Positions 1 through 64,000 of a stretch of DNA of 64,000 nucleotides are shown piece by piece. Position numbers and translations under genes: made by a program. Positions within the stretch are counted from its first letter, which is position 1, and every line of letters begins with the position of its first letter. The notes beneath the pieces are model-generated. The model saw only the letters and a list, made by a program, of their open reading frames with translations. It had not been told where the DNA came from and ran no database searches. This DNA comes from Dehalococcoidia bacterium (GTDB taxonomy: Bacteria; Chloroflexota; Dehalococcoidia; Lucifugimonadales; UBA2985), in NCBI GenBank assembly GCA_965218945.1, contig OZ244718.1, positions 1,981,700-2,045,699 on the forward strand, in the 5' to 3' direction.

Positions 1-710
1 AGGTATTGAAGTGGAGCCGGGTCGGAGGAGTTGGCGGCCACAACAATGGTGTGCTCCATAGCGCCATTCTGCTCCAGTATGCCAACGGTCTGTGCGACTT
101 TGCTCGCCTTCTGACCGATGGCTACGTAGATGCAGACCAGATCGCCGCCCTTCTGATTGATAATAGCGTCCAAGGCAATAGCCGACTTTCCAGTGGAGCG
201 GTCGCCGATGATTAGCTCACGCTGGCCTCGCCCAATGGGAATCATGGCGTCAATGGCCTTGATGCCCGTCTGCACCGGGGCGTTTACAGACTTGCGCATA
301 ACCACGTTTGGAGCCACTCTCTCCACTGCCCTGTTCTTGTCCGACCTTATGGCGCCCTTCCCATCAATGGGTCGGCCCAAAGCGTCGACGACCCGGCCCA
401 ACAACCCATCACCCACAGGGACCTCGACAATGCGGCCCGTGGAACGGACCTCGTCGCCCTCCTTGATATTGGAGTCGTCGCCCAGGAGAACTGCGCCCAC
501 GCTGTCCTCTTCAAGGTTCAGGGCGATGCCCATAATATCCCCGGGCAACTGGAGAAGCTCCGTATATCGGCATCCCGCCAGACCCTGGACCCGGGCGATT
601 CCGTCACCCACCTCCACCACAGTCCCCATGTCCACCATCGTGACCTCACCGCCGAACTCCTGGATCTGCCGTCTGATTACCGAGGTGATATCCTGTCCAC
701 GAACTGCCAT
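1..710 (-). CDS. atpA: F0F1 ATP synthase alpha subunit, N-terminal part (3' end runs off the window)
   Basis: Own translation from ATG at 710..708: [21 protein letters not shown]...GIARVQGL...[19 protein letters not shown] (Walker A). Lies downstream of atpH in canonical order. Absent from the ORF track because no stop falls inside the window. Confidence 0.9.
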
Positions 711-731
711 TGTGTCACCTCTAGCGAAAGA

Positions 732-1271
732 TTAGTAGGCTGCCTCAGCCAAGGATTTTCTCAAGTTCAGGAGCTTTGTCCGGGCGCTGCCGTCTATCAG
801 CCTGTCCCCCACCCTGGCCAACAGGCCCGCCACAATGCTCGAGTCAACGGTGGCGGTCAACTCTATCTCCTTGCCCATCAACTCCTGAAGGTATCGCGCC
901 AGTCGCTCCTTCTGCTCGTCCTCCAGGGGCACGGCGCTTACCACGCTTGCCCTTTCCAGACCTCGATGCTGGTCCAAAAGGTTTCCGTACTCCTCCCTGA
1001 TGGATGGCAGGGTGTTAACCACGCCTCTAGCGACCAGCAGACCCAGGAGACTGTGAGCCAGAGGGTTCAGGTCGGGCAGAGCCTCTTGTATCACGCTCAT
1101 TTTCTGGGTGAGCCTGATTCTGGGCATCCCCAGGAACCCAGCGAACTCCCTCTCCTGGAGGGCCTCATCCAGTACCTGCAAGTCCGTCTGCCATCTCTCT
1201 ATCTCATCCCCTTCCAGGGCCAACTGGAAGATGGCAAGTGCGTACCGCTTTGACGAAGGTCTTCTGGGCAT
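732..1271 (-). CDS. atpH: ATP synthase delta (OSCP) subunit
   Basis: 179 aa; OSCP-like sequence (RYALAIFQLA..., C-terminal IVAGL..RVGD.LIDGS); lies between atpF and atpA. Confidence 0.85.
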   Translation of the reverse strand: MPRRPSSKRYALAIFQLALEGDEIERWQTDLQVLDEALQEREFAGFLGMPRIRLTQKMSVIQEALPDLNPLAHSLLGLLVARGVVNTLPSIREEYGNLLDQHRGLERASVVSAVPLEDEQKERLARYLQELMGKEIELTATVDSSIVAGLLARVGDRLIDGSARTKLLNLRKSLAEAAY

Positions 1272-1281
1272 GGCTCCTTCT

Positions 1282-1791
1282 CTATCTGCCGCCTATACTG
1301 GGGCTTTCCTCCAGCACCTTCTCAATAATGTCCCTGTGAGAACTCTCGTCCAGGGAGCGCTCGATCACCTGCTCGGCAGCCAGAATGGCCAACTCCGCGA
1401 AGTGACGGCGAACCCCATCAATGGCCTCGTCGCGCTCACGCTGTATATCAGCCCTGGCGCGGGCCACAAAGGCCTCGGCCTCCTGACGAGCTTTCTCACG
1501 CTCCTCTTCTCTGTACCTGTCGGCCATCTCCCGGGCTTGGGCGAGAAGGTTCTGTCCTTCCTGCCGGCCCTCATCCAGCCGCTTCTCCAACTCCTCCTGC
1601 TGCTGCGCCGCCTCCTGCCTTACGCGCTCCGCCGTCTCCACGCTCTCCCGTATCCGCTCGGACCGCTGGTCCAGCATCCCCAGGATGCGCTTGTAGCCTA
1701 CGAAGTACAGGATGGTCAGCAGTATGATGAAGTTTATTAGATAAGCAATCAGGCTGGGTATGTGGAATCCCAGTTTTGCCAGTTCCGCCAT
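1282..1791 (-). CDS. atpF: ATP synthase b subunit
   Basis: 169 aa; one N-terminal TM helix followed by a long E/R/A-rich coiled coil; operon position. Confidence 0.85.
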   Translation of the reverse strand: MAELAKLGFHIPSLIAYLINFIILLTILYFVGYKRILGMLDQRSERIRESVETAERVRQEAAQQQEELEKRLDEGRQEGQNLLAQAREMADRYREEEREKARQEAEAFVARARADIQRERDEAIDGVRRHFAELAILAAEQVIERSLDESSHRDIIEKVLEESPSIGGR

Positions 1792-1835
1792 ACCTTCCTC
1801 CTGTTGATTTCTGCGCTACGTACGCGTGTGTGGCT

Positions 1836-2090
<255 letters not shown>

Positions 2091-2119
2091 CTATTGCAGA
2101 CTTTGGCTCTTCGCCTAAC

Positions 2120-2215
2120 CTACTCTATCTTTGAGAACACCGCCAGCACGCCGGCCAAGGCCGCCGCCGACAGGCCCACCGACACTATTACCAAGGCCAG
2201 AGTAATTACTTCCAT
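2120..2215 (-). CDS. Candidate 31-aa single-TM micro-protein between atpB and atpE
   Basis: Own translation: MEVITLALVIVSVGLSAAALAGVLAVFSKIE. ATG at 2215 is preceded by GGAGGT with about 7 nt spacing. It fills most of the otherwise empty atpB-atpE gap and is too short for the ORF track. Confidence 0.35.
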   Translation of the reverse strand: MEVITLALVIVSVGLSAAALAGVLAVFSKIE

Positions 2216-2230
2216 GCGCTTGACCTCCGA

Positions 2231-3229
2231 CTAAGAATGCTCTTCCTCTGAATGAGGAGTTACCGCCACAACCACGAACACCAGGGTCAGACCGGCGAAT
2301 ATGAGGGCCTGGACAAGGCCCACCAGGAGCTCCAGGCCATAGAAGACCACCACCGCGACAAAGGGCACCAAGTAGGTTATCACCAGTAGTACGATCTCCC
2401 CTGCGGTCATGTTGCCAAAGAGCCTGAAGGTGAAGCTGACAATTCGCACGAACTCGCTGAGCAGCTCCAGCACTCCCACGAATAAGTCTATGGGGACCTG
2501 CAGGAAGTTGCCTTTTCGAAGGTTATCCAGGCGGACGAACTTGCCCAAATATTGCAGCTTGAGCAATTTAAGTCCCCAGAACTCCACGAATACAAAGGAC
2601 ACCAGGGCCAGAGCCAGGGGCATGTTCATGTCCGTCCCGGCGGGGCGCAAAAGGTGGGTGTGTATCGGCTCGGTGGTGAAGAACGACTCCGCGTCGTAGC
2701 CCAGCGTGGGATAGATGGGCAGGAGGCCGATCCAGGCGTTGAGCATCACAAACATGAAAATGGTGGCGATGAGCGGCAAGAACCGGCGGGCGTTTTCCAA
2801 CCCGGCCACACTCTGGACAAAGTTATAGAGCGCCTCCACTCCGGCCTCCATGAAGTTCTGCAGGCCGCGAGGCACAATCTCCATTCGACGAGTACCAAAG
2901 TAGAACAGGGCTATGAGAATCAGGGATACAACCCAGGCCGAAAGGAGGGTGTTGGTAATCACGAACCCGTCCTTCTCGGTTATATCGTACTTGGCCTTGT
3001 CTCCGTCCTCGCACGGCGGGGCGTAATAAGTATGGTCCTCAGCTTCGCACTTGGAGACAGACAGCTTCTGAGGGGGAATGTGTGGCGAAGGCTGAGATAC
3101 GAACGGCGGGTCCGCGTCTTCGCCGGAAAAGAGGGCCGTCCCAATTGCTCCGGTCACAACACCGGCAAGCAAAAGGGCCACTACTACTATACCGCTCAGC
3201 GCTACTATCTGCTTGGCTGAACCCGACAT
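2231..3229 (-). CDS. atpB: ATP synthase a subunit (with long N-terminal extension)
   Basis: 332 aa polytopic membrane protein; a-subunit signature FRLFGNMTAGE near the C-terminus; operon position. Confidence 0.9.
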   Translation of the reverse strand: MSGSAKQIVALSGIVVVALLLAGVVTGAIGTALFSGEDADPPFVSQPSPHIPPQKLSVSKCEAEDHTYYAPPCEDGDKAKYDITEKDGFVITNTLLSAWVVSLILIALFYFGTRRMEIVPRGLQNFMEAGVEALYNFVQSVAGLENARRFLPLIATIFMFVMLNAWIGLLPIYPTLGYDAESFFTTEPIHTHLLRPAGTDMNMPLALALVSFVFVEFWGLKLLKLQYLGKFVRLDNLRKGNFLQVPIDLFVGVLELLSEFVRIVSFTFRLFGNMTAGEIVLLVITYLVPFVAVVVFYGLELLVGLVQALIFAGLTLVFVVVAVTPHSEEEHS

Positions 3230-3236
3230 AGTGCGG

Positions 3237-3482
3237 TTATCGCTCCTCGTTCCCCTTCTCTGTTTCGTCGCTGCTATTAGTCATTAGTGGCAGGACCAAC
3301 TTGTATATACCGTAGAACGCAAGCACGGTACCGAACAATATCCCTGCAAGGGTGAAGACCGGAACCATGTCCAGCTTCCTGTCTAGCCACAGTCCGACTC
3401 CCAAGCCTCCAATTATGCACACAGCAACATACCACCCCACACCCACCAACTGCAAGACTATGGCCAGCGATCCCCTACCCAT
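3237..3482 (-). CDS. AtpZ/AtpI-like small membrane protein of the ATP synthase operon
   Basis: 81 aa, two TM helices, first gene of the atp operon, 8 nt upstream of atpB. Confidence 0.7.
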   Translation of the reverse strand: MGRGSLAIVLQLVGVGWYVAVCIIGGLGVGLWLDRKLDMVPVFTLAGILFGTVLAFYGIYKLVLPLMTNSSDETEKGNEER

Positions 3483-3513
3483 TCAGACCCCGCACCACGT
3501 TTTGTGCATACTA

Positions 3514-4821
3514 TCACATACTTTTCGTCTGGTCAACGCCAACAACCCCCGGCAAAACGGGTTTCCTGGAAAATAGCACAAGGAAGCCGCCAAACAAGTT
3601 TACCGCCGCAAGGGTCAGCAGCGGCACGGTGTAGCTCCCCTGAAGATCGAAGAGATAGCCCGCAAACAGGGGCGCTATGACCGACACGCCGCTCAGGAAG
3701 AATGCGGAGAGGCCGAAGATGGTGGCGAAAGCCTTTCGCCCGAAGTAGTCTCCCCTGAGAGCGGTGAAGAGAGCGCCCCGCCCACCCCATCCAAATCCGA
3801 ACAGCACCGCAAAGGGCAGCGCCGTCGCAAAGCTGTTAATACCCACTGCAGCCACGACACCGATGGCCTGAATGGTGGCAAAGCCGAATATTATCACCGG
3901 CTTCGGGAACCGGTCCCCCAGGTAGCCTCCAACTATACGAGACCCCATGCCAACAAAGGTGTAAACGACCACCACGGTGCCGGCAAGCCCCAGGGACAGC
4001 CCGGCGTCGTGGAGCATGGGGATGGAGTGCACCTGGAGCGCGCCAACTATCATAGCGCTTAGGCCGTGGCTGAAGGTGATCAGCCAGAAGGCGGAGGTGT
4101 GCATCGCCTGGCGGGCAGTAAAATCACCATCTCCGTATGCGGCGACTCGGCCCTCCGACCCGTCCGCTCGAGACCTCGAGTCAGGGGCATCGCCGTCCGG
4201 CATCTGACCGTATTCCTCCGGCCGATTTCGTATCAGACGCGTGAGGGGAAAGGCCAGGATCAGGAAAATCACACCGAGACCGAATGCTATCGTTCGCCAT
4301 CCCAAAAGGCCGATTCCCACTGCCAGGACCGGCACCAGGATCCCCCCCATATAGTTGCCCATGCCGGCCGAGGCGATGGCTATGCTCCGCCGCCGCACAA
4401 ACCAGTTGTTCACCGCGGCTATCATCGGCAGGAAGCCTCCCAGTCCCATGCCAACGGCGATCACCATGAACGCCAGGTAGAAGCTGACAATGCCGCTGGT
4501 GAAGCTGAACATGAGGAATCCCAAACCCAGGATGGTAAACCCCACAAGCACCATCCTCCGGGAGCCAAACCGGTCAGTAAAGTATCCCTCCACGGGACCC
4601 ATCACGGTCCCCTCCAGGCGCGCCAGGGCAAATGCGCCGGACAGGACCGTCCTGCTCCACCCGAAGTGGCGCTCCAGCGCCACAAAGAAAACACCGAGCC
4701 CGTGGGCAGCCGCGCCGTTCGACAGGGCTATGGTGAACATGGCTACGCCAACAAGCCACCATCCGTAGAACAACCCGCGAGGCTTGTCCGCGGGTCCGGC
4801 AGCAGTGGGTGACCGTTCCAT
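3514..4821 (-). CDS. MFS transporter
   Basis: The ORF track gives 3514..4977. The hydrophobic core starts after MERSPTAAG (Met53, nt 4821). About 12 predicted TM segments; the upstream 52 codons are Cys/Arg-rich and look non-coding. Confidence 0.8.
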   Translation of the reverse strand: MERSPTAAGPADKPRGLFYGWWLVGVAMFTIALSNGAAAHGLGVFFVALERHFGWSRTVLSGAFALARLEGTVMGPVEGYFTDRFGSRRMVLVGFTILGLGFLMFSFTSGIVSFYLAFMVIAVGMGLGGFLPMIAAVNNWFVRRRSIAIASAGMGNYMGGILVPVLAVGIGLLGWRTIAFGLGVIFLILAFPLTRLIRNRPEEYGQMPDGDAPDSRSRADGSEGRVAAYGDGDFTARQAMHTSAFWLITFSHGLSAMIVGALQVHSIPMLHDAGLSLGLAGTVVVVYTFVGMGSRIVGGYLGDRFPKPVIIFGFATIQAIGVVAAVGINSFATALPFAVLFGFGWGGRGALFTALRGDYFGRKAFATIFGLSAFFLSGVSVIAPLFAGYLFDLQGSYTVPLLTLAAVNLFGGFLVLFSRKPVLPGVVGVDQTKSM

Positions 4822-5037
4822 AGGTGTCGCCTTCCTTAAATCCCGAGGGAGTGCCCACCAACGCGGGCCATACGCATTATGACACACAAAGGCATCGTTC
4901 CCAACAGGAATGCAGCGAAGGAATCTCGAAGATGAGGAGCGGTTTCGAGCAACATGGCCGCAAGCGCAAGGAAGCACATGAAAGCGCAGATAAGAGCTGG
5001 AAAGAGCTAGTCGTTCAAATTGCCGCTGTCGACCCGC

Positions 5038-6627
5038 TCAAATGGTTCGAGAGCCCTCTTTCTCAATTGACACGAAATCCTGAGTCGGGATGCCCAGGGT
5101 GATAGTGACGCTATTGTCACCATCTATGGTGATCTGGTCCACGATTAGCCTCAGGATGTCCCGACGCTCCTCGGAGGGCAGGTTATCCAATCGACCGCCA
5201 ATCCTGCGGGACCACTCGGCAATGTTCCCCGTCAGTACCTTCCTCTCCGTGGCCGCTGCCCCTTGAGCACGGTAGTCATAGAGCCTTGCCCGTGCGGCTT
5301 CCAGACGTTCCTGTATACGCTTGCGTTGATTGTCAAGCTGGTCCTCGGATATCTTGCCGGATACATACAGGCCAATTGCCCTGTCCTCTTCCGTCTGTAC
5401 CTTACGGAGCTCCCGCTCCGCATGGGCAATCCGCCTCTCAAGCCCACCATCCTCCCGCTCCTCCACGGACTCCATGCCCTTCACGATCAGGTCGGGATTC
5501 TGAACCACCGTTCTGACCTCTCTCCAGACCAGCTCCTCCAACCTGTCGGCTCGGATGTATGGCCGTTGCCGGCACCGCATGTGCTCCCTCTGCATTCCGT
5601 AGCAGTGGTAGTAGCGGTTAGGAGTCTTCAGGTCGTAGGTGTACCTCCTGTCCTTGTACTTCGCGGTTGCTCTGGTCTTGGACCGGCAGCCGAAGAGCAG
5701 ACCGCACTCGGAGCACCTTACGAGGTGCTGCAACAGGAAGAAGACCTTGGTGTTCCGCTTGGACAGGGAGGCCCGCTGCTTCTTGATGGCCTGCGCCCGA
5801 TCCCACGTCTGCTCGTCCACGAGGGGCGGGAAGGGTACCCCTATCCACGTGTCCTCCGGCTGCCTAGTGACCCGGTCCCTGCCCTCCGTGGCCACCCAGC
5901 GGGCCTTTCCGTACCACCAGATGCCTTTGTAGACCTCCTTGCCGAGGAGAGAATGCACGTAGGAGTTCTGCCACCGCGAGCCGAGCCTCCAGGTAGGGGC
6001 ATTGTCTCGGGCCAGCTGACTGGCAATCTCCAGCCCCACCATCCCTTCGTGTACGTACTGGCGGAAGATGCGCCTCACGATCTCGGCTTCCGGCTCGTAT
6101 ACCACCGGCTTGCCGTCCTCCCCGATCCGGTATCCATAGGGGACCGAGCCATTCGGCATGCGTCCCTGCTTGGCCTTCCCGCGCCTGCCCATGGTTGTTC
6201 TCTCCCGGATGTTGTCCAGTTCTATCTTCCCGATGGCCGCCATGATCCCGAACATCTTCATGTCGACGGGGTCCATGACCGACTCTAGGCGAATCTGGTG
6301 CGCCTCGACGACCTCCATCATGGCGGCTGCCGGGTACATCCCGCGGCTCAGCCTGTCCATCTTCCAGCACACGATGACGTCGAACCGGCCGTCCCGCGCA
6401 TCGGCCAGCATGCGCTGGAACTCCGGGCGGTTCTTGGACCAGCCCCTGCCCACCTCCTGGTAGCGCGCGGTGATGGTCAGTCCCCTCCGCTCGCAGTAGG
6501 CCTCCATCTCGGCGGTCTGCTCGGAGATGGAGACCTTATCCTCCGTGTCCTGGCTCTTGTCCGACACGCGGGAGTATATGGCCGCCCGTTTCGTTCCCGT
6601 CTCCCTATCGGTGGTTCTCATCGCCAT
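5038..6627 (-). CDS. Large serine recombinase (resolvase/invertase N-domain + recombinase domain + zinc ribbon + coiled coil)
   Basis: 529 aa. N-terminal AAIYSRVSDKSQ catalytic-Ser motif, DVIVCWKMDRLSR, Cys cluster CSECG...YYHCYG, C-terminal coiled coil. GGAGG RBS upstream of the ATG. Confidence 0.9.
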   Translation of the reverse strand: MAMRTTDRETGTKRAAIYSRVSDKSQDTEDKVSISEQTAEMEAYCERRGLTITARYQEVGRGWSKNRPEFQRMLADARDGRFDVIVCWKMDRLSRGMYPAAAMMEVVEAHQIRLESVMDPVDMKMFGIMAAIGKIELDNIRERTTMGRRGKAKQGRMPNGSVPYGYRIGEDGKPVVYEPEAEIVRRIFRQYVHEGMVGLEIASQLARDNAPTWRLGSRWQNSYVHSLLGKEVYKGIWWYGKARWVATEGRDRVTRQPEDTWIGVPFPPLVDEQTWDRAQAIKKQRASLSKRNTKVFFLLQHLVRCSECGLLFGCRSKTRATAKYKDRRYTYDLKTPNRYYHCYGMQREHMRCRQRPYIRADRLEELVWREVRTVVQNPDLIVKGMESVEEREDGGLERRIAHAERELRKVQTEEDRAIGLYVSGKISEDQLDNQRKRIQERLEAARARLYDYRAQGAAATERKVLTGNIAEWSRRIGGRLDNLPSEERRDILRLIVDQITIDGDNSVTITLGIPTQDFVSIEKEGSRTI

Positions 6628-6660
6628 GATTCCCTCCTCTCGGATTCCCTGAAATGAAGA

Positions 6661-6688
6661 AGACCCGCCTCCTGTCGGGAGCGGGTCT
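6661..6688 (-). terminator. Strong hairpin between the mini-CHAT gene and the recombinase gene (terminator/attenuator candidate)
   Basis: AGACCCGC...GCGGGTCT perfect 8-bp stem plus 3 inner pairs. On the minus strand it is followed by TCTTCATTTC. It sits 34 nt upstream of the recombinase start. Confidence 0.4.
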
Positions 6689-6874
6689 GCGAGTAGTACA
6701 ATCTATTCGCATCACCTGTCCAACCAGGTGGCGCCACGGCCCGGGATGTTTGCAGCATCGCCGGGCCAACTTTCTGACCCCATGATACCGCGATCTGGGG
6801 GGCAGGGTCAAAGCGCGGCGGCTCTCGGTAGTGTACTCGTTTGACCAAAAGCACCTTCTCACCACAGGTCTCAC

Positions 6875-7447
6875 TCAGCCTATCTCATGAGTTCGTGTTC
6901 GAGAGCAGTAGGTTATCGGCAGCTCGAACAACCGCGCCAATTTTTTGACGGTTGGCAGGATGTCGTCACGCTTCATACGCCTCGTGTCGGTGTCGAACAT
7001 CAGGTAGTAAAACGAGGCCCAAAAGATCGCGGCTTGATCGAAATCAACATCCTTGCTAGGACCTATCGTTGATAGGCATCCCGAGCCAGTCATCACGGCT
7101 TGTCGAAATTGGTCGTTCACCACACTACAAGCCGAGATGAACAGCCGTTTATCTTGTAAGTATGGCCTAAGAAGGTCGCCTAGCTCTTGGAACGAGATCG
7201 TGTCGAATGTGGTTCCGATGGCTCGACTATTCCCGTGGCAGGATAAATGCAAGTAACGATATCCGCTTTCTTGAAAGTCCTCCAAGAAGTGTATTAGTTC
7301 CCGCTTCGTTCGAATGTAAACGTATCGCGGGGACTTACCAGACAGCTTGAGAATCTCCGTAAGCGCCTCTCCCTCTCGTTCACCCTTGGCCTCGTTTTCC
7401 AAGTCAACCGACTCAATTATGTAGATATCCGGTGTGTCAAGGGCCAT
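6875..7447 (-). CDS. Standalone mini-CHAT / caspase-like protein (paralog 1)
   Basis: 190 aa. His-Cys dyad context YRYLHLSCHG ...36 aa... LFISACS, then GCLSTIGP..V.D..AAIFWASFYY, which matches CHAT-domain topology. AGGAGG RBS. Visibly AT-richer than neighbours. A paralog lies at 51505..52161. Confidence 0.6.
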   Translation of the reverse strand: MALDTPDIYIIESVDLENEAKGEREGEALTEILKLSGKSPRYVYIRTKRELIHFLEDFQESGYRYLHLSCHGNSRAIGTTFDTISFQELGDLLRPYLQDKRLFISACSVVNDQFRQAVMTGSGCLSTIGPSKDVDFDQAAIFWASFYYLMFDTDTRRMKRDDILPTVKKLARLFELPITYCSRTRTHEIG

Positions 7448-7665
7448 AGTAACCTCCTATACTTTCTCGATTTCCTCAAGAATCCACTCCCACCCGTAGG
7501 CGTACTCCGCCACACCCAAACTGAGACACTACCCTCGATTGCTATTCATAGTAGGACGCACTGACGTAGAAGTCTACGGCGGTCCGACGCTCGCGAGGTC
7601 GCCACTATGAATGTGGGGCGTCAAGACGCGTTCCCGTTCTGCCAGCGTTCCCCACAGTGTCCCGC

Positions 7666-8904
7666 TCAATCCTCCGGTTCGTCACCTGACGACGCGGCGG
7701 TCGTCGTCGGAGCCCCCGCCGCTGATGAACCGTACGTCTCCATCGCCTGCCTCGTCCGGTCGAGCTCTGACGCCAGGAGCGCCTCGTCCGGCAGGGTGAT
7801 CCGGTACTCCCCGGCCATCACGTTGTTCGGCAGGCCATCGAGGGCATACTGCGCCAGGGCCTCGTCCTTCTCGGAGCAGAGGATGAGTCCGACAGGCGGG
7901 TTCTCGCCCTCGCGCACCCAGTGCTCCCGCGCGTAGTTCAGGTAGAGGTGCATCTGCCCGGCGTCGGCGTGGGTGAACGCCCCGATCTTCAGGTCGATGA
8001 CCACGAGGCATCGCAAGCCCCGGTGATAGAACAGCAGGTCAACCCTGTACCACCTGTTGCCGATGCGCAGACGCCTCTGCCTGCCCATGAAGCAGAAGTC
8101 GCCTCCGAGCTCCATGAGAAAGGTCTCCAGGTGGCGAATGAGCGCGTCTTCGAGGTCGCTCTCGGAGTACTCGTCCCTGAGGTCGAGGAACTCCAGGACG
8201 AAGGGGTCCTTGATCTCCTTCTCGGGCAGCACAATGTCTTCGGCCCTGGGCTTCTGCCCCCGCGCCAGCATGGCGGCCTTGTTCTTGGACAGGGCGGTGC
8301 GCTCGTAGAACTGTGAGCCGATCTGCCGGTCGAGCTGGCGGACCGACCATCCGCCCCGCAGCGCCTCGGTCTCGTAGAACTCGCGGGCGCTCTCGTTCCT
8401 CACCGATAGCAGCCGGACGTAGGCCGACCAGGGCAACGGAAAGGCCGCCGGAAGGTCGTGGAAGCCCACTTCGACGGAGGAAGCTTCGGATATGCCAGAC
8501 GCCGTCTGGCGAATCGGCATTTGAGAGGGTCGATTCAATTTGCCAGACACTGTCTGGCGAATCCGGTCGGGCGGATGCGAAAGGTAGAACAGTCGCATGT
8601 TCTGGAGGTTCTGACGGGAGAAGCCCCGTCCGAATTGCCCGGTCAGGTCCTCCGCCAGGCTCTCGATCAACGCGGCTCCGTACTCGGCCCGCTCCTCACC
8701 CGACTGCTCGAACTCGACGATGCGCCGCCCAACGAGCCAGTACGCGGCGGTCATGGCGGCGTTCACCGAGCGGGCGGCCGTCTCCCTGGCCGCGTCGATG
8801 ATCTTCGACACGTCTCCGAAGACGGCCCGATATGGGGCGTCGTGGCTGAGAGCCGAATCCCTCGGCGCAGGCTTCTGACGGTCGGGGGACGACTCGGACC
8901 GCAT
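7666..8904 (-). CDS. YhcG/DUF1016-family PD-(D/E)XK nuclease
   Basis: 412 aa; the C-terminal RVDLLFYHRGLRCLVVIDLKIGAFTHADAGQMHLYLNY block is typical of DUF1016 nucleases. Confidence 0.8.
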   Translation of the reverse strand: MRSESSPDRQKPAPRDSALSHDAPYRAVFGDVSKIIDAARETAARSVNAAMTAAYWLVGRRIVEFEQSGEERAEYGAALIESLAEDLTGQFGRGFSRQNLQNMRLFYLSHPPDRIRQTVSGKLNRPSQMPIRQTASGISEASSVEVGFHDLPAAFPLPWSAYVRLLSVRNESAREFYETEALRGGWSVRQLDRQIGSQFYERTALSKNKAAMLARGQKPRAEDIVLPEKEIKDPFVLEFLDLRDEYSESDLEDALIRHLETFLMELGGDFCFMGRQRRLRIGNRWYRVDLLFYHRGLRCLVVIDLKIGAFTHADAGQMHLYLNYAREHWVREGENPPVGLILCSEKDEALAQYALDGLPNNVMAGEYRITLPDEALLASELDRTRQAMETYGSSAAGAPTTTAASSGDEPED

Positions 8905-9131
8905 CAGATTTCAGCCTCCAGGTGGTTATCCACATGCCGGTCGTCCGGGGGCGGGTCCTTCTCGGACGGAGCGTGCCCGTCACTGTCAGGGGGCTTGAGC
9001 AGGATAGTGAAGAGGCGGCGTAGCCTGTCTTCGGCGTCGGGGGCGGGCCTGGAGATGACCCTGACCACGCCGAACTCGGAGAGGTCCTCTTCGGGCGTCG
9101 GTTGCCCGTTCTGTCTGCTCTTGTCGTTCAT
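8904..9131 (-). CDS. Hypothetical 75-aa protein translationally coupled to the YhcG-like gene
   Basis: Its TGA overlaps the YhcG ATG (ATGA at 8902..8906). Acidic/Pro-rich; no family recognised. Confidence 0.4.
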   Translation of the reverse strand: MNDKSRQNGQPTPEEDLSEFGVVRVISRPAPDAEDRLRRLFTILLKPPDSDGHAPSEKDPPPDDRHVDNHLEAEI

Positions 9132-9234
9132 CGCTCTCTTCGCCGGGCTCGCGTGAGCCCGCGTCGGGCTGTCACCGTCCGTATGATTGCAATCGAGTGT
9201 GGGGAGCCGTGAGGCGGGACACCATGCCGCACTT

Positions 9235-9260
9235 GGGAGGACGCGCGAGTCCTCCCTTTT
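9235..9260 (+). terminator. Terminator-like hairpin in a non-coding stretch
   Basis: GGGAGGAC-GCGCGA-GTCCTCCC perfect 8-bp GC-rich stem followed by TTTT on the plus strand. No plus-strand gene lies upstream. Confidence 0.3.
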
Positions 9261-9517
9261 GGGGCCATGGGCGGAGATGGACGGGATGTACTGTCATACC
9301 CGTGTACAGGGATTTGCGCCGACGCCCAAGAGGGCGGTCTGGGGCAGGTTTGAACGTGAAATGGCCGCAAAAGAGGGAGGTGGGAGCCGGGTTTGCGAAC
9401 GCTCTGGTGAAGGGGCTGGTTCCGGTCACTGAAAGGGAGACCGCCCAGAGGGAGGCCGGCATTGCTGCTACATCGGAGCAAGCAATTGGACGAGGAGGCC
9501 GGAATCCCGGGTATTCT

Positions 9518-10274
9518 CTATACGGGTTGGTGTGATATCCAAGCCTGTTGTAGACATACCAAGGCTACCGAATCCCGTAGGACCTCTTCACTCTTGCTGT
9601 ATCCCTTTGTCCTACGTATCAATCTATTCAGCTTACTCCTCAATACTGAGTGCTTTCCCTCATTCCGATTCGCCTCACGACCCTTGCCAACCACGTGCCG
9701 GTTGGCTGGCAGCCACTCATACACCCTGTACCCGTCGCTGACATGCCTGGCAGCATCCGGCAGTCGGTTGTAAAGCCTGAGGAATGTATCCTCGCTCCGG
9801 TCTCCCACTTCAAAGTCCATCCATCTGCTGCCGTCCTCCTCCTCTATCACCGCCGTCCATATCCAACGCTCCCGCCTAATCTCCCGTCGTCTCGCTCCCA
9901 CGTAAGTCCACATCTCGTCCCAGGATATGACTCTGGCCCTCGGCTGCTCCGGCCTCCGAATTGCTCTCTGCTGACGCAGCATAGCTGCCAACTCCATTGC
10001 CTGCCTGGCTTTTTTTGACCCAGGAATACACGGTTCCCAGCTTGATGTCTAGCACCCTGGCTATGGCAGATATGCTGCTACCTTCACCATACATGCTCAG
10101 AGCCCGCCTCTTGATCTCCTCTGAGTAGTAGTGACGATTCCCATCAGGTGTGGACCGATATTTACAATCACCACAACGATATGTCTGTTTACCACGGGAG
10201 CGTCCATATTTGGGCAGCCAGTTGGAGCCACAGTGGGGACAGCGCAGGTCGTGGCGATAAACACGTTGCGCCAT
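9518..10274 (-). CDS. IS1-family transposase, split into InsA-like (9876..10274) and InsB-like (9518..9997) ORFs
   Basis: InsA part: zinc-finger CPHCGS...CGDCKY plus HTH (SISAIARVLDIKLGTVYSWVKK). InsB part: WDEMWTYVG...W..V... DDE region. The InsB frame is +1 relative to InsA. Confidence 0.85.
10010..10016 (-). promoter_or_regulatory. A7 homopolymer at the InsA/InsB frame junction (slippage/recoding or indel site)
   Basis: The minus strand reads GTC AAA AAA AGC. Removing one A fuses InsA to the InsB frame (..VKKARQAMELAAML..). Confidence 0.5.
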
Positions 10275-10515
10275 TAGCTTACCACCCGCATTTATACTAG
10301 AATTGACTCATTCTATTTCATACCAACACCTGTAGAGAATACCGAGGAGAGAACAGCCTTGACACCTGGTATCCCTCACCTCCAGAATTCAAACATCCAT
10401 CAAGTCGATGCACTCTCGCCTTGCCATTGACGGGGCATCGGGAGCACGGCGTCTCGCCAGCACGGAATTGTTATGCCTCTAGGCAGGAACCCGCCGTGAA
10501 ATGAGGAGGAATCTT

Positions 10516-12534
10516 ATGACTTTAGCCCCCGAATCTTCGGAACAGCGCCCCTACTGGTTCGTAGGCGCATCCTACGGCGGCACTGATGACCGAACCGCCG
10601 AGTTCCTCAAGCAAGGAATCTGGCGTAATGGCTGGCAAAATAGACACTTGGATCACGTAAGGTCGATGCAGCCAGGTGACCGCATTGCAATCAAATACAG
10701 CACTACTCGAAAGCACAACCTCCCATTCGATGCCGGTGGAAGAAGCGTTTCAGTGATGGGGATAAAAGCGGTCGGAACGGTCATGAGTAACTTGGGAGAC
10801 GGACGTACTGTTGGAGTCGACTGGATTCCAGTAGATCCACCTCGTGAATGGTATTTTTACACTCACCGGGGAACAGTATGGCGAGTCATCCCCGGGTCGG
10901 GAACACTTCCCTGGGCAGCCGAAGGACTGATTGGCTTTGCTTTTGAGGGCAGGCCTCAGGATTATGACCGATTCCTAGCGCATTGGTATAGTGGTGAGGC
11001 ATCCCCTCCCCCATCCACTCCTTGGGACGAATTTATCGAACTGGCGAGACAATACGTTAACAGCGGACGTCTGGATGAAGAAGAAATCAGCTACAAGCTC
11101 AACGTAGGTGAGTTGGTGGCAAACGCGCGACATGCAGTCCTGGCCGGCGCCGATGATTGGATTGATCGGCTAAAGGCTGCAATATTCGGCACACACAACC
11201 TAACTACACACTATCAAGCCTATTGGTTCGAGCGATGGGTTGATGCGAGCCCTGACAACGCCATGAGGGCGCTGAATATTCTGTGGGTGGACGATGACCA
11301 ATCGGTAGTAGACCGAATTCGTGCCTTCAGCAGGCTACTCTCCGATTATGAGCTGAGGGGCACTGGCACCCGTATGAACGTGATTTCTATCTTGCTTTTG
11401 GGGCTGGACGCAGAGCGGTACCCGCCCTTCAGGACTAGATGGCTGAGCAAGACCTACAGCCGTCTTGATTATGCACATCCCGAAGCAGACGCTGACGAAG
11501 CCGCGGTCTATGAGCACTCCCTTGGATTCTTTGACCGCTTCATCGAGGAATCTGCAAGGCGCGGTCTCACCTTGCGACATAGATTAGATGCTCAATCCGT
11601 TGCTTGGGCCATTCACCAGAATCGCCAAGAAACGTCATCAGAAGTGCTGCCGCGTACATTGGCCTCACTTTCCGACGACTTGCTACTTCCGGTAGATTTC
11701 CTCGAAGAAATCAAGGAACTGCTCGACGAAAAGAAACAGATCGTCTTTCAAGGCCCTCCAGGTACCGGCAAGACCTTCGTAGCACTAGCATTGGCGAATT
11801 TCCTTGCCGGCTCGAAGGAGCGTGTTACGCTCGTGCAGTTCCATGCTTCCTACGCCTACGAGGACTTTATACAAGGATACCGGCCTGTTTTAGGAGACAA
11901 CCAGCAGCCCGGGTTCGCGCTCACCGACGGACCTCTCATTCGAGCAGCGGAGGCGGCACGAGATGAGCCACAGGAGAAGCATTACCTCGTCATCGACGAA
12001 ATAAACCGCGGCAATCTCGCAAAGGTATTTGGAGAGTTGTTCTTCCTGCTGGAGTACCGCAACCGAGATATTCGCTTGCAGTACCAGGGTGACGAGGATG
12101 AGGACTTCTCCCTACCCGAAAACCTCTACATTATCGGGACGATGAATACGGCTGACCGATCGATCGCGCTGGTGGATCTCGCACTGCGCAGGCGGTTCTA
12201 TTTTGTAGAGTTCGCTGCTGATGATGGCCCTATCAAGGGGCTATTGCGCCGCTGGCTCGACGCGAATGAACTTGGCCACATGGAATGGGTGGCCGACGTC
12301 ATCGACCTGGCAAATCAGAAATTGAGCGACCAGAACGCCGCAATTGGGCCGAGCTACTTCATGAAGAAGGGGAAGGAAGGCAATCCCGACCTGAACGAAG
12401 ATGAAGTCAAGCGCATATGGAAGCACAGTATCCTCCCCTATATCGAGGAGCGCCGCTTCGGAGACCGCGATGTTCGCGAGGAGTTTGACCTTGAAAAGCT
12501 GCGCCGCGAGGCAACCCGCAGCGGCGATCAGTAG
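10516..12534 (+). CDS. mcrB: McrB-family AAA+ GTPase with a non-canonical PUA/EVE-like N-terminal domain
   Basis: Walker A GPPGTGKT, Walker B YLVIDEINRGN, McrB-specific IIGTMNTADRS and RRRF. ATG at 10516 follows AGGAGG (the ORF track starts at 10501). The N-terminal 130 aa (PYWFVGASYGG...MQPGDRIAIKY...GIKAVGTVMS) resembles PUA/EVE/ASCH topology; this is inference. Confidence 0.88.
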   Translation: MTLAPESSEQRPYWFVGASYGGTDDRTAEFLKQGIWRNGWQNRHLDHVRSMQPGDRIAIKYSTTRKHNLPFDAGGRSVSVMGIKAVGTVMSNLGDGRTVGVDWIPVDPPREWYFYTHRGTVWRVIPGSGTLPWAAEGLIGFAFEGRPQDYDRFLAHWYSGEASPPPSTPWDEFIELARQYVNSGRLDEEEISYKLNVGELVANARHAVLAGADDWIDRLKAAIFGTHNLTTHYQAYWFERWVDASPDNAMRALNILWVDDDQSVVDRIRAFSRLLSDYELRGTGTRMNVISILLLGLDAERYPPFRTRWLSKTYSRLDYAHPEADADEAAVYEHSLGFFDRFIEESARRGLTLRHRLDAQSVAWAIHQNRQETSSEVLPRTLASLSDDLLLPVDFLEEIKELLDEKKQIVFQGPPGTGKTFVALALANFLAGSKERVTLVQFHASYAYEDFIQGYRPVLGDNQQPGFALTDGPLIRAAEAARDEPQEKHYLVIDEINRGNLAKVFGELFFLLEYRNRDIRLQYQGDEDEDFSLPENLYIIGTMNTADRSIALVDLALRRRFYFVEFAADDGPIKGLLRRWLDANELGHMEWVADVIDLANQKLSDQNAAIGPSYFMKKGKEGNPDLNEDEVKRIWKHSILPYIEERRFGDRDVREEFDLEKLRREATRSGDQ

Positions 12535-12592
12535 CCCGCGGAGCCGGAGAACGCCAGCAGCAGCGATTTGGCCTCCGACGACGGCGGTGGCG

Positions 12593-13804
12593 ATGCGTCA
12601 GATTGACCTTCAAGAGGGTCAACGGAGCGTTCCGCACGCCCTCACAAAGGATCAGCGGGACGCGCTGCGGGAGATCAAATCTCTGGCTATCGACCGCGCC
12701 GACATCACGAGCTCGGAAGCCATGTACTACCTTACGCCCGGCTCGGAAGTCGGCGCGGTCGAAGTCGACGGCCTGTCTGTGCGCATTGAGCCGAAGATAG
12801 GCGTCCCGCAACTGCTCTCACTGGCGTGCTATGTGGTGGACAGAGTCAAGCTCCAACCCAGTGAATTCGACTTCCATAGTGACGCGGCTCTCCCAGACTA
12901 CCTGGCTCTTGCACTCATCTCGGCAGCGCGCCGGGCATTCTCGCGCGGGTTGCTGCGTGGGTACCTCACGCGAGAGGAGGCGATGTACACTGTGCGCGGG
13001 CGGATCCGGTTTGACGAACAGATGCGCCGCAGATTGGGCATTCCCATGCCAGTCGAAGTGCGGCATGACGAATTCACGGATGACATCACAGCGAACCGGC
13101 TTGTAAAGGCGGCGGTGCGTTTGTTGGGAATGATGCGACTGCGATCACCTGTAGCCCGCAATGGCCTAGTGCGAATCGCGGCGACGCTCGACAACGTGTC
13201 GCTTGTCGATTTCCCTTCAAGGAACGTGCCGAACGTCGAGTTCGACCGTTTGAACACGCACTACCGGGAGGTCGTCGCGCTATCGAGGATGGTCCTGCAG
13301 CATAGCGCATATCAGCTAGAGCGGGGAACCGTGCGTGCATCCGGGTTGCTTGTGGACATGATCAAGCTCTTCCAGGATTTCGTAACGGTCGCGCTACGCG
13401 AGGAGTTAGGGATTTCCGAGGAGCGGTTCGGGGAAAGCGAAATCGCCACCCTGGATCTTCCAGCGACAGGTGAGCGCGGAAGGGTGCACCTCAGGCCCGA
13501 CCTCGTATGGTGGGACGGCTCTCGCTGCGTTTTCGTGGGCGACGTCAAGTACAAGAGGATAGATGACGAACGTGTGCGCAACTCCGACCTTTACCAGATG
13601 CTAGCCTACGTCACCGCGCTTGATTTGCCTGGCGGCCTTCTCATCTACGCAAAAGGCGAGGCAGAAGCAGCAAAGTATAAGGTTCGTCACGCTGGCAAAC
13701 TCCTGGAGGTGGACGCTCTCGACTTATCTGGCCCGCTCGAATGCGTGCTGCAACGTGTACGCGGTCTGGCGGAACGGGTTCGAGTATTACGCAACGCCGC
13801 GTAA
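12593..13804 (+). CDS. mcrC: McrC-family PD-(D/E)XK nuclease subunit
   Basis: Start taken at MRQIDLQEGQ (12593). C-terminal nuclease motif HLRPDLVWW...FVGDVKYK. Lies immediately downstream of mcrB. Confidence 0.85.
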   Translation: MRQIDLQEGQRSVPHALTKDQRDALREIKSLAIDRADITSSEAMYYLTPGSEVGAVEVDGLSVRIEPKIGVPQLLSLACYVVDRVKLQPSEFDFHSDAALPDYLALALISAARRAFSRGLLRGYLTREEAMYTVRGRIRFDEQMRRRLGIPMPVEVRHDEFTDDITANRLVKAAVRLLGMMRLRSPVARNGLVRIAATLDNVSLVDFPSRNVPNVEFDRLNTHYREVVALSRMVLQHSAYQLERGTVRASGLLVDMIKLFQDFVTVALREELGISEERFGESEIATLDLPATGERGRVHLRPDLVWWDGSRCVFVGDVKYKRIDDERVRNSDLYQMLAYVTALDLPGGLLIYAKGEAEAAKYKVRHAGKLLEVDALDLSGPLECVLQRVRGLAERVRVLRNAA

Positions 13805-14008
13805 CCTAAACTGAGGCTTCCCACCCACGGCGGCGACCTGATGAGTGAAGCAGCGACGGGCCCACCCGAAGAGGCTCGAACTCTCGGTAGGGATCACGGT
13901 GTCAAGGCTCACAGGGCCCCCAAACACATCTCGAAGACAGTTCTGTCTACCGTCCACTTAGGCCCTCGGACGTAGTCCAAAGAAGAAGCAGAATGGGGAG
14001 GTAGGACT

Positions 14009-14239
14009 ATGGAAGCAAGTAAGCAGATAGAGGACTCTTACCCGGAGCTCTTCCCGAAGGATTTCGGCGAGTGGCTGGAGCGGCTCAGGGAGCTCGCCGG
14101 CCTGTCGTGGGAGGAATTCGCCGTGCGACTCAGCGCCGATGATGACCGTGTGATGGAGTGGCGCAAGGGTTCGGTTCCCTCCGGGGGGGAGGTGTGGTAC
14201 ATCATGCATCTGGCGTCGACGGTTCCCGGAGGGGTCTAG
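14009..14239 (+). CDS. Small XRE-type helix-turn-helix protein
   Basis: 76 aa; FGEWLERLRELAGLSWEEFAVRLSADDDRVMEWRKG fits the HTH_XRE pattern; GGGGAGG RBS. Confidence 0.55.
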   Translation: MEASKQIEDSYPELFPKDFGEWLERLRELAGLSWEEFAVRLSADDDRVMEWRKGSVPSGGEVWYIMHLASTVPGGV

Positions 14240-14599
14240 GCAATGCTTATTGAGGCCACCGAGGACTACTGAAGGGCGGAGTAGCGACGCGTCCGCTGAC
14301 GGGGACATCAGGCCTCCGGCCTGAGCGGGTCCTCAAGTGTTGTCACTGTCAGTCTTCTCTATGGGTCAACCGCCCATGAGTACCGTACGTTTCCGTAGCT
14401 ATTGAGTCCAGAGAGTGAAGGTTCTGGATTTCGTCTAGGGTGGTGAACCTCGCCGATACGAATTCGCGAGGCACGCCAAGTCCATCTCCACTTCGTCTGA
14501 CACACCCTGAGTGCTATAGTGACACTGCCCAAGAGGACTTGAAGACATTTAACAGATTACCCCGCCGGCGTCGCGGCATCGAGGAGAGGAAGTGCATTC

Positions 14600-14848
14600 G
14601 TGAAGATTCTTGGGATGTTGGCATTTGGGATAGCGGTGGACATACTTCTGTGGCCTGTAACCAACCAAATCTGGAGCGAGTTGATTCATAAGGTGCTTCT
14701 TGAACAGGCAAGAGACACAGATCTGGCGTACAGGACTGCCCTGTACGCTCTAGACTTAGGAATGGCTTTGGCCTTAATCGCCGGCATCGGTTTTTTGGTG
14801 GCTGCGGCCTGCGTGCAAACCGTCGCTAGTGCGCTGTCGCGGAGATGA
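14600..14848 (+). CDS. Hypothetical 2-TM membrane peptide
   Basis: 82 aa, GTG start after GAGGAGAGGAAG; two hydrophobic helices flank an amphipathic linker. Confidence 0.4.
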   Translation: MKILGMLAFGIAVDILLWPVTNQIWSELIHKVLLEQARDTDLAYRTALYALDLGMALALIAGIGFLVAAACVQTVASALSRR

Positions 14849-14951
14849 GCAGTCGGTGTCCAGATTGGCGAAGCACGACGATTTCACGGGAACGGGCTAG
14901 ACTTCGCCACCAAGTATGACATCAAGTACCGCATGGCCCAGGAGGGGTGAA

Positions 14952-16067
14952 ATGAGAAATCGCAGCGTGCCACCGCACATTCCCAATCGTTTGAAGAGTG
15001 CCATCAAGAGGAGCACCGAACCTATCAAGGCAGAGGAACGGCGAAAGGGTGTCTGCCTCTACGTAACCGGCGAGAATGGGAAACGTTGCGGGAACCCTGT
15101 GGGCAACAATTGCCACTTCGTTCCCGAATCTGCTGTCTTGGACGAGCTAAAGGATCGGCAGTCCAACAAGGTGCTTGAATTGCGGTGGGGCACGGCTCGA
15201 TGGGAACATTACTACGCGATGAGCAGTGCGACCAATCCAATTACACCGAACAATTTGGAGGCGTTCGAACCACAACTCGTGGCGCCTAGTCAAGCTTGTG
15301 TCGGTCGATTCGCGTGCAAGTGCACTCAGCCGGACCACGATAACGAGTTCAGCCTCATAGATGTCAAAGAACTTGATTTTGACGACCCTAGAGTACCCGT
15401 CTTGTCAATGTATCGGGCAGCTCTCTATGAGGCTGACTTATGCCGCCTGGGCAAGCGATTGGCGGAGCAGCACAGCCAACAGGCCTTGCGGCGCCCTCAA
15501 ATGGAGGTTCGAGTCTATTGGAATAGGCTGAGGGCCGCTTTGCAGAGTAGGACGCAATGGTCGGAAGCCACGTCAGAGCGGCTTGGCAAGATCTGGCATC
15601 GCTGGAAAACCGAAGGGAAGCTCGACGCCGATGCTGTTTCGGTGCGTGAACTGATTTTTCGCTCAAGCCTCAAATTTTCAGCCTGCGTGTTCGAGTACGA
15701 GAAGTACATCAGCATTACTGTGTCCCCCCTCGGAGGAAACCGGCACAAGATGGGAGTACTACATCTGTCTGATGACACTGAAGCGGCTAATGTAGCCATT
15801 GAGCGGCTGAGCCGAGTCGCAACTGAAACTGAGAACGCCACCAACTATGGAGTGAATGTGCTGAAGGACCTGATGACATATGGGGCAGGCAGCGTAGCCG
15901 CTTCGCCTGAGTCCTACCATGGATTGCCTATCGAGGAACAGCGAATGATCAACGGAATCGTGGCTGATGCTTCCGGCGCTGGGATACTCGCACACTCGTC
16001 TGGGTCTGAACGGCCGATGCCCAAAGGCGCAGTGCGAACCTATCAGCGGGGTAGGCGCGGGCGTTGA
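14952..16067 (+). CDS. Hypothetical Cys/His-rich protein (possible His-Me-finger/HNH-like N-terminus)
   Basis: Start taken at MRNRS (14952) after AGGAGGGG. N-terminal C-x10-C-x7-CH-FVPES...SNKVLEL...WEH spacing, second Cys cluster CVGRFACKCTQPDHD. The remaining 250 aa have no recognisable family. Confidence 0.5.
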   Translation: MRNRSVPPHIPNRLKSAIKRSTEPIKAEERRKGVCLYVTGENGKRCGNPVGNNCHFVPESAVLDELKDRQSNKVLELRWGTARWEHYYAMSSATNPITPNNLEAFEPQLVAPSQACVGRFACKCTQPDHDNEFSLIDVKELDFDDPRVPVLSMYRAALYEADLCRLGKRLAEQHSQQALRRPQMEVRVYWNRLRAALQSRTQWSEATSERLGKIWHRWKTEGKLDADAVSVRELIFRSSLKFSACVFEYEKYISITVSPLGGNRHKMGVLHLSDDTEAANVAIERLSRVATETENATNYGVNVLKDLMTYGAGSVAASPESYHGLPIEEQRMINGIVADASGAGILAHSSGSERPMPKGAVRTYQRGRRGR

Positions 16068-16206
16068 GCGCCAGATGTGGCGACAAGGGTAGAGAAGGCA
16101 TAGCATGACCATGCAAGATGCATCCTTCAACAACGAGATGCTAGAGGCTCTCGTGGGTATGGATGAGGGGCCGACACTGGACTTCAAGCGAGACGGAGCG
16201 TGACCC

Positions 16207-17045
16207 GTGCCAGACGATAGGTTCAATGAGTACTGCGAGGCTTTACTCGCACAGTACACTCGAAGGAACACGCAGACCGTCACTCAGCGCTTGGAAAGCC
16301 TGTGCGAGTTCCTCAGGCAGAAGGGCAATGTCGTGCAGACCATGTTCGGCGGTTCCGTCAAGAAGGGCACGTATGTGACCGGCCTCAGTGACGTCGATGT
16401 TCTTCTGATAGTAAGCGAGTCCTCTCTAGTGAGCCAATCCCCCTCGGATGTCATAGAGTTCGTACGGGACACCATTCAGCGACGGCTTCCTCAGAATCGG
16501 GTAACTGCGGGCAAACTGGCTGTGACAGTCAGCTACGCCAATGGGACCGAGATTCAGCTACTGCCCTCCATACGACAAGGACTGGCGGCGTTCGGATTGC
16601 CGAGCCCGGAAGCACCCAGTGGAGCAACGTGGCGCATCCCGAGAAATTCGCTGAGAAGCTCGCCGAGGTCAACATGGCGAGGGATGGCAGAGTCGTACCG
16701 GTAGTCAAGTTAGCCAAGGCAATGGCGGACTGTTTCATCAGCCGTCCAAGCAGGAAGATTAGCGGCTATCACATGGAGTCCCTGGCAATCGACGCATTCA
16801 GCAACTACCGGGGCCCGCTTGACCCGAAGGCTATGCTCGTTCACTTCCTGGGGCACTCCATAGAGGCGGTAAAGCAGCCCATCACCGATTCAACAGGACA
16901 GTCGAGATATGTAGACGAATACCTATGCACAGCTGATTCCCCACTCCGAAGGCGCGCCTCAACCTACTTTGGACAGATGCGGAGCAGGGTCAACCGTAGT
17001 AGGACCAGGGCCGAGTTCAACGCACTGTTCTGCATAGGGGACTAG
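16207..17045 (+). pseudogene. CD-NTase/SMODS-like nucleotidyltransferase, disrupted by a frameshift
   Basis: N-terminal helix then GGSVKKGTYVTGLSDVDVLLIV (GS...DxD NTase core). The reading frame switches near 16579-16582: ORF 16207..16704, then ORF 16629..17045 in the -1 frame. Restoring one nt gives ...LLPSIRQGTGGVRIAEPGSTQWSNVAHPEKFAEKL... Confidence 0.7.
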
Positions 17046-17060
17046 GGAGACGAGCGCGGC

Positions 17061-17195
17061 ATGGTGAGCGTGGGAATTCTACCGAAGATCAAGTCGAATG
17101 GCAATTTCAGCCTGCTCGGCGAGCCGCTGACTGAGCTCAGGGGATTTCTTGGACTCTTTGCTGAAGCTGACACCCTAAAGAGCGCCACAAGATGA
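17061..17195 (+). CDS. Candidate 44-aa ORF coupled to the STAND NTPase gene
   Basis: Own translation: MVSVGILPKIKSNGNFSLLGEPLTELRGFLGLFAEADTLKSATR. Its TGA overlaps the ATG of the next gene (ATGA at 17192..17195). Confidence 0.25.
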   Translation: MVSVGILPKIKSNGNFSLLGEPLTELRGFLGLFAEADTLKSATR

Positions 17196-19933
17196 ACGCA
17201 AAGCAAATCAGACCGAGTGAAGACCCACTCCAGGTCTTTATCAGCAGCCGCCAGGATCCAAAAGACGTGGAAATGTCCCGAGTCAGGTCTTTGGCCGTCA
17301 AAGAGGTGGACGGTTTCCCATTGACGAAGGTCTGGGCCTTCGAAGACGCTCCCGCTAGTTCCGAAACCGCCCGCGACCGGTACGTCAGAAACGCAGGCGG
17401 GGCGGACATGGTGATCTGGCTCATCGGTTCAACGACCACCACACCAATAGTCGAAGAAATAAGCGCCTGCATGAGGGCCCAGGGAAGACTCCTCGCCTTC
17501 ATGCTTCCCGCAACTGAAAGAGACGACGAGACAGAGGCACTGGTCCGAAGAGTGTCGAACTACGCCACTTGGAAGACAGTTGAGAACGTAGACGACCTGT
17601 CGGACCATATCAGGGCATGTCTGACTGACGAGGTCTTGCGGAGGTACCGGGACCCGGCTCCAGTCAACCACGACCTGTACCTGAGGCAAAAGCACCGGGA
17701 GAGCATCGCGGATACCAAGCGCCTCTGGGCAACATTGGGAGTTCCAGAAGACATCGCCGGCGAACTCGCCGAGAACCACTCAGTTGGGCACAAACTGACA
17801 ATCCCCACTACAGGAACACTGACGGTAAATGCGCGGCAAGGATCTGGGAAGACGCTGGCAGCACATCGGCTATACCAGTTAGCGCTGCTAAACCGTCTGC
17901 AGGACCATTTCGAGCCCCTGCCTGTATTTCTGAACGCACGTAACATCAGCGGGGACCTGAAGGATCATATTGAGGGATATACGCGAGAACAAGGACCCGT
18001 CTACACCCAGAGAGTCCTGGTCATCATAGACGGTCTAGATGAAACAGGCCGCTCCAAGGCAAATCTGTTGCTCAACCAGGCACAGTCCTACACGGACGCA
18101 AACCAAAACGTGTCCGCGGTGGTGATCACCAGGCCGTTACCTGGCCTGAACGTCACAGCCGAAGATTACGCCCTGCCTGAGTGTGGTGAGGAGGAATTTC
18201 TTTCCATAGCGTCAAGAGTCGCAGGGCGCGAGGTCAAACAGTCTGAGATTCCTTTCCGTGAGTATCGGAGCCGACTTCCATTGTTCGCAACGATAGTCGG
18301 AGCGTACCTGAGACAACCCATGCCTATATGGGGAAGGACTCCGAGTCAAATAGTCAGCGAAATGGTTCGGCAAGTGCTGGGTGACTCACTTGACGACCTC
18401 GGAGATGCCACGGAATTCTTGAAAACTCTGGCTGTGACCTCTATCAACTCGGGAGAAAGTGTCGATAAAGCACTTGTGACAACGAAAACCTCCGAACAGG
18501 CTCTTGTGGCCAACTCACGAATCGTTGTGGAAGAAGGCGGCAAGTTCGACTTCACGCTGGCAATTTTCAGGGAGTGGTTCGCCGCCAGGGCCATTGTGGA
18601 GGGGTCAATCTCCTTTGAAGAAATTGAGCTGAACTCCGACAGGTGGATAGTCCCGCTGGCCATCGCCATCAACTCGGAAAACCCGAACATCGGCCGAGAG
18701 ATCATGGAGAAACTCGCCTCCTTAGACCCAGGGATGGCCGGGCCGGTACTGGAAGAGGTCAAGCATAACTGGTCTAAGGAAAAACACTCGGAATCACTCC
18801 CTCCAGGCACAGCAATGGAGATAGGCACCAGCATCAGAAGCGCCATGGAAAACTGGAAGGACGGACTTGGCCCCCTGATGTCTTCGCTGGGAATGCAGGC
18901 AAAGAGCAGAAACGTTCCGACACTGGGAATCGACGTACGATCAGGATGGGTCACCACCAGTTGGTACAGAGGAGACAAAGAACTTGCACCCATAGTCCAA
19001 CTTCCCAAGGATCTGCGAGAGCCCTACAAGAGGCATTATGAGGACTGGCCCAGATTGAAGGCGAGGGGCATAGAATCCACCAGAGTCTGGCCATGGAGTA
19101 TCACTCACGATGAACTATCCCAGTCACTGTCGGAACAACTCAAAAGCTTTAGACTCGCACTGGAATTGCCAGTAGGATTTCATGAATTTGCCTATGACTT
19201 TACTAGCTACTTGCGCAAGAACCATTTCGAGGCAAGGGACATAGATACTCCAACTGACGTAGTTGACTACGTTGATAAGTGGCTACGGGAGCTGAATGGA
19301 GACCCGAGAAGTTCCGTTATGTTCGGCATCCGCGGGTATTCCTTCACGGCGCCGGATCTAGAACTATTCCGAGAAATGGTCTCCGAACTCTCTCGGAACG
19401 GTACAGACATCCTTGTGGATCCCTGGCCGCCGCCAGACAAAGAATGGTCTCCGGGGAGAAGAGGAGGGATGTGGTTCGAGCGTTACACTGAAGAAGGGTT
19501 ACTTCAGCGTACGAATGCAATTTTCAACGGAGCACTGCAAATCTATAACCGCATAGTGGAACGGTGGCTCCCTGCGTTCGATAAGAGGAACCAAATGAGA
19601 TACATGCTACCCTTTCGAATGAGTGGTGAACTGAGACTACTGGAAGCCAGCAAACCGAACGATCGGAAAGAGGCAGTTCTCGTCCACTGGAACGAATGGG
19701 TAGACGATATCGCCGACTCGGGGGTATTCATAGAAATGGGACGAAAGGAGAGGAACATCGACGACGATACTCGGAAGAGAATGCAGGCAGCCCAAGAAAC
19801 ATTCATCGAACACGGAAGACCAAATTACAGCGGCTGGGGGGTTCTCCATGGTTACGAACCCAGACCAGCAACTACACTCGCACACGAGTGGCTGACAAAC
19901 GACCTCCGAGAACTTCATTGGGCAGAGAGGTAA
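17192..19933 (+). CDS. STAND (NACHT-type) NTPase with DUF4062-like N-terminal domain and unknown C-terminal domain
   Basis: 913 aa. N-terminus VFISSRQD...ADMVIWLIGS...EEISAC has DUF4062-like topology. Walker A ARQGSGKT, Walker B VLVIIDGLDETG. The C-terminal region of about 500 aa has no repeats (no TPR/WD/LRR). Confidence 0.75.
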   Translation: MNAKQIRPSEDPLQVFISSRQDPKDVEMSRVRSLAVKEVDGFPLTKVWAFEDAPASSETARDRYVRNAGGADMVIWLIGSTTTTPIVEEISACMRAQGRLLAFMLPATERDDETEALVRRVSNYATWKTVENVDDLSDHIRACLTDEVLRRYRDPAPVNHDLYLRQKHRESIADTKRLWATLGVPEDIAGELAENHSVGHKLTIPTTGTLTVNARQGSGKTLAAHRLYQLALLNRLQDHFEPLPVFLNARNISGDLKDHIEGYTREQGPVYTQRVLVIIDGLDETGRSKANLLLNQAQSYTDANQNVSAVVITRPLPGLNVTAEDYALPECGEEEFLSIASRVAGREVKQSEIPFREYRSRLPLFATIVGAYLRQPMPIWGRTPSQIVSEMVRQVLGDSLDDLGDATEFLKTLAVTSINSGESVDKALVTTKTSEQALVANSRIVVEEGGKFDFTLAIFREWFAARAIVEGSISFEEIELNSDRWIVPLAIAINSENPNIGREIMEKLASLDPGMAGPVLEEVKHNWSKEKHSESLPPGTAMEIGTSIRSAMENWKDGLGPLMSSLGMQAKSRNVPTLGIDVRSGWVTTSWYRGDKELAPIVQLPKDLREPYKRHYEDWPRLKARGIESTRVWPWSITHDELSQSLSEQLKSFRLALELPVGFHEFAYDFTSYLRKNHFEARDIDTPTDVVDYVDKWLRELNGDPRSSVMFGIRGYSFTAPDLELFREMVSELSRNGTDILVDPWPPPDKEWSPGRRGGMWFERYTEEGLLQRTNAIFNGALQIYNRIVERWLPAFDKRNQMRYMLPFRMSGELRLLEASKPNDRKEAVLVHWNEWVDDIADSGVFIEMGRKERNIDDDTRKRMQAAQETFIEHGRPNYSGWGVLHGYEPRPATTLAHEWLTNDLRELHWAER

Positions 19934-20789
19934 CGTCCAGCCACCTAGCCCAAGCACGCTTGAGAAGGTGAAGAACCGGATTTTTGTTCCTGTCCCAAAG
20001 AGTCTTGAGCAAGCGGTCCAAGCTAGTGGTGGTACCAAAGATTTCTATGTCCGATTTGACACCATTCGATGAGGCAAAACTCGGTTGAACCGGCTGTGCA
20101 AAGGCTGGTAGGATGCTGCCATTACGAATATTCCAAGACCGATCCTTCACGCAAGCTGCTCCACCAAACCAAAACGACCGGGCGACAGTGCATTTGCGGC
20201 CCGGGGCAAACTGTACCTATCAGTTCATGACGCAAGATTTGCGATTCCTCAGATCAGGACCTCCCAGCGGAAAGTTCGCAATTCAGCCTTGGCAGACCCA
20301 CCAGACTTGATAAAATCAAGAACTTTTACGTTGAGCTTCGTCCTGAACCTATAGTGGGACCTTGATTCACCCTCGTTTCGGGCAATGATTGCCGCGAGCG
20401 GCGAAGGAAGGTCCGGCGTTTGGGGCTCCGCCCGTCCGAAGTTTGCCTTCACTCTCCCATGGCCGACCAGAGCCTTCGCCGTGTCGCTCTTGCGTCGTAG
20501 TATCCTGGGTTGGGGAATGGGGAGTCTTAACGACAGTCTCCGGCAGTGTATACTGAGGTGGCCTGGGATTCTTCATCGCAGTCCCATTATCGCCGACGGC
20601 CTACAAAGGCCACAGCGCCAGTTCGCTGAGAAGCTTAGACATGGCCTTGAATGCCACGGGATTGATGTTGAAATGGCTCACATTGCCGATATGGCTACCC
20701 ATCCCTTGGGGGCTAAAGCAGAGAAGGAAGTGTAAGTAACGAGGGTCATTAACAACTGATCCACCCAACAGCCTATTATAGCAAAGGAG

Positions 20790-22133
20790 GTGATGGTATT
20801 GAGATCAAGCAGAATTCGGTTTTGGACTCTAGGGCTGGTCAGCGGCGTAACGCTAGCGCTGATCTTGGCTGGGTGTGAAGGACCGCCGACTCCCACGTCC
20901 ACTCCAACTCCGACGTCCACAGCTGTTCCAACATTAACAGCTGCTCCGACAGCAACACCAGTCCCTATGCCCACACCCACCTCGTTTACTCCACCTCCGA
21001 CGTCCACAGCTATTCCAACGCTGACACCTGCTCCGACAGCGACACCAGTCCCTACATCCACACCAACCTCCACTTTGGAGCCCAGCTCCGGTCTCTTGGA
21101 CAAGCTGTCTCTGATACCAGCGCAATTCAAAGACCAAGGGGTGTGGTATGGCGATATGGGTCGCGCACTGGAGATAGCCGGCGTTCAAGCGCCGCGTAAC
21201 CAAGATGACTTAAGGCAATCAATCAGTGCCCGGGATGCGTACAGTGACGCGGGCCGTGGAATCGTCCTGGCCCCAGGATTCCTGGGCGGCGTGTTCGGCG
21301 AACAAGAGTGGGAGGAGGTCTTCGGATTCAATGGTTACGAAGTAGCTCAGGCCTTGAGCTTCGGCGAGACGAGTTCAAGGCCACTCTCCGCGGCGTATTT
21401 GGAAGGTGACTTTGACGATAATGCAATTCGGCAGAAGCTCGTGGACCTTGGGTATGAGGAGAAAGAGGCCTTCGGCCGGACCTACTTCTCGATAAGGGAT
21501 GACTATACGTGGGGTTCCTTTGCAAGGCCGGATGCGTTTGCTCATGGCGCAATGAACCGCGTTTACGTGAGCGGCGCTGCTCTAATCGCCTCTCCGGCTA
21601 CCGAGTATGTCACCGGCATGCTGGCGGCCTGGGCGAACGAATCGCCATCACTGGCAGATGACTCAGCCTTCTCCAGCATAGCACTCGCACTGGGTGACCC
21701 ACTTTCGGCAGGGCTCCTCACCAGGGAGGCTATCCTGGACTATGAGTTTGGCGACTCGGTAGCCCTATCGCAGTACGAGAAGCCGGCGGAGTGGGGCACG
21801 CTTCACGAGTGGTCCGACATGGGAGCTAGCTACGGACGAGGCGAGGAAGGCCAATGGTGGGTCTTATCCCTCTTCTACTCCGAGCCGGACGCAGCAGATG
21901 CCGACGCAGCTGAGCTCATCCAGCGCATGCGAGGGTACGATACTTCCTTAGCGTGGCTCGTCGAGCGGGGTTGGCTACAGCAGCCCATTGACCAATCATG
22001 CAGTCAACTTACGGCGGACACCCGGCAACATGAGGATGGGTCGACCTTGAGCATTCGTTGCACAATGACAGAGGACGGGACAACGGCATTGCATCTGGTG
22101 GACCTCCGAGACCTGGGTTTTCTGCTACCATAA
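20790..22133 (+). CDS. Lipoprotein with Pro/Thr-rich linker, unknown C-terminal domain
   Basis: Signal peptide plus lipobox LILAGC. 65-aa P/T/S/A linker followed by a globular domain of about 350 aa with no family recognised. Confidence 0.7.
   Translation: MMVLRSSRIRFWTLGLVSGVTLALILAGCEGPPTPTSTPTPTSTAVPTLTAAPTATPVPMPTPTSFTPPPTSTAIPTLTPAPTATPVPTSTPTSTLEPSSGLLDKLSLIPAQFKDQGVWYGDMGRALEIAGVQAPRNQDDLRQSISARDAYSDAGRGIVLAPGFLGGVFGEQEWEEVFGFNGYEVAQALSFGETSSRPLSAAYLEGDFDDNAIRQKLVDLGYEEKEAFGRTYFSIRDDYTWGSFARPDAFAHGAMNRVYVSGAALIASPATEYVTGMLAAWANESPSLADDSAFSSIALALGDPLSAGLLTREAILDYEFGDSVALSQYEKPAEWGTLHEWSDMGASYGRGEEGQWWVLSLFYSEPDAADADAAELIQRMRGYDTSLAWLVERGWLQQPIDQSCSQLTADTRQHEDGSTLSIRCTMTEDGTTALHLVDLRDLGFLLP
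20910..21083 (+). repeat. Tandem 2 x 87-bp in-frame repeat inside the PT linker
   Basis: Unit 1 PTSTAVPTLTAAPTATPVPMPTPTSFTPP versus unit 2 PTSTAIPTLTPAPTATPVPTSTPTSTLEP. The nucleotide units align with scattered substitutions. Confidence 0.8.
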
Positions 22134-22438
22134 CGTCGAAAGTACCCTTGACATTACCCCCGAAGTTAGTATCAATGGCTGGTAGAATCCACTTGGCTGG
22201 ACTCGAACTGCTCAAATGCGGCTGAGGCAACAGACCTGTCTCTCAACCATCGAGCTACTTGATTGAATCAGAATCTATAACCCATGAGTAACGCAGTTTT
22301 TGGTGTCGATTGACTAATATGTATGGACATGCTCACCATGAGCGGAAAGAGATGTCGGTACAAACAACTTGGGAATATTGGGAAGGCGTCTGGTCTTGTT
22401 CCATTTCGCCCATCGTCCTATCCTTTAACCATAATCAG

Positions 22439-23257
22439 ATGATTGCAAGAGTCTCAAGCGCTGTTGTAGGTATCCCTCTGGTGCTGGCTGCCGTCTGGGC
22501 GGGCGCGCCCTGGTTCTCCCTGTTGGCGGCAGTCGCGGGATCTCTTGGTGTGCTGGAGTTCTACAGACTCGCGGAGGAGCGAGAGGCGCGGCCCGAAGTC
22601 GTCTTGGGCATCGGGTGGACGCTGCTCTTAATAATCAGCGGGCACCAGGGCGGCTCGTTGACTATGTGGGCGCTTCTTGGTGGAGGAGCGGCCGTCTTTG
22701 CATGGCACCAACTGGGTCGACTGAGAAGACTGTGGGGAGCGCCGTCGCTCGGCTTCCGGGACGCCATGCGCGACTACGGCTATACCACTGCGGGCGCCAT
22801 CTACCTTGGGTGGCCCCTTTCGCTAGCGCTGGTCCTGCGCGCCGAGGTGCAGGGCCTGGAGTGGATTCTGATAGTCCTGTTAGGGACCTTCGCAACCGAT
22901 ACGGGGGCTTTCTTCACGGGCAGGGCAATTGGCAGAAGGCCCCTTGCGCCCAGTATAAGCCCAGGCAAGACGCAGGAGGGAGCTGTAGGAGGCTTCCTGG
23001 CAGGTGTTGGGGCGGTAATGGCCCTGGCTGCACTGCTCGACCTTCCACTGTCTATTCCGGAGTCGGCTGTGCTTGGGGCGCTGGTTGCCGTGGCCGGCCA
23101 GGTCGGCGACCTTGTGGAGTCGAAGATCAAGCGCTCAGCCGGAGCGAAGGACGCGGGCGGGCTTATCCCGGGCCACGGCGGAATTCTAGACCGGCTTGAT
23201 AGCGTTGTGTTCGTAATTATCGTGATATATGCTTTCTTTGTAATTGTTTCTCTGTAG
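22439..23257 (+). CDS. cdsA: Phosphatidate cytidylyltransferase
   Basis: Polytopic membrane protein with the C-terminal CdsA signature SKIKRSAGAKDAGGLIPGHGGILDRLDS. Start taken at MIARVSS (the ORF track starts at 22310). Confidence 0.88.
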   Translation: MIARVSSAVVGIPLVLAAVWAGAPWFSLLAAVAGSLGVLEFYRLAEEREARPEVVLGIGWTLLLIISGHQGGSLTMWALLGGGAAVFAWHQLGRLRRLWGAPSLGFRDAMRDYGYTTAGAIYLGWPLSLALVLRAEVQGLEWILIVLLGTFATDTGAFFTGRAIGRRPLAPSISPGKTQEGAVGGFLAGVGAVMALAALLDLPLSIPESAVLGALVAVAGQVGDLVESKIKRSAGAKDAGGLIPGHGGILDRLDSVVFVIIVIYAFFVIVSL

Positions 23258-23267
23258 GACGGGCAAT

Positions 23268-24395
23268 GTGAAGAGACTGGCTATATTGGGATCTACAGGC
23301 TCAATAGGAAGGCAGACACTGGACATAGTGCGAGCTTTCCCTGAGGAGTTCTCCGTGGTAGGGCTCTCGGCAGGGCACAATCTAGATCTGCTTGCAGAGC
23401 AAGCCCGCGAGTTCCAGCCCAACGCGGTCTCCTGCGAGGAGCCTCCCGAAACCCTGGCGTCCAGTCTTCCCCCGGCGTGTCTGGTGGTCTCGCATGAAGA
23501 AGTCGCGAGCCATCCCGATGCGGACACGGTCATGGCGGCCAGCGTCGGAAAGGCGGGCCTGGCGCCCATATTGGCCGCCATTCGGGCGCAGAAGACGGTG
23601 GCGCTGGCTAACAAGGAGCCGGTGGTCATGGCGGGGCATATAGTCATGGGCGAGGCAAGACGCCTAGGGGTGGATATCCTCCCCGTGGACAGCGAGCCCA
23701 GCGCCATCTGGCAGTGCCTGCGCGGAGAGCAGAAAGACCTGTCCAGGGTGGTGATAACTGCTTCCGGGGGGGCTTTCAGAAACCGGCGCCGGGATGAGCT
23801 GGCTACGGTGACGCCGGAAGAGGCTTTGCAGCATCCAACCTGGAGCATGGGCAGGAAGATAACCATAGACTCCGCCACGCTGATGAACAAGGGCTTCGAG
23901 GTGATTGAGGCGCGCTGGCTCTTCGACCTGCCCTGGGAGAAGATAGACGTTGTTGTGCACCACCAGAGCATCATACACGCTATGGTGGAGTTCGCAGACG
24001 GCTCCGTGAAGGCGCAGCTGAGTCCCCCGGATATGCGCCTGCCAATCCAGTGCGCCCTCTTCTACCCCCAACGAGTGGAAAACGGCGCGCTGCCTCGGTT
24101 CAACCCGGTGGAGACGGGATCGCTCACCTTTGAGGCGCTGGATATAGACAGGTATCCCTGCTTCCGCCTGGCGTTGGAGGCCGGGAAGAAGGGAGCGACC
24201 TACCCTGCGGTGATAAGCGCCGCGGACGAGGTGGCCGTGGCCCTTTTCCTGGAGCGTCGCATCGCGTTTACGAGCATCCCGGATCTGGTGGAAGATGTCC
24301 TCTCGAAGCACACGCCCGTATCCACCCCCGGCCTGGAGGACATTCTCGACGCGGACGGGTGGGCCAGGGAGGCCGCCCGCGCCTGGGCAGGTTAG
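23268..24395 (+). CDS. dxr: 1-deoxy-D-xylulose 5-phosphate reductoisomerase
   Basis: KRLAILGSTGSIG NADPH motif, LANKE, ITASGG, HP.WSMG..ITIDSAT.MNKG.E. GTG start at 23268 chosen (the ORF track starts at 23244). Confidence 0.93.
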   Translation: MKRLAILGSTGSIGRQTLDIVRAFPEEFSVVGLSAGHNLDLLAEQAREFQPNAVSCEEPPETLASSLPPACLVVSHEEVASHPDADTVMAASVGKAGLAPILAAIRAQKTVALANKEPVVMAGHIVMGEARRLGVDILPVDSEPSAIWQCLRGEQKDLSRVVITASGGAFRNRRRDELATVTPEEALQHPTWSMGRKITIDSATLMNKGFEVIEARWLFDLPWEKIDVVVHHQSIIHAMVEFADGSVKAQLSPPDMRLPIQCALFYPQRVENGALPRFNPVETGSLTFEALDIDRYPCFRLALEAGKKGATYPAVISAADEVAVALFLERRIAFTSIPDLVEDVLSKHTPVSTPGLEDILDADGWAREAARAWAG

Positions 24396-24401
24396 GTAGA
24401 T

Positions 24402-25523
24402 ATGCTGGGCGGCGTCCTCGTAATAGTGGGTTTCTTCGTGATTCTGATGATTCACGAAGGCGGTCATCTGGTTGCTGCCAAGGCCTTTGGGATGAAGGCC
24501 ACCAAGTATTTCCTGGGCTTTGGGCCCACCCTGTGGTCCTTCAAGCGCGGGGAGACGGAGTACGGCGTCAAGGCTATTCCCGCCGGCGGGTTCGTCTCCA
24601 TTATAGGGATGAACCCCCTTGAGTACGTGTCGCCGGAGGAGGAACACCGCACGTACAGGGGCAGGCCCTTCTATCAGAAATCGGTGGTGGTGATGGCCGG
24701 CGTGGGTACCCACTTCATAATAGCCTTCATCCTCATATGGACTGCCAACGTTCTGATTGGCCGTCCGGACCCGGACCAGCCTCAGCTTGAGATAGCCCGG
24801 ATAGTGGCGGAAACAGCCGACGGATCTCCCACTGCCGCTGCCGAGGCTGGGCTGATGGCTGGTGACATGGTGCTTGCAATTGACGGAACGCCCCTCGAGA
24901 GGTGGAGCGACCTCACTACGGTCCTGCGGTCCAGCCCCAACCGCTTCGTGAGGATAGAGGTGGAGCGTAACGGAGAGCGGTTGACTCTGGGCGGGACGTT
25001 GACCTCACGCATAGACCCTGACACGGGCGAGGAGGCGGGATTCCTGGGCGTGTCCCCCGAGATAGGCAGGATCCGAGACACCCCCATCGCTGGGATCGGC
25101 ACTGCCGCCGGCAGGGTTGCCACTTTTGCGCAACTGAGCGTCAGGGGGGTATGGGAGCTTGTCAGCAACTTCGGCAGCTATGTAAGCGCCGTCTTCAACA
25201 GCGACGATGAGGCCATTAACGAGGTGCGCCCGGTGAGCGTGATAGGCATTACCCAGTTCGGCGCGGCCACCCAGAGGTCCGGCCTCAACTTCACGCTGGA
25301 GCTGATAGCCTACGTAAGCGTATTTGTCGGGGTGCTGAACGCCGTACCTCTGTATCCATTCGACGGGGGCCACTTCGCGGTCGCCCTCTACCAGAAGGTC
25401 ACAGGGAGGCAGCCGGACATACGAAAGCTGGCGCCCATCGGCGCGCTGGTGTTCTTCTTCATAGTAATGGTCGGTTTACTGGGCGTCTATTTTGATATAG
25501 TCCACCCTCTGGACTTCGGCTAG
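24402..25523 (+). CDS. rseP: RseP-type site-2 metalloprotease (M50) with PDZ domain
   Basis: HEGGH zinc motif at the N-terminus, central PDZ (AAAEAGLMAGDMVLAIDG), C-terminal NAVPLYPFDGG motif. Confidence 0.9.
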   Translation: MLGGVLVIVGFFVILMIHEGGHLVAAKAFGMKATKYFLGFGPTLWSFKRGETEYGVKAIPAGGFVSIIGMNPLEYVSPEEEHRTYRGRPFYQKSVVVMAGVGTHFIIAFILIWTANVLIGRPDPDQPQLEIARIVAETADGSPTAAAEAGLMAGDMVLAIDGTPLERWSDLTTVLRSSPNRFVRIEVERNGERLTLGGTLTSRIDPDTGEEAGFLGVSPEIGRIRDTPIAGIGTAAGRVATFAQLSVRGVWELVSNFGSYVSAVFNSDDEAINEVRPVSVIGITQFGAATQRSGLNFTLELIAYVSVFVGVLNAVPLYPFDGGHFAVALYQKVTGRQPDIRKLAPIGALVFFFIVMVGLLGVYFDIVHPLDFG

Positions 25524-25545
25524 AGACGGCAAATGAGGTATTGAG

Positions 25546-26928
25546 ATGGTAAAAGGCAAGGACACGACCAAGGCGAATTTTCTGAACCGCACCCTCTGGA
25601 CGGGTGACAACCTGGACGTTATGCGCGGCCTCAACTCTGAGACCATAGACCTGATATACCTGGACCCTCCCTTCAACTCAAACAAGACCTACTCCGCGCC
25701 CATAGGAAGCAAGGCTGCGGGCGCGGCTTTCAAGGACACCTGGACGCTGGACGACGTAGACCTTGCCTGGCACGGTGAGATTGCGGAGGCCAACCCGGGG
25801 CTGTACAGCGTGATTGAGGCGGCGGGCATAGCGCACGGCAAGGGAATGAAGTCTTACCTGATTATGATGGGAGTCCGCCTTATGGAGATGAGGCGACTCC
25901 TGAAACCAACCGGGAGCCTGTACCTCCATTGCGACCCCACTGCCAGCCACTACCTCAAGTTGGTAATGGACAGCGTTTTTGGTCCCGAGTGCTTTATGAA
26001 CGACGTGACTTGGAAGCGGACCAGCGCCCATAGCGACAGTGGGCGTTTTGGCGCTAACACCGACACAATACTGGTCTATAGCAAAACCGATGCAAAGACT
26101 TGGACACCTCAATTTCTGGCCTATGAGAAAGAGTATGTAGCGCGTTTCCGCCAGAAGGACGAAGATGGGCGCGCCTGGTCAGACTATGACATTACCGCAA
26201 AAGGTTTATCAGGTGGAGGATATGAGTACGAATATAAGGGCGTTTTTGGCTTGTGGCGCGTTCCAGAATCGACAATGCAAAAGCTGGACAGTGAAGGCAA
26301 GCTCCATTTCACGAGAACCGGAGGCATCAGGCTCAAGCGGTATCTGGATGAAATGAAAGGTAGACCCGTGCAGGCTCTATGGGATGATATACCACCTATA
26401 AATTCTCAATCGAAAGAGCGCACGGGCTATCCTACACAGAAGCCCCGCGCATTGCTGGAGCGCATAATCCAAGCCAGCAGCAATGAGGATGACGTTATCC
26501 TGGACCCCTTCTGCGGGTGCGCCACTGCCCTTGTGGCGTCTGAATACCTGAACCGGCAGTGGATAGGCATAGACCTGTCACCCAGGGCCAGAGACCTTAT
26601 CCGGGAGCGTATGGAGAAAGAGCTTGGCCTGTTCAGCCTCAGGGCCATCTACCGGGAGGACGTGCCCAGGCGCACAGACTTGGGGGAGATACCCAACTAC
26701 AAGACGCAGAAGCATACCCTGTTCGGCCAGCAGGAGGGGATATGCGCGGGCTGCCTGGTATCCTTCCCCTTCCGCAATTTCGCCATTGACCACAAAATAG
26801 CGAAGGCAAAGGGCGGGACAGACCATCTGGAGAACCTGCAACTGCTTTGCCCCGCCTGCAACTCCAAGAAGGGAACCAAGACCCAAGAGGAATTCATTGC
26901 CCAGTTGAAGGCGGACGGGGTAAGGTAG
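25546..26928 (+). CDS. Beta-class N6/N4 DNA methyltransferase fused to a C-terminal HNH endonuclease domain
   Basis: Motif IV DPPF (LIYLDPPFNS) precedes motif I (ILDPFCGCATA). C-terminal CAGC...AIDHKIAKAKGGTDHLENLQLLCPACNSKKG is a classical HNH. Confidence 0.85.
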   Translation: MVKGKDTTKANFLNRTLWTGDNLDVMRGLNSETIDLIYLDPPFNSNKTYSAPIGSKAAGAAFKDTWTLDDVDLAWHGEIAEANPGLYSVIEAAGIAHGKGMKSYLIMMGVRLMEMRRLLKPTGSLYLHCDPTASHYLKLVMDSVFGPECFMNDVTWKRTSAHSDSGRFGANTDTILVYSKTDAKTWTPQFLAYEKEYVARFRQKDEDGRAWSDYDITAKGLSGGGYEYEYKGVFGLWRVPESTMQKLDSEGKLHFTRTGGIRLKRYLDEMKGRPVQALWDDIPPINSQSKERTGYPTQKPRALLERIIQASSNEDDVILDPFCGCATALVASEYLNRQWIGIDLSPRARDLIRERMEKELGLFSLRAIYREDVPRRTDLGEIPNYKTQKHTLFGQQEGICAGCLVSFPFRNFAIDHKIAKAKGGTDHLENLQLLCPACNSKKGTKTQEEFIAQLKADGVR

Positions 26929-26973
26929 AATAGGTACACGCTGGAAAACGCTTAACACACTAAGAGGGTCTAA

Positions 26974-28392
26974 ATGCAGCTTTCGCAATCCATAGAAGCA
27001 AGCGGGGTCTTTTGGCTACCAGACAAACCCGAGGACAAAATGCATGGTAAAGTTTCTATCTCCGAAAAAGGAGAAGTGTCCGCGGATATGTTCTGCTATC
27101 CCGGTCCTACTGAAGAATACCTCCTCGAATTGGAGGAGAGGCAAGGAAGGGAAGAAGTGGGAAGGAGACCGCTACCACTACGCATTTTAGGGGTAACTTA
27201 CGAGGGAATCGCTGTGACTCTCGATGATTGTCTATTCCTTGAGGCTAGCCGACCAGTAAGAATATTGCAAGCCTCATTGCCCCCAAAATGGCAAGATAAA
27301 TTGAACCACACACCCGACAAGTACAGGTTGCATGTTTCGCGGGCGTTCTGGGGAGCACATGTCAATACCGAGGAAGAGATTTTCTCAAGTATGACCTTCT
27401 CGATCGAGGGTCTCGAAAATTGGTTATGGTTTTATAGCAGTGAAAATTCTGGCGATGCGATTTCGTCTTTAATTACCCTAGTCGATGGGCAATTGCCAGA
27501 CGACTTCACTATGCACTTGTACTTAGCTGGTTACGGTAGACGTCATGGATTCGGCGTGGAAGAGAAAGGCTTATGCCCTCGTTTTGGTATAGCATCAAGT
27601 CGGAAACGCTCATTCATTGATTTTAGTCGAGTATTGAGGCGGGTAAGAGCGTTCCTCTGCCTTGCTTTTAACTGTACCCCTTCTTTTAAGTCCATCATCG
27701 GGTCACTGGAACTAGACGATCACGACAGTGTGGGGGTCTACGGCATTGATTTAGACGGTAAACTTCCAAAACTATCCGAGCATGAGCCATTCTTGGGTGG
27801 AGGCCTCATCACATTTAAAGAAGCGCGACACAACTTCACAGAGCTTTTGACCAAATGGCTAAAATCTTATGAGGAACCCCAATACAATGTCGCTTTCTAC
27901 TGGTACTTTCAGACTGCCCCGGCTCTGGAGATGCCTTTGGATGCAGCCTTCTCGGTCCTCATGCAATGTGTAGAAGGGTTGCATCGAGCGACCTACTCCG
28001 GCATGAAGGATGAGGACGCGGAACGACACAAGAATGACCTTGATCTCCATTTGAAAGACGCTGACAAAGAGTTGAGGGCCTGGGTAAAGGAAAAACTGGC
28101 TCATGCAACAGAACTTACCCTATCGCAGAGAATGAAGACGATGATGCCAGAGAACTTCGAAAGACTGTTTGATGACCAAGGTGAAAAATTTGTCAAAGAA
28201 GCCGTATCCATTCGTAACGCTTTCGCCCATCCTGAAGGTAGGAGACTTGAAGCGGCGACCAACGATACAGAGAATCTAGTACGACTATACCGCGACTTGG
28301 AAACTTTTGTGACGATTTTTTTGTTGGAGACGCTTTTGGGAATCAAGTGTGACCAGCACAAGATAGACATAATCAAACGAGGAAGAGAGTAA
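26974..28392 (+). CDS. ApeA-like abortive-infection protein (ApeA N-terminal domain + HEPN)
   Basis: 472 aa, clearly AT-richer than flanks. N-terminus SGVFWLPDKPEDKMHGKVSISEKGEVSADMF resembles ApeA_NTD1. The C-terminal helical domain carries the Rx4H HEPN motif (SIRNAFAHPEG). Confidence 0.6.
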   Translation: MQLSQSIEASGVFWLPDKPEDKMHGKVSISEKGEVSADMFCYPGPTEEYLLELEERQGREEVGRRPLPLRILGVTYEGIAVTLDDCLFLEASRPVRILQASLPPKWQDKLNHTPDKYRLHVSRAFWGAHVNTEEEIFSSMTFSIEGLENWLWFYSSENSGDAISSLITLVDGQLPDDFTMHLYLAGYGRRHGFGVEEKGLCPRFGIASSRKRSFIDFSRVLRRVRAFLCLAFNCTPSFKSIIGSLELDDHDSVGVYGIDLDGKLPKLSEHEPFLGGGLITFKEARHNFTELLTKWLKSYEEPQYNVAFYWYFQTAPALEMPLDAAFSVLMQCVEGLHRATYSGMKDEDAERHKNDLDLHLKDADKELRAWVKEKLAHATELTLSQRMKTMMPENFERLFDDQGEKFVKEAVSIRNAFAHPEGRRLEAATNDTENLVRLYRDLETFVTIFLLETLLGIKCDQHKIDIIKRGRE

Positions 28393-28616
28393 TGCTAGGC
28401 CCTGACCTCGCGATAGAACCCCTATCAGCGTCAAGACGCCGGGCGCGTAGGCTGAGGACTCCGGCGGCCAATTGCCAGCCTCACGGCTCCACGCACAGAG
28501 GCGCAGGCCCGCGCCTCAAATTGACCCTTGCCCCTTCATAGGGTAGACTACCTTTGAGCCGTAGCCAGGCTTGGGTCAGGCCGCGAGCAATTGGATATAA
28601 CCGAAGGAGGATTGAA

Positions 28617-29462
28617 ATGCCAGAGCTAGAGCAGGTCCCCTACCTACTGTACGAAAAAGAGGATAATGGCATCCTCTGGATCAAATTCAACAGGCCGGAG
28701 AGGTTGAACGCCGTCATCGGCGGCTCCGACCGTAACGGCACACTGACCAAGGTTGTTGAGTACATGAAGGCCGGAGACGACGACCCGGACGTGCGGGTCA
28801 TTGTCCTCACCGGCATGGGGCGGGCCTTCTGCGCGGGCGTGGACATCAGGGGTCTTGAGGACTTCGACAGCGGCGGACCTTTCCTGGGCCAGGCGCGCAC
28901 GGATGGCCCGGACGCCACACGGGAGGGCTTCTACCACGCCACGACCAAGACTATGAAGGACATCTCCTACATAAGGAAGCCCACCATCGCTATGGTCAAC
29001 GGAGCGGCAGCCGGCTTCGGCATGGACATGGCCCTGCAGTGCGACATCCGCTACGGCTGCGAGAACACCCGCTTCATCACCTACCAGCAGGTCGGCCAGA
29101 TCATAGAGAACGGCGGATGCTACTACCTGCCCAAGCTGGCCGGTCTGGGTCGCGCCCTGGAGTTCGCCTTCACCGGCTTCCTGGACGCCGAGACTGCGCA
29201 TGAGTGGGGCGTTTTGAACAGGCTCTTCCCCTCCGAGAAGCTGGAGGAGGAGGTGCGGGCCCTGTGCCAGCGGATAATCAACAGCCCGCCGCTGACCCAG
29301 TGGATAAACAAGCGCGTCATCAGGGCAGCTATAGACAGCAACCTGGAGACCACCGCCGTCCTGACCTCCAACGCAGCCGTTATTCTGGGCCTGTCCGAGG
29401 ACTCCAAGGAAGCCCGCCAGGCGCTGACCGAGAGACGGACGCCAGTTTTCCAGGGCCGGTAG
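28617..29462 (+). CDS. Enoyl-CoA hydratase/isomerase (crotonase) family protein
   Basis: ILWIKFNRPERLNAV, VIVLTGMGRAFCAGVDI oxyanion-hole region, AMVNGAAAGFGMDMAL. ATG at 28617 follows GGAGGA. Confidence 0.88.
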   Translation: MPELEQVPYLLYEKEDNGILWIKFNRPERLNAVIGGSDRNGTLTKVVEYMKAGDDDPDVRVIVLTGMGRAFCAGVDIRGLEDFDSGGPFLGQARTDGPDATREGFYHATTKTMKDISYIRKPTIAMVNGAAAGFGMDMALQCDIRYGCENTRFITYQQVGQIIENGGCYYLPKLAGLGRALEFAFTGFLDAETAHEWGVLNRLFPSEKLEEEVRALCQRIINSPPLTQWINKRVIRAAIDSNLETTAVLTSNAAVILGLSEDSKEARQALTERRTPVFQGR

Positions 29463-29494
29463 GCGCCGGCTTTGCAAGAGTTTAGAGGGGAGGC

Positions 29495-30643
29495 GTGTTC
29501 CAAATGAGGCCTCGAAGAGTTTCCAAAGCCATCCAGGTTGGCGATGTCACCGTAGGAGGCAATGCGCCCATTACGGTCCAGTCCATGACCAAGACGGACA
29601 CCCGGGACGTGGACGCGACGGTGCGCCAGATTAAGGAGCTGGAGGAGGTGGGGTGTGACATCATACGGCCTGCCGTTCCCGATATGGAGGCGGCTCACGC
29701 CCTGCGAGAGATAGTGAAGCAGGTCAAGATACCGGTCATCGCCGATATCCACTTTCACTACCAGTTGGCTTTGGAGTCCATCGCGGCGGGCGTTGACGGA
29801 CTTCGCCTGAATCCCGGCAACATCCGGGATAGGGAGAAGGTGGAGATGGTTGTGCGCGCCGCCAAAGAGAGGCAGATTCCCATACGCATTGGGGTCAACT
29901 TTGGCAGCCTCCCCCCGGTTGGACAGATAGGGAAGTTCCGCGGGCTGCACAGGCACGCGGACGGCGTGAACAAGCTGGCAAAGGCGGGAGAGGCCGGCGA
30001 GGGCGAGTTCTCCGTCGTGGATCACATGGTGGCCACTGCCCTCTGGGAGATAAGCGTCCTGGAAGACCTGGACTTTGACCTAATCAAGATCTCCCTCAAA
30101 GCCTTTGACGTGCCCACCACGGTGGAGGCGTACCGCAGGCTGGCCTACATGGTTCCGTATCCCCTGCACCTGGGCATCACCGAGGCCGGGACCGCCATGG
30201 CGGGATCGATTCGCAGTTCCGTGGGCCTGGGCTACCTGCTGTACGAGGGCATCGGCGACACCATAAGGGTGTCGCTGAGCGCGGACTCTAAGGAGGAGAT
30301 AGCGGCCGGGTACGAGATCCTGAAGTCCTTGAATTTGAGGGAGAAGGGCACGACCCTTGTGGCCTGTCCCTCCTGCGGCCGCGCCGACGTGGACGTCATC
30401 AAGCTGGCCAACACGGTTGACGACCTGCTGAAGGCCAAGAACTACAACGTGAAGGTGGCCGTGATGGGCTGCGAGGTGAACGGCCCGGGCGAGGCCAAGG
30501 ACGCCGACGTGGGCATAGCCGCCGGCGTAGGCCGCGCCATCATCTTCCGCAAGGGGCAAAAATCCCGTGTGGTGGAGGAATCGGAGATGCTCTCCGCCCT
30601 GATGGAAGAGGTGGAGATGGTGGTTGCGGGACAGGAGGCGTAG
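29495..30643 (+). CDS. ispG: 4-hydroxy-3-methylbut-2-en-1-yl diphosphate synthase
   Basis: APITVQSMT, IPVIADIHF, RLNPGNI, C-terminal ACPSCGR...VAVMGCEVNGPGEA Fe-S ligands. Confidence 0.93.
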   Translation: MFQMRPRRVSKAIQVGDVTVGGNAPITVQSMTKTDTRDVDATVRQIKELEEVGCDIIRPAVPDMEAAHALREIVKQVKIPVIADIHFHYQLALESIAAGVDGLRLNPGNIRDREKVEMVVRAAKERQIPIRIGVNFGSLPPVGQIGKFRGLHRHADGVNKLAKAGEAGEGEFSVVDHMVATALWEISVLEDLDFDLIKISLKAFDVPTTVEAYRRLAYMVPYPLHLGITEAGTAMAGSIRSSVGLGYLLYEGIGDTIRVSLSADSKEEIAAGYEILKSLNLREKGTTLVACPSCGRADVDVIKLANTVDDLLKAKNYNVKVAVMGCEVNGPGEAKDADVGIAAGVGRAIIFRKGQKSRVVEESEMLSALMEEVEMVVAGQEA

Positions 30644-30667
30644 CAGCCGCCCTCGGGTGCGGATAGC

Positions 30668-31309
30668 ATGGCTCTCGATGTCGAAAATCACCTCGACGCG
30701 GTAGAGCGGTCCGTGTCGTTACCGGAGCGCGATGGACAACCCGCTCGCTCTGTCACTCTCACACGTAGCTACGCGACGATGGTTGAGGACTTATGGGACG
30801 CCGTGACGAACAGTGAGCGTATTCCGCGCTGGTTTCTGCCGGTCAGCGGTGAGCTTGAATACGGCGGCCGCTATCAGTTGGAAGGCAACGCCGGCGGCGA
30901 AATCACGGCGTGCGAACCACTATCACACTTTGCGCTAACGTGGGAGTTCGGTGAGGACGTCAGCTGGGTTGAGGCGCGTTTCTCGGAGAATGGAGCCGGC
31001 AGCGCCCGGCTTACACTCACGCACACCGCGTACCTCTCGGAACACTGGGGAGAGTACGGGCCGGGCGCAGTAGGCGTCGGTTGGGAGTTGGGCCTGATGG
31101 GACTCGCAATACATATCGAGCAGCCGGCTGAGCCAATGCCGGATGAAGTCGATTTCGCCACTTCACCGGACGGCAAGGCGTTCATCTCAGGTAGCAGCGA
31201 GGCGTGGGCGCAAGCGGCGATCGATGTCGGAGCGGAACCAGACGCCGCGCGTGCGGCTGCAAGGCGCACGACCGAGTTCTACACCGGTGAATCGGCCGAG
31301 CCAGCCTGA
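30668..31309 (+). CDS. SRPBCC/AHSA1-like family protein
   Basis: 213 aa; VEDLWDAVTNSERIPRWF...GG.I.ACEP...TW pattern of Aha1/SRPBCC-fold proteins. Confidence 0.65.
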   Translation: MALDVENHLDAVERSVSLPERDGQPARSVTLTRSYATMVEDLWDAVTNSERIPRWFLPVSGELEYGGRYQLEGNAGGEITACEPLSHFALTWEFGEDVSWVEARFSENGAGSARLTLTHTAYLSEHWGEYGPGAVGVGWELGLMGLAIHIEQPAEPMPDEVDFATSPDGKAFISGSSEAWAQAAIDVGAEPDAARAAARRTTEFYTGESAEPA

Positions 31310-31431
31310 TGCGTGGGCGCTGTTCCATTCGCTCCTATCTCAATCTTCCCCCCCTGATGAGACCTTTGAATAGGGAATTATATACCTGTGTAACACCGAG
31401 AGTCGCTTGCAAAGTTGGTGCAATGGAAGTT

Positions 31432-31445
31432 TGCAAAGCTTTGCA
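31432..31445. promoter_or_regulatory. Perfect 14-bp palindrome TGCAAAGCTTTGCA with an upstream TTGCAAAG half-site (operator candidate)
   Basis: TGCAAAGCTTTGCA is self-complementary. TTGCAAAGTTGGTGCAA at 31407..31423 repeats the half-site. Located in AT-rich DNA about 100 nt upstream of ORF 31545. Confidence 0.3.
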
Positions 31446-31544
31446 CCAGGCTATACAATAGTGTTATCACCATAACATTTAGGCATGGTTAGGAGGTTGA
31501 CTATGCTGGAGCAAGACGGGGAACAGCGAGGCAGTCCTAGGTAG

Positions 31545-31907
31545 GTGCAGTTCTCTACACTGCATACCGGCTGGCACATGATTGTCGTCAGCCTGCAATG
31601 TGTTGTTTTCCTAGGGATTGTGTTATGGCGCGAGGTAGACCTTGTTGACACAGATACTTGGATCGACACTACGGTAGCAACTGGACGTGGCTTTGAACCA
31701 TTCATATTCATTGCATTGTTCAATTCTTTGCTAATAGTGGAAGGGGGCTCAATGCTTGCTGAAATCTTCAAACAGGCACGATTTGAGAAGGGGAAAGCAG
31801 AAGGCTTCAAAGAAGGTTACAAGAAGGCTAAGGAGGAACTGGCACAAGAGCAATCTAACAATAATCCGCCAGCCCAACAACCTTCAGAGGAATCACCTAA
31901 GCAATAA
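31545..31907 (+). CDS. Hypothetical membrane protein with Lys/Glu-rich tail
   Basis: 120 aa; two hydrophobic segments then a KAEGFKEGYKKAKEEL tail; low-GC context; no family recognised. Confidence 0.35.
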   Translation: MQFSTLHTGWHMIVVSLQCVVFLGIVLWREVDLVDTDTWIDTTVATGRGFEPFIFIALFNSLLIVEGGSMLAEIFKQARFEKGKAEGFKEGYKKAKEELAQEQSNNNPPAQQPSEESPKQ

Positions 31908-32244
31908 GGCTCTTGTATTGGAGACTCTTGCCTACCGACCCTTGAGCCATGCTTGTCATCTGGTCGGTTGTGTCCAGTGGTCGCACGTTGTGCCTTCCCG
32001 AAAGCTCGCCCACGTACAGCCCCAGATGCTTGGTACTGACGTGGTGATAGGCTCCGTCAATCCCGCGCTTGAGCATTGCCCATAGACTCTCTATCCCGTT
32101 GGTGTGGGCTTGCTGGCGCACATACTCTCCAGCACTATGCCGAACAACCATGTGAAGACGGTTATCTATGCCCGCATAGGCTGGATGTTCATCAGTGTAG
32201 ACGGCAGAACCAGGGTCGGTGTGCTCTAGGACAAAGCCTTGCAA
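31897..32244 (-). pseudogene. IS1595-family (ISXO2-like) transposase, C-terminal fragment only
   Basis: 115 aa: VYTDEHPAYAGI...HSAGEYVRQQAHTNGIESLWAMLKRGIDGAYHHVSTKHLGLYVGELSGRHN matches the IS1595 DDE C-terminal region. The N-terminal two-thirds are missing. Confidence 0.75.
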
Positions 32245-32278
32245 TGTGGGCTTGTCTAGGGTTAACAGTCTTGTTCTC

Positions 32279-34363
32279 TTATAAGGACAGGATGGTCAGA
32301 GGTCCCGTATCGGCGGCGGAGTCCAACTGAGCGGCCAGCGCCTCCGGTTCCGTCACCGGCTGCTGGCAGGCGTAGTTCTGGCAAACGTAGGCGGTTGGGA
32401 GGCCGGCCAGCATACCCTTGTCTTCCAGCAGAGGCAGTTCCTGCTCAAAGCCGTCGGCATCCGGGTCGTAGCCCGCCACTATCTTGTTGGGCAGGTAGCG
32501 TCCGTGCACCGTATCAAGCAGCGCCTTCGCGGCCGCGTCCTCGGTTGGACCCACAATGGCTATCTCCTTTGGCGCGGCCAGGTAGAAGTCCAGCGCGCCC
32601 AGCCAGTGCCCGAACCCCTCCGGGACTTGGGCCATGTACTCCCGCACCGACCTGAGGGCCGAGGCGGCCTTTCGGCCGAAGTCGGGTTCGTCCATGAAGA
32701 GGCTTAGCCGCAGTAGCACGTCCGAAGCGACGGAGCTCCCGCAGGGCATGGCGTTGTCGCTGAAGTCCCTGGGGCGGACTATCAGCGTCTCATGATCGAT
32801 GCCCGTGTCGTAGAACACGCCGTCTCCGTCGTCCCAGAACAGCTCTATCATCTGCCGGGCCAGGGCGTCGGCCTCGCTGAGCCAGCGCGAATCAAAGGTC
32901 GCCTCGTACAGAGTAATGAGGCCGTCTATCAGGTGGGCGTAGTCCTCCAGGTATGCCTTGAGCTTGGCCTCGCCGTCCTTGTAGGTGCGAAGCAGCCGCC
33001 CGTCGTCTCTCATGTTGGCCAGGATGAAGTCGGCGTTGGCGACCGCCGCACGCAGGTAGTCCTCCCGATTGAGAACAGCCGCGCCCAGGGCCATGCTGTG
33101 CAGCATCGTGCCGTTCCATGATGTGAGGACTTTGTCGTCCGTCGCCGGCGGGATTCGCTCGACTCTGGCTTCCAGCAGCAGCTTCTTGCCGCGCTCCACG
33201 ACGTCCGCCAGTTCCTCTACCGGGAGGCCCTGTTCATGGGCGAACTCGGCAAGCATTTGAGGCGTGTGCAGAATGTTCTGACCCTCGAAGTTTCCCTCGT
33301 ATGTGACGCCAAAGTACCCTTGAAGTACGGCGGCGTCTCGGGGTCCCAGTATCCTCTCTATCTCGTGCGGCGTCCAGACAAAGAATATGCCCTCCTCGCC
33401 CTCGCTGTCGGCGTCCTGGGACGAGTAGAAGCCTCCCTCCGAGTGGGTCATCTCCCTCAGCACGTAGTCCAGGGTCTCCTGGGCAATGTCTCTGTAAAAG
33501 GGATTGCCGGTAGCCTGGTACGCGTGAAGGTACAGCCGACTGAGAAGGGCGTTGTCGTACAGCATCTTCTCAAAGTGGGGCACCAGCCAGTAGGGGTCTG
33601 TGGAGTAGCGATGGAACCCTCCTCCAAGCTGGTCGTAGATGCCTCCCCGGGCCATGCGCTCCAGAGTGACATCCACCATGTTCAGCGCCTGGGGCTGCTC
33701 GCTGAGGAGGTGGTATCTGAGGAGGAACTCCAGGACCATAGGCTGGGGGAACTTGGGCGCCGTTCCGAATCCCCCGTACTCTGCATCGAACTTATCCCTG
33801 AGGCCGTTATAGGCGGAGGCGAGCACGTCCCTAGTCAGCGGTTCCATGCCTTGAGCCGAGCCGGCCGACCTCTGCATAGCGGTTGTTATCTCTTCAGCCG
33901 ACCGTGCGATGTCGGCGCGTCGGTTCCGGTACGTCTCGGCGAGCGCCATGAGGACTCTGGGGAAGCCGGGCATCCCGTGGCGGTCCTCCGGCGGGAAGTA
34001 GGTGCCGCCGTAGAAAGGCTCGCCTGTGGGTGTCAGGAACATCGACATGGGCCATCCGCCGCGTCCGGTCATGGCCTGCACTGCGCCCATGTAGATGGAG
34101 TCCAGGTCCGGTCGCTCCTCCCTGTCCACCTTTATGTTGACGAAGTGATCGTTCATTATGAGGGCGATCTGGTCGTTCTCGAAGGACTCCCGCTCCATAA
34201 CGTGGCACCAGTGGCACGCCGAGTAGCCGATGCTGAGGAAGATGGGCTTGTCCTCCTCGCGGGCCTTCTGCAGGGCCTCCTCTCCCCAGGGATACCAGTC
34301 CACGGGGTTGTTGGCGTGCTGCACCAGGTAGGGGCTTGTCTCTTTGATAAGTCTATTGGGCAT
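32279..34363 (-). CDS. Thioredoxin-domain protein, DUF255/YyaL (SPATA20-like) family
   Basis: 694 aa; N-terminus [51 protein letters not shown], followed by a six-hairpin glycosidase-like region. Confidence 0.9.
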
Positions 34364-34479
34364 ATTCTCTCAGCCTCAGTTGATGGGTGCATTATATGCG
34401 CTTCCTATGGGTTAGGCTACCGATAACGTGGGCGGCGAAAGTGGGCCGCCTTGGGTTCCGAGCACAGTGAGGAGACGGT

Positions 34480-36232
34480 GTAGGGGCGGTTCGCGGAGCC
34501 TGTCTCATAAAGGGTGTGTATTTTCGGATGTGGGTGAAACGGGTTAGAATTGTGGCCAAGAATTGATTGATGGAGAGTTCAATGCCGCGTCGCCCACTGA
34601 ACCGAGAGCAGCCGTGGTTGTTTCCTCCTACACTGGAGGAAGTTGTGCCCGAAGACCATCCGGTGCGGTTTGTGGCGGAGTTTGTGGACGCTTTGGAGCG
34701 TTCGGGATGGTCTGAGTTGGGAGTTGAGATAGATGGTGAGGCATTGGGAGCGCCATCGTACCATCCTCGCGGGCTGCTGAGCGTGTGGTTGTATGGGTTC
34801 ATGACCGGCGTGCGCTCGTGCCGCAAGCTGGAGGCGGCCTGCCGAGACCAGATACCGTACCTTTGGCTGACAGCTTGGCAGCACCCGGACCACAATACCC
34901 TGTGGCGGTTCTACAGAGACCATCGTGGAGCGATGAGAAGGCTCTTTAAGCGAACGGTGCGCACGATGGTGGCCATGGGCTTGGTGGAGTTGGCGGTGCA
35001 GGCTGTGGATGGGACGAAGATAGCTGCCAATGCAGCGAAGGATAGGAGCTTTGATGCTGAAGGGTTGCAACGGTTGCTGAAGCGGGTGGACGCGGCGATC
35101 AGTGATCTTGAGGCGCAGAACGAGGCTGGGGAAGACGCTGTCTCTGTGCGTCTGCCGGAGGAGCTTGCCAAGAACAAGGCGCTGAGAGAACAGGTGCAGC
35201 AGGCAATGGAACAACTTGCAGGTGAAGAGGGACAGCAACGTATCAATCTTACCGATGGTGATGCGAGTCTGATGAAGGCTGGTGGAGGCATCGTGGCTGC
35301 TTACAATGCCCAAGCGATGGTCTCGCCACTGGAGCCGGGCGCCGGCGAAGGCACGGGGCTAGTCATCACCGCAGCGGAGGTGGTGTGTGAGGCCAACGAC
35401 AGTGGTCAGTTGACTCCAATGCTGGAGCAAGCCGAGGAGATGATTGGAGACAGGGCGGAGGCAACGCTGGCCGATGCGGGCTATCACTCCGGCGCCAACC
35501 TGGAGTCGTGCGCCCAACGGGAACAACAGGTGATCATGCCGGAGTCGCAGCACAAGGCCCTTGAACACCCCTACCACAAGGACCGTTTTTGCTACGATGA
35601 GCAGATGGATAGCTACACCTGTCCCATGGGCCAGATACTGCGCTTCACCCGACTCAAGCGTACCAGGGGAACGCTCATGCGTCTGTACCGAGCCTCCGGA
35701 GCCGTCTGCCAGGTGTGTCCGGCCTTCGGGGTCTGCACCAAGGATGGGCGTCATGGGCGTGGGCTGGAGGTAGGTCCTCACGAAGCTGTCCTGCGTCGTC
35801 ATCGGGTATGGATGTCTACTGAGGAGGCCAAAGAGGCGTACAAGCAGCGTAAGCAACTGCCAGAACCGGCTTTTGGGATCCTCAAAGAGCAACAGGGCGC
35901 TCGGCGGTTCTTGCTCCGTGGCATTGTCAATGTGTCGGCCGAATGGGTCTTGTTGGCCACGAGCTTCAACCTGCGCACCCTGTGGCGCGTATGGCGCGAC
36001 CGGGGCAGACCCAGGTGGAACCAGAGATGGGCGCAGGCGGCGATAGCAGGGCCATGAGGGGGTGACCGACGACGGCCTAACCAACCATGTCTCCTAATCC
36101 GCGCCGCCTGCAAGATCGAATGACGGTCAAGACATCGCTCCGACTGTGACAACAGACTCGGACTTGGCACGACCGACTCACCAATAGTCACCAATTCATC
36201 ATTCTGGGACAAGCTCCGCGAACCGCCCCTAC
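34480..36232 (+). mobile_element. IS1182-family insertion sequence, apparently intact (1753 bp)
   Basis: Perfect 20-bp terminal inverted repeats GTAGGGGCGGTTCGCGGAGC (34480..34499) and their reverse complement at 36213..36232. The match extends to about 24/25. A single transposase ORF lies inside. Confidence 0.85.
34567..36057 (+). CDS. IS1182-family DDE transposase
   Basis: N-terminal InsH-like region (PEDHPVRFVAEFVDAL, YHPRGLLSVWLYGF), C-terminal PEPAFGILKEQQGARRFLLRGIVNVSAEWVLLATSFNLRTL. Confidence 0.88.
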   Translation: MMESSMPRRPLNREQPWLFPPTLEEVVPEDHPVRFVAEFVDALERSGWSELGVEIDGEALGAPSYHPRGLLSVWLYGFMTGVRSCRKLEAACRDQIPYLWLTAWQHPDHNTLWRFYRDHRGAMRRLFKRTVRTMVAMGLVELAVQAVDGTKIAANAAKDRSFDAEGLQRLLKRVDAAISDLEAQNEAGEDAVSVRLPEELAKNKALREQVQQAMEQLAGEEGQQRINLTDGDASLMKAGGGIVAAYNAQAMVSPLEPGAGEGTGLVITAAEVVCEANDSGQLTPMLEQAEEMIGDRAEATLADAGYHSGANLESCAQREQQVIMPESQHKALEHPYHKDRFCYDEQMDSYTCPMGQILRFTRLKRTRGTLMRLYRASGAVCQVCPAFGVCTKDGRHGRGLEVGPHEAVLRRHRVWMSTEEAKEAYKQRKQLPEPAFGILKEQQGARRFLLRGIVNVSAEWVLLATSFNLRTLWRVWRDRGRPRWNQRWAQAAIAGP

Positions 36233-36332
36233 GGACGAGGCAACCGAATGTGGGCACGTTGTCATGCCCGTGCAGACGGGCATCCAGGGGAGGAGTGGGG
36301 TGTGGACTCGCGGCATCTCTGTTGAGCGGGCG

Positions 36333-37319
36333 TTACTTAGCCCCGTATCTGTTCCTGTAGGCGCTCACCGCTTCAAGGTGCTGTGCCCTCTTGTCGTCCC
36401 TCAGGCCGTCGGTCCCCGCGCCAACTGCTACGGCTTCGATGTACTCGGCAGGGGCCTCTATAGCGCGGTACAGGCGCTGGGCGCGCAGGCACATCTCCAG
36501 GCGCCGGCTGAAGCCCGCATCCGGCGTGTACGGGAGCAGGTCTTTGAGAGACGCCTCCGGATTCTGTTCGAGAATTGGCTCAAGCAGGACGGCAAACTCC
36601 AGGGCGGGGTCTCCCAGAGCAATGTCGTCCCAGTCGACAATGCGCCATTGGCCGTCGTCCGCGACCAGGATGTTGTCGTTCCACAGGTCGCCGTGCACCG
36701 GCGAAGACGCGTTGGGGGAGAATGCCTCCATACCGGCCACCATACGCTCGATACTTAGCGACTCCTCCCTCATCCAATGAAGGGTCTCGCCGGTCACGAA
36801 GGCGGGAGGCTGCGCCTCTACGATAGCCAGGTCCTCTTTGAATCTCCGTATCCACACGCTGTTGAAGTAGTCTCCGCACGTGCCATCAGGGGTAAGAGGC
36901 ATGAGCATGGCCCGCATTTCCTCGTCCGTATGTAACCGGGACGCCAGGTCGACTATCTCACGCGCCAGGCGGGGCGATACGCCAAGGTCGGCGGGCCGGC
37001 CGGCGACGTGTTCACACAGGAGGCCGCTGAAACCCGTGTCCGGTATGTCAATCCAGTCCACTATCAGTGGCGCCCGGTATCGCTCATGGAGCGCTTGATT
37101 CAGGCCGTACCACTTGCGCAGCTTGTCAATGTGGTCTGGGGAGTAGGCCAGCTTCAGGTGATATCTGATTTCTCCATCGGAGATGGTGAGGGAGCGTCTC
37201 TGAATGCTTCCGGCATGAGACAAGCGCTCAACGGACGTGGCCGGTCCTTCCAGCCCGTAGCGCGGAGCGAGCCGTTCGAAGTGGGCCTTAATCAATGGGG
37301 TGAGTTGCTGCGGGTTCAT
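36333..37319 (-). CDS. Aminoglycoside/choline-kinase-like phosphotransferase family protein
   Basis: Catalytic-loop HGDLWNDNILV and IVDWDD metal-binding motif. Start taken at MNPQQLT (37319); the ORF track extends to 37433 with a TTG start. Confidence 0.8.
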   Translation of the reverse strand: MNPQQLTPLIKAHFERLAPRYGLEGPATSVERLSHAGSIQRRSLTISDGEIRYHLKLAYSPDHIDKLRKWYGLNQALHERYRAPLIVDWIDIPDTGFSGLLCEHVAGRPADLGVSPRLAREIVDLASRLHTDEEMRAMLMPLTPDGTCGDYFNSVWIRRFKEDLAIVEAQPPAFVTGETLHWMREESLSIERMVAGMEAFSPNASSPVHGDLWNDNILVADDGQWRIVDWDDIALGDPALEFAVLLEPILEQNPEASLKDLLPYTPDAGFSRRLEMCLRAQRLYRAIEAPAEYIEAVAVGAGTDGLRDDKRAQHLEAVSAYRNRYGAK

Positions 37320-37448
37320 GTCGGGGATTTGCTGGAAGCGACGCTGAATCGGTTGCGTGGCAGGCTGGTATACCCAAGTCGAATGCTGCGGTCGGCTCGC
37401 TTTCCTTGACCGACAAGGGGTTGTATTATACAATCCTCTTTACGCGAT

Positions 37449-38078
37449 ATGAATGGGGGAACTATGGTAGTAATTGGGCTAGCAGGCGGAATTGGCACAG
37501 GGAAAAGCGAAGTGGCCCGTATTCTGGGAGAGTTGGGAGCTGTTGTCCTGGAGGCGGATAGAATGGGTCACGCGGTATATCTTCCCAATTCGGACGGATT
37601 CCGTGAGGTGGTGGACACGTTTGGCGAGGATGTTGTGGGAGAAGACGGGGAGATAGACCGGCGCGCGCTGGGCGGAAAGGTGTTCGGGAATCCGGAGGCT
37701 ATGGAGAAGCTGAACGGCATAGCATGGCCCCGGATCAAGCAGATGCTGGCGGACGGCATCAAGGAGAATCAGGAAGCCGGCGCCCAGGTTGTTGTCATGG
37801 ACGCGGCCATTATGATTGAGGCGGGATGGACTGACCTGAGCGACGAGGTGTGGGTGACCGCTGCGCCGATAGAGCATGTCATTCAGAGGGTGCAGGCTCG
37901 CAACAACCTCACTGAGGAGCAGATACGCTCTCGCATAGATTCCCAGATGTCGACTGAGGAGCGCGTGAAACACGCCCATGCCGTTGTGGATAACGACGGG
38001 GACATTGAAGACCTGAGGAACAAAGTAAAAGAACTGTGGGAAAATCGACTGGTCAGTAAAGGCCTGGTCGGGGGGTAA
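37449..38078 (+). CDS. coaE: Dephospho-CoA kinase
   Basis: [15 protein letters not shown]-loop, EADRMGH, overall CoaE length; the start could be Met6 (37464). Confidence 0.88.
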
Positions 38079-38079
38079 A

Positions 38080-38967
38080 ATGGCTAAAAATGAGAATTAC
38101 ACGTCCTATCTTGCTGAGGAGTACGTAATACAAGAGGAGCCCTTTTACCTGCCGGTGGGCGACGAGATAGAGCTCTTCGAGGTGGCGTACAGCCAGAACC
38201 TGCCGGTTCTGCTCAAAGGCCCTACCGGGACAGGCAAGACCCGCTTCGTGGAGTATATGTCGTATAGATTGGGGCGCCCCCTCACCAAGTTAACACCGAA
38301 GAAGGGCGGGGACGACCAGGAGGAGCAGAAGAGCATACCTCTGATGACAATCGCTTGCCACGAGGACCTCACTGCCAGCGACCTCGTGGGCCGCTACCTG
38401 CTTGAGGGAGACGAGACGCGATGGGTCGACGGGCCGTTGGCCCGCGCGGTGAAGGCAGGGGCGATATGCTACCTGGATGAGATCGTTGAGGCCCGGAAGG
38501 ACACTACGGTGCTCATCCATCCCCTAACCGACCACCGCAGAATTCTTCCCATAGACAAGCGCGGCGAGGTGCTTGAGGCGCACGACGGGTTCCAGTTGGT
38601 GGTGTCCTACAACCCCGGCTACCAGAGCGCTCTCAAGGACCTGAAGCACAGCACTCGACAGCGTTTCATGGCCTTGGAGTTGACACATCCCCCGGCGGAT
38701 CTCGAGGCCAGGATCGTCCAGCATGAGAGCGGGGTGTCGGAGGAGATGTCCGTTGCCCTGGCCAAGCTGGGAGAGAAGGCGCGCAACCTGAAGGACCACG
38801 GCCTTCAGGAAGGGGTTGGCACCCGGCTGTTGATTTACGCCGGCAAGCTGATAGCCCGCGGCATCGCCCCCAGGCGTGCGTGCCAGGTGGCGGTAACCTG
38901 GGCCCTTACCGACGATCAACAGGTGCAGCGCAGCGTGGATGAGGTGGTCAACTCCATATTCGAGTAG
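38080..38967 (+). CDS. CbbQ/NirQ/NorQ/GpvN-family AAA+ ATPase
   Basis: 295 aa; [11 protein letters not shown] Walker [13 protein letters not shown] Walker [10 protein letters not shown]...STRQRF sensor region. Confidence 0.85.
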
Positions 38968-39089
38968 ACAGTTCTAACCGAGAGCCGTCAGTCCAGGAGA
39001 GCGTTATCAACAAGCTAGAACTGGCTATAGATTCCATAAGGGATTCCCTGAGCCAAGCAGGCACAGCGTACTCTGGCGACGACCCCGGC

Positions 39090-39590
39090 TTGACCTCCGC
39101 GGGCGTGATGCTCCTGCTTTATACAAAGCAGGGGGAGATGCGAGTGCTGCTGAACAAGCGCACGGACCGCGTGGAGCACCACAAGGGGGAGATATCCTTC
39201 CCCGGAGGCGCTCGGGACCCGGAGGACGTAACCATTCTTGACACTGCTCTGAGGGAAACCGAAGAGGAGATGGGAATCAAGAGGGAGGACGTGGAGGTGA
39301 TTTGCCAGTTGGACCAGGTGTCCACCAGGAGCGGCTTTGCCATCACTCCCTTTGTCGGAACCATACCGCCGTCCTACCCCTTCTCCGAGAGCAACATCGA
39401 GGTGGCTGAGATACTGGAGATTCCGTTGGCGGAACTTCTGGACCCGGCCAACCGGCGTGAGCAGGCGAGCATCCGCGACGGTGGCCTGAGCATCGATTAC
39501 TCTTATGCCTATGAAGAGCACCTGGTGTGGGGCGCCACGGCCAGGATTTTGACCCAATTTCTGGGGCTTGTAACCCCGGGTTCGCGGTAG
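39090..39590 (+). CDS. NUDIX hydrolase, CoA-pyrophosphatase-like
   Basis: Nudix box GEISFPGGARDPEDVTILDTALRETEEEMGI. The TTG start comes from the ORF track; the frame stays open upstream with no canonical start, so the 5' end is uncertain. Confidence 0.75.
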   Translation: MTSAGVMLLLYTKQGEMRVLLNKRTDRVEHHKGEISFPGGARDPEDVTILDTALRETEEEMGIKREDVEVICQLDQVSTRSGFAITPFVGTIPPSYPFSESNIEVAEILEIPLAELLDPANRREQASIRDGGLSIDYSYAYEEHLVWGATARILTQFLGLVTPGSR

Positions 39591-39597
39591 GTGAATT

Positions 39598-42500
39598 GTG
39601 ACTTTTCCAACGTATGAAGAAGAGATCCAGTCCTTTCCCAACGAGTTGACAACGGCCTTCAGAGAGGCCAGGGACTCTGTTGCGAGTATCCTTACCAGTG
39701 AGGAGGAGTTCAGGTCCTGGGCCGATTCCGGCCTTGCGATAGCCCGAAGGGCAGGGCGCTCCTGGGAGGCCGCCAAGGAGTATTTCAGGGTGAGCCCTGA
39801 AATGGTGCGCGTCCTTCCGTTCAATCACTTCCAGCAGTGGGTCTACTGGGGCGGTGCGCTGTCAGAGGAGTCCCCGGTGATCGCAGGGACGTACTTCAGG
39901 GTTGGCCCGGAGGTGGCGAAATCTCTCAAGCCCTGGGACGTTCCCGAGTGGGCTCAGATAGGCAGGAAGCTCTACGGCGGTGGAAGACGATCCGCCGCTC
40001 TATGCGCCCGTTTCTTTGAATCCAGCGGCGATCTGCTGAGCGTCCTCTCATTCAGCGAGTTCCAGCATCTGGTGCTTCTGGTGGAGTCTGTCGCAGAGAA
40101 GTCCGCAGACGAGGCTATCAACTTTCTCACGCTATCCAGGGAGGTCCTGCCCTCGCTGAGGGAGGACACCAGGTCCTGCCTGTCCCTCATCTCCACCCTG
40201 GTTAGAGGGGACTGGCAGCAGGCCACGGGGTCACTTCAGGTGGTTGGGGGGGCGCTGGCCAGGATTGAGAGGGTGGAACGCGCCCGGTTCCTCGCTCTGG
40301 CAGGCCAGATAGCCGAGGGAAGCGACGTCGACATCCCGGTATTCCTGCAAGAGGGTTCCGTTGCCTTGGGCCGGATAGAGGGTTTTGTGCATGTACACGT
40401 CCTGAACCTGGCTGAGGGCCTGGTCAAGCTGGACGCTGGGGTTGTGCCGGACTTCGTGAAGGGCGTACCCTACATCCTCCAGCATGTCAGCGTCAACCAG
40501 CTGGAGGCTTGGTACGACGCAGGCGTGGGTATCCTGAATGAGAACTCCGAAGGAGGCGCGGCCTTCTTCAGGGGCGAGTCCGCCCGCTCTGAGGAAGTGC
40601 TGGAGAAGCTCTCCATGGGTGTAGAGTTGGGCCGCGTCAAAGAGGTAATCCGCATGTACTGCCGCGCTCTGTCGGCTGTGGATGTTGAGATAGCCGTACC
40701 CTCCGGTGAAACTGCACAAAACAGGGGATGGGTGGCACTGGAGAAGATGATGACGGAGGGCGCTACCGTATACCTTCCGACCGTATCAGAACGTTTCGGC
40801 AACAAGGAAGAGAACTTCGACTGGTACAAGGTGGTGGCCACGCATCAGGTTTCCCACCTTGAGTTCGAGAGCTTCGGCTTCTCCTTTGACCAGCCGGCAG
40901 CAGTTTTCTCGGACCAGAAGTCGGGGCTGCTGGAGGAGGTCGGCGATACGGCCGTGGCCTGGGAAGGCAACGGCGATGGCGACCTGCAGGCGCTGGAGCT
41001 GCCGGACCTGCATCGCTTCTTCTCCCTGTTCGAGGACGGCGTACTGGCCAGGGACATCTTCACCGCAGTGGAGGACTGCCGGCTTGACCACCGTGTCCTG
41101 TCCGAGTACCGGGGCATACGCGAAGCCTACAAGAGGGTGCAGGACCAGTCCCTGTCGGAGCGGCCTGCCGTAGAGGAGATGCGCGCCCGGGAGTCCATGG
41201 TGGAGTTGCTCATACGCTTCAGCCTTCAGCAAGGAGACGACCTTGCCGTGCCGGAACGGTATTCGGAGTGGGCGAAGGTGCTCTGGGAGATTGTTCAGCC
41301 CCTGTCCCAGACAAGGGCGTCCGTGGAGGACAGCGCCGAGGCCACCATTCGTTTGTACGATCTCATCTCCCAGATCCCCAACGAGGAGATAAATGAGGGC
41401 GACTGGGACGTTCTGAACACCAACGAGTTCCAGGATGAGCAGTCGGAATCGGAGTCTGAGGCGGAGTGGGGCGACGACAAGATGGACGAGATCATGAAGA
41501 GGCTTATGGAGTTGCAGCCTCCCGACCCCGACGCCGAGGGCCAATCGTACCAGTCTCCTCCCCAGGTGGACTATCGCGGAGACTTCAAGCCGGAGTTGAT
41601 GCAGCTCATATCTCTGATAAAAGACGCCCAGAAGGAGAGGGGCGCCAAGGGCGAGTCCATGACCCCGGAGGAGATGGAGCAGCTTCTGGCGGACCTCAAC
41701 CAGCAGTCCATTATGGCCGAGTCGGGAGAGATAGAGCAGGGCGGCATGTTCGGCCCCGACACGGTTGTGGAGATTGGCTCCAAGGGATCTCCCGAGGGAG
41801 CAGTTAAACAGATCAATTTCCCGTACGACCCGGTCTTCGACGAGGAGGAGCGAGGCGGACCTCTGGAGGTCAAGGAGCCTCTGTCCTTCCTCTATGACGA
41901 GTGGGACTACCGGATGTCCGACTACCGCCCGCGCTGGTGCCTTCTGCGAGAGAAGGAGATGGCTGAGGGCGACGGGTCCTTCTATAACACTACCCTGGAA
42001 GGCTACTCACTGCTCGCCTCGCAGATAAAGCGCCAGTTCGAGATGGTGGTGCCCCAGGGCTTCCGCAAGATGAAGCGGCAGCAGGACGGGGACGAGTTCG
42101 AGCTGGACGCCATTATAGAGGCCGTGGTGGACAAGAAGTCCGGCACCTCCCCATCCGAGAAGGTGTACACGCGCCGCAACAAGGTGATGAGGGATGTGGC
42201 GGTGGCCTTCCTTCTGGACATGAGCGCATCCACCGCCGAGGCAATAGACGAGACTCGAAGGCTGGCGGACGAGTGGGACGCGCCGGACGACCCGCTGGAG
42301 TACATGTTCTGGCTGCGCAGCCGCCGCGGCGAAGGGGTGCGTCGGAGCTACAAGCGCATTGTGGACCTGGAGAAGGAGAGCGTTGTCCTCCTCATCCACG
42401 CCCTTGAGACCATCGGCGACACCTACGGGATCTACGGCTTCTCCGGCTACGGCCGCGAGAATGTGGACTTCTTCGTCATCAAGGACATCAACGAGGCTCT

Positions 42501-42879
42501 GTCCGATAAGGTCAAGCGCAGGATAGACAAGGTCTCGCCCCTGCAAGCCACCCGCATGGGGCCGGCCATTCGCCACACCATAACCAAGCTGGAGAAGCAG
42601 GAAGCGCGCACCAAGTTCTTCTTCCTCATCAGCGACGGCAGACCCCAGGACCGGGGGTACAGCCGTGAGGGCGTGGAGAAGGAGTACGCCATCCACGACA
42701 CCCGGCTGGCCCTGACGGAGGCCCGACAGAAGGGCATCATCCCCTTCTGCCTGACGGTGGACAAGGAGGGCCACGACTACCTGAGGGCGATGTGCCAGGA
42801 CATGGGCTATGAAGTGCTGGCTGACATTCACGCTCTGCCCAAGCGTCTTCCCGCGCTGTACCGCAGCCTGACAATCTAG
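39598..42879 (+). CDS. Very large vWA-domain protein (CbbO/NorD-like partner of the CbbQ ATPase)
   Basis: 1093 aa; C-terminal vWA with MIDAS VAFLLDMSAS and FFFLISDGRPQD; acidic low-complexity insert (QDEQSESESEAEWGDD). The N-terminal region of about 800 aa has no recognised family. Confidence 0.75.
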   Translation: MTFPTYEEEIQSFPNELTTAFREARDSVASILTSEEEFRSWADSGLAIARRAGRSWEAAKEYFRVSPEMVRVLPFNHFQQWVYWGGALSEESPVIAGTYFRVGPEVAKSLKPWDVPEWAQIGRKLYGGGRRSAALCARFFESSGDLLSVLSFSEFQHLVLLVESVAEKSADEAINFLTLSREVLPSLREDTRSCLSLISTLVRGDWQQATGSLQVVGGALARIERVERARFLALAGQIAEGSDVDIPVFLQEGSVALGRIEGFVHVHVLNLAEGLVKLDAGVVPDFVKGVPYILQHVSVNQLEAWYDAGVGILNENSEGGAAFFRGESARSEEVLEKLSMGVELGRVKEVIRMYCRALSAVDVEIAVPSGETAQNRGWVALEKMMTEGATVYLPTVSERFGNKEENFDWYKVVATHQVSHLEFESFGFSFDQPAAVFSDQKSGLLEEVGDTAVAWEGNGDGDLQALELPDLHRFFSLFEDGVLARDIFTAVEDCRLDHRVLSEYRGIREAYKRVQDQSLSERPAVEEMRARESMVELLIRFSLQQGDDLAVPERYSEWAKVLWEIVQPLSQTRASVEDSAEATIRLYDLISQIPNEEINEGDWDVLNTNEFQDEQSESESEAEWGDDKMDEIMKRLMELQPPDPDAEGQSYQSPPQVDYRGDFKPELMQLISLIKDAQKERGAKGESMTPEEMEQLLADLNQQSIMAESGEIEQGGMFGPDTVVEIGSKGSPEGAVKQINFPYDPVFDEEERGGPLEVKEPLSFLYDEWDYRMSDYRPRWCLLREKEMAEGDGSFYNTTLEGYSLLASQIKRQFEMVVPQGFRKMKRQQDGDEFELDAIIEAVVDKKSGTSPSEKVYTRRNKVMRDVAVAFLLDMSASTAEAIDETRRLADEWDAPDDPLEYMFWLRSRRGEGVRRSYKRIVDLEKESVVLLIHALETIGDTYGIYGFSGYGRENVDFFVIKDINEALSDKVKRRIDKVSPLQATRMGPAIRHTITKLEKQEARTKFFFLISDGRPQDRGYSREGVEKEYAIHDTRLALTEARQKGIIPFCLTVDKEGHDYLRAMCQDMGYEVLADIHALPKRLPALYRSLTI

Positions 42880-42945
42880 GCGCGGCGCATCCTCGTTCAT
42901 TTGGGTGGAGTTGTTTCGGCGCACGCGTTAAGGGATTGCAAGTCT

Positions 42946-42970
42946 GTCATTCTGAACGCAGTGAAGAATC
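42946..42970 (+). repeat. GTCATTC...GAATC hairpin repeat (REP/MITE-like family), copy 1
   Basis: GTCATTCTGAACGCAGTGAAGAATC. Same family as 43089..43119 (inverted orientation) and 53060..53153. Further GTCATTC fragments occur up to about 43195. Confidence 0.65.
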
Positions 42971-43088
42971 CAGGGCGTCCGACCACGCGGTCATCGCGTC
43001 TAGCCGCCATACGGGATTCTAAATTGACAGGCCCTGAATGTGAGCCGCGGTCGCCACGATGCAATAACGGTGGAAGCGCATTGCCTGG

Positions 43089-43119
43089 GATTCTTTGTCG
43101 CTTGGCTCCTCAGAATGAC
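43089..43119 (-). repeat. GTCATTC...GAATC hairpin repeat, copy 2 (inverted)
   Basis: GATTCTTTGTCGCTTGGCTCCTCAGAATGAC is the reverse orientation of GTCATTCTGAGG...AAAGAATC. Confidence 0.65.
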
Positions 43120-43257
43120 AGTTGCACCTCCATGTCATTCTTTTAGATACCGAGTGATTCGGAAATCTCAATGAAGCCGGCGCGTCATTCCCGGCGTAAA
43201 GTTCATCAATGGCCATTCATAGACGAGTAGATTGCGACAGGGCTATATGGGAACCGC

Positions 43258-44493
43258 CTACCCGTCCGTCTGCCGGAGAAGGTTCCACAGCTCCATCAGA
43301 GCTTGCATGGCGGCTCTCTGCTTGACCAGCGGCCGCTGAGGCGGGTAACGGCGGCTGTGAGACAGGACAAGGTCTTTGGACGCCAGCCCTATGTGCACCG
43401 TGCCAACCGGCTGTCCCTCAAGCTCATCGGGGCCTGCAACGCCGGTGATGCCTATCCCCAGGTCTGCCCCCATGCGCTCCCGGCAGGCCCGCGCCATATC
43501 CTCGGCCACCTGTGGGCTGACTGCGCCATGCTCCCGTATCAGGGCCGGATCTACCCCCCAGGCTGTTTTGACTTCGTTGGTGTAGGATACTATGCCGCCC
43601 ATGAAATAGTCGGAGCTGCCGGGGACTTGGGTAATGGTGTGGGCCAGGAAACCGCCCGTGCACGACTCCATAGTCGCCAGGGTGAGGCCCTGTCTCCTTA
43701 GCTCCTCTCCCACCTGCTCCTCCATCACCTGGTCGTCGACGCCCCAGATGTTGTCACCAAGGCGTCGTCGAAGCTCTTGCTCTATGGGGTGTATCAGCCT
43801 CTCGGCCTCTTCGTCACTATGCGCCCTGACCCGCACCCTGACCTGAACGCCCTGCCACTGGGCGTACATACCCAGCTCGGCGTCCGGGAGGTGGAACAGG
43901 GGAGCGATCATCTCGTTGATGGCAGACTCTCCCAGGCCGTAGGTCTTCAGGGAGCGAGTCTTTATGATCGGCCCGGTTGCGAGAAGCCTGAGCCGAGGCT
44001 GTACCTCCACCTCCCACATACGATGAAGCTCGAAGGGCGGTCCGGGCATCGCCACGATTATCTTCCCGCCACTCTCCACCCACCACCCGGGGGCAGTGCC
44101 CGTAGCGTTGTGGACGGTCTGCCCGGACGGGATGAGGTTGGCCTGCTTGACGTTGGCCGCGACCATAGCCGTGCCCCTCTGACGGAAGGTCTCCTCCAGA
44201 TGTGCCAGGGCCGAAGGGTCTGTGTAGAGGGTCTCGCCAAAAAGCTGGGCTATAGCCTCGCGAGTGAGGTCGTCATCGGTGGGGCCAAGGCCGCCGGTGG
44301 TCAGAATGAGGTCGGAGCGCTGCTGCGCGTGCCGGAAGGCGTCCACCAGCAGGTCCAGGTCGTCTTTGGCGGCGCTGATTCCCTGCAGCTCTATTCCCAT
44401 AGCCGGAAGTTGGGCCGCCAGGTATGCTGAGTTGGTGTCCACCAGCTCCCCCATGAGAAGCTCTGTGCCAATGGCAATGATATCCGCCTTCAC
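43258..44493 (-). CDS. cinA: CinA-family competence/damage-inducible protein (MoCF-like domain + PncC NMN deamidase domain)
   Basis: MKADIIAIGTELLMGELVDTNSAYLA...ILTTGGLGPTDDDLT N-domain; C-terminal ESCTGG...GGIVSY..E.K PncC domain. Confidence 0.9.
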   Translation of the reverse strand: MKADIIAIGTELLMGELVDTNSAYLAAQLPAMGIELQGISAAKDDLDLLVDAFRHAQQRSDLILTTGGLGPTDDDLTREAIAQLFGETLYTDPSALAHLEETFRQRGTAMVAANVKQANLIPSGQTVHNATGTAPGWWVESGGKIIVAMPGPPFELHRMWEVEVQPRLRLLATGPIIKTRSLKTYGLGESAINEMIAPLFHLPDAELGMYAQWQGVQVRVRVRAHSDEEAERLIHPIEQELRRRLGDNIWGVDDQVMEEQVGEELRRQGLTLATMESCTGGFLAHTITQVPGSSDYFMGGIVSYTNEVKTAWGVDPALIREHGAVSPQVAEDMARACRERMGADLGIGITGVAGPDELEGQPVGTVHIGLASKDLVLSHSRRYPPQRPLVKQRAAMQALMELWNLLRQTDG

Positions 44494-44501
44494 GGCCGGC
44501 C

Positions 44502-45488
44502 TCAGCTTCCCTGGGCGGTGGTATCGGAAGGTGGAAGTTGGGCAACTACGGCCTGAATTCTGTCAATCCAGTCGGCGTTGACGTAGAAAATATCCTGGAT
44601 GATTTCCTCCCGCTCTGTCTGGCCGTAGTAGGCGGAGCCGTCCTCCGTGGCGGCCCCAAAGCGCAGGATGGTTGTGGATATGAACCTCACGCCCTCCTGG
44701 CTGACCTCGATGGTGCGAAGCAGCAGCGTGAGGGAGGGTTCGTCAAGGCCGTACTCTGCAAGGTCGACGGGTCCGTATGCCGCCAGGGACTGAGAGGGCT
44801 GCTCCAGGGATGCCAGGAGCTCATCGGCCAGCTCCTGGTCGATTGGAGTCATCTCCTCATCGTTTAGATGCCAGCCCTCTTCGCCAATGCTGAGTTCCGC
44901 CTTTCCGTCCGGCGTCTCAAGCTCAACGTCCTGGAGCGAGGAGGTGTTGATTTTGTAGTACCACTCCGGGTACGGGGGTTCATATATCAGACGCGTGTGG
45001 ACGTCCTTCCAGCTCTTTACAATAGTGTACACTTGGGGGAATCCCTCCACCTGGCCGTAGAAGCCAACATCATCCGGAGTGGGGAATCCCATAAGAACGT
45101 TAATGGTGCGACCGTCCTTCAGGTCTATGTCTATCCTGGAAGACGGAGAGGCCAGGCCGTACTGCTCAAGGTCGGTGGGTTGGGCGTCCACCAACTCGCG
45201 CCGGGTCTTGGGGCCGCTCAGGAGAAGCGTTACGCCTCCCCAACGGTCCAGGCCAACGGGCAGGCCGTCCGTGGAGTCAATGCGCCAGCGGTTGTCGTTA
45301 TCCAGGAAAAAGGCAGCCTGCTCTCCACCCTCCGTGATGGAAATGCGCGTCATATCGTTAATGTCCACGTTGTAGAACCAGGGCGGTTCATCCTCAGGCT
45401 CCGGCTGCTGCCCGACCTGTACGAACAGGACGTAGCCGGCCACCATTACCAGGGCAATGACCAGAATTATGGATGTGCGGACGCTCAC
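44502..45488 (-). CDS. DUF4340-like accessory protein of the GldG/ABC-2 operon
   Basis: 328 aa, N-terminal TM anchor; lies directly downstream of the GldG-like gene, as in DUF4340 operons. Confidence 0.6.
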   Translation of the reverse strand: MSVRTSIILVIALVMVAGYVLFVQVGQQPEPEDEPPWFYNVDINDMTRISITEGGEQAAFFLDNDNRWRIDSTDGLPVGLDRWGGVTLLLSGPKTRRELVDAQPTDLEQYGLASPSSRIDIDLKDGRTINVLMGFPTPDDVGFYGQVEGFPQVYTIVKSWKDVHTRLIYEPPYPEWYYKINTSSLQDVELETPDGKAELSIGEEGWHLNDEEMTPIDQELADELLASLEQPSQSLAAYGPVDLAEYGLDEPSLTLLLRTIEVSQEGVRFISTTILRFGAATEDGSAYYGQTEREEIIQDIFYVNADWIDRIQAVVAQLPPSDTTAQGS

Positions 45489-45497
45489 GGTGTCAGC

Positions 45498-47231
45498 TTA
45501 TCGCCTTCGCCACCAGGAAATGCCTGCTAGCAGTACAATGCCGGTGGGCAACAGGAACCAGCTGGAGTATCGGATGAAGTCGAACTCCCTTTGGTCTATG
45601 ACAAGTTGGCGGAAGGCTATGGGTTTCGATCTTATGGAGATGAGGTCGTACTTCTCGGCCAGCCAGCCCACTGAGTTCAGGAACAGGTCGCTGTTGCTAA
45701 GGGCAAAGTAGAACTGGTTGGATGCGAAATCCGAGTCCCCGAAGACTATTATGGAAGTCCGCTTTATCTCCTCTCCCGGCTCCGGCCGAGCCGGCGCTTC
45801 CCCAATGGGCGCGAGGGCCTCTATGACCATAGCAATGAAGTGTGGGCCGGGGAGGTCGCCCTCCAGGGCGCAGCTGGAGGAGTCCGGGTCCGTGGTGACG
45901 CAGCTGAACAGGGAAGAAGAGGCCAGGGGAGTGAGGGTGATGTTCAGCTCGTCCGGGTTGGGAGGCAGGTTCTGGGGAGCCCTCTCTATAATGTCCTGTA
46001 TGCCCGTGGCGTGGGTGAAGAAGGTGTCGTCCAGGGGCTTGGTTATGGGGCTTTCTTGGTTGTAGTCAGAGCGACGTATTATTGGGCTTCTGGGGTCGGT
46101 AGTTACGGAGCTGCCCACGTCTACTATGGTGCCAGGGGGCAGGTTCACGCCCCAGTTGTTCAGGATCTTGTTCAGCTGCGGGTTGATGGCGTCGTCCAGG
46201 AGGAACATCGCCCGTCCGCCGTCTCTCAGGTACGCCTCTATCTTGTCCCGCTCGTCCACCAGGAAGCTGCCGGTTGGCCCTGCGACTATCAGGACTGCGG
46301 AGTCCGCTGGGATGGCTCCCACCTGCTTCAGGTTAAGAGTCCGTACAGCGTAGTTGTCCCCCAGCAGCCCGCTGCGCGCGAAGCCGTAACCGCCGCTGTC
46401 CTCTTCCGAGTCGGCGGAGTTCCGCTCATTGTGTCCGGTGGTAAAGTACACCACCTTCTGCTGCTCACCGGTGGAGATGAGGATGGCGCTTACCAGGTCC
46501 TGCTCAGACAGCACGAACTCTTCCCCGAAGAAGAAGGGAGTCAGGAGGTAAGGGTTAAGCTGGGACTCCTCGGCCTCAAAGACGATGGTGGGGTACTCAC
46601 TGATGCCGTCCTGCCGCGCCTTGGCCGGCGTCAGGTCCGGGTCTATGAATTCGTAGTTGAAGTCCCTGCTGCGTCGACTGAACTCGTACAGGTAGTCCTC
46701 AGCCTGGCGCTTGATACGCACCTGCCGGGCGTCGTCCGGGGTGGTGTAGACCCGGGCGTTCACCCTCTGGTTCATCTCGTCCAGTATCTTCTCGGTCTGG
46801 GGCGCGAGGGTGAACTGGCGGGTGGCCGTCACGTCAATCCGGGAGGAGTTGGAGAATGATATGAATCCCAGCAGCGCCAGGATTAGCGTGAACGCCGCCA
46901 CCATCACTATGGTATTGGCCGCGTACCGCCCGCTGCGCGCCGTGAGTGCGTCTCTCACAGTGCGGAGGTGGGTTACAATGGGTATGGCCAACAGCACAAG
47001 GGCGACGGCTATAAGGACAAGGCCGGGTGTGCGTAGCTCGGGCACCGTGAGCCATACGACCAGACCACCCACCAGCACCACCACTCCCGCGAGGGAGAGG
47101 GTGAGCGCTGCGTCGACCAGGGTAGTGGCTATGCTACCGGGTGAGAGACGCGCCTTCAGCCCTTCGGTAAGGCTTGCCCGCGGCTGCTCTTCGCTTGTGC
47201 GCTGCTGTCCCCTTCTGCGACCCCCCTGCAT
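45498..47231 (-). CDS. GldG-like ABC-transport auxiliary protein
   Basis: 577 aa; N- and C-terminal TM segments flank a large periplasmic domain; operon with ABC-2 permease and ATPase. Confidence 0.7.
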   Translation of the reverse strand: MQGGRRRGQQRTSEEQPRASLTEGLKARLSPGSIATTLVDAALTLSLAGVVVLVGGLVVWLTVPELRTPGLVLIAVALVLLAIPIVTHLRTVRDALTARSGRYAANTIVMVAAFTLILALLGFISFSNSSRIDVTATRQFTLAPQTEKILDEMNQRVNARVYTTPDDARQVRIKRQAEDYLYEFSRRSRDFNYEFIDPDLTPAKARQDGISEYPTIVFEAEESQLNPYLLTPFFFGEEFVLSEQDLVSAILISTGEQQKVVYFTTGHNERNSADSEEDSGGYGFARSGLLGDNYAVRTLNLKQVGAIPADSAVLIVAGPTGSFLVDERDKIEAYLRDGGRAMFLLDDAINPQLNKILNNWGVNLPPGTIVDVGSSVTTDPRSPIIRRSDYNQESPITKPLDDTFFTHATGIQDIIERAPQNLPPNPDELNITLTPLASSSLFSCVTTDPDSSSCALEGDLPGPHFIAMVIEALAPIGEAPARPEPGEEIKRTSIIVFGDSDFASNQFYFALSNSDLFLNSVGWLAEKYDLISIRSKPIAFRQLVIDQREFDFIRYSSWFLLPTGIVLLAGISWWRRR

Positions 47232-47232
47232 A

Positions 47233-47946
47233 CTATCTCCACCTCCGGGATTCCAGGGAGCGAACGGTTAGGAACAGCAGGAAGGCGGTGAAGATGAGGT
47301 AGAAGACCAGGTCGTGGGTATCTATCACGCCTCTTGAGAAATCCTGGAAGTGATTGGTCAAAGATATCTGGAGCACCAATTCCGTAAAGATGCCGCTGAC
47401 GTAGGAGGAGGCCAGGTCGATCACCGACAGGATAAGGAGGATGCCCATGGCCACCACGGCGGACAGTATCTGGTTTGAGGAGAGGGAGGAGGCGAACAAT
47501 CCCACTGACAGCGTGGCCATTCCAAAGAGAACAAGGCCTAGGTAGCCGCTCAGGATGGGGCCGGTGTCGGGCGTCCCGAACAGGAACAGTAGGAAGACCA
47601 GGTAAACGGTTGGTATCAGCATGGACACCAGGCTTGCCAGGGCGGCCAGGAACTTGCCCAGGACTATTTCGTAGTCGCGGATTGGAGCGGTCATTAATAG
47701 CTCCAAAGTGCCCAGCTTCTGCTCCTCCGCCAACAGCCGCATGGTGATGACCGGGGACAGCAGAGCGAATATCAGGGTGCTTGGGATCAAGAATCCCCTG
47801 ACGGTCGCCTCCGGCAGGATACCGCTGATGCTGGTCACGAAGTAGTAGGCTGCCAGGCCGGCGTACACGGCCATGATTATGTAGGCCATTGGGGACGCAA
47901 AGTAGGTCTTGGTCTCTTTCCAGGCTATTGTGAGGGTGTTCTTCAT
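47233..47946 (-). CDS. ABC-2 family permease (GldF-like)
   Basis: 237 aa, 6 predicted TM helices; overlaps or abuts the neighbouring operon genes. Confidence 0.8.
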   Translation of the reverse strand: MKNTLTIAWKETKTYFASPMAYIIMAVYAGLAAYYFVTSISGILPEATVRGFLIPSTLIFALLSPVITMRLLAEEQKLGTLELLMTAPIRDYEIVLGKFLAALASLVSMLIPTVYLVFLLFLFGTPDTGPILSGYLGLVLFGMATLSVGLFASSLSSNQILSAVVAMGILLILSVIDLASSYVSGIFTELVLQISLTNHFQDFSRGVIDTHDLVFYLIFTAFLLFLTVRSLESRRWR

Positions 47947-47947
47947 T

Positions 47948-48907
47948 CTAACTTGACTCCGAGTCTGTAAGGCGCAGGAAGATCTCTTCCAGGCTCATCT
48001 GTATGGGCTGCAATCTCAGCAACCCCCATCCCTGTTTGATTACCAAGCCGGCGATTTCCTCCCCGACTTCTGCGCCGGCGTTGGACTCAATATGGTAGCT
48101 TGCCACGTCCCCTTCACCGGTCCGCGTCACCTCCCGCACCCCCGAGACGTTGCGCAGGGTCGTCATAACCTGGGCGACGGGCCCGCGTATGTCCACTTCA
48201 ATGCGCTCCGGTCCCCTGAGGCGCTCGGACAGGTTTTCCGGCCTGTCGATGGCCACGACCTGGCCTTCGTGGATGATGATCACCCTGTCGCAGACCATGC
48301 TGACCTCCGGCAGGATGTGGGTGCTGAGAATGACGGTGTGTTCGCCCCCGAAACCCTTGATGAGACTGCGGGTCTCCACCACCTGTATGGGGTCGATGCC
48401 GATGGTAGGTTCGTCCATTATGAGCACGTCCGGCTCGTGGAGAATGGACTGGGCTATGCCTACGCGCTGGCGGAATCCCTTGGACAGCTTGCCTATTAGG
48501 GAGGACTGGTACTCGCCCAGCCGCGTAATCTCTATGACCTCTGCGATGCGCCGCCGCCGCCAACCCTTGTCCATGCCTCGTATGCTTCCCATGAAGTCCA
48601 GGTAGTCCTCCACCGTCATCTCGGTGTACAGAGGCACCGTTTCCGGGAGGTATCCGATGCGCTTGCGGGCGTCCAGTGAGTCGCCCACAACGTCGAAGCC
48701 GGCCACCTTGGCAGTCCCGGAGGTGGGCGGAATGAAGCCGGTGAGTATGCGCATGGTGGTGGTCTTGCCGGCGGCGTTGGGCCCCAGTAGGCCCAGGATC
48801 TCGCCCTTGTTTACTGTAAAGCTGATGCCTTCGATGGCGGGAAAGTCGCCGTAGTACTTGGTGAGGTTGTTCACCTCAATCATTGTAGATTCTGTTGTGC
48901 CTTGCAT
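47948..48907 (-). CDS. ABC transporter ATP-binding protein
   Basis: Walker A GPNAAGKTT, signature LSKGFRQR, Walker B ILIMDEPTIGID. Confidence 0.92.
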   Translation of the reverse strand: MQGTTESTMIEVNNLTKYYGDFPAIEGISFTVNKGEILGLLGPNAAGKTTTMRILTGFIPPTSGTAKVAGFDVVGDSLDARKRIGYLPETVPLYTEMTVEDYLDFMGSIRGMDKGWRRRRIAEVIEITRLGEYQSSLIGKLSKGFRQRVGIAQSILHEPDVLIMDEPTIGIDPIQVVETRSLIKGFGGEHTVILSTHILPEVSMVCDRVIIIHEGQVVAIDRPENLSERLRGPERIEVDIRGPVAQVMTTLRNVSGVREVTRTGEGDVASYHIESNAGAEVGEEIAGLVIKQGWGLLRLQPIQMSLEEIFLRLTDSESS

Positions 48908-49046
48908 TGCTGCTTTCTTGGGGCCGGCAGGCCCCGGCTGAAACGTATTGGTGAATTATACGCGTTATCCACACCTATGAGCAATACGGAGATTCGGAAT
49001 TCGGCAGCGAGTATAGTGTATGGCCTTGATGCAAAGAAAGTGTGAA

Positions 49047-49065
49047 GGGGCAAGAAGGCTGCCCC
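49047..49065 (-). terminator. Rho-independent terminator candidate after the RHH gene
   Basis: GGGGCA-AGAAGGC-TGCCCC hairpin 8 nt after the stop. On the minus strand it is followed by TTCACACTTTCTTT. Confidence 0.45.
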
Positions 49066-49072
49066 TGAAGAA

Positions 49073-49417
49073 TCACTGGAGGTATTTCTTGGCTAGCTCT
49101 GCGTAACGAGCGTCGAAGCGCCCCGCTGCCTGGAACTGGCCGCGCCACCGCGATGTGAAGGAGGAGTTATCCCCTCCCTCCATCCCATTGGGAGACCGCT
49201 CGTTCATCTCTTCCCTGGTGAACTTCCGACCGCCGGCGCCGTAGTTCTTGCGGAGGTATTCTATAGTCTCCATGAATGAATCCGCGCGGCGGCCGCGCCC
49301 GGCGTAGTCCGAAAGCCACAGACGGAACAGGGCGCTCAGGGTAGTGCCCTCTTCCGCGGCGCGCCGTCTCGCCGCCTCAATCAGGCCCTCGTCGGCGCTC
49401 AGTGTTATGTTCTTCAT
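49073..49417 (-). CDS. Ribbon-helix-helix (CopG/antitoxin-like) protein
   Basis: N-terminus MKNITLSADEGLIEAARRRAAEEGTTLSALFRLWL is a typical RHH beta-alpha-alpha. Lies 18 nt downstream of hicA. Confidence 0.55.
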   Translation of the reverse strand: MKNITLSADEGLIEAARRRAAEEGTTLSALFRLWLSDYAGRGRRADSFMETIEYLRKNYGAGGRKFTREEMNERSPNGMEGGDNSSFTSRWRGQFQAAGRFDARYAELAKKYLQ

Positions 49418-49435
49418 GACATTGCCTCTTCCAAT

Positions 49436-49651
49436 TCACAGTCTTTCAAACTCACTCACCGTCAATCCTGCCTGACGAAGTATGCTGCGCAGAGTGCCTG
49501 CAGCCACTTCTCTATGCCGCGGCACGACGGTTGTAAGTACGCCTTCTGCGGTGTCTTTGGCGAACTTGACGTGGCTGCCTCTTTGGCCGACTTCTACGAA
49601 CCCCGCCGTCCTGAGCCTGCGAGTGACTTCGGGGTAGGGAAGGGGCCTAAT
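49436..49651 (-). CDS. hicA: HicA-family mRNA interferase toxin with no canonical start codon (ATT candidate)
   Basis: Own translation: (I)RPLPYPEVTRRLRTAGFVEVGQRGSHVKFAKDTAEGVLTTVVPRHREVAAGTLRSILRQAGLTVSEFERL, the HicA signature. The only start-like codon after the in-frame upstream TAG is ATT at 49651, which overlaps the hicB stop. Not in the ORF track. Confidence 0.65.
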   Translation of the reverse strand: MRPLPYPEVTRRLRTAGFVEVGQRGSHVKFAKDTAEGVLTTVVPRHREVAAGTLRSILRQAGLTVSEFERL

Positions 49652-49853
49652 CGGTGGTGACCTCCACCTCTATTTGGCGGAGCTGTGGCGTGGACGTGGG
49701 AAGGGGTGGTTCAAAGTGAAGCTCCAACGCCTCGCGCAGATTGGCCAGCGCATCATCGACAGTTTCACCTTGGCTGGCTACATCGACATCTAGCGCTTGG
49801 GCTACGTACCACTCGCCTTCTTTGTAGACACTGGCTGTAAACGCTCGTTTCAT
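49647..49853 (-). CDS. hicB: HicB-family antitoxin, N-terminal domain only
   Basis: 68 aa; FTASVYKEGEWYVAQALDVDVASQGETVDDALANLREALELHFE matches the HicB/UPF0150 fold; no DNA-binding C-terminal domain. Confidence 0.75.
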   Translation of the reverse strand: MKRAFTASVYKEGEWYVAQALDVDVASQGETVDDALANLREALELHFEPPLPTSTPQLRQIEVEVTTD

Positions 49854-49939
49854 GGTTGGAGACCTCCATATCCAAATCCAAGTGTAGTGTATAATAGGCC
49901 AATCTCATCTTCAACCATCACACCACAGGAAGGCGCAAG

Positions 49940-51472
49940 TTGATAATCAAAAACCTCCTTATAATTGCAGCAACCACCCTGGCGCTCTTTGCAGCGCTGG
50001 CCTGCAGCGCAGATCCCACACCTGTACCTCCCATACCACCAACGGCCACCAGCACAAACCCTCCTCCGACGGCCCCAAGCGCTCCGGTATCCCGCTCGGA
50101 TGTTGAGACGACATTCAGTGAGCCTCTCTCCTCCGGCCTCTCCATAGCCGACGTGACGGAGAACGCCCTGCCCAGTGTGGCTCACATAGTCACGGGGACC
50201 GGCTCAGGGACCGGGTTCATAGTCAACGAGAGCGGGCTTGTGGTCACCAACAAGCACGTCGTGGATGGGAGCACGGAAGTCAGGGTTATTATGGCGTCTG
50301 GAAACGACTACCGGGGCAGCGTGACACAGCGGCATCCCACCCTGGACCTAGCCTATATCAGCATAGACTCCAGCCAGACCTTCACCCCAATAGCGGTCGG
50401 AGACTCCGATGAGGTCCGCGTTGGAGCGGAGGTCATAGCCATAGGGTTTCCACTGGGGTCGACGCTGGGGTCAGAGCCGACGGTCAGCGTGGGCATAATC
50501 TCGGCAAAGCGGGACGCCCGCCTGCAGACCGACGCGTCACTTAATCCCGGGAACAGCGGCGGGCCGCTGCTGAACATATTCGGGCAGGTGATTGGCGTGG
50601 TGGTCTCACGGGTGGAAGAGGACAGCTCGGGGAGACCCATCTCAGGAATTGGGTTTGCGATACCCATCAACGAAGTGAAGACGGAGCTTGGAGGGCAGGT
50701 ATCCCCAGCCGGGCCGGTTCTGCCGACGCCAACGCCATTCCCAACCATTGGGCCGACCCCAGACTTGGAGGCCACCAAGAGCGCGATAGAGGCTATAGAC
50801 GCCTTCCGGCGGGCTTCAGACCAGGCCACGCAGGCGGCCGTTGAGGCCCGGGCCACAGCCGAGCAGTACGCCGCCGACCTGGAGGCCACCCGCATAGCCG
50901 ATCTGCCCACCCCAACACCTACGGCCACTCCCACCGCCACGCCCCTTCCCACGGCCACCCCGACGGCTACCCCGACTCCTACGCCGGAACCGACACCGAC
51001 GCCCACTGCTACACCTACCCCACATCCGGCAACTTTCTGCACGGAATGGGAGGCCTTGGTGCTGGAGTGGGTCAAGCAGGGGAACAACTATCGTCGCTAC
51101 GGCACTGTCATTGGGTTTCATCCCGATGTACCCGACCACCCCCGGATATCCGCCGAGCAAGGGGACCGTCTCTGCCTCACTTCATTTCCGAGAGGTATCT
51201 CTCCTTCATTCCTCAGCTACAATGTCATCAAGATTGGCTATGGAGAAGGGAATCTCCTGCCTGGCCTGTACGAGTACCGTCGGCCGGGCGATAATCGCGT
51301 AGACGGCAAAGGTTGTAGCATCACGCTCAACTATGAGGAAAGAAACGAAAGTGAGGTTCCACTGCCCTACGGCGAACTGTTCACCTTCCGGTTCTTTACA
51401 TATCACGAAAGGGTTAAGTTTAATTGGTCCTCACCCAATTGCCATGGTGCCCTCTACCGCATAGGGGACTAG
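49940..51472 (+). CDS. Trypsin-like (S1/HtrA-type) serine protease lipoprotein with PT linker and unknown C-terminal domain
   Basis: Lipobox FAALAC; catalytic triad context TNKHVV / LDLAYI / GNSGGPL; no PDZ; PTPTPTATPTATP... linker; C-terminal domain of about 130 aa unknown. Confidence 0.85.
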   Translation: MIIKNLLIIAATTLALFAALACSADPTPVPPIPPTATSTNPPPTAPSAPVSRSDVETTFSEPLSSGLSIADVTENALPSVAHIVTGTGSGTGFIVNESGLVVTNKHVVDGSTEVRVIMASGNDYRGSVTQRHPTLDLAYISIDSSQTFTPIAVGDSDEVRVGAEVIAIGFPLGSTLGSEPTVSVGIISAKRDARLQTDASLNPGNSGGPLLNIFGQVIGVVVSRVEEDSSGRPISGIGFAIPINEVKTELGGQVSPAGPVLPTPTPFPTIGPTPDLEATKSAIEAIDAFRRASDQATQAAVEARATAEQYAADLEATRIADLPTPTPTATPTATPLPTATPTATPTPTPEPTPTPTATPTPHPATFCTEWEALVLEWVKQGNNYRRYGTVIGFHPDVPDHPRISAEQGDRLCLTSFPRGISPSFLSYNVIKIGYGEGNLLPGLYEYRRPGDNRVDGKGCSITLNYEERNESEVPLPYGELFTFRFFTYHERVKFNWSSPNCHGALYRIGD

Positions 51473-51488
51473 GGGTGGCTGGGGGGCG
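51452..51488 (+). repeat. 37-bp direct repeat, copy A (overlaps the protease stop codon)
   Basis: CTCTACCGCATAGGGGACTAGGGGTGGCTGGGGGGCG; 33/37 identical to copy B at 52229..52265. Confidence 0.8.
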
Positions 51489-51504
51489 AGTTGGAAGGAG
51501 AAAA

Positions 51505-52161
51505 ATGGCAATTCAGACTGATGTATTCATGATAGAATCAATGCTCCTCGATGATGAGTTAGAAAATGACATTGAGGGCAAGTTGCTGACCGAAATGTTG
51601 CGATTAGGCGGCAAGAACCCTCTTTATTTCTATGTGAGAACGAAACGGGAACTGAAAGAGATACTACGGCTGTTTGAGAAGAGTGAGTATCGCTATCTAC
51701 ATTTGTCGTGTCACGGTGATCCCAGAGCAATAGATACAACGTTAGACAGCATCACGTTTGAGGAATTGGGTGGGATCCTCAAACCCTACCTTTGCAGGAA
51801 GCGTCTGTTCATGTCATCGTGCGCAACGGTCAACGGCCGACTTGCAAGAGCGGTGATGAAAGGCTCAGGGTGTCTGTCCGTTAGCGGGCCGATTAAGGAT
51901 GTTGATGTCGATGTAGCAGCGATATTCTGGGCTTCTTTCTACCATCTGCTATTCCGCAAAGATGAGAAGCCTACAAGGGACCAAGACATCAGAGACATTC
52001 TTGGACGTGTGACAAAGCTATTCGGAGTATCGACTCGCTATTACGGGATTGATTCTAGTACAAGCAAAGGCTATCGCTTTAAGACCTTCCGTGTATGCGA
52101 AAACGAGAACATGGATGATTCTATGACTTCGCAGTCATCCACGGAGAAGGGATCATCATAG
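51505..52161 (+). CDS. Standalone mini-CHAT / caspase-like protein (paralog 2)
   Basis: Start at MAIQTDVF after GGAAGGAG. Aligns along the whole length with 6875..7447 (roughly half of residues identical by eye), including YRYLHLSCHG, RLFMSSCAT and AAIFWASFYH. It has an extra Ser/Thr-rich tail. Confidence 0.6.
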   Translation: MAIQTDVFMIESMLLDDELENDIEGKLLTEMLRLGGKNPLYFYVRTKRELKEILRLFEKSEYRYLHLSCHGDPRAIDTTLDSITFEELGGILKPYLCRKRLFMSSCATVNGRLARAVMKGSGCLSVSGPIKDVDVDVAAIFWASFYHLLFRKDEKPTRDQDIRDILGRVTKLFGVSTRYYGIDSSTSKGYRFKTFRVCENENMDDSMTSQSSTEKGSS

Positions 52162-52228
52162 GTTGGAGTTGGGGGGGATACTCTGTTGCAAGGATTGTGT
52201 AGCAAGGGAAGAGAGGGAGTATGGGCGT

Positions 52229-52265
52229 CTCTACCGCGTAGGGGTCTAGGGGTGGTTGGGTGGCG
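52229..52265 (+). repeat. 37-bp direct repeat, copy B
   Basis: CTCTACCGCGTAGGGGTCTAGGGGTGGTTGGGTGGCG, 68 nt after the mini-CHAT stop and 36 nt upstream of the next ORF start. Confidence 0.8.
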
Positions 52266-52301
52266 TCAACGTAGTCTGTGAGAGATGAAAGGAGGCCAAG
52301 T

Positions 52302-52532
52302 GTGGCTAAAGTCAGCCCTGAAGTCTCAGAAATAGTAGAGAAGGCCTTTGAGAGATACGTCCAAGAAGTCGAGGAGTCTAATCTATCAGAAGAAAGCAAG
52401 AAAACGTACATAGAGCACTCTAGCACTTTCGTCCGGTGGCTGAACGACGATTTCGAGCCGGGAGCGCAGGTGCGACGAGTTCCCCCCATAGTCCCACCAA
52501 GGCCTCCCATAGATCCACGATATCCGAGATGA
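52302..52532 (+). CDS. Hypothetical 76-aa protein
   Basis: GTG at 52302 follows AGGAGG with 6 nt spacing (the ORF track starts at 52278). Helical N-part (SEESKKTYIEHSSTFVRWL), Pro-rich tail; no family recognised. Confidence 0.4.
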   Translation: MAKVSPEVSEIVEKAFERYVQEVEESNLSEESKKTYIEHSSTFVRWLNDDFEPGAQVRRVPPIVPPRPPIDPRYPR

Positions 52533-52613
52533 AAGGCCCCATCCGTCAATGTAGCCCCGGCTCTTGGGGGCTCACCGCCAAGCTAAGGCGGGACAGCCAA
52601 CTCGCCCTGGGCG

Positions 52614-53039
52614 CTACTTCAGCAGCCCCCGCACGGGGATGAGTTTCTGGCCGTAGGGATCGACGCCGAGGAGGACGCCTTCGAGCGTGTACGCGCCCAG
52701 CAAGGCGGTTGTCCCTTCCTCGCCGAATATGACCCAGGTGGTGGTCTCTCGTCCCGCCACCCTGGCCTTCGCCTCGGCCATGTCCAGTTCAACCTGCTGT
52801 CCACTGGCGTATTCGAATGTCTCGCGCCTGGTGGGGACGATGCCGAGGCTTCCGAGGATGGAGCCTGGGATCACGGTGGTGGTTGCGCCGGTGTCAACCA
52901 GAGCCTCCAGGTTCTCGTATCTCTCTCCCCGCAGGTCTCCAATCTCTATCTGTACGGCAAAGGTTCCCACTTCAACCTTCTCTATCAAGAGAGTCACGTT
53001 GGAGCACAGTCCCCTCACTGGAGACCTTTGCGTAACCAT
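52614..53039 (-). CDS. Retropepsin-like (clan AA) aspartic protease
   Basis: 141 aa; ALVDTGATTTVI active-site motif and a C-terminal LLG...L dimerisation-like strand. Confidence 0.75.
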   Translation of the reverse strand: MVTQRSPVRGLCSNVTLLIEKVEVGTFAVQIEIGDLRGERYENLEALVDTGATTTVIPGSILGSLGIVPTRRETFEYASGQQVELDMAEAKARVAGRETTTWVIFGEEGTTALLGAYTLEGVLLGVDPYGQKLIPVRGLLK

Positions 53040-53059
53040 AGGCTGAGCTCCGTATTTCC

Positions 53060-53083
53060 GTCATTCCTGCGGAAGCAGGAATC
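53060..53083 (+). repeat. GTCATTCC hairpin repeat, copy 3
   Basis: GTCATTCCTGCGGAAGCAGGAATC: perfect 8-bp stem ATTCCTGC/GCAGGAAT with a GGAA loop. Confidence 0.7.
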
Positions 53084-53129
53084 TGGAGCGTCTCATCCAA
53101 TGCAACGTAGCTTTGCAGACAGCGCTTTA

Positions 53130-53153
53130 GATTCCCGTTTTCACGGGAATGAC
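53130..53153 (-). repeat. GTCATTCC hairpin repeat, copy 4 (inverted)
   Basis: GATTCCCGTTTTCACGGGAATGAC: perfect 7-bp stem; opposite orientation to copy 3. Confidence 0.7.
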
Positions 53154-53204
53154 GCTTGGAATGCCTCTTCATGGGCTGACGCAAGTGGTTATTCAAAGGT
53201 CTAC

Positions 53205-54509
53205 TCACTGGTCAGACCCTGGCAGGTACTCCGTGCCGATGATCTGGTCGGTTTCCAGCTGCGATATCTCGTCCTGGGACAGGCCCAGCAGGTTCCCGAA
53301 GACGTGCTCGTTGTGCTCACCCAGGCAGTTGGCGGGGATGCGGATGCTAAGAGGCGTCTTGGAGAACTTCCAGTTCATGCCCGGATACAGGTGGGTGCCG
53401 GCCTCCTTGTGAGTGACCTCCTCGAAGAAGCCCCGCTCGTTGACGTGGGGGTCGCTGTACACCTCTCCGTGGTCCAGGACCGGCCCGACGGGTACCCTGA
53501 CCGACTGGAGCAGGCGCATGATCTCGTAGTGGTCGTGCTGGACGGTCCACTGCTCCACCAGCTTGTCTAACTCGTCCTGGTTTGCGTGGCGGTCGAGGGA
53601 CGTGGCGAAGCGCGGGTCGTCCGTCCATGTTGGGTTGCCCAGGGCCTGGCAGAACCGCTCCCACTCCTCGTCGTTGGTGACGGCGATGATCACCCAGGAG
53701 TCTTCGTCCTTCGCTCTGTAGCACCCATGCGGCGCGGCGGAGTCGTGCCTGTTGCCGCGCGTGCTCTGTACACGGCCGTTCATCGTATAGTCCAGGTAGA
53801 CCTCGCCCAGATGTCCCATGTACGCCTCGCACTGGCCGAAGTCGATGAACTGGCCCTTGCCCGTGCGGTTGCGATAGAAGATGGCGGCCATAGCGGCAAA
53901 GGGAGCGGTGGAGGAGGCGACGGCGTCGGAGTGGACGGTGCCCTGAAGCCCCGTGGGGTCCTCGTTCAGGTAGCCCCGCAGCGTGGCGTGGCCGGATATG
54001 GGGTCGGCGGTGCTCCCCAGCCCCTTGTAGTGGGAGTAGGTCCCGTAGTCGCCGAAGAGGGGCATGGAGATCACGATGATGTCCTCCTTGACCTCCTTCA
54101 GGTCCTTGTAGCCAAGGCCAAGCCTGGCGAATACGCCGGCGGCGTAGTTGTCGATTACCACGTCGCTGATGGCCGCTATGCGCTTGAAGAGGTCCTTGCC
54201 CTTGGGGTCTTGCAGGTTCAGGGTGATGCCCAGCTTGTTGCGATTGATCCCGTTGAAGAGCGCGACGCGGTTCCAGGGCTGGGTGCCCGGCGTCCTCGGC
54301 ACACCGTCGGGGTAAGCCCACATGACCGGCGGCGTGCCGTCCGGGCGGGTGTCCGGCGGGTTGAGCTGGCCGCGGCTGCCAAAGCGCTGTATGCTGTCGA
54401 CCTTGATGACCTCTGCGCCAAGGTCTCCCAGCAGGGTGCAGGTGTACGGCCCGGCCCAAACGTCCGTAGCGTCGAGGATTCGAATTCCCTCAAGTGGCAG
54501 CTTTGTCAT
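53205..54509 (-). CDS. Family III CoA-transferase (CaiB/BaiF)
   Basis: Start at MTKLPLEGIRILD after AAGGAGGG (the ORF track extends to 54656). GPYTCTLLGDLGAEVIKV motif. Confidence 0.88.
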   Translation of the reverse strand: MTKLPLEGIRILDATDVWAGPYTCTLLGDLGAEVIKVDSIQRFGSRGQLNPPDTRPDGTPPVMWAYPDGVPRTPGTQPWNRVALFNGINRNKLGITLNLQDPKGKDLFKRIAAISDVVIDNYAAGVFARLGLGYKDLKEVKEDIIVISMPLFGDYGTYSHYKGLGSTADPISGHATLRGYLNEDPTGLQGTVHSDAVASSTAPFAAMAAIFYRNRTGKGQFIDFGQCEAYMGHLGEVYLDYTMNGRVQSTRGNRHDSAAPHGCYRAKDEDSWVIIAVTNDEEWERFCQALGNPTWTDDPRFATSLDRHANQDELDKLVEQWTVQHDHYEIMRLLQSVRVPVGPVLDHGEVYSDPHVNERGFFEEVTHKEAGTHLYPGMNWKFSKTPLSIRIPANCLGEHNEHVFGNLLGLSQDEISQLETDQIIGTEYLPGSDQ

Positions 54510-54538
54510 GTCATGTCCCTCCTTGGTGGTGAGGTCTC

Positions 54539-55732
54539 CTAGATAACCCCGGTCTGGCGGTACTTGACCAGGTCCTCTTTTGTGCGACCCAGACGGTCGC
54601 AGTATATCTCTACGTTGTGCTGGCCCAGCATGGGGGGAGGACGGCGTATGTCCCACGGCGTCTCTCTCATTTGGAAGGGAGCGCCTCCGTACCTGACCGG
54701 GCCGGTCTCCGGGTGGTCCACCTCCACGAAGTAGCCCCGGCTGGCGAAGTGCTCACTCTCCACCACCTCGCCGACGTCCAGCACCGGCGCGGCGAAGACC
54801 CCTTCGGCCTGGGCGGCCTCGGCGATCTGGTACTTGGTCCGGTCAAGCAGCCAGGGGAGGATTATGGCGTCCAGGTCGTCCCTGTGCACGCCACGGTCGC
54901 CGGGCGTCAGGAAGCGTTCGTCTTCCATCAGCTCAGGCATATCGAGAAGCCTCACCATCCGGTTCCACGCACGGGGCTGGACGAAGTTCGCGGGGAACTG
55001 GACGTACCCGTCCTGGCAGAACTGGAACCCCGCGGCCGGGTTGTCGCCGCGGGTCCCGACATTCTTGGTGTACTCCGTGAAGAGCAGCCGGCCGTCTACG
55101 GCCGCCAGGAGGGTCTCCTGTATGGAGATGTCCACGTGCTGTCCGATGCTGTGAAGCGCGGATCCCATCAGCGCGCCCATACCGGCGGTTGCGGCCTGGG
55201 TGCCGGCCAGGTACTGAGCGGCGTTGCCTCCCAGGGGGTGTGGCTCCCGGTCTATACTGCCCGTAATACTCATCCGGCTGCCCATGGCCCAAGCGGTGAG
55301 CTCCGTGAAGACGAAGTCCTTGTACGGACCGGTCTGCCCGAACGGGGTGACGGAGACCATCACAAGCCGTGGGTTTATGGCCTCCAGCTCCTCGTAGGAG
55401 AGTCCCAGGGAGGCCATTGTCCCGGGCGGAAAGCTCTCAACCACCGCATCGGCGTCTCTGACAAGCTCTTTGAACAGGTCCGCGCCCGTAGCGGTCTCCA
55501 GGTTGAGGGTGATGCCGAGCTTGTTGGTGTTCAGGTGCATGAAGAGGCCGCTCCGCTCCGGGTGAGGGTCGTCGTTGAGGAAGGGGCCTGCGCGCCGTGA
55601 CGAATCGCCCTCAGGAGGCTCAATCTTGATGACCTCGGCCCCGTAGTCGGCGAAGAGCTTGGTGCAGTAGGGGCCGGAGATGTTCTGACTCAGGTCCAGG
55701 ACCTTGATTCCCGTCAGCGCTTGGTCCGCCAT
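54539..55732 (-). CDS. Family III CoA-transferase (CaiB/BaiF), paralog
   Basis: LTGIKVLDLSQNISGPYCTKLFADYGAEVIKIEPP motif; 397 aa. Confidence 0.9.
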   Translation of the reverse strand: MADQALTGIKVLDLSQNISGPYCTKLFADYGAEVIKIEPPEGDSSRRAGPFLNDDPHPERSGLFMHLNTNKLGITLNLETATGADLFKELVRDADAVVESFPPGTMASLGLSYEELEAINPRLVMVSVTPFGQTGPYKDFVFTELTAWAMGSRMSITGSIDREPHPLGGNAAQYLAGTQAATAGMGALMGSALHSIGQHVDISIQETLLAAVDGRLLFTEYTKNVGTRGDNPAAGFQFCQDGYVQFPANFVQPRAWNRMVRLLDMPELMEDERFLTPGDRGVHRDDLDAIILPWLLDRTKYQIAEAAQAEGVFAAPVLDVGEVVESEHFASRGYFVEVDHPETGPVRYGGAPFQMRETPWDIRRPPPMLGQHNVEIYCDRLGRTKEDLVKYRQTGVI

Positions 55733-55795
55733 AGTGCACCTCCAGACAAAATCGGCTGATTGTGGAGGGTATCTTCTACCCAGGGAATGATTATT

Positions 55796-55824
55796 ATCAT
55801 AGGAGCAGACTCAGGGTTTGACAA
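55796..55824 (-). promoter_or_regulatory. Sigma-70-like promoter for the CoA-transferase genes
   Basis: Minus strand TTGTCA - 17 nt - TATGAT, about 65 nt upstream of the 55732 start. Confidence 0.45.
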
Positions 55825-55934
55825 GAGGAAAAAGGGGGACTGCGCCCACGGAAGTTTAACTAACGCGGAAAATGCCTGGATACGAGTCCTTGGGCGACGC
55901 ATCTCGTAGGCACTATGTGATATACGGCACAATG

Positions 55935-55963
55935 TTGACAAGAAAAATCACAGGGTCTATATT
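55935..55963 (+). promoter_or_regulatory. Sigma-70-like promoter for the acyl-CoA dehydrogenase genes
   Basis: TTGACA - 17 nt - TATATT; predicts a 5' leader of about 150 nt before the ATG at 56120. Confidence 0.5.
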
Positions 55964-56119
55964 ACCCGCAAGGCCGTGCGGTCTGACTGTGTGTTGGCGT
56001 CGCGCTGTCCGTATGGACGGCAAGGCTGCGTGGCAAGGGGGCCTTGATGAGGCACGGAGTGAAGGCCCCTGGTGGATGGGAAGCTAAGTAGAGAGAGTGC
56101 CAGAGAAAAGGAGGGCGAT

Positions 56120-57364
56120 ATGGACTGGGCATTGCCGTATACACCGGAGCAAGAGGACTTTCGGAAGGAAGTGCGCGTCTGGCTGGATGAGAACATCCCT
56201 GAAGGGATGAAGGATCCTGTAGACGCCCGGGACTTCTCAAAGGAACACTACCTGTTCTGGCGAGAGAAGCATCGGGAGATGGCCTCCAAGGGCTGGCTGT
56301 ATCCCACCTTCCCCAAGGCGTACGGGGGAGGCGGCCTGTCGGGAGACCATGAGACCATCCTGGATGAGGAATTCGCCAACGCCAGGGTGGTGAGGGCTAT
56401 GAACAACCAGACGGGCTTCCCTGCTCTCTTGGTGTGGACCACCGACGAGCAGAAGGAGAAGTTCCTCGCCCCCATCTTGAGGGGTGAGAAGATCATGTGG
56501 CAGAAGTACACGGAGCCGCGGTCCGGCGCAGACTTGGCCAGCTACACCAGCCGCGCCGTTCGGGATGGTGACGACTGGCTGCTCACCGGTCAGAACGTCT
56601 TCATCAGCGGAAAGCCACGTCCCGAGTGGGACGCGGAAGGCCCCGACTACCTGTTCGGCCCAATGGTGACGGACGACGACGCGCCCCGGCACAGGAACAT
56701 GGGTTACTTCATGATCCCGATGCCTTCGGAGGGGCTGGAGGTAAGGGAGATGGAGCTGCTCGTGGGACACGACCAGCACGCCATCTTCATGGATAACGTG
56801 CGCGTTCCCGGCGACCATCTCATCGGCGGCGACCACCAGGGGTGGCAGGTCGCTAACACCGGCCTGGAGCAGGAGCACGGCGGTCGAGGCCGGGCCTTCC
56901 CCAGGGACGAGGTCGTCGACAACCTGGTGGCCTACACCCGCGAGACCGAGCGCGACGGATGCGTCCTGGGCAGCGACCCGGTGATGCAGCAGACGACGAT
57001 GGACAACGTCATCGACGCCCACGTGCAGAGCCTCCTGCTGCAGCGCACCTACTGGATGTACACCAACCGGATGGAGGTGCAGTACCAGGGCAACCTGTCC
57101 AACGTCCACGGCAGAGACTCTAGCCTGCGTATCACCAAGCGGGTCAGGGACGTCATGGGAATGTATGCCATGGTTGACAGGAACGAGCCCGGGGTGCCCT
57201 TCGGCGGGACCCAGGAGGTCAACCAGCGGAGCAAGGCCGGGCAGAACCACGGGGCCGGCAGCACCAACATCGCCAGGGTGATTCTGGCGCGGCGCATCGG
57301 CATCAGCCGGACCCCGGAGAGGCCGTACCCGACTGCCGCTACGGCCACACAGCATCTGGGTTAG
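56120..57364 (+). CDS. Acyl-CoA dehydrogenase family protein
   Basis: Start at MDWALPYTPEQEDFR after AAGGAGGG; ACAD N/M/C-domain layout (YTEP.SGADLAS, DHQGW). Confidence 0.88.
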   Translation: MDWALPYTPEQEDFRKEVRVWLDENIPEGMKDPVDARDFSKEHYLFWREKHREMASKGWLYPTFPKAYGGGGLSGDHETILDEEFANARVVRAMNNQTGFPALLVWTTDEQKEKFLAPILRGEKIMWQKYTEPRSGADLASYTSRAVRDGDDWLLTGQNVFISGKPRPEWDAEGPDYLFGPMVTDDDAPRHRNMGYFMIPMPSEGLEVREMELLVGHDQHAIFMDNVRVPGDHLIGGDHQGWQVANTGLEQEHGGRGRAFPRDEVVDNLVAYTRETERDGCVLGSDPVMQQTTMDNVIDAHVQSLLLQRTYWMYTNRMEVQYQGNLSNVHGRDSSLRITKRVRDVMGMYAMVDRNEPGVPFGGTQEVNQRSKAGQNHGAGSTNIARVILARRIGISRTPERPYPTAATATQHLG

Positions 57365-57509
57365 AAGGATTGAAGGTTGGGGCAAGGTCGAAGTCGCCAA
57401 GCGTCAAAGGCCTTGCCCCGGCACCTGACATGGGTTATTATGGCGCGGGCTTGAAGGCCCCAAAGGGGGTCTCGGTCCGCGTCGGATATTGAGATGAAGG
57501 AGGATACCT

Positions 57510-58751
57510 GTGGATTTTGCATATGCATACACCGAGGAACAGCAGAGGTTCCGCCAGGAGGTCAGGGACTGGATAGCCAAGAATGTCCCTGAAGAGATGA
57601 AGGACCCCAATGATGGCCGGGACTTCACGGAGGAGCAGTGGGGCTTCTGGCGAGAGAAGCATATTGAGATGGCCGCCATGGGATGGCTGTTCCCCACCTA
57701 CCCGTCGGAGTACGGCGGCGGCGGGCTGTCCGGCGACCATGAGTCCATTCTCGGAGAGGAGTTCCGGGATGCACGGGTACCGTGGAGCGGTTCTTCCCTG
57801 CTCTTTGCCACCCTGCTGGTGTGGGGCACTGAGGAGCAGAGGCAGAAGTTCTTGGTGCCGTTGCTGAAGGGCGAGAAGACGTCCTGGCAGAAGCTGACGG
57901 AGCCGAAGGGCGGCGCGGACCTGGCTAACTACCAGAGTCGTGCGGTGCGCGACGGCGACGACTGGCTGCTGACAGGTCAGAACGTCTTCATCAGCGGTCG
58001 GCCGCGTCCCGGATGGCAGCCTGCCGGTCCGGACTACCTCTACGGTCCTATGATGACTGACGCGGACGCTCCGAGGCATCGGAACCTGGGGTACTTCATC
58101 ATTCCTGTGCCGGCGGAGGGGCTGGAGGTAAAGGAGATGGCGCTATTGCCCGGGCATGACCAGCACGCCATCTTCATGGACAACGTGCGGGTTCCCGGCG
58201 ACCACCTGATTGGTGGTGAGACGCAGGGTTGGCAGGTGATGGGCGCTCACCTGGAGCAGGAGCACGGCGGTCGAGGCCGGGCCGTTCCCAGGGATGAGCT
58301 TGTTGACGACTTGGTGAGCTACGCCAAAGAGACGAAACTCGGCGGAGGCACGCTGGGAAGCGACCCCTTGGTGCAGCAGACGGCTATGGAGGCCGTTATC
58401 GACGCTCACAGGGACGACCTTCTGGCACGGCGCACCTACTGGATGTACCAGAGCCGGATGGAGATCAACTTCCAGGGCAACATGTCAAACGTACACGGCA
58501 GGGAGTCCAGCCTCCGCAACGCCCGGAGAATCCGGGAGGTTATGGGCATGAACGCCTTCATAGATCGTAAGGAGCCCGGCGTACGCAACGGCGGCGCGCA
58601 GGAAGTGAACCAGCGCACCAGGGCCGGACAGAACCACGCCGGCGGCAGCACGAACATCGCGAAGGTCATCCTGTCCCGGCGCATCGGCATCAGCCGGACG
58701 CAGGAGCGGGCTGCCCCCACGCCTTCCACTGCCACCGCCCACGGCAGCTAG
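57510..58751 (+). CDS. Acyl-CoA dehydrogenase family protein (tandem paralog)
   Basis: GTG start after GAAGGAGGA; collinear and highly similar to 56120..57364 (for example GQNVFISG.PRP, DNVRVPGDHLIGG). Confidence 0.88.
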   Translation: MDFAYAYTEEQQRFRQEVRDWIAKNVPEEMKDPNDGRDFTEEQWGFWREKHIEMAAMGWLFPTYPSEYGGGGLSGDHESILGEEFRDARVPWSGSSLLFATLLVWGTEEQRQKFLVPLLKGEKTSWQKLTEPKGGADLANYQSRAVRDGDDWLLTGQNVFISGRPRPGWQPAGPDYLYGPMMTDADAPRHRNLGYFIIPVPAEGLEVKEMALLPGHDQHAIFMDNVRVPGDHLIGGETQGWQVMGAHLEQEHGGRGRAVPRDELVDDLVSYAKETKLGGGTLGSDPLVQQTAMEAVIDAHRDDLLARRTYWMYQSRMEINFQGNMSNVHGRESSLRNARRIREVMGMNAFIDRKEPGVRNGGAQEVNQRTRAGQNHAGGSTNIAKVILSRRIGISRTQERAAPTPSTATAHGS

Positions 58752-58779
58752 GCGCCCACGGCAATACACGGCTGAAAAG

Positions 58780-58819
58780 AGCAGGGCCTCCCAAAAGGAG
58801 GCCCTGCTTTTTGTATTTT
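58780..58819 (+). terminator. Rho-independent terminator (usable from both directions)
   Basis: AGCAGGGCCTCC-CAAAA-GGAGGCCCTGCT perfect 12-bp stem followed by TTTTTGTATTTT, with an A-run on the other side. Lies between the convergent ACAD and yqeK genes. Confidence 0.9.
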
Positions 58820-58832
58820 GACCTTTGGCAGT

Positions 58833-59426
58833 CTATCCGGTATTCTTCCGCAGCTCCAACAAGTAGTTGAGACCCTCTATGGACGCCGGGTGGATGAACT
58901 GATTCGATTTCAGAAGGGACGCTATCTCCTCTTGTATAAATGCAAGGACGGCTTCGTCAAGGCTGTCTATGGATAGGCTATTCACCCTTTCCTGGAAGGG
59001 ATACCTGCCGGCCTTGTGGTGGTCCAGCTTGTCCGCGAGGAAGGCTATTTTGGCCACCGGCCCCAGACCACGGTTGAAGGTGGAGTGCCAGTGGACGGCC
59101 TCCAGTATCTCCGGGTCATTTATGCCGCACTCCCGGCGCAGTATCTCCGCGCCCACCGGGCCGTGGAGCAGGACGGGCGCCTCGTGTTCCACCGGATGGA
59201 CCGATAGTCCGTAGGCTTCGGCCCGTTCTCTCAAATCTGCCTCCTTCATCGCCCGGGCGATGTCGTGGGCAGAGGCGGCGATCTCCACCTTCGCAGTATC
59301 AATACCGTGAACGTCGGCCAGCTTCAGGGCCTTCTCACGTACCGTGGCCGCGTGCTGTCTCAAGCCTGCGGGCAGGCTCTCCAGAAGCTCTTCAAGTCTT
59401 GGGTTATGTGGAGACAGCGTAAGCAT
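58833..59426 (-). CDS. yqeK: HD-domain bis(5'-nucleosyl)-tetraphosphatase YqeK family
   Basis: 197 aa; H...HD (AASAHDIARAMK) and HWHSTF motifs, ADKLD. Confidence 0.75.
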   Translation of the reverse strand: MLTLSPHNPRLEELLESLPAGLRQHAATVREKALKLADVHGIDTAKVEIAASAHDIARAMKEADLRERAEAYGLSVHPVEHEAPVLLHGPVGAEILRRECGINDPEILEAVHWHSTFNRGLGPVAKIAFLADKLDHHKAGRYPFQERVNSLSIDSLDEAVLAFIQEEIASLLKSNQFIHPASIEGLNYLLELRKNTG

Positions 59427-59569
59427 TGGTTTCCTCCGATCGCATGGTCATTCTATAACGTTCTTTGGTGCGTTTGAAGGGTTGTACGTCCCAGGCTGGC
59501 GCATTCCGCGTTGACACCCCGTATACCCTCTGCTAGTCTTCTCTTAAGGGCGCCCTTACTGGGGGTGAT

Positions 59570-60517
59570 ATGATCTTGGTCACCGGATCCTCCGGCTTCT
59601 TGGGAAGGAACGTGGTCAAGGCCCTCCGCACTCGTGGAGAGTCGGTTCGTTGCCTTGTCCGCAGTCCCTCCAGGGCGCGTGTGGTAACCGATTACGGGGT
59701 GGAGTTGGCCTACGGGGACGTACTTGATCCCGCGAGCCTGAAAGATGCCATGAGAGGCGTGGATGCAGTGGCGCATCTGGTCGCCATAATACGCGAGAGA
59801 GGGCGCAACACCTTCGACCGTGTAAACCGCCAGGGAACGGAGACAGTCGTCCAGGCTGCCCGTGACGAGGGGGTGCGGCACATAGTCCACGTGAGCGCCA
59901 TCGGTGTTCAGGAGAACCAGGCTTACCCTTATCTGTACTCCAAGTGGCTTGGCGAGCAGGAGGTTATCAGGGGCGGCGTGGCCTACACCATCATCCGACC
60001 GTCCATTCTGTTCGGGCCCGGAGACGAGTTCATAAACACCCTTGCCGGTGTGGTGAAGTCCTTTCCCGTAGCGCCTGTGGCGGGAGACGGCAGGGTCCGG
60101 TTCCAGCCCATATCGGTGGAGGATGTGGGTGGAATCGTCTCGCTGGTGGCGGGCAACCACCGCTTCGGCGGCAAGATTATAGAGGTTGGGGGGCCTGACC
60201 ACCTCACATACAATGAAATTTTGGATATAATAGCAAGGACCCTGGGGGTCAGGCGTGTCAAGGTGCATCTGCCGGCGCCGCTTATGAGGCTCCTGACCAG
60301 AGTAATGGAGGCCGTAATTCCCAATCCTCCGGCGACCACAAGCCAGCTGGAGATGCTGTCGCTGGATAACGTGACGGACCTGGGCTCGGTTGAGCGAAAC
60401 TTCAGGATGCGCCCACGGCCTCTGGAGGGCAACATAGGGTACATTCGAAACGCGTCCCGGCTGGACTCGTTGAGAATCGCCCTTGGCTTCCCGCCTAGGC
60501 GTATGCGAGACCATTAG
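59570..60517 (+). CDS. NAD(P)-binding atypical SDR (NDUFA9/NmrA-like) protein
   Basis: MILVTGSSGFLGRNVV Rossmann motif, YLYSKW (YxxxK). Confidence 0.8.
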   Translation: MILVTGSSGFLGRNVVKALRTRGESVRCLVRSPSRARVVTDYGVELAYGDVLDPASLKDAMRGVDAVAHLVAIIRERGRNTFDRVNRQGTETVVQAARDEGVRHIVHVSAIGVQENQAYPYLYSKWLGEQEVIRGGVAYTIIRPSILFGPGDEFINTLAGVVKSFPVAPVAGDGRVRFQPISVEDVGGIVSLVAGNHRFGGKIIEVGGPDHLTYNEILDIIARTLGVRRVKVHLPAPLMRLLTRVMEAVIPNPPATTSQLEMLSLDNVTDLGSVERNFRMRPRPLEGNIGYIRNASRLDSLRIALGFPPRRMRDH

Positions 60518-60525
60518 GGGGTTGG

Positions 60526-61902
60526 ATGGACTACAGAGAAGCCGTAAACAGGATTATGGGGCTGGTGGACTACGAGCGGCCCAGCACCATTCCCGGGCAG
60601 CAACCCCGCTATGACCTTAACAGGATTGGGGCGTTTCTGGAGCTGCTGGGCAACCCCCACCTGGAAACCCCTACGGTTCACGTTGCAGGGACGAAAGGCA
60701 AGGGCAGCACGTCCGCTATGGTGTCATCGATCCTGACCGCCGCGGGCTACAACCCGGGCATGTTCTCGTCGCCACATATGCACACCTTTCGGGAGAGGAT
60801 TCGTGTTAGCGGAGAGCCTGTGCCTGAGCAAGAATTCGCCGGTCTGGTGGATGAGCTTTGGCCCACTTTGGACAAAGTGGTTGCTGACGGCCACGGCCGC
60901 GTTACCCTCTTCGAGCTGATAACGGCTATGGCGTTTCACCACTTCCGCGGCCGTGGGCTGGGCGCGCAGGTGATAGAGGTCGGCTTGGGCGGGAGACTGG
61001 ACACGACAAACGTAGTTCAGCCTCTGGTCTGTGGCATCACCTCAATCGGCCTTGACCACACGGAAGTCCTGGGCGACACCATTGAACTGATAGCCGGAGA
61101 GAAGGCCGGTATCATCAAGCGAGGCATCCCGGTGGTGACCTCCCCACAGAAGCCGGAGGCGCTGACTGTCATACGCGAAGTCGCCGGGCGGCATGGGAGC
61201 GCGCTTACGGAGGTGGGAAGGGATATCAGGTGGGAGGAGGGAGACGCCTCCCTAGACGGCCAGCGGTTCAGCCTTGAGACTCCCAAGAGCGCTTACCGGC
61301 TGGAGACGCCGCTTCTGGGCAGATATCAGTTGGAGAACGCCGGCGTGGCCGTGGGGCTGGTCGAGTCCCTCATCGACAGCGGTATAAAGATCACCTCTGA
61401 GCACATTCGGGAGGGCCTCAGACGAGTTGAGTGGCCGTGTCGAATGGAGGTAATACAGAGAGACCCGTTGCTGATAGTGGACGGCGCCCACAACCCGCAC
61501 TCCGCCGGTCGAATTGTGGAGGCGGTCAGGGATATGTTCCCGGAGCGCCGCGTGGCGCTTATAGTCGGGGTCTCCGGCAACAAAGACCTGCCGGGGCTGG
61601 TGGAAGAGTTGTCCAGATTGGAGTCGAAGGCGGTGATAGCGACGAGGTCGCGTCATCCCAGGGCGGCTGCGCCGGAGCGCATAGCCCAAGCCTTCTCAAG
61701 CTATACCGACCGGATCCACCAAACGGACGACGTGACGCGGGCGCTTGAGATGGCCTTCGACATGGCCGGGGAGGTGGACCTGATTCTGACCACCGGGTCC
61801 CTCTTTGTGGCTGCGGAGGCGCGGGAGGTAATCAAGGGAATAGAACCGGAGCTTTATCCGGTCATTGAGGCGCAACCGACTTCGACTGCCCCGAACGGCT
61901 AG
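60526..61902 (+). CDS. folC: Bifunctional folylpolyglutamate synthase / dihydrofolate synthase
   Basis: VHVAGTKGKGST P-loop, SSPHM, LDHTEVLGDT, DGAHNPHS. Confidence 0.9.
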   Translation: MDYREAVNRIMGLVDYERPSTIPGQQPRYDLNRIGAFLELLGNPHLETPTVHVAGTKGKGSTSAMVSSILTAAGYNPGMFSSPHMHTFRERIRVSGEPVPEQEFAGLVDELWPTLDKVVADGHGRVTLFELITAMAFHHFRGRGLGAQVIEVGLGGRLDTTNVVQPLVCGITSIGLDHTEVLGDTIELIAGEKAGIIKRGIPVVTSPQKPEALTVIREVAGRHGSALTEVGRDIRWEEGDASLDGQRFSLETPKSAYRLETPLLGRYQLENAGVAVGLVESLIDSGIKITSEHIREGLRRVEWPCRMEVIQRDPLLIVDGAHNPHSAGRIVEAVRDMFPERRVALIVGVSGNKDLPGLVEELSRLESKAVIATRSRHPRAAAPERIAQAFSSYTDRIHQTDDVTRALEMAFDMAGEVDLILTTGSLFVAAEAREVIKGIEPELYPVIEAQPTSTAPNG

Positions 61903-61952
61903 GCGTGACGCCGGTCGGGTGCAGGTAACCAGGATATATTGGGGGAGAGAAT

Positions 61953-63203
61953 TTGATGAAAGACAGAACGCGAGTTGTAGTTACTGGTATGGGCGCTGTC
62001 ACTCCGTTGGGCAACACGGTTCAGGAGTTCTGGGATGGCTTAGTGGCGGGGCGGTCGGGCATAGCTCCCATGACCCTCTGCGACCCGGCGGCATATCCGT
62101 GCCAGATCGCCGGCGAGGTCAAGGGGTTCGACCCCGGCGGCTATGTCAACCCCCGTGAGGCCCGCCGCATGGCCCGCTTCAGCCAGCTGGCCTTGGCGGC
62201 GGCGCAGATGGCCGTAGAGGACTCCGGTCTGGACTTGGGCAAAGAGGATCAGGAGAGGGTGGGGGTGCTGCTGGGCACCGGCATCGGCAGCCTGACGACC
62301 ACCCAGGAGATATGCCAAGAGATGTTATCCAAGGGCGCTATGAAGATCAACCCCTTCTTCATCCCGATGATCCTGCCCAATATGGCAGCTGCCAACGTCG
62401 CCCGTATCTTTGGGGCCAAGGGCTACAACTCTACTGTTATCACCGCCTGCGCAGCCTCCAACCAGTCCATCGGTGAGGCCACTGAGGCCATCCGTCGCGG
62501 CGCCGTCGACGTTGTTTTGTCGGGCGGCACCGAGGCGAGCATAAGCGAGCTGGGCCTGTCAGGCTTCTGCATCCTCAAGGCTCTCAGTACCCGCAACGAG
62601 GAGCCTGACAAGGCAAGCCGCCCCTTCGATTCCGAGAGGGACGGCTTTGTGCCGGCGGAGGGCGCGGCCATTCTGATCCTGGAGAGCCTGGAGCACGCCC
62701 TGGACAGAGGCGCGACAATTCTGGCGGAAGTGGCGGGCTACGGCACGTCCTGCGACGCTTTCCACGCGGTCCAGCCGGATGAGACTGGTGACGGCGCTGC
62801 CCGCGCTATCCGTTGGGCGCTGGCCGATGCAGGCGCGCCTCCGGAGGAAATCGATTACATCAACGCCCACGGCACGTCCACTCCCCTCAACGATGCCATT
62901 GAGACGATGGCCATCAAGACTGTGTTCGGAGAGAGGGCCTACAAGGTGCCCATAAGCTCCACCAAGTCCATGGTGGGGCACGCCCTCGGCGGCGCGGGAG
63001 CGCTGGAGGCCGTGGCCTGCGTGAAGAGCATCCTGGACGGCGTGATACATCCCACGGTGAACCAGGAGCGCCCGGACCCGTCCTGTGACCTCGACTACGT
63101 ACCCAACACGGCGCGCCAGCAGAGAGTTGACGTTGTACTGTCCAACTCCTTCGGGTTTGGCGGGCAGAACACCTGCACGGTGTTCAGGCGTTACGCGGAG
63201 TAG
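61953..63203 (+). CDS. fabF: 3-oxoacyl-ACP synthase II
   Basis: RVVVTGMGAVTPLG; active-site Cys context VITACAAS; HGTSTP and GHALGGAG His motifs. Confidence 0.93.
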   Translation: MMKDRTRVVVTGMGAVTPLGNTVQEFWDGLVAGRSGIAPMTLCDPAAYPCQIAGEVKGFDPGGYVNPREARRMARFSQLALAAAQMAVEDSGLDLGKEDQERVGVLLGTGIGSLTTTQEICQEMLSKGAMKINPFFIPMILPNMAAANVARIFGAKGYNSTVITACAASNQSIGEATEAIRRGAVDVVLSGGTEASISELGLSGFCILKALSTRNEEPDKASRPFDSERDGFVPAEGAAILILESLEHALDRGATILAEVAGYGTSCDAFHAVQPDETGDGAARAIRWALADAGAPPEEIDYINAHGTSTPLNDAIETMAIKTVFGERAYKVPISSTKSMVGHALGGAGALEAVACVKSILDGVIHPTVNQERPDPSCDLDYVPNTARQQRVDVVLSNSFGFGGQNTCTVFRRYAE

Positions 63204-63208
63204 GGGAC

Positions 63209-64000
63209 CTACGCATCCAGGGCTGATTTCAGCGACGCCAGCAACGCGTCCTCTTCCGTTGTAAGCACAGTCCGAGGGTCGAGGAGCACACGGTCGTCCT
63301 CTATGCGAGCTATGACCGGGGTGTCAGCCTCCCTGAGGCGCTTGGCCAGGCCCTGCGCGCCCTCGGGCGTACCCTGCGCCCCGATGGAGAGCAGCCAGGT
63401 CGGGATACTCTCCCCGGGCAGGCTGCCCCCGCCAATTGCGGACAGGCCTTGGACTACCTGAGCCGTATCCCCGACGCTCTTCTGCCAGCTTCGGGCCCGT
63501 TCCTCAAGAGTATCGACTGGGGTGGAGATCATCCTCCAGATGGGGACCTTCTCCAGCGACTCGCCCTTCAGGTAGTGGAGAAGGGTCGCGGTGAGGGTTG
63601 CCAGGCTGAGCTTGTCTATGCGCACAGCCCTGGCTAGGGGATGCCTTGCCAGGCGCGACACAAGCTCCCTCTTTCCCGCCACGATGCCGGCCTGGGGGCC
63701 TCCCAGGAGCTTGTCGCCCGAGAAGAAGACCATGTCTGCCCCGGCCGCGATGCTGTCCTGCACCATAGGCTCGCGGGCCAGCCCGAACCGGGTGGTATCC
63801 AGAAGGCAGCCGCTGCCCTGGTCGTGGAGGACGGGAGTCCCGCGGCCGGCTCCCAAGGCCGCAAGTTCTTCCACGGTGGCTTCATGGGTAAAGCCGATGA
63901 CTCGGAAGTTGCTGGTGTGCACCTTGAGCATTGCGGCGGTATCCTGGGTTAAGGCGTTTTCATAGTCGGCGAGGTAGGTGCGGTTTGTCGTGCCCACCTC
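63209..64000 (-). CDS. selA: L-seryl-tRNA(Sec) selenium transferase, C-terminal part (5' end beyond the window)
   Basis: GTTNRTYLADYE, KVHTSNFRVIGFT, FSGDKLLGGPQAGI (PLP lysine), collinear with E. coli SelA. The frame stays open to nt 64000. Confidence 0.9.
   Translation of the reverse strand, partial: EVGTTNRTYLADYENALTQDTAAMLKVHTSNFRVIGFTHEATVEELAALGAGRGTPVLHDQGSGCLLDTTRFGLAREPMVQDSIAAGADMVFFSGDKLLGGPQAGIVAGKRELVSRLARHPLARAVRIDKLSLATLTATLLHYLKGESLEKVPIWRMISTPVDTLEERARSWQKSVGDTAQVVQGLSAIGGGSLPGESIPTWLLSIGAQGTPEGAQGLAKRLREADTPVIARIEDDRVLLDPRTVLTTEEDALLASLKSALDA

Follow-up and report, generated by a model that had tools for sequence, protein, structure and literature searches.

[quoted passage not shown] The bacterial caspase-type examples are broad-specificity executioners in abortive infection, and for PCaspase and the type IV Thoeris effector the upstream signal is defined (cleavage by SAVED-CHAT, or N7-cADPR). 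A single-gene arrangement is represented by Lit, a latent abortive-infection protease borne on the e14 element of E. coli and activated directly by a phage product. Lit belongs to the zinc metalloproteases, its fold is unrelated to that of caspases, and its likeness to the proteins described below would be one of system logic only, not of ancestry. Bacterial CHAT/caspase-like proteases have been described as abortive-infection effectors, protease cascades included (10.1101/2023.06.23.546230), and the caspase-like protease of type IV Thoeris is summarised in a second source as an abortive-infection effector as well (10.64898/2025.12.03.692087).

Herein we analyse a 64,000-nucleotide stretch of the genome of a Dehalococcoidia bacterium (the window), in which two genes, copy A and copy B (Table 1), belong to a large, horizontally mobile family, uncharacterised until now, whose products are single-domain, CHAT-like candidate cysteine peptidases of about 200 residues, here called mini-CHAT. 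Both are credible candidates for single-gene immune proteases.

Table 1 Coordinates of the features discussed, numbered from the first nucleotide of the window
Feature	Position	Strand	Description
Large serine recombinase	5038..6627	minus	529 aa; Resolvase, Recombinase and Zn_ribbon_recom domains
Module (small ORFs, YhcG, mini-CHAT cassette, recombinase)	5022..9514	minus	at least 4.5 kb
GC-rich hairpin	6661..6688	minus	followed by UCUUCAUUUC; not part of the cassette; recombinase start codon about 30 nt downstream
Low-GC cassette	6827..7533	minus	705 bp; carries gene A only; 50% GC
Terminal inverted repeat, gene A 3' end	6827..6846	plus	GGTAGTGTACTCGTTTGACC (plus-strand reading)
mini-CHAT copy A (ORF A)	6875..7447	minus	190 aa; ATG start; RBS AGGAGG; predicted single-domain caspase-hemoglobinase fold
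Terminal inverted repeat, gene A 5' end	7516..7533	minus	GGTAGTGTCTCAGTTTGG
YhcG/DUF1016 PD-(D/E)XK nuclease-family protein	7666..8904	minus	412 aa; upstream of and co-oriented with copy A
Trypsin-like S1 protease	49940..51472	plus	510 aa; hydrophobic signal/anchor N-terminus; Pro/Thr-rich linker
mini-CHAT copy B (ORF B)	51505..52161	plus	218 aa from ATG; 46% GC; RBS GGAAGGAG; motifs as in copy A

Paralogous genes with a predicted caspase-type core

An earlier note, made from the sequence of the window, had described the two ORFs as paralogs that share a series of catalytic-type motifs, and both claims were confirmed. The proteins are 53% identical over 180 residues (E 2e-69) and are real paralogs; in copy A, YRYLHLSCHG is followed by LFISACS and then by IGPSKDVDFDQAAIFWASFYY, with 36 residues from His71 (in LHLSCHG) to Cys107 (in LFISAC), the candidate catalytic residues, and these blocks are kept in copy B and throughout the family. 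When eight close copies of A were compared, dN/dS was 0.07-0.40, which indicates that copy A codes for a protein and evolves under purifying selection. An exact look-up of copy B (P0024) returned no record.

The AlphaFold2 model (pLDDT 92.6, pTM 0.90) predicts a caspase-hemoglobinase alpha/beta fold, with a putative dyad formed by a His-Gly after strand 3 and a Cys after strand 4, the fold and dyad topology of caspases, metacaspases, PCaspase (Peptidase C14) and the type IV Thoeris effector. In a Foldseek search of the PDB, the best match for the model was SAVED-CHAT (8tl0; E 3.5e-7, TMq 0.68), with further matches to Csx29/TPR-CHAT, caspase-3/7, CED-3, legumain, C11 and MALT1, and caspase and clostripain structural matches were also found in BFVD. 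The fold is thus shared with the CHAT proteases (PF12770, MEROPS clan CD; best structural matches 8tl0, 8eey and 8d9f), as is the prokaryotic conflict-system context. Their three motifs, T-R-x-E, L-H-L-x-x-H-G and L-S-A-C, also occur in the same order in mini-CHAT.

Alignment by hhalign to 26 true CHAT domains gave P = 4e-4 (at a probability of only 35%) and paired RTKRE with TREE, LHLSCHG with LHLAVHG and LFISAC with LTTLSAC, such that H67 and H71-G72 of mini-CHAT correspond to H163 and H167-G168 of CHAT, and C107 to C214. The Pfam CHAT model, on the other hand, scored below its gathering threshold of 24 bits for copy A (11.7 bits), for copy B (15.8 bits) and for the best of the scanned family members (22.1 bits), and only about positions 107-253 of its 289 were matched. 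Peptidase_C14 (PF00656) had no match in either copy at E <= 1 and was absent from the 22 families listed for 42 mini-CHAT members. Sequence searches of PDB chains returned no matches, whether the query was one protein or a profile of the family.

Several features set the mini-CHAT core apart from its relatives. At about 190-230 aa, the entire protein is shorter than the CHAT domain model, which spans 289 positions and is matched at about 107-247; a single strand-helix unit stands in for the N-terminal third of CHAT; and unlike SAVED-CHAT and Csx29/TPR-CHAT it lacks, with rare exceptions such as P0231, any sensor domain of the TPR, SAVED or another type. In contrast to caspases, no p20/p10 organisation with a cleavable inter-subunit linker was found in mini-CHAT, nor is any upstream signal evident of the kind defined for PCaspase and the type IV Thoeris effector. 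In the model, Cys107 and strand 5 are only 18 residues apart, a helix included; since there is no long linker between them, activation by linker cleavage in the manner of caspases is unlikely, and dimerisation, oligomerisation or the binding of a trigger protein would be the more likely route. The near-invariant Glu12, with which strand 1 ends, putatively occupies the S1-pocket position, as in caspases and metacaspases, which would suggest cleavage after Arg or Lys.

Conservation is very high: of 259 family members, 258 have His71, 258 have Cys107, 257 have Arg101 (as many have Ser105, and as many Ser126) and 254 have His67, with Glu12 present in 250 of 251 non-gap sequences. The CHAT/caspase fold and the conserved His/Cys pair on which the earlier note had staked its assignment were thus both found. 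These figures also bear on whether mini-CHAT is a protease in vivo at all or instead a decoy, adaptor or immunity protein that has a caspase fold and acts by binding (e.g. in polymorphic-toxin immunity or as a decoy substrate). Such a role would fit a Cellvibrio locus, where the gene belongs to a series of small ORFs in the same orientation with a Tdi1_C immunity-type domain among them, a SUKH-1 protein that adjoins mini-CHAT in Marinobacter, and the lack of a visible regulator for a potentially toxic protease; however, binding proteins rarely keep residues to this degree, and the conserved motifs fall on the catalytic ones of CHAT. We consider a purely binding function very improbable.

Size, spread and nearest catalogued relative of the family

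At E <= 1e-3 the mini-CHAT family comprises 1,163 clusters, defined at 50% identity. The earlier note was right that the protein is a standalone, minimal one, as 247 of 274 sampled family proteins are 170-250 aa long without a fused sensor and only three exceed 300 aa. As a caveat to its view that such a minimal CHAT is unusual, the protein is not rare, with more than 1,100 clusters and a probable sister branch already catalogued as DUF6642. Members occur in Chloroflexota, Acidobacteriota, Bacillota, Pseudomonadota, Bacteroidota, Cyanobacteria, Gemmatimonadota and a Bathyarchaeota MAG, a distribution across phyla that is patchy. Copies A and B matched none of the families in PADLOC-DB v2 at E <= 1 and none of the NCBIfam models, and a literature search on standalone CHAT proteins found nothing specific.

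DUF6642 (PF20347; about 180 positions) is similar in size to mini-CHAT and also standalone. Alignment of mini-CHAT to an NCBI-annotated DUF6642 protein by hhalign (probability 96.6%, E 6.6e-10) showed that the His-Gly and S-A-C motifs are common to both, although this alignment is limited to residues 45-153, with the N-terminal strand that bears Glu12 outside it. The DUF6642 model gave weak matches in 10 of 42 mini-CHAT members (best E 1.2e-4) and none for copies A and B, while one relative (P0047) carries a precomputed DUF6642 annotation. On these alignments DUF6642 would be the nearest catalogued relative and is best treated as a sister family. We found no paper that mentions DUF6642, and the family thus gives no guide to function. 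The gene of the DUF6642 protein aligned here lies near an Abi-family gene on a plasmid.

A small cassette within a serine-recombinase module

The earlier note had placed copy A next to a co-oriented large serine recombinase in AT-richer DNA, with a strong hairpin between the two. The recombinase is indeed there, 247 bp downstream of copy A and in the same orientation (domain matches PF00239 4.6e-29, PF07508 2.9e-15 and PF13408 2.2e-9), and the hairpin is real (-27.8 kcal/mol for a 71-nt stretch, z = -3.7, with none of 200 shuffles as good). The low GC content, by contrast, applies to gene A and its cassette and not to the recombinase (61% GC); the YhcG gene is at 65%. The hairpin may act in regulation or be a weak terminator. 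Neither Rfam nor tRNA scans gave any match across the window: the hairpin belongs to none of the known RNA families, and no tRNA marks the insertion site of the element. A promoter-like TTGACC-18-TATCAT lies at 6811..6782.

Both the recombinase and YhcG recur with mini-CHAT in L009, L010, L014, L048 and L050, and the trio of YhcG, mini-CHAT and recombinase is found at six Dehalococcoidia loci. A contig of another Dehalococcoidia MAG contains, between different flanks, a segment that is 97.5% identical to the module. The homology breaks off at about 9514, where an IS1-like insertion lies, and 4.5 kb is thus a lower bound for the module.

Within this module, gene A is mobile in its own right, as part of a 705-bp inverted-repeat cassette that consists of an 85 bp 5' leader including the RBS, the gene, and a 48 bp 3' tail. 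The cassette ends match each other at 16 of 18 aligned positions with two 1-nt indels (end pair signature GGTAGTGT...ACACTACC). Three unrelated sites (L012, L013 and L049) hold the same unit with exactly these boundaries and a nucleotide identity of 89-93%, and at none of them does YhcG or the recombinase accompany it. Mobility is therefore better founded than the earlier note had seen, since it involves both unrelated insertion sites and the recombinase module. A 9-bp repeat, CCTGTTGTA, flanks the cassette in L013, while only CGAG is shared at the window site and no duplication is present at L012 or L049. The IS1-like element has ends (GGTATTCTCT) similar to those of the cassette (GGTAGTGTCT), with 8 of the first 10 end nucleotides in common.

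Inverted-repeat ends, no transposase gene inside and recurrence as a unit are the pattern of mobile insertion cassettes and of MITE-like elements that carry passenger genes, which form the natural comparison class. Short length, imperfect terminal inverted repeats, a single passenger gene and occurrence at several unrelated sites, one of them with a 9-bp direct duplication, are common to both; the 705-bp unit differs in that a clear duplication is seen at only one of four independent sites, which does not bear out a transposition signature at every site, and in that only one copy lies in the window. Integron cassettes have the core site GTTRRRY, and an integron-cassette reading was rejected by eye as the ends do not fit it.

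Mobility of this kind raises the alternative that mini-CHAT serves the element, as a counter-defence protease that cleaves host defence proteins or proteins of competing elements, or as an addiction factor. Beyond copy A as cargo of a cassette within a serine-recombinase module, it could draw on homologs on plasmids, including one on a 4-kb Salmonella plasmid, on an E. coli homolog in an integrase-bordered island, and on one member in a Myoviridae metagenomic genome and one match in IMG/VR. However, mini-CHAT is essentially absent from sequenced phages (none in 50,697 genomes) and rare on plasmids (5 of 72,556), many chromosomal copies adjoin host defence operons in the same orientation, and mobility does not discriminate, since defence genes commonly ride mobile elements. 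We judge a counter-defence role unlikely.

Gene neighbourhoods and proposed role

By a simple tally of neighbours, mini-CHAT habitually lies among genes of anti-phage defence and of mobile elements, without a constant partner: most neighbours are defence genes, among them SPARTA and SPARSA short Argonautes, STAND-TIR, AbiU2, DUF4145, GmrSD and CRISPR, and in 131 loci no partner is shared across lineages. The individual neighbourhoods contain STAND-TIR, HNH and SUKH; nSTAND3/5 and TPR-CHAT, the latter a divergent neighbour in L021; HEPN AbiU2; Abi_C and DUF4365; TIR_2 and ResIII; DUF4145/PD-T7-4-like; CAP12-TIR and Schlafen; GmrSD; CRISPR I-E; Vsr/Dcm/HATPase_c_3; and, on a Vibrio plasmid, SIR2 and AAA. 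In 5 of 37 loci both neighbours lie on the opposite strand, which suggests that mini-CHAT works without an operon partner.

From these data mini-CHAT would most likely be a latent cysteine protease that acts as a conflict (anti-phage or anti-mobile-element) effector, a reading we hold with moderate confidence. It could be an abortive-infection protease that is complete as a single gene, or else an executioner used in trans by different neighbouring sensors. Against this reading, a constitutively folded protease without a regulator would be expected to be toxic.

Some neighbourhoods are suggestive of a dedicated accessory of the adjoining system, working only with a specific neighbour: a two-protease cascade for copy B, a third subunit or effector of short Argonautes in Acidobacteria, or, for copy A, cargo functionally tied to YhcG and the recombinase, in line with the recurring trio. 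The trypsin-like gene ends 32 bp upstream of copy B, and the pair is kept with different flanks in the window and in L001, with a looser form in L031. SPARSA and SPARTA operons both end 11-21 bp upstream of mini-CHAT, where the Argonautes are only 25% identical and the mini-CHATs 76-81%, and Argonaute genes also adjoin divergent mini-CHATs in L074 and L067. Yet the cassette stands without YhcG or recombinase at three sites, no partner crosses lineages, and some loci lack any co-oriented neighbour. The trypsin-like protein has a signal/anchor N-terminus, which mini-CHAT lacks, and looks extracytoplasmic; its gene is at 60% GC, 14 points from gene B. These points, and the confinement of the pair to Dehalococcoidia, led us to reject the trypsin-like/mini-CHAT cascade as a general mechanism. 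The published 'nuclease-protease pairs' (PMC12799240) are MBL nucleases with trypsin-like or caspase proteases and do not involve the mini-CHAT family. Because the downstream flank is common to the SPARTA and SPARSA loci, these may represent one chromosomal hotspot at which the upstream system was swapped; a literature search on an Argonaute-CHAT link found nothing specific. Overall, strict dependence on one neighbour seems doubtful.

The favoured reading of a latent conflict protease has a more far-reaching form, which we put forward only tentatively and think rather unlikely as a whole. Mini-CHAT would then be the smallest functional caspase-type module, a sensor-less single-gene immune effector spread on its own MITE-like cassette, which either senses infection directly (by trigger-induced oligomerisation, or with a phage protein as substrate) or is a portable executioner recruited in trans by unrelated sensors such as SPARTA/SPARSA short Argonautes, STAND NTPases and TIR proteins.

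Large, unannotated and located among defence genes, the mini-CHAT family provides a concrete new candidate defence gene, and since distant homologs occur in Salmonella and in E. coli, where WP_001556320.1 is native and has a divergent HTH gene, the family is directly testable. The inverted-repeat cassette that carries a mini-CHAT gene bears on how defence genes are shuffled, as does the swap of SPARTA and SPARSA operons exactly at the 5' edge of mini-CHAT, which may reflect one hotspot. If the sensor-less core of 200 residues is active, how a bare caspase fold stays silent and is then triggered becomes a new question, and mini-CHAT would be the minimal unit from which the larger CHAT/caspase proteins were built.

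A paralogous pair of minimal CHAT-like genes

The two reading frames that an earlier note had picked out as paralogs, here copies A and B of a standalone CHAT/caspase-like protein that we call mini-CHAT, are 53% identical over 180 residues (E 2e-69), and both carry the motif blocks it had described, i.e., YRYLHLSCHG, then LFISACS 36 residues on, and IGPSKDVDFDQAAIFWASFYY. Its account of the surroundings of copy A also stood for the most part: a large serine recombinase lies 247 bp downstream in the same orientation, and the hairpin between them (6661..6688) is real, since a 71-nt stretch folds at -27.8 kcal/mol (z = -3.7), with a weak U-tract after it and the recombinase start ~30 nt further on. 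The AT-richer DNA it had reported holds for gene A and its immediate flanks (50% GC), but not for the recombinase (61% GC) or the upstream gene of YhcG, a DUF1016 nuclease-family protein (65%); copy B has 46% GC and its adjacent gene 60%. Among eight close copies from other assemblies dN/dS is 0.07-0.40, so copy A is a genuine gene and evolves under purifying selection.

Features of the window and of the compared loci (L numbers)
Feature	Location	Strand	Description
Mini-CHAT copy A (ORF A)	6875..7447	-	190 aa
Mini-CHAT copy B (ORF B)	51505..52161	+	218 aa counted from the ATG, which ribosome-binding site GGAAGGAG precedes
Large serine recombinase	5038..6627	-	Resolvase, Recombinase and zinc ribbon domains
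YhcG	7666..8904	-	PD-(D/E)XK nuclease family
Cassette copies	window 6827..7533; L012 5917..6622; L013 5914..6621; L049 4908..5623		At least four unrelated sites
IS1-like element	~9510..10343		34-nt imperfect inverted ends; two overlapping (-) ORFs; family assigned by eye
InsB-like protein	9518..9997	-	ORF of IS1-like element, by eye
InsA-like zinc-finger/HTH protein	9876..10274	-	ORF of IS1-like element, by eye
AAA_5 protein	10501..12534	+	677 aa; dynein-related, McrB-like domain
Trypsin-like S1 protease	49940..51472		32-bp gap to copy B, which lies downstream
Retropepsin-like aspartyl protease	52614..53039	-	141 aa; gag-asp_proteas / Asp_protease_2
Distant homolog	L046 803..1387		4-kb Salmonella plasmid; divergent HTH regulator beside
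Distant homolog	L133 9001..9585		E. coli chromosome, integrase-bordered island between dinD and yicC; divergent HTH regulator beside
Acidobacterial Argonaute/mini-CHAT loci	L023 2826..6610; L024 1939..6603; L025/L026/L117; L073; L109
Argonaute-like genes	L074 2316..5882; L067 1119..1451	-	Beside divergent mini-CHATs
DUF4145 loci	L040 6667..7320; L041 1525..2154; L042; L038; L063		Only nearby in three of five

Searching 1.84 billion cluster representatives with the family profile retrieved 1,163 clusters at E <= 1e-3 and 251 at E <= 1e-30. The standalone core proposed from the two copies is typical of the family, with 247 of 274 sequences measuring 170-250 aa and just three exceeding 300 aa; of the long members, P0260 and P0266 have a helical N-terminal extension without annotation, and P0231 has weak TPR matches at its C-terminus. 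A genome scan placed members in Dehalococcoidia (whose MAGs the window matches), Anaerolineales, Acidobacteriota, Desulfosporosinus, many Proteobacteria, Flavobacterium, Synechococcus, Gemmatimonadales and one Bathyarchaeota MAG. More distant members align with mini-CHAT at an hhalign probability of 99.2%, and 6 of 5,426 E. coli genomes carry a distant homolog. Viral members are very few; among them is BFVD entry A0A8S5MXG5 from the metagenomic genome Myoviridae sp. ctWaE18, a 320-aa protein that has a region of ~130 extra residues and, over 189 aligned columns, 40% identity to copy A (TMq 0.95).

Searches of NCBIfam, the PADLOC defence models and PDB sequences returned no match for mini-CHAT, and both copies score below the Pfam CHAT cut-off of 24 bits (A 11.7, B 15.8). 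The AlphaFold2 model from a 42-relative alignment (pLDDT 92.6, pTM 0.90) has the six strands and connecting helices of a caspase-hemoglobinase fold, with His71-Gly72 (copy A numbering) just past strand 3 and Cys107 just past strand 4. Its best Foldseek match in the PDB is SAVED-CHAT (8tl0, E 3.5e-7, TMq 0.68), followed by Csx29/TPR-CHAT, caspase-3 and -7, CED-3, caspase-4 and -11, legumain, C11 protease and MALT1, and flavodoxin-like folds do not appear before ~1e-3. Against an alignment of true CHATs, built from relatives of the TPR-CHAT adjoining mini-CHAT in L021, hhalign gave P = 4e-4 and a probability of just 35%; it pairs RTKRE with TREE, LHLSCHG with LHLAVHG and LFISAC with LTTLSAC, so that the candidate dyad and the first His coincide with residues invariant in CHAT.

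A rival reading makes mini-CHAT a non-catalytic decoy or immunity protein. Of the 259 members with 170 aa or more, 258 keep H71 and likewise 258 keep C107; R101, S105 and S126 are conserved in 257 each, and for E12 the figure is 250 of the 251 sequences without a gap there. In the 42-relative alignment E12, E19, Y42, Y44, T47, H67, S69, H71, R101, F103, S105, C107, S126 and Y147 are invariant. Both the fold similarity and the conserved His/Cys pair on which the earlier note had staked its assignment are thus present, and mini-CHAT shows an intact, strongly constrained candidate active site of CHAT type in a predicted caspase fold that is complete yet minimal and carries no sensor domain. Mini-CHAT shares the fold and catalytic motifs of CHAT and is predicted to work like a CHAT protease, but the N-terminal third of that domain is missing from it and, because of this and its sub-threshold score, we do not file it under PF12770. 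Its identity as a C14 caspase was rejected. The nearest catalogued family is DUF6642 (PF20347), weakly matched by 10 of 42 members, and by profile comparison mini-CHAT appears to be a trimmed sister of the CHAT family, closest to DUF6642. An NCBI-annotated DUF6642 protein of a Brevibacterium plasmid (L132 3638..4366) aligns with the mini-CHAT profile at 96.6% probability and has the same His-Gly and S-A-C motifs, so DUF6642 is probably a minimal CHAT-like peptidase family too; a literature search found no paper mentioning it.

Genomic neighbourhoods

ORF clustering covered 131 loci from genomes, metagenomes, plasmids and one viral contig, and the nameable neighbours of mini-CHAT are mostly conflict-system or mobile-element genes. 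They include STAND-TIR, SUKH and HNH in Marinobacter; nSTAND5 and nSTAND3 NTPases (L022, L035); TPR-CHAT (L021); a DACNG/DACNH sensor protein (L015); HEPN AbiU2 (L019); Abi_C and DUF4365 in Desulfosporosinus; TIR_2, HNH and ResIII in Bathyarchaeota; a CAP12-type TIR (L030); Schlafen AlbA_2 (L039); Vsr, Dcm and HATPase_c_3 on an IMG/VR contig; and SIR2 with AAA on a Vibrio plasmid, and integrases and transposases recur as well. By this tally, the neighbourhood of the mobile gene is rich in defence genes. Another rival reading makes mini-CHAT a dedicated accessory of one neighbour; no partner common to different lineages was found among the 131 loci, and 5 of 37 loci have mini-CHAT flanked on both sides by genes of the opposite strand. 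A DUF4145 (PD-T7-4-like) protein of ~210 aa stands directly 3' of mini-CHAT in a Vicinamibacteria and a Synechococcus MAG (mutual identity of the DUF4145 proteins 46%), and it may form a two-gene module with mini-CHAT in one subfamily.

In Acidobacteria, short-Argonaute operons end 11-21 bp before the mini-CHAT start, SPARSA (SIR2-APAZ and short pAgo) in L024-L026 and SPARTA (TIR-APAZ and short pAgo) in L023, whose TIR-APAZ matches 8qlo_A at 1e-63 and whose pAgo matches 8fex_B at 7e-162. Between the two kinds of locus the Argonautes are merely 25% identical, whereas the mini-CHATs are 76-81% identical, and nucleotide homology sets in precisely at the start codon of mini-CHAT and runs on downstream. 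Either this is a hotspot at which the upstream system has been swapped, or mini-CHAT serves both kinds of short Argonaute. Argonaute-like genes also adjoin, in divergent or convergent orientation, two mini-CHATs (L074, L067) that are ~40-46% identical to the acidobacterial ones.

The trypsin-like protease beside copy B recurs with mini-CHAT in L001 under different flanks and, more loosely, in L031, where an RCC1-repeat gene lies between them. We do not take a cascade of the two as demonstrated, because the trypsin-like protein starts with a hydrophobic signal or anchor segment (and has a Pro/Thr-rich linker) whereas mini-CHAT has no signal peptide, and the genes are 14 GC points apart. The retropepsin-like gene lies 450 bp downstream, convergent with copy B, which puts three protease classes within 3 kb.

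Mobility of copy A

The mobility suspected for copy A was borne out at two scales. At 97.5% identity, window positions 5022..9514 recur under different flanks in another Dehalococcoidia contig (L009), and they form a module of at least 4.5 kb comprising small ORFs, YhcG, mini-CHAT and the recombinase; the latter three also occur together in L010 (beside CRISPR-Cas I-E), L014, L048 and L050. Just past the recombinase stop, a similar 16-nt stretch in otherwise unrelated flanks (GCGGGTCGACAGCGGC at window 5022..5045, GCGTGAAGACTGCGGC at L009 12426..12450) may be left over from the site at which the recombinase attached.

Inside the module, exactly the 705-bp cassette carrying gene A (50% GC) recurs at 89-93% identity in L012, L013 and L049, without YhcG or recombinase and flanked by GmrSD genes in L049; it behaves as a unit of its own. 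Imperfect inverted repeats, GGTAGTGT-CTCAGTTTG and GGTAGTGTACTC-GTTTG, form its two ends and agree at 16 of 18 aligned positions (the pair is also written GGTAGTGT...ACACTACC). The L013 cassette lies between the two copies of a 9-bp direct repeat, CCTGTTGTA, a match not explained by chance; other sites have CGAG at most. Duplications of 8-9 bp are typical of IS1-family elements, and the ends of the IS1-like element, which start GGTATTCTCT, resemble those of the cassette (GGTAGTGTCT). The cassette looks like a MITE-like mobile unit with a passenger gene. A further rival reading makes mini-CHAT an element-borne counter-defence protease; members were found in none of 50,697 phage genomes and on 5 of 72,556 plasmids. 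The IS1-like element sits at the exact break of homology with L009, and the AAA_5 protein just past it may belong to a McrBC-type restriction system, in which case the window would have a defence or mobile-element island at that end.

Proposed mechanism and significance

Our preferred reading is that mini-CHAT would be a latent cysteine endopeptidase deployed in conflicts with phages or other mobile elements. The invariant Glu12 terminates strand 1, at what we take to be the position that lines the S1 pocket with Arg in caspases and with Asp in metacaspases; this suggests a P1 specificity for Arg or Lys. In the model just 18 residues, helix included, separate Cys107 from strand 5, which makes caspase-style linker cleavage an unlikely switch; dimerisation or oligomerisation would be more plausible, by analogy with SAVED-CHAT, which forms filaments (10.1101/2023.06.23.546230), and trigger binding is another possible switch. 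Bacterial CHAT or caspase-like executioners and protease cascades have precedents in the same work and in a summary of type IV Thoeris (10.64898/2025.12.03.692087).

The family is large and without annotation, and its minimal architecture without a sensor raises a real question of regulation. The cassette and the adjacency to Argonautes are unexpected extras. The homologs in E. coli and Salmonella make mini-CHAT testable and offer a convenient experimental handle.

What the first reader, a model, noticed from the sequence alone, without database searches (positions are those of the whole stretch)
25546..28392. Methyltransferase-HNH fusion plus ApeA/HEPN gene inserted between rseP and ispG
cdsA-dxr-rseP-ispG is a widely conserved neighbourhood. 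Here rseP is followed after 22 nt by a beta-class DPPF DNA methyltransferase that carries its own C-terminal HNH nuclease. Next comes a clearly AT-richer 472-aa protein with an ApeA-like N-terminus and an Rx4H HEPN motif (SIRNAFAH), then a crotonase, and only then ispG. A single-polypeptide MTase-HNH next to a HEPN abortive-infection protein may be a two-layer defence islet, or a functionally coupled pair, embedded in an essential lipid/isoprenoid operon.
Basis: partly seen in the sequence, partly recalled or inferred. Interest (0 to 1): 0.6.

Follow-up and report, generated by a model that had tools for sequence, protein, structure and literature searches.

The report
Variable defence slot: methylase-nuclease plus ApeA
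Between two housekeeping genes of a probable sponge-associated Chloroflexota bacterium lies a fast-changing slot that here holds a predicted one-protein restriction-modification enzyme (methylase fused to an HNH nuclease) and a separate ApeA anti-phage RNase; the two are independent neighbours rather than a coupled machine.

Summary
ORF 25546-26928 is a beta-class DNA methyltransferase resembling Type III Mod, with an intact C-terminal HNH nuclease. ORF 26974-28392 is a bona fide ApeA (ApeA_NTD1 + HEPN_Apea, RNxxxH). GC falls from about 0.61 to 0.55 and then 0.47.

Related contigs show a hypervariable slot between the rseP stop codon and the conserved crotonase promoter. At least ten states exist:
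- empty, twice;
- ApeA alone;
- MTase-HNH with ApeA, with DUF4238, or with an unknown gene;
- MTase-HNH with alternative target-recognition domains;
- non-defence genes.

One relative kept ApeA and only a roughly 45-nt remnant of the MTase-HNH gene, so the pair is old but not obligately coupled.

The MTase-HNH family is large: at least 592 loci across many phyla, mostly apparent sponge symbionts. It has no recurrent partner gene. The core is 50-74% identical to the window protein while the recognition domains fall into about 43 types. Sister proteins carry Mrr-type nucleases in place of HNH. Some copies ride inside IS1595 transposons.

Best reading: an autonomous single-chain restriction-modification enzyme next to an independent abortive-infection or RNase gene. 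This is a new variant of known kinds, untested experimentally.

The parts
24402..25523 (+). rseP (site-2 protease), the left anchor of the variable slot
   Evidence: Pfam Peptidase_M50 E=1e-40 plus PDZ. Homology with every relative ends at its stop codon.
25524..25545 (+). 22-nt spacer with a GAGG ribosome-binding site. No promoter-like or terminator-like site was found in it, so co-transcription with rseP is likely (inferred).
   Evidence: Sequence; scan. The same 22-nt spacing occurs in L001, L084 and L085. A diverged copy persists in L087.
25546..26928 (+). MTase-HNH: a predicted single-polypeptide restriction-modification enzyme (460 aa)
   Evidence: Pfam N6_N4_Mtase plus HNH. A1 alignment invariants. 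Fold closest to Type III Mod subunits: EcoP15I 4zcf at E=1e-19, 6k0w, Mbo45V.
25663..25674 (+). Catalytic motif IV, DPPF (aa 40-43)
   Evidence: Invariant in 32 of 32 family members.
26037..26415 (+). Target-recognition domain (aa ~165-290), a swappable cassette
   Evidence: L084 and L085 carry unrelated sequence exactly here, while both sides of it align with the window at 77-93% nt. Protein pairs occur with core identity >=0.9 and TRD identity <=0.3. About 43 TRD types occur among 65 species.
26503..26526 (+). SAM-binding motif I variant, DPFCGCAT (aa 320-327)
   Evidence: D320, P321, F322, G324, C325, A326 and T327 are invariant.
26743..26877 (+). HNH (beta-beta-alpha-metal) nuclease domain (aa 400-444): Cys4 zinc site plus D415-H416...N430...N439
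   Evidence: Pfam HNH E=8.5e-12 and HNH_5 E=1.7e-11. C400, C403, D415, H416, N430, C435, C438, N439 and K442 are invariant. Sister proteins carry Mrr_cat at this position.
26929..26973 (+). Intergenic spacer. The left breakpoint of the downstream cassette swap lies immediately after the MTase-HNH stop codon.
   Evidence: Homology with L001 and L084 ends at 26927-26929.
26974..28392 (+). ApeA (472 aa): HEPN ribonuclease defence protein
   Evidence: Pfam ApeA_NTD1 plus HEPN_Apea and PADLOC PDC-S58. 889 family representatives, mostly full-length matches.
28213..28230 (+). HEPN catalytic motif R414-N-A-F-A-H419
   Evidence: R414, N415 and H419 are invariant in A3 and A4.
28393..28520 (+). Variable 3' spacer of the cassette; the right breakpoints lie here
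   Evidence: Homology resumes at 28462 (L001), 28517 (L084), 28513 (L086) and 28516 (L088). Even the 98.8%-identical sister contig L003 differs here by a 158-bp indel.
28521..28549 (+). Conserved sigma-70-like promoter of crotonase-ispG (TTGACC-17-TAGACT), the right border of the slot
   Evidence: Promoter scan. Conserved in all 9 aligned alleles, including the two empty sites.
28617..29462 (+). Crotonase/enoyl-CoA hydratase, the right anchor. The likely true start is the ATG at 28617 (281 aa, as in relatives).
   Evidence: Pfam ECH_1 E=2e-38. Gene calls in relatives are 281 aa. Sequence.

Best explanation
The DNA between the rseP stop codon and the crotonase promoter is a hypervariable chromosomal hotspot in this Chloroflexota lineage. 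In this strain it holds two independent single-gene immune modules.

(1) MTase-HNH is most likely an autonomous single-chain restriction-modification enzyme.
- A methyltransferase resembling Type III Mod, with its swappable target-recognition domain, reads a short DNA motif and methylates host copies. N6-adenine is the likely product (inferred from DPPF).
- The fused C-terminal HNH nuclease nicks or cuts DNA carrying unmethylated copies, probably after dimerisation as Mod subunits do (inferred).

(2) ApeA is a stand-alone HEPN ribonuclease. By analogy with characterised ApeA proteins, it stays inactive until an infection-derived ligand binds a sensor pocket. It then cleaves tRNA anticodon loops or phage RNA.

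The two genes are probably co-transcribed from the cdsA-dxr-rseP unit, but they act in parallel as first-line restriction and a backup, not as one machine. Slot contents turn over by recombination in the conserved flanks. The MTase-HNH family itself spreads between phyla, partly as a passenger of IS1595-family transposons and temperate phages.

Shown: domain content, motif conservation, slot polymorphism, independence of the two genes, TRD and nuclease-domain swapping, and IS carriage.
Inferred: enzymatic activities, methylated base, cleavage mode, and anti-phage effect.
For: Domains and motifs.

Mod-like fold and sequence.

Slot alleles:
- Empty: L088, L172.
- ApeA only, with a remnant of the MTase-HNH 3' end: L087.
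- Unknown 277-aa gene: L086.
- MTase-HNH + DUF4238: L001.
- MTase-HNH with a second TRD + 280-aa gene: L084.
- MTase-HNH with a third TRD: L085.
- Large TSP3/peptidase-like genes: L169, L171.
- The right border is a conserved promoter.

R-M-like evolution of the MTase-HNH family:
- The HNH catalytic and zinc residues and the MTase motifs are invariant.
- The TRD is replaced by unrelated sequence between near-identical backbones.
- Core identity to the window protein is 0.51-0.74 across phyla, while TRD identity to it is 0.09-0.69 (~43 types among 65 species).
- The same MTase core carries a C-terminal Mrr_cat PD-(D/E)xK nuclease instead of HNH in L073, L068, L074, L080, L008 and Streptomyces phage Hippo gp48.
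- No recurrent partner gene was found in 80 loci.

Defence-type neighbours of MTase-HNH elsewhere: ApeA in L048, AbiJ-like in L076, STAND NTPase in L022, PDC-S31 in L081.

Mobility: TIR- and 8-bp-TSD-bounded IS1595 elements carry it in L024 and L065.

ApeA mechanism comes from the literature: tRNA anticodon cleavage, a ligand pocket and deoxydinucleotide activation (bioRxiv 10.64898/2026.01.26.701840), and RNA-phage genome cleavage (10.64898/2026.03.20.713152). DUF4238 defence activity: 10.1101/2021.01.21.427644.
Against: - No member of this MTase-HNH architecture has been characterised, as far as my literature searches show. Nuclease activity, methylated base and anti-phage effect are all untested.
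- Characterised single-chain R-M enzymes (Type IIG) use an N-terminal PD-(D/E)xK nuclease and a gamma-class MTase (from my own knowledge). A Mod-like MTase normally needs a Res translocase.
- A paralogue in the sister genome sits at the edge of a prophage, 2 kb from the large terminase and portal genes. There an HNH could serve DNA packaging.
- MTase-only relatives are common in viral contigs, presumably as anti-restriction orphan methylases.
- The slot also holds non-defence genes in some strains, so location alone does not prove defence.
- The ApeA structural model was too poor to test the sensor pocket.
Confidence: 0.6

Rival explanations
1. Functionally coupled pair. MTase-HNH and ApeA form one system. 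For example, HNH or host exonuclease degradation of restricted DNA yields 5'-phosphorylated deoxydinucleotides that switch on ApeA, giving a restriction-to-abortive-infection relay.
For: - The genes are adjacent, co-oriented and 45 nt apart, with no terminator or promoter between them.
- The pair was present in the common ancestor of the window and L087 lineages.
- A second, unrelated lineage (Poribacteria, L048) has an ApeA 3 kb from an MTase-HNH.
- Ec2ApeA is activated by deoxydinucleotides derived from DNA degradation.
Against: - L087 deleted MTase-HNH and kept an intact 483-aa ApeA.
- L001 and L084 kept MTase-HNH and replaced ApeA.
- About 78 other MTase-HNH loci lack ApeA.
- ApeA proteins work as single genes in published assays.
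- In L048 the two genes are on opposite strands with other genes between them.
Confidence: 0.08
2. Phage-derived module. The MTase-HNH family is primarily a phage gene, with the HNH assisting terminase cutting during packaging and the MTase protecting phage DNA. The chromosomal copy here is a stranded or domesticated remnant without a restriction role.
For: - Paralogue P0083 in the sister genome lies at the edge of a prophage-like block, 2 kb upstream of TerL and an SPP1-type portal.
- Three full-length copies occur in viral contigs; one is 3 kb from a tyrosine integrase.
- The MTase-Mrr sister protein is encoded by Streptomyces Likavirus phages.
Against: - The window copy has no phage genes around it and has been kept intact at one chromosomal site across strains 4-18% diverged, with TRD replacement. 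That pattern fits selection on specificity, not packaging.
- Most of the 80 genome loci have housekeeping neighbours.
- In 77 of the 80 best viral loci the match does not extend through the HNH domain.
- In the phage cases the gene sits by the integrase or at the element edge, the usual place for lysogen-protecting cargo.
Confidence: 0.12
3. Selfish mobile element without a defence role. The HNH acts as a homing or nicking nuclease that promotes spread or retention of the gene (an addiction module), and the MTase only protects the host from it.
For: - The family has a cross-phylum, even cross-domain, distribution with core identity to the window protein of 51-74%.
- It occurs as solitary insertions among housekeeping genes.
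- It is carried inside IS1595 transposons with target-site duplications.
Against: - Mobility is explained by the IS transposase and phages, not by homing. The same chromosomal slot holds unrelated genes, so there is no site-specific homing signature.
- Clean loss of the gene in L087 and L086 shows it is not strongly addictive.
- In practice this rival overlaps with the best explanation, because selfish and defensive behaviour of R-M systems are not mutually exclusive.
Confidence: 0.12
4. Orphan regulatory methyltransferase (CcrM- or YhdJ-like) whose HNH-like tail is only a DNA-binding or structural zinc module.
For: - Partial matches to CcrM and PRK11524 (YhdJ) profiles, well below their cut-offs.
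- The gene appears to be co-transcribed with housekeeping genes.
- Public records annotate it only as 'DNA methyltransferase'.
Against: - The catalytic D-H...N...N residues are invariant in addition to the zinc ligands.
- The tail is replaced by a different nuclease fold in sister proteins.
- Presence is patchy among near-identical strains, and the TRDs are extremely diverse. Both are opposite to what a conserved regulator would show.
Confidence: 0.06

Closest known systems
ApeA anti-phage defence proteins (Ec1ApeA, Ec2ApeA; Gao et al. 2020 system; 2026 preprints)
   Same: - Same two Pfam domains over their full lengths, and the same RNxxxH HEPN motif.
- Single-gene and stand-alone, as shown by L087.
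- Located among defence genes.
   Different: - Only ~25-33% identical to most family representatives and 472 aa long, whereas Ec2ApeA numbering in the preprint runs to at least residue 583.
- Ligand pocket, oligomeric state and RNA target are unknown.
- No solved ApeA chain was detectable by sequence, and my model was too poor to compare.
Type III restriction-modification Mod subunits (EcoP15I Mod 4zcf, 6k0w, Mbo45V Mod)
   Same: - Best sequence-profile and fold matches across the whole MTase, including the TRD region.
- Beta-class motif order.
- TRD is exchangeable.
   Different: - No Res (helicase-nuclease) gene in the window, and no recurring partner in 80 loci.
- The nuclease is a fused C-terminal HNH, and there is no ATPase.
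- Motif I reads GCAT instead of the usual GSGT.
Single-polypeptide Type IIG/IIC restriction-modification enzymes (e.g. MmeI, BpuSI; from my own knowledge)
   Same: One protein combines target recognition, methylation and a nuclease. Specificity changes by TRD alteration. No partner gene is needed.
   Different: Those enzymes have an N-terminal PD-(D/E)xK nuclease and a gamma-class MTase. Here a beta-class MTase is followed by a C-terminal HNH (or Mrr-type nuclease in sister proteins). No activity data exist.
Streptomyces Likavirus phage MTase-nuclease fusion (phage Hippo gp48, annotated 'methyltransferase')
   Same: 42% identical over the MTase core, including DPPF and DPFCGCGT. It also has a C-terminal nuclease-like extension and sits next to the integrase.
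   Different: The C-terminus looks like the Mrr/PD-(D/E)xK type, judged by eye and by analogy, not HNH. It is encoded by a temperate phage.
Core-genome defence hotspots and phage-satellite hotspots (e.g. P2/P4 hotspots, Rousset et al.)
   Same: Fixed flanks with many alternative cargo genes, including validated single-gene systems (ApeA, DUF4238).
   Different: The slot contains no integrase, phage or satellite. Its borders are a stop codon and a promoter. Its cargo includes non-defence-looking secreted or peptidase-like genes.

Membership tests
ApeA (HEPN defence protein) | N-terminal ApeA_NTD1 domain | tested here: met
   PF18862 E=1.1e-22, profile positions 2-271 of 271
ApeA (HEPN defence protein) | C-terminal ApeA-type HEPN domain with the Rx4-6H catalytic motif | tested here: met
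   PF18739 E=4.7e-13. R414, N415 and H419 invariant.
ApeA (HEPN defence protein) | Functions as a stand-alone single gene | tested here: met
   Genomic evidence only. L087 has ApeA alone in the same slot, with the MTase-HNH gene deleted.
ApeA (HEPN defence protein) | Doughnut-shaped oligomer, ligand-binding pocket, and tRNA or phage-RNA cleavage giving phage resistance | not testable with these tools
   Needs biochemistry. The AF2 model had pLDDT 57 and the fold search was meaningless. No PDB sequence match was found.
Beta-class N6A/N4C DNA methyltransferase (Pfam N6_N4_Mtase) | Catalytic (D/S)PP(Y/F) motif placed N-terminal to the SAM-binding motif, with the TRD between them | tested here: met
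   DPPF at aa 40-43, TRD at ~165-290, DPFCGCAT at 320-327. PF01555 E=6e-43.
Type III restriction-modification system | Mod-type methyltransferase | tested here: met
   Best PDB profile hit is 6k0w Mod (E=3e-25). Foldseek top hit is EcoP15I Mod (E=1e-19).
Type III restriction-modification system | Adjacent Res subunit (SF2 helicase plus nuclease) | tested here: not met
   No such gene flanks the ORF. No recurrent partner in 80 loci.
Type IIG/IIC single-chain R-M enzymes | Methyltransferase and nuclease domains in one polypeptide, with no partner gene needed | tested here: met
   The nuclease domain is interchangeable, HNH or Mrr_cat.
Type IIG/IIC single-chain R-M enzymes | N-terminal PD-(D/E)xK nuclease plus gamma-class MTase (the MmeI-like archetype) | tested here: not met
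   The nuclease is C-terminal HNH and the MTase is beta-class.
Type IIG/IIC single-chain R-M enzymes | Site-dependent cleavage of unmodified DNA, blocked by its own methylation | not testable with these tools
   Requires enzyme assays or expression with SMRT sequencing.
HNH (beta-beta-alpha-metal) nucleases | Catalytic D/H-N-H/N residues and a CxxC...CxxC zinc site | tested here: met
   C400, C403, D415, H416, N430, C435, C438 and N439 invariant. PF01844 E=8.5e-12.
Phage packaging-associated HNH proteins | Gene adjacent to terminase and portal genes of a phage | tested here: not met
   No phage genes lie around 25546-28392. The feature is met only for paralogue P0083 in the sister genome.
Chromosomal variable or defence hotspot | Conserved flanking core genes with alternative cargo, including empty sites, among related strains | tested here: met
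   Ten allelic states. Borders defined.
IS1595-family transposon passenger gene | Gene enclosed with the transposase between terminal inverted repeats and an 8-bp target duplication | tested here: not met
   Not met for the window copy: no transposase or TIR flanks 25546-26928. Met for family members L024 and L065. A separate IS1595 remnant lies at 31373-32300.

The most novel reading that the evidence does not exclude
MTase-HNH is a previously uncharacterised class of autonomous restriction enzyme: a Type III-Mod-derived methylase that has swapped its Res motor for a fused HNH or Mrr nuclease. IS1595 transposons and phages carry it across bacterial and archaeal sponge symbionts. In this islet it additionally primes its neighbour, because DNA fragments released by restriction are trimmed to 5'-phosphorylated deoxydinucleotides that activate ApeA. 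That would give a built-in restriction-to-RNase relay. The evidence excludes obligate coupling but not this facultative synergy.
Probability: 0.07. Interest if true: 0.75.

Novelty: new variant of a known kind. Interest (0 to 1): 0.5.

Why it matters
If the MTase-HNH proteins are active single-chain restriction-modification enzymes, they form a large and unexplored reservoir: at least 592 loci among one-genome-per-species representatives, with dozens of unrelated recognition domains on one conserved scaffold. That would be attractive for discovering new specificities and for engineering by recognition-domain swapping. It would also show that a Type III-like methylase can work without a Res motor.

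The family's passage between phyla, and into an archaeon, in what look like sponge microbiomes, partly inside IS1595 transposons, gives a concrete vehicle for the known enrichment of R-M genes in sponge symbionts.

The rseP/crotonase slot offers a clean natural experiment for how immune genes are gained, swapped and lost without any integrase. It has ten alleles, including empty sites and a deletion scar.

The ApeA gene itself is an ordinary, though divergent, member of a known family.

Tried and rejected
- Conserved partner gene. All-versus-all clustering of neighbours in 80 loci found only IS1595 transposases (14 loci) and ubiquitous SDR enzymes, so there is no partner.
- Shared community methylation barcode. 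Among the top 120 database hits most share the window's TRD type, but that is a ranking bias. In the one-per-species set the TRDs fall into ~43 types. Rejected.
- ApeA structure. AF2 with 6 sequences gave pLDDT 57, Foldseek hits were noise, and PDB sequence and profile searches found nothing.
- DUF4238 and the unknown slot genes (L084 280 aa, L086 277 aa, L169 and L171 proteins) against PADLOC: no hits.
- Characterised MTase-HNH enzyme in the literature: nothing relevant found.
- Annotated plasmid and phage collections. No hit extends through the HNH domain; the longest (Streptomyces phages) turned out to be MTase-Mrr-like.
- Viral contig L092 neighbour: no match in annotated phages.
- Identity of L003. 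I first took L003 to be the window's own contig. It is a 97-99% identical sister strain, so the 'second paralogue' statement refers to that sister genome.
- IS1595 TIR motif next to the window's MTase-HNH: absent. The only copy is at 31373.


Full report
**1. Observation**

The + strand carries cdsA (22310-23257), dxr (23244-24395), rseP (24402-25523), a 460-aa ORF (25546-26928), a 472-aa ORF (26974-28392), a crotonase gene, ispG (29495-30643) and an AHSA1-family gene. The ORF tool gives the crotonase as 28554-29462, but the likely true start is 28617.

The 460-aa protein matches Pfam N6_N4_Mtase (aa 34-352, E=6e-43) and HNH (aa 400-444, E=8.5e-12). The 472-aa protein matches ApeA_NTD1 (E=1e-22, full profile length) and HEPN_Apea (E=5e-13). 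It also matches the PADLOC models PDC-S58 (E=1.6e-29) and Cas13-ApeA.

GC is 0.60 in rseP, 0.55 in the MTase-HNH gene, 0.47 in ApeA and 0.62 in the crotonase gene.

**2. The locus is a hypervariable slot**

I retrieved contigs carrying close homologues of the MTase-HNH protein and of RseP. They give ten states of the same chromosomal position:

| Locus | Similarity to the window (RseP in aa, or flank in nt) | Slot content |
|---|---|---|
| L088 | RseP 79% aa | empty: rseP stop, ~22 bp, then the crotonase promoter |
| L172 | RseP 72% aa | empty |
| L086 | flanks 94% nt | one 277-aa gene of host-like GC, no family match |
| L087 | RseP 83% aa | a 483-aa ApeA alone |
| L169/L170 | RseP 82% aa | large genes with TSP3 repeats and weak peptidase similarity |
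| L171 | RseP 81% aa | large genes with TSP3 repeats and weak peptidase similarity |
| window | - | MTase-HNH + ApeA |
| L001 | 95.8% nt | MTase-HNH + DUF4238 |
| L084 | 85.6% nt in the left flank | MTase-HNH with a different recognition domain + an unknown 280-aa, GC-0.47 gene |
| L085 | 82% nt | MTase-HNH with a third recognition domain; the contig ends |

- The left border is always the rseP stop codon.
- The right border is always a conserved sigma-70-like promoter, TTGACC-17-TAGACT (window 28521-28549), in front of the crotonase gene.
- The slot contains no integrase, tRNA or repeat. Turnover is best explained by homologous recombination in the flanks (inference).
- The insert therefore sits between transcription units, not inside an essential operon. 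With 22-nt and 45-nt gaps and no predicted terminator, the two genes are probably read through from rseP (inference).

**3. The two genes are not obligately coupled**

In L087 the sequence just after rseP retains a diverged copy of the MTase-HNH 5' leader. It also retains about 45 nt that align with the last codons of the MTase-HNH gene (...EEFIAxLKADGVR-stop). ApeA follows directly.

So the ancestor of the window and L087 lineages had both genes. L087 later deleted MTase-HNH cleanly and kept an intact ApeA. Conversely, L001 and L084 keep MTase-HNH and carry other genes where ApeA lies in the window. The breakpoint is exactly after the MTase-HNH stop codon.

ApeA differs by 57% at the protein level between the window and L087, while the flanking RseP and crotonase differ by 17% and 5%. 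That is the usual pattern for an immune gene.

Among 80 MTase-HNH loci from one-genome-per-species representatives, only one (L048, Poribacteria) has an ApeA nearby. It lies 3 kb away on the other strand. This fits clustering of defence genes, not a two-gene system.

**4. What the MTase-HNH is**

*Size and conservation.* The architecture is common. All 120 listed database clusters share the window protein's Pfam domains and cover at least 92% of it; most are about 455 aa (range 433-519). At least 592 loci were found in the species-representative genome set.

*Hosts.* They include Dehalococcoidia, Caldilineaceae, Poribacteria, Poriferihabitaceae, Acidobacteriota, Binatia, Alpha- and Gammaproteobacteria, Rhodothermales, Cyanobacteria, Latescibacterota and a Nitrosopumilus archaeon. 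From their names, most look like marine-sponge symbiont MAGs. The sponge attribution rests on the record titles and on my own knowledge of those bin names.

*Invariant residues in a 32-sequence alignment:*
- the catalytic DPPF motif;
- the PTQKP and DPFCGCAT motifs;
- the whole HNH active site and zinc site: C400, C403, D415, H416, N430, C435, C438, N439, K442.

*Recognition domain.* The middle of the protein (aa ~165-290) falls into unrelated types.
- L084 and L085 replace exactly window 26037-26415 while both sides align with the window at 77-93% nt.
- Protein pairs occur with 90% or more core identity and 30% or less identity in this segment.
- Across species, core identity to the window protein is 0.51-0.74 regardless of phylum. 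Recognition-domain identity to it spans 0.09-0.69, with about 43 types among 65 proteins.

*Closest solved structures.* By sequence profile and by predicted fold (AF2, pLDDT 74.7) these are Type III Mod subunits: 6k0w, EcoP15I Mod and Mbo45V Mod. No Res gene is present.

*Nuclease swapping.* Close sister proteins have the same MTase core but carry a C-terminal Mrr_cat PD-(D/E)xK nuclease in place of HNH. These are L073 from cultured Allosphingosinicella, L068, L074, L080, and a second gene in L008. Streptomyces Likavirus phages encode a 547-aa version next to their serine integrase.

*Neighbours.* No gene recurs next to MTase-HNH. The only recurrent neighbour is an IS1595-family transposase, or a fragment of one, within about 2 kb in 14 loci. 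In L024 and L065 the transposase and the MTase-HNH gene are enclosed together by 33-38-nt terminal inverted repeats beginning GGGAATTAT. They are flanked by 8-bp target duplications: AAATCTTT in L024, and CTAGCGAG/CTAGCGCG in L065.

Where low-GC genes follow MTase-HNH elsewhere, they look defence-like:
- an AbiJ_NTD4/DUF7014 protein (L076);
- a STAND NTPase with a REase-like N-terminus (L022);
- PDC-S31 (L081);
- DUF2806 (L070).

*Conclusion for this protein.* Four features together are the evolutionary signature of a restriction-modification enzyme in a single chain: invariant nuclease chemistry, interchangeable nuclease folds, rampant recognition-domain exchange, and no partner gene. I put about 0.6 on that reading. 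I found no experimental work on this architecture, and public records call it only 'DNA methyltransferase'.

**5. ApeA**

The protein is a regular member of the family. There are 889 representatives at E<=1e-3, and most are full-length alignments of 440-490-aa proteins at 25-33% identity.

Published work shows the following:
- ApeA proteins are single-gene defences.
- Ec2ApeA forms doughnut-shaped decamers and cleaves tRNA anticodon loops. It is switched on by 5'-phosphorylated deoxydinucleotides bound in a pocket formed by the N-terminal and HEPN domains (bioRxiv 10.64898/2026.01.26.701840).
- Ec1ApeA senses and cuts RNA-phage genomes without killing the cell (10.64898/2026.03.20.713152).

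I infer the same general mechanism here. The ligand cannot be predicted: the structural model was poor (pLDDT 57), and no solved ApeA chain could be matched.

DUF4238, which replaces ApeA in L001, was reported to protect E. coli against T7 (10.1101/2021.01.21.427644).

**6. Rivals**

- A restriction-to-ApeA relay, in which restriction debris becomes the dinucleotide signal, is attractive given the Ec2ApeA trigger. The gene-loss and gene-swap patterns make any coupling facultative at best (about 0.08).
- A phage-packaging or anti-restriction origin is suggested by a 63%-identical paralogue in the closest sequenced genome. That genome is the ENA contig behind L003/L174, 97-99% identical to the window. 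The paralogue sits at the edge of a prophage-like block, 2 kb from the large terminase and portal genes. However, the window copy has no phage context, and in 77 of the 80 best viral loci the match does not extend through the HNH domain.
- A purely selfish element and an orphan regulatory methylase are less consistent with clean losses, strain-level patchiness and recognition-domain diversity.

**7. Comparison, novelty and score**

- ApeA is a new member of a known family.
- The slot is an ordinary, though well resolved, chromosomal hotspot.
- MTase-HNH works like a Type IIC/IIG enzyme but fails the archetype's defining layout. The archetype has an N-terminal PD-(D/E)xK nuclease and a gamma-class MTase. 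MTase-HNH has a Type III Mod-like MTase but lacks Res.

It is best described as a new, uncharacterised variant of single-chain R-M enzymes. Interest is 0.5: not categorically new, but a large and tractable family with clear experiments.

**8. Context noticed**

The 15 kb upstream of cdsA is itself a defence island. It contains McrBC, a YhcG-type nuclease, a serine recombinase, a frameshifted SMODS-like gene and a NACHT-like NTPase. An IS1595 remnant with the same TIR motif lies 2.4 kb downstream of the slot's right border.

Noticed in passing
window 5038-19933: A larger defence island lies just upstream of cdsA. It contains a serine recombinase (5038-6627, -), a YhcG/DUF1016 PD-(D/E)xK nuclease (7666-8904, -), McrB-like AAA_5 (10501-12534) plus McrC (12401-13804), and a 913-aa protein with a weak NACHT match (17192-19933). 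A methylation-dependent McrBC coexisting with MTase-HNH implies compatible modification types.
   Followed up: partly
window 16207-17045: A SMODS (CBASS-type nucleotidyltransferase) gene is intact (279 aa) in the 98.8%-identical sister contig L003. In the window it appears split into two overlapping frames (16207-16704 and 16629-17045), so it is probably a frameshifted pseudogene or a sequencing error.
   Followed up: no
window 31373-32300: A low-GC IS1595-family remnant. The terminal-repeat motif GGGAATTAT occurs at 31373, its only occurrence in the window, and a truncated transposase lies at 31897-32244 (-). The region is absent from the 94%-identical relative L086. The same repeat motif bounds the IS1595 elements that carry MTase-HNH in other genomes.
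   Followed up: partly
L024 5558-8515; L065 5957-8437: Complete IS1595-family transposons (transposase + MTase-HNH) with 33-38-nt inverted repeats and 8-bp target-site duplications. They occur in a Rhodobacter MAG and a Dehalococcoidia MAG, so a predicted restriction-modification enzyme travels as an insertion-sequence passenger.
   Followed up: partly
L174 7001-8374 (sister genome, ENA ERZ25072076 ctg245925): A second MTase-HNH paralogue (63% identical) lies at the edge of a prophage-like block. It is followed by small ORFs, a large terminase (461 aa), an SPP1-type portal and another large N6_N4 methylase.
   Followed up: partly
L073, L068, L074, L080, L008 (12039-13733, -); L173 2974-4617: Sister methyltransferases of the same core family carry a C-terminal Mrr_cat PD-(D/E)xK nuclease instead of HNH. 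One is in cultured Allosphingosinicella vermicomposti. A similar version occurs in Streptomyces Likavirus phages, next to the serine integrase.
   Followed up: partly
L004-L083 (record titles): The hosts of the MTase-HNH family are overwhelmingly taxa typical of marine sponges (Poribacteria, Poriferihabitaceae, Dehalococcoidia, Caldilineaceae, Acidobacteriota, Nitrosopumilus). Core identity to the window protein is 51-74% across phyla and even across domains, which suggests extensive horizontal transfer within that habitat.
   Followed up: partly
window 26974-28392 versus L087 9243-10694: The ApeA alleles in the same slot are only 43% identical, while the flanking RseP and crotonase are 83% and 95% identical. 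The N-terminal aa ~50-200 are 16-48% identical, whereas both ends remain alignable at the nucleotide level. This indicates mosaic or diversifying evolution, possibly of the sensor region.
   Followed up: partly
L169 7238-10324; L171 7247-10634: In other strains the same slot holds large proteins with bacterial TSP3 repeats and weak metallopeptidase similarity. They look like secreted or host-interaction proteins rather than defence, so the hotspot is not defence-specific.
   Followed up: no
L025 8956-10839 (-): One ORF combines a Type I HsdS-like specificity domain (Methylase_S) with an IS1595 zinc ribbon and transposase domain, 0.6 kb from an MTase-HNH gene. It could be a real fusion or an artefact of my crude ORF calling.
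   Followed up: no

Follow-up and report, generated by a model that had tools for sequence, protein, structure and literature searches.

Genes and repeats at the locus

The window (the whole 64-kb stretch of Dehalococcoidia DNA analysed here) contains a protease gene of the S1 family, a mini-CHAT gene, a small ORF and, on the opposite strand, a retropepsin-like protease gene (Table 1). A repeat search recovered the pair of 37-nt direct repeats that the initial annotation had reported around the mini-CHAT gene, with 33/37 positions identical (89%) and a start-to-start distance of 777. The degenerate 37-mer occurs in these two places only in the 64-kb window, and it was matched in 0 of 100 dinucleotide-preserving shuffles. 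As annotated, the first copy covers the last codons and the stop of the protease gene: the last six codons, CTC TAC CGC ATA GGG GAC, encode LYRIGD and are followed by TAG (51470-51472) and by 16 nt more. Read in the same frame, the second copy gives LYRVGV-TAG and looks like a dead gene end. The distances to the downstream start codons are also as first described, 16 nt from copy 1 to the mini-CHAT ATG at 51505 and 36 nt from copy 2 to a GTG at 52302.

Table 1. Features of the protease/mini-CHAT locus, in window coordinates.
Feature	Position	Strand	Basis or description
Lipoprotein-type S1 (trypsin/HtrA-like) protease gene	49940..51472	+	Pfam Trypsin_2, E=3e-30
Repeat copy 1	51452..51488	+	Functional gene end (LYRIGD, TAG) and G-rich tail
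Conserved core ATAGGGGACTAGGGGTGGCTGGGG	51461..51484	+	Sequence comparison of close-clade gene ends and relics
Mini-CHAT leader and RBS (AGTTGGAAGGAGAAAA)	51489..51504	+	Homologous to L010, L018 and L013b leaders (alignment)
Mini-CHAT gene, 218 aa, caspase/CHAT fold	51505..52161	+	ORF, predicted structure
Spacer, 67 nt	52162..52228	+	Final codons of the putative relic frame, ..EYGR, ahead of LYRVGV-stop
Repeat copy 2	52229..52265	+	Putative relic gene end (LYRVGV, TAG, G-rich tail)
Leader 2 (TCAACGTAGTCTGTGAGAGATGAAAGGAGG..)	52266..52301	+	Homologous to what directly follows the one motif copy of L008 and of L001
Small ORF, 76 aa	52302..52532	+	Member of a very small protein family (58-76 aa)
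Right border of the variable spot	52601..53039	-	3' end of conserved retropepsin-like (clan AA) protease gene, 52614-53039

Sixteen nt of the repeat (GCATAGGGGACTAGGG) recur exactly at the end of another gene in the window, at 17032-17047. We considered whether this was an insertion of the motif into other genes and rejected it: the family natively ends in ..LFCIG[RNT], the DNA that follows runs collinear with that of a homologue and no insertion is visible.

The Pfam CHAT model matches the mini-CHAT protein below threshold only (E=0.0096). Despite this the name given in the initial annotation holds, since the AlphaFold model (pLDDT 90) has SAVED-CHAT (8tl0, E=2e-6), the TPR-CHAT protein Csx29 and caspases as its best Foldseek matches. 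Residues H66, H70 and C106 are invariant among 35 homologues, and the predicted product is a protein of caspase-like fold with conserved His and Cys. The GC content of the gene is 0.41-0.53, against about 0.60-0.65 in the flanks, which points to a foreign origin. A first paralogue, mini-CHAT1, lies at 6875-7447 on the minus strand (53% aa identity) and is adjoined by a gene for a 529-aa large serine recombinase at 5038-6627, the only one of this type, 45 kb from the repeat unit. Mini-CHAT1 does not have the motif, nor do the mini-CHAT loci L017 and L019 in other genomes (loci in relatives are labelled L with a number), and the motif is therefore not a part of every mini-CHAT module. Recoding that would fuse the protease and mini-CHAT was rejected too: the distance from stop to ATG is 35 nt in the window, with an in-frame TGA downstream, versus 33 nt, open, in L010, and the frame is not conserved.

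On the far side of the mini-CHAT gene, no homologue was found for the spacer. The small ORF has an inverted homologue in L009 and a weak, non-significant likeness to the N-terminal SAM-like domain of tyrosine recombinases. As an integrase remnant it was discarded, its XerC/XerA N-terminal matches being sub-threshold (E~0.002-0.006) and its whole family just 58-76 aa long. A shufflon-like inversion at a 16-nt inverted repeat (51046/52495) was likewise discarded, the inverted reading providing a tail of about 30 aa only and no alternative C-domain.

The repeat is the conserved end of the protease gene

Comparison of the protease with its homologues (848 found) indicates what the 37-mer is. The N-terminal part and the PT linkers are conserved, and a C-terminal domain of about 130 aa (about 51090-51450) is hypervariable. 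At the nucleotide level, the homology of the window protease to L001 and L002 (84-86%) breaks off at 51086-51090, and L002, which matches the window at 83.5% up to 51090, shows no match from there until 51452-51486, where identity is 94%. In 36 homologues the C-terminus is framed by FCxEWEALVLEWIKQGN on one side and CxGxLYRIGD on the other. The gene end, of about 35 nt, is the best-conserved stretch within the last 560 nt compared, with identity peaking at 0.82-0.96 over 51447-51487 when eight sequences are aligned. At six related loci the motif again consists of the last codons and tail of the homologous protease gene, in a single copy per locus; the core is absent from the distant family members L015 and L016. 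The 37-mer is thus where a secreted S1-protease gene of Dehalococcoidia ends, a conserved 3' stretch made up of LYRIGD, TAG and a G-rich tail.

The two copies differ in quality. Across ten close-clade gene ends or relics the 15 leading nt of the core are invariant. Copy 1 is identical to the clade consensus, and all four differences between the copies (A/G, A/T, C/T and G/T) are private to copy 2, two of them altering positions invariant in the relatives (ATA>GTA, GAC>GTC). The nhmmer score falls from about 44 to 22 bits at copy 2. Because of these four private changes, two of which break codons invariant elsewhere, copy 2 reads as a decaying relic.

The possibility that the 37-mer is a common intergenic motif, raised in the initial annotation, is answered by its distribution: three related Dehalococcoidia MAGs, including a complete 2.79-Mb chromosome, have one exact match per genome. 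Beyond these genomes we obtained three chance-like, seemingly unrelated matches in metagenome contigs and none in viral contigs, and a genome-wide REP/MITE-type repeat was accordingly rejected.

An empty site, variable cargo and relic gene ends in relatives

We compared the window with a small sample of about ten loci. Relatives without mini-CHAT (L001, L002, L003, L007, L008 and L009) carry one copy of the motif. In L008, blastn aligns positions 422-1959 with window 49929-51487 and positions 1923-1990 with window 52228-52295 (83.8% for the latter). The single L008 copy is therefore the counterpart of both window copies; past it, the L008 match runs on into the leader that follows copy 2 in the window, the native leader of L008 and L001. 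Since its one copy corresponds to both copies of the window, L008 behaves in these alignments as an empty site, and L001 does so in part; an empty site in relatives was what the initial annotation had proposed to look for.

What follows the motif varies: mini-CHAT, Nmad2 with an HTH gene, a Cys-rich miniprotein or others. In the closest relative, L007, the flanks are 98% identical and Nmad2 plus HTH replaces all of window 51482-52609, copy 2 and the next small ORF included. Homology to L007, L013 and L018 picks up again at about 52601-52610. The slot between the protease and the retropepsin-like gene, with the same conserved flanks and different cargo in the window, L007, L013 and L018, has the makings of a hotspot.

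The arrangement of the window recurs. L018, which shares its right flank, has a protease with another C-domain allele, the motif, 32 nt, a mini-CHAT gene (63% aa identity), about 100 nt and a decayed second motif, for which the local alignment score is 32 against 16.6±3.1 in shuffles (1/1000 reaches it). The mini-CHAT alleles of L013 and L018 are 69-72% identical to that of the window in nucleotides. L010, whose genomic surroundings are unrelated, is collinear with the window over protease, motif, leader and mini-CHAT for 2.1 kb at 71%. In L013 the protease has been deleted, and mini-CHAT keeps a decayed protease-end stub (GCATAGGAGATTAGGAG) and an L010-type leader. In both L010 and L013, mini-CHAT travels together with the protease end. 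The reading of the gene as an inserted single-gene cassette therefore stands in part: the second repeat copy does accompany an inserted mini-CHAT module, but the unit also includes the protease gene end and a leader (L010, L013b and L018).

Three relics have non-protease DNA upstream (window copy 2, L013a and L013b), and in each the similarity starts within a few nt of the 5' edge of the motif, which hints at a more specific process. Finally, L017 carries mini-CHAT behind a tRNA-Leu(taa) gene, within a repeat of about 230 nt that starts in the tRNA T-loop.

Comparison with known systems

In Rhs 'C-terminal displacement' a conserved gene stretch is the crossover point and the old piece is shunted downstream, where it is silent (Jackson et al. 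2009, PMC2935791). The locus described here resembles Rhs in the variable C-terminal part, in the old piece kept downstream as a relic and in the proposed single crossover via a circle; displaced fragments that begin with sequence shared with the intact gene are seen in window copy 2, the decayed copy of L018 and L013a/b. It differs in that the shared stretch is only about 37-45 nt and lies at the very gene end, whereas Rhs has a long, near-identical core, and in that displacement affects a stub with the old downstream cargo, not a toxin tip and the immunity gene that belongs to it. A toxin/immunity pairing is disfavoured by the protease C-domain, of which one and the same allele is found with mini-CHAT in the window and without it in L007.

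SCCmec, which inserts at rlmH, is bounded by direct repeats that copy the 3' end of its target gene and has a linked large serine recombinase, CcrAB. In the same bacterial class as our locus, the ssrA genomic islands of Dehalococcoides have a linked large serine recombinase, DsiB (PMC3146451). The likeness to these two systems lies in repeats that are copies of a target gene 3' end, with the gene left intact, in the empty site (L008, partly L001) and in tandem or accreted and recombinase-less units. However, SCCmec and ssrA islands are kilobases long, while our unit measures 777 bp and contains a single gene, no cognate recombinase is linked to it and the distal repeat is decaying.

In the minimal mobile elements or diversity hotspots of Neisseria, differing small gene sets occupy one slot between conserved flanks. 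The term minimal mobile element occurs in PMC3787668 and PMC3082526. Our slot is similar (same flanks and different sets in the window, L007, L013 and L018), and homologous recombination in the flanks can explain the exchange; it differs in its left flank, a very short and unusually conserved gene-end motif, and in the relic copies inside the slot. A last resemblance is to integron cassettes, as promoterless single-gene units stand in series behind a fixed platform with a short site before each. Unlike in integrons, there are at most two units in series and the distal site decays; no IntI was found among the neighbours by Pfam and NCBIfam scans, and the 37-mer has no inverted-repeat partner of the attC type (imperfect palindrome), nor does either copy have a GTTRRRY core.

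Probable displacement of a gene end, and alternatives

The observations to be accounted for are a repeat that proves to be a gene end, relatives that have single copies or an empty site, the decay of copy 2, an architecture that recurs and cargo that varies. The account that we find probable, if only just, is that a module of gene end, leader and mini-CHAT recombined in at the conserved protease end, shunting the resident gene end downstream. On this view the motif marks the left edge of a small hotspot, flanked by the convergent conserved genes of the protease and the retropepsin-like protein, and the incoming protease gene end, with its short leader and mini-CHAT, would recombine with its resident counterpart. 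The simplest way would be for a donor, circular or looped, to recombine by a single crossover within the 37-45 nt or so that both share, as has been proposed for C-terminal displacement in Rhs; alternatively, a homology-anchored replacement might have been completed by one illegitimate join. The product would be an intact protease gene with copy 1, mini-CHAT and the displaced resident gene end (copy 2), still joined to its old leader. Copy 1 would be kept under selection, because it is coding and bears the conserved motif, and copy 2 would decay.

The order of these events, the circular intermediate and homology rather than a dedicated enzyme as the driver are what we infer from the comparisons. 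Rhs tip displacement by a single crossover with circular intermediates is a mechanistic precedent (PMC2935791). Several genomes have at least two protease paralogues, which would provide ectopic homology. Against the gene-end model, a crossover restricted to some 37-45 bp comes close to the minimum for RecA-dependent recombination, the conservation of the G-rich tail past the stop exceeds coding need and is not accounted for by the model, and in L010 we found no second motif copy past mini-CHAT.

A doubtful but possible alternative is dedicated site-specific recombination, in which the motif is an attachment site at the protease 3' end and the 777-bp unit a recombinase-less mini-cassette inserted, or left behind, by an integrase acting in trans. 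Direct repeats of a gene 3' end, with the proximal copy leaving the gene intact, are the classic attL/attR signature, and the conservation of the core beyond coding need, the relic similarities that begin within a few nt of the motif 5' edge (window copy 2, L013a, L013b) and the different cargo that begins directly behind the motif in different genomes would fit a site of this kind. The L017 repeat begins in a tRNA T-loop, a typical integrase target. An enzyme could be at hand in the large serine recombinase beside mini-CHAT1, and the Dehalococcoides ssrA islands, which use such an enzyme, leave 20-bp repeats and include recombinase-less tandem islands (PMC3146451). However, there is no recombinase gene in or beside the unit or motif in the window, L001-L003, L007-L010, L013, L017 or L018, and the motif shows neither dyad symmetry nor the structure of an inverted repeat. 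The repeat is 37 nt long here but about 230 nt in L017, and such wide variation among mini-CHAT loci is easier to reconcile with homology than with a fixed core. Decay of copy 2, and of its counterpart in L018, shows that these copies are not maintained as sites, and the two L013 copies are not in an attL/attR arrangement. The site-specific recombination suggested in the initial annotation agrees with the gene-3'-end direct repeats and the empty site, but with no recombinase linked the mechanism itself is doubtful.

A bolder form of this proposal, which we hold to be decidedly unlikely, would have uncultured Dehalococcoidia possess an undescribed cassette platform of an integron-like kind, with the motif (ATAGGGGACTAGGGGTGGCTGGGG, about 24-37 nt) as its attachment site. 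Such a platform would capture promoterless single-gene modules (mini-CHAT, Nmad2, miniproteins) serially behind the secreted protease gene and express them from it, with a recombinase encoded elsewhere or of unrecognised kind; the relic breakpoints at the motif 5' edge and the conserved G-rich tail would be enzyme footprints.

Very unlikely, and largely refuted for the repeats as a pair, is that two genes share a cis-regulatory element ahead of them (an operator, promoter, leader or RNA element), of which the initial annotation had offered the operator/promoter form as its second explanation. Certainly a start codon with a good RBS follows each copy at 16-36 nt, the conserved core includes the non-coding G-rich tail, and some motif variants could form G-quadruplexes. 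But the motif stays at the protease gene end whatever gene follows, once per locus in relatives, mini-CHAT1, L017 and L019 are without it, and copy 2 is mutated where the relatives are invariant. The G-quadruplex was rejected as a conserved feature, being canonical in L008, L009 and L010 and not in the window copies, L001 or L013a. Neither window copy has a sigma-70-like promoter or a terminator, an Rfam search gave no match, and folding revealed no conserved pairing (z-scores of -0.25 and -0.74 for the window copies and about 0 in five of six contexts, L007 alone reaching -2.0).

Scarcely credible is a target-site duplication, also suggested at first, for which a transposase or a casposase-like integrase would have had to make its cuts 37 nt apart: the resident-type G-rich tail on both copies makes the pair formally resemble a duplicated target, but 37 nt far exceeds known transposase duplications, the insert ends have no terminal inverted repeats, there is no transposase within 15 kb and no cas1 nearby, the motif accompanies mini-CHAT on its 5' side even without duplication (L010, L013b), and no set of identical inserts with differing 37-nt duplications was found. 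Chance similarity or an assembly artefact can practically be dismissed, as only the general risk of metagenome-derived assemblies speaks for it, against the shuffles, the same architecture in the independent assembly of L018 and a motif conserved in about ten independent contigs. A diversity-generating retroelement was rejected as well, since the C-domain DNA has no second window copy (template repeat) beyond the 37-mer and no RT appears in the Pfam scans or among the listed neighbours. The operator, transposon-duplication, integron, retroelement and REP readings are thus not supported.

Implications

Displacement at the protease gene end would mean that a very short conserved gene end can anchor a hotspot of gene exchange in a lineage that is uncultured and little studied, and that a stand-alone caspase-like gene moves in a tiny module, bringing along a stub of the gene that once lay upstream of it. 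Should a dedicated recombinase come to light, the locus would represent a new cassette-capture system; if there is none, it would be a clean, small-scale case of homology-anchored displacement outside Rhs and polymorphic-toxin loci. In either case the motif may be used as a PCR or search anchor to catalogue the accessory cargo of these genomes.

Results

A repeat search recovered the two copies that the initial annotation had placed on either side of a small caspase/CHAT-fold gene (mini-CHAT): 37 nt each, identical at 33/37 positions and spaced 777 nt apart. The pair is real, as the degenerate 37-mer had no further match in the window and 0/100 shuffles matched it; the shuffle test and recurrence in an independent assembly (L018) exclude a chance or artefactual origin. 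Copy 1 (CTC TAC CGC ATA GGG GAC TAG, then GGGGTGGCTGGGGGGCG) indeed holds the end of the upstream protease gene, namely its six final codons (LYRIGD), the stop and 16 nt beyond. Copy 2 looks like a dead gene end, since it reads LYRVGV-TAG in the protease frame with no gene upstream. The Pfam CHAT match of the enclosed gene is sub-threshold, its AlphaFold model (pLDDT 90) best matches SAVED-CHAT, Csx29 and caspases, and one His and one Cys are invariant in its homologues (n=35). GC over the cargo is 0.41-0.53, versus about 0.60-0.65 in the surroundings.

Features of the window and of related contigs
Feature	Position (strand)	Description
Serine recombinase	5038-6627 (-)	529 aa, large
mini-CHAT1	6875-7447 (-)	53% identical paralogue of mini-CHAT
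Nucleotidyltransferase	16207-17045	Frameshifted
Partial third repeat copy	17032-17047 (+)	Exact 16-mer GCATAGGGGACTAGGG
Protease	49940-51472	Lipoprotein-type S1/HtrA-like; Pfam Trypsin_2 E=3e-30; NCBIfam
Inverted repeat, left arm	51046-51061	ATGGGAGGCCTTGGTG
Copy 1	51452-51488	Direct repeat
mini-CHAT	51505-52161	218 aa, bracketed by repeat copies
Copy 2	52229-52265	Direct repeat
Small ORF	52302-52532
Inverted repeat, right arm	52495-52510	CACCAAGGCCTCCCAT
Retropepsin-like gene	52614-53039 (-)
dRS3-like palindromes	53059-53154	ATTCCTGCGGAAGCAGGAAT and ATTCCCGTTTTCACGGGAAT
46-nt match to L009	53204-53249
L009, motif tail	7534-7557	TAGGGGAC TAGGGGGC TAGGGGGG
L009, small ORF homologue	8163-8357 (-)
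L017, repeat-bracketed mini-CHAT	4677-5785
L017, repeat-bracketed GIY-YIG gene	4201-4574

When the search string TAGGGGNCTAGGGGTGGNTGGG was scanned against one genome per species, 3 Dehalococcoidia MAGs matched, once each, and each match corresponded to the ..LYRIGD-TAG end and tail of a protease homologue, either the gene or a remnant of it. A metagenome scan gave only three unrelated, chance-like matches and a viral scan gave zero. Because the scans returned so few matches, we rejected a dispersed repeat; with a single match per related genome, the 37-mer is not the common genome-wide motif that had been considered. The protease family (848 matches at E<1e-20) has a conserved N-terminal two thirds with PT linkers and a hypervariable last ~130 aa, framed by FCxEWEALVLEWIKQGN and CxGxLYRIGD. 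One related locus (L002) is 83.5% identical to the window up to 51090 and then shows no further match before 51452-51486 (94% identity). Across eight aligned sequences, covering the final 480 nt of the gene and 80 nt of DNA beyond it, identity is highest at 51447-51487 (0.82-0.96), exceeding the rest of the C-domain. The core opens with 15 nt, ATAGGGGACTAGGGG, that include a rare ATA codon and bases past the stop and are invariant in ten close-clade gene ends or relics; the adjacent Leu and Arg codons show synonymous variation. Since more distant members (49-62% aa) end in ..ATT/ATC GGG GAC TGA and lack the G-rich tail, the nucleotide motif is a trait of the close clade and not of the protein family. 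The tail consists of three tandem units in L009 and of imperfect GGGGTGGC units in other relatives, and appears to behave as a short, unstable tandem repeat.

Among the protease and its homologues P0001-P0120, the C-terminal domain is hypervariable and Cys-containing between its two conserved frames, several genomes apparently carry two or more paralogues, and transposases adjoin many copies; together these suggest allele shuffling of the surface-exposed C-domain. A perfect inverted repeat of 16 nt has its left arm in the codons for the conserved ..EWEALV.. edge of this domain and its right arm at the 3' end of the small ORF, ~100 nt from the variable segment's right border. The arms bracket the low-GC stretch and may record a protease fragment that was inverted, or may be a coincidence (expected roughly 0.02-0.05 at this spacing).

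The empty site foreseen for an inserted cassette was found in L008, where 422-1959 aligns with window 49929-51487 and 1923-1990 with window 52228-52295 (83.8%). Because these alignments overlap, its one copy is the counterpart of both window copies; it runs into the leader found after copy 2, CAACGTAGTCTGTGAGAGATGAAAGGAGG, which is the native post-motif leader of L008 and L001. Copy 1 equals the clade consensus, and all 4 differences are private to copy 2, two of them breaking codons invariant elsewhere; its profile score is halved, and copy 2 is decaying. L018, with the same right flank as the window, carries in order a protease whose C-domain allele differs, the motif, a 32-nt gap, mini-CHAT (63% aa), ~100 nt and a decayed second motif, CCTCCGGCATAGGTGAATAGGGATGTGCCTG, whose local alignment score is 32 versus 16.6±3.1 in shuffles (1/1000 reach 32).

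The order protease-motif-leader-mini-CHAT is kept in L010 in a different genomic neighbourhood, collinear with the window (71% across 2.1 kb). In L013, syntenic with the window (flanks 96% and 93%), the body of the protease is missing, and a well-kept motif relic with L007-type downstream sequence remains; ~170 nt beyond it come a second, decayed stub, GCATAGGAGATTAGGAG, an L010-type leader and a mini-CHAT 78% nt identical to that of L010 vs 72% to that of the window. The L010 and L013 arrangements indicate a module with a longer history and greater mobility than a single insertion would give. In L017, a related metagenome contig, mini-CHAT lies behind tRNA-Leu(taa) within a ~230-nt, ~90% direct repeat, which begins in the tRNA T-loop and extends as far as codon 19 (..DIGD) in the following ORF. 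The same contig carries a small GIY-YIG gene between 33-nt direct repeats resembling tRNA-Leu 5' halves, and inserts of one gene inside a duplicated target may recur in this lineage.

Cargo behind the motif varies by locus: a Cys-rich miniprotein (L001, L008), an 'LQAEC…NPAGG' protein (L002, L003), Nmad2 plus HTH (L007), HTH and others (L009), or mini-CHAT (window, L010, L018). In the closest relative, L007, the upstream flank is 98% nt identical and the protease C-domain allele is the same. Its homology to the window stops at 51481, within the motif, and restarts at 52610, where the convergent retropepsin-like gene has its 3' end, so that 51482-52609 is replaced as a whole. Given this swap between the same flanks and the differing cargo, the locus is a small hotspot of variable cargo, flanked by two conserved genes that converge on it, and the motif forms its left edge. 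Proteins of 58-76 aa make up the small ORF family, which has five clusters among 5.8 billion proteins, occurs in the cargo region of two loci, in both orientations, and bears a weak, sub-threshold likeness to the SAM-like N-terminal domain of tyrosine recombinases of the XerC/XerA type. The palindromes lie between the retropepsin-like and CoA-transferase genes, and the 46-nt match (87%, opposite strand) is to the L009 region right after the protease stop.

Elsewhere, mini-CHAT1 lies directly upstream of the serine recombinase at the edge of an island (about 5-20 kb) with a DUF1016/YhcG nuclease, an IS1 remnant, McrBC, a nucleotidyltransferase and a NACHT protein; no 37-mer-type repeats were found flanking the pair (5038-7447). 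The partial third copy comprises the last codons (..FCIGD), TAG and two bases of the frameshifted nucleotidyltransferase gene, within a defence-like island. Members of that gene family have ..LFCIG[RNT] as their native ending, and the DNA beyond the gene stays collinear with a homologue, leaving no sign of an insertion there; the chance expectation of the 16-mer identity is about 1e-3 in the window.

Discussion

We lean, by a modest degree, towards homology-driven displacement at the conserved gene end. An incoming module of gene end, leader and mini-CHAT would cross over with the resident gene end, leaving an intact gene with copy 1, then the cargo, then the displaced resident end (copy 2) on its former leader. 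One crossover with a circular donor would give exactly this layout, as proposed for Rhs tip displacement (PMC2935791); homology-anchored replacement plus one illegitimate join would be a variant route.

Dedicated site-specific recombination at the motif is rather unlikely: a recombinase is linked to none of ~10 loci, the motif lacks dyad symmetry, repeat length varies widely (37 nt in the window vs about 230 nt in L017) and distal copies decay. Yet in relics with non-protease DNA upstream (copy 2, L013a, L013b) similarity starts no more than a few nt from the motif's 5' edge, the post-stop tail is conserved past any coding need, and the L017 repeat begins within the T-loop of a tRNA, which integrases typically target. 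There is also precedent in the Dehalococcoides ssrA islands, which have 20-bp repeats and a large serine recombinase and include tandem units devoid of a recombinase (PMC3146451). The shared operator or promoter first offered as an alternative, or an RNA element, was rejected, as the motif is tied to the protease and not to the downstream gene, copy 2 carries mutations at positions that are otherwise invariant, and searches of the motif for promoter, terminator and structure signals and Rfam matches found none. Insertion with target duplication, also suggested initially, fails because terminal inverted repeats and a transposase are absent and 37 nt exceeds what transposases are known to duplicate. 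Integron attC sites, DGRs and REP/MITE elements were discarded after tests for their defining features, which were lacking.

The host lineage is uncultured. A cassette-capture enzyme tied to the motif would be notable if true, and we hold it to be improbable. The locus belongs with known kinds of system, namely att-like repeats at gene 3' ends, displacement of the Rhs type and hotspots framed by conserved flanks. Among these it represents a new variant on a small scale, because its anchor is very short and unusually conserved, its cargo amounts to one promoterless gene, and it has no linked recombinase.
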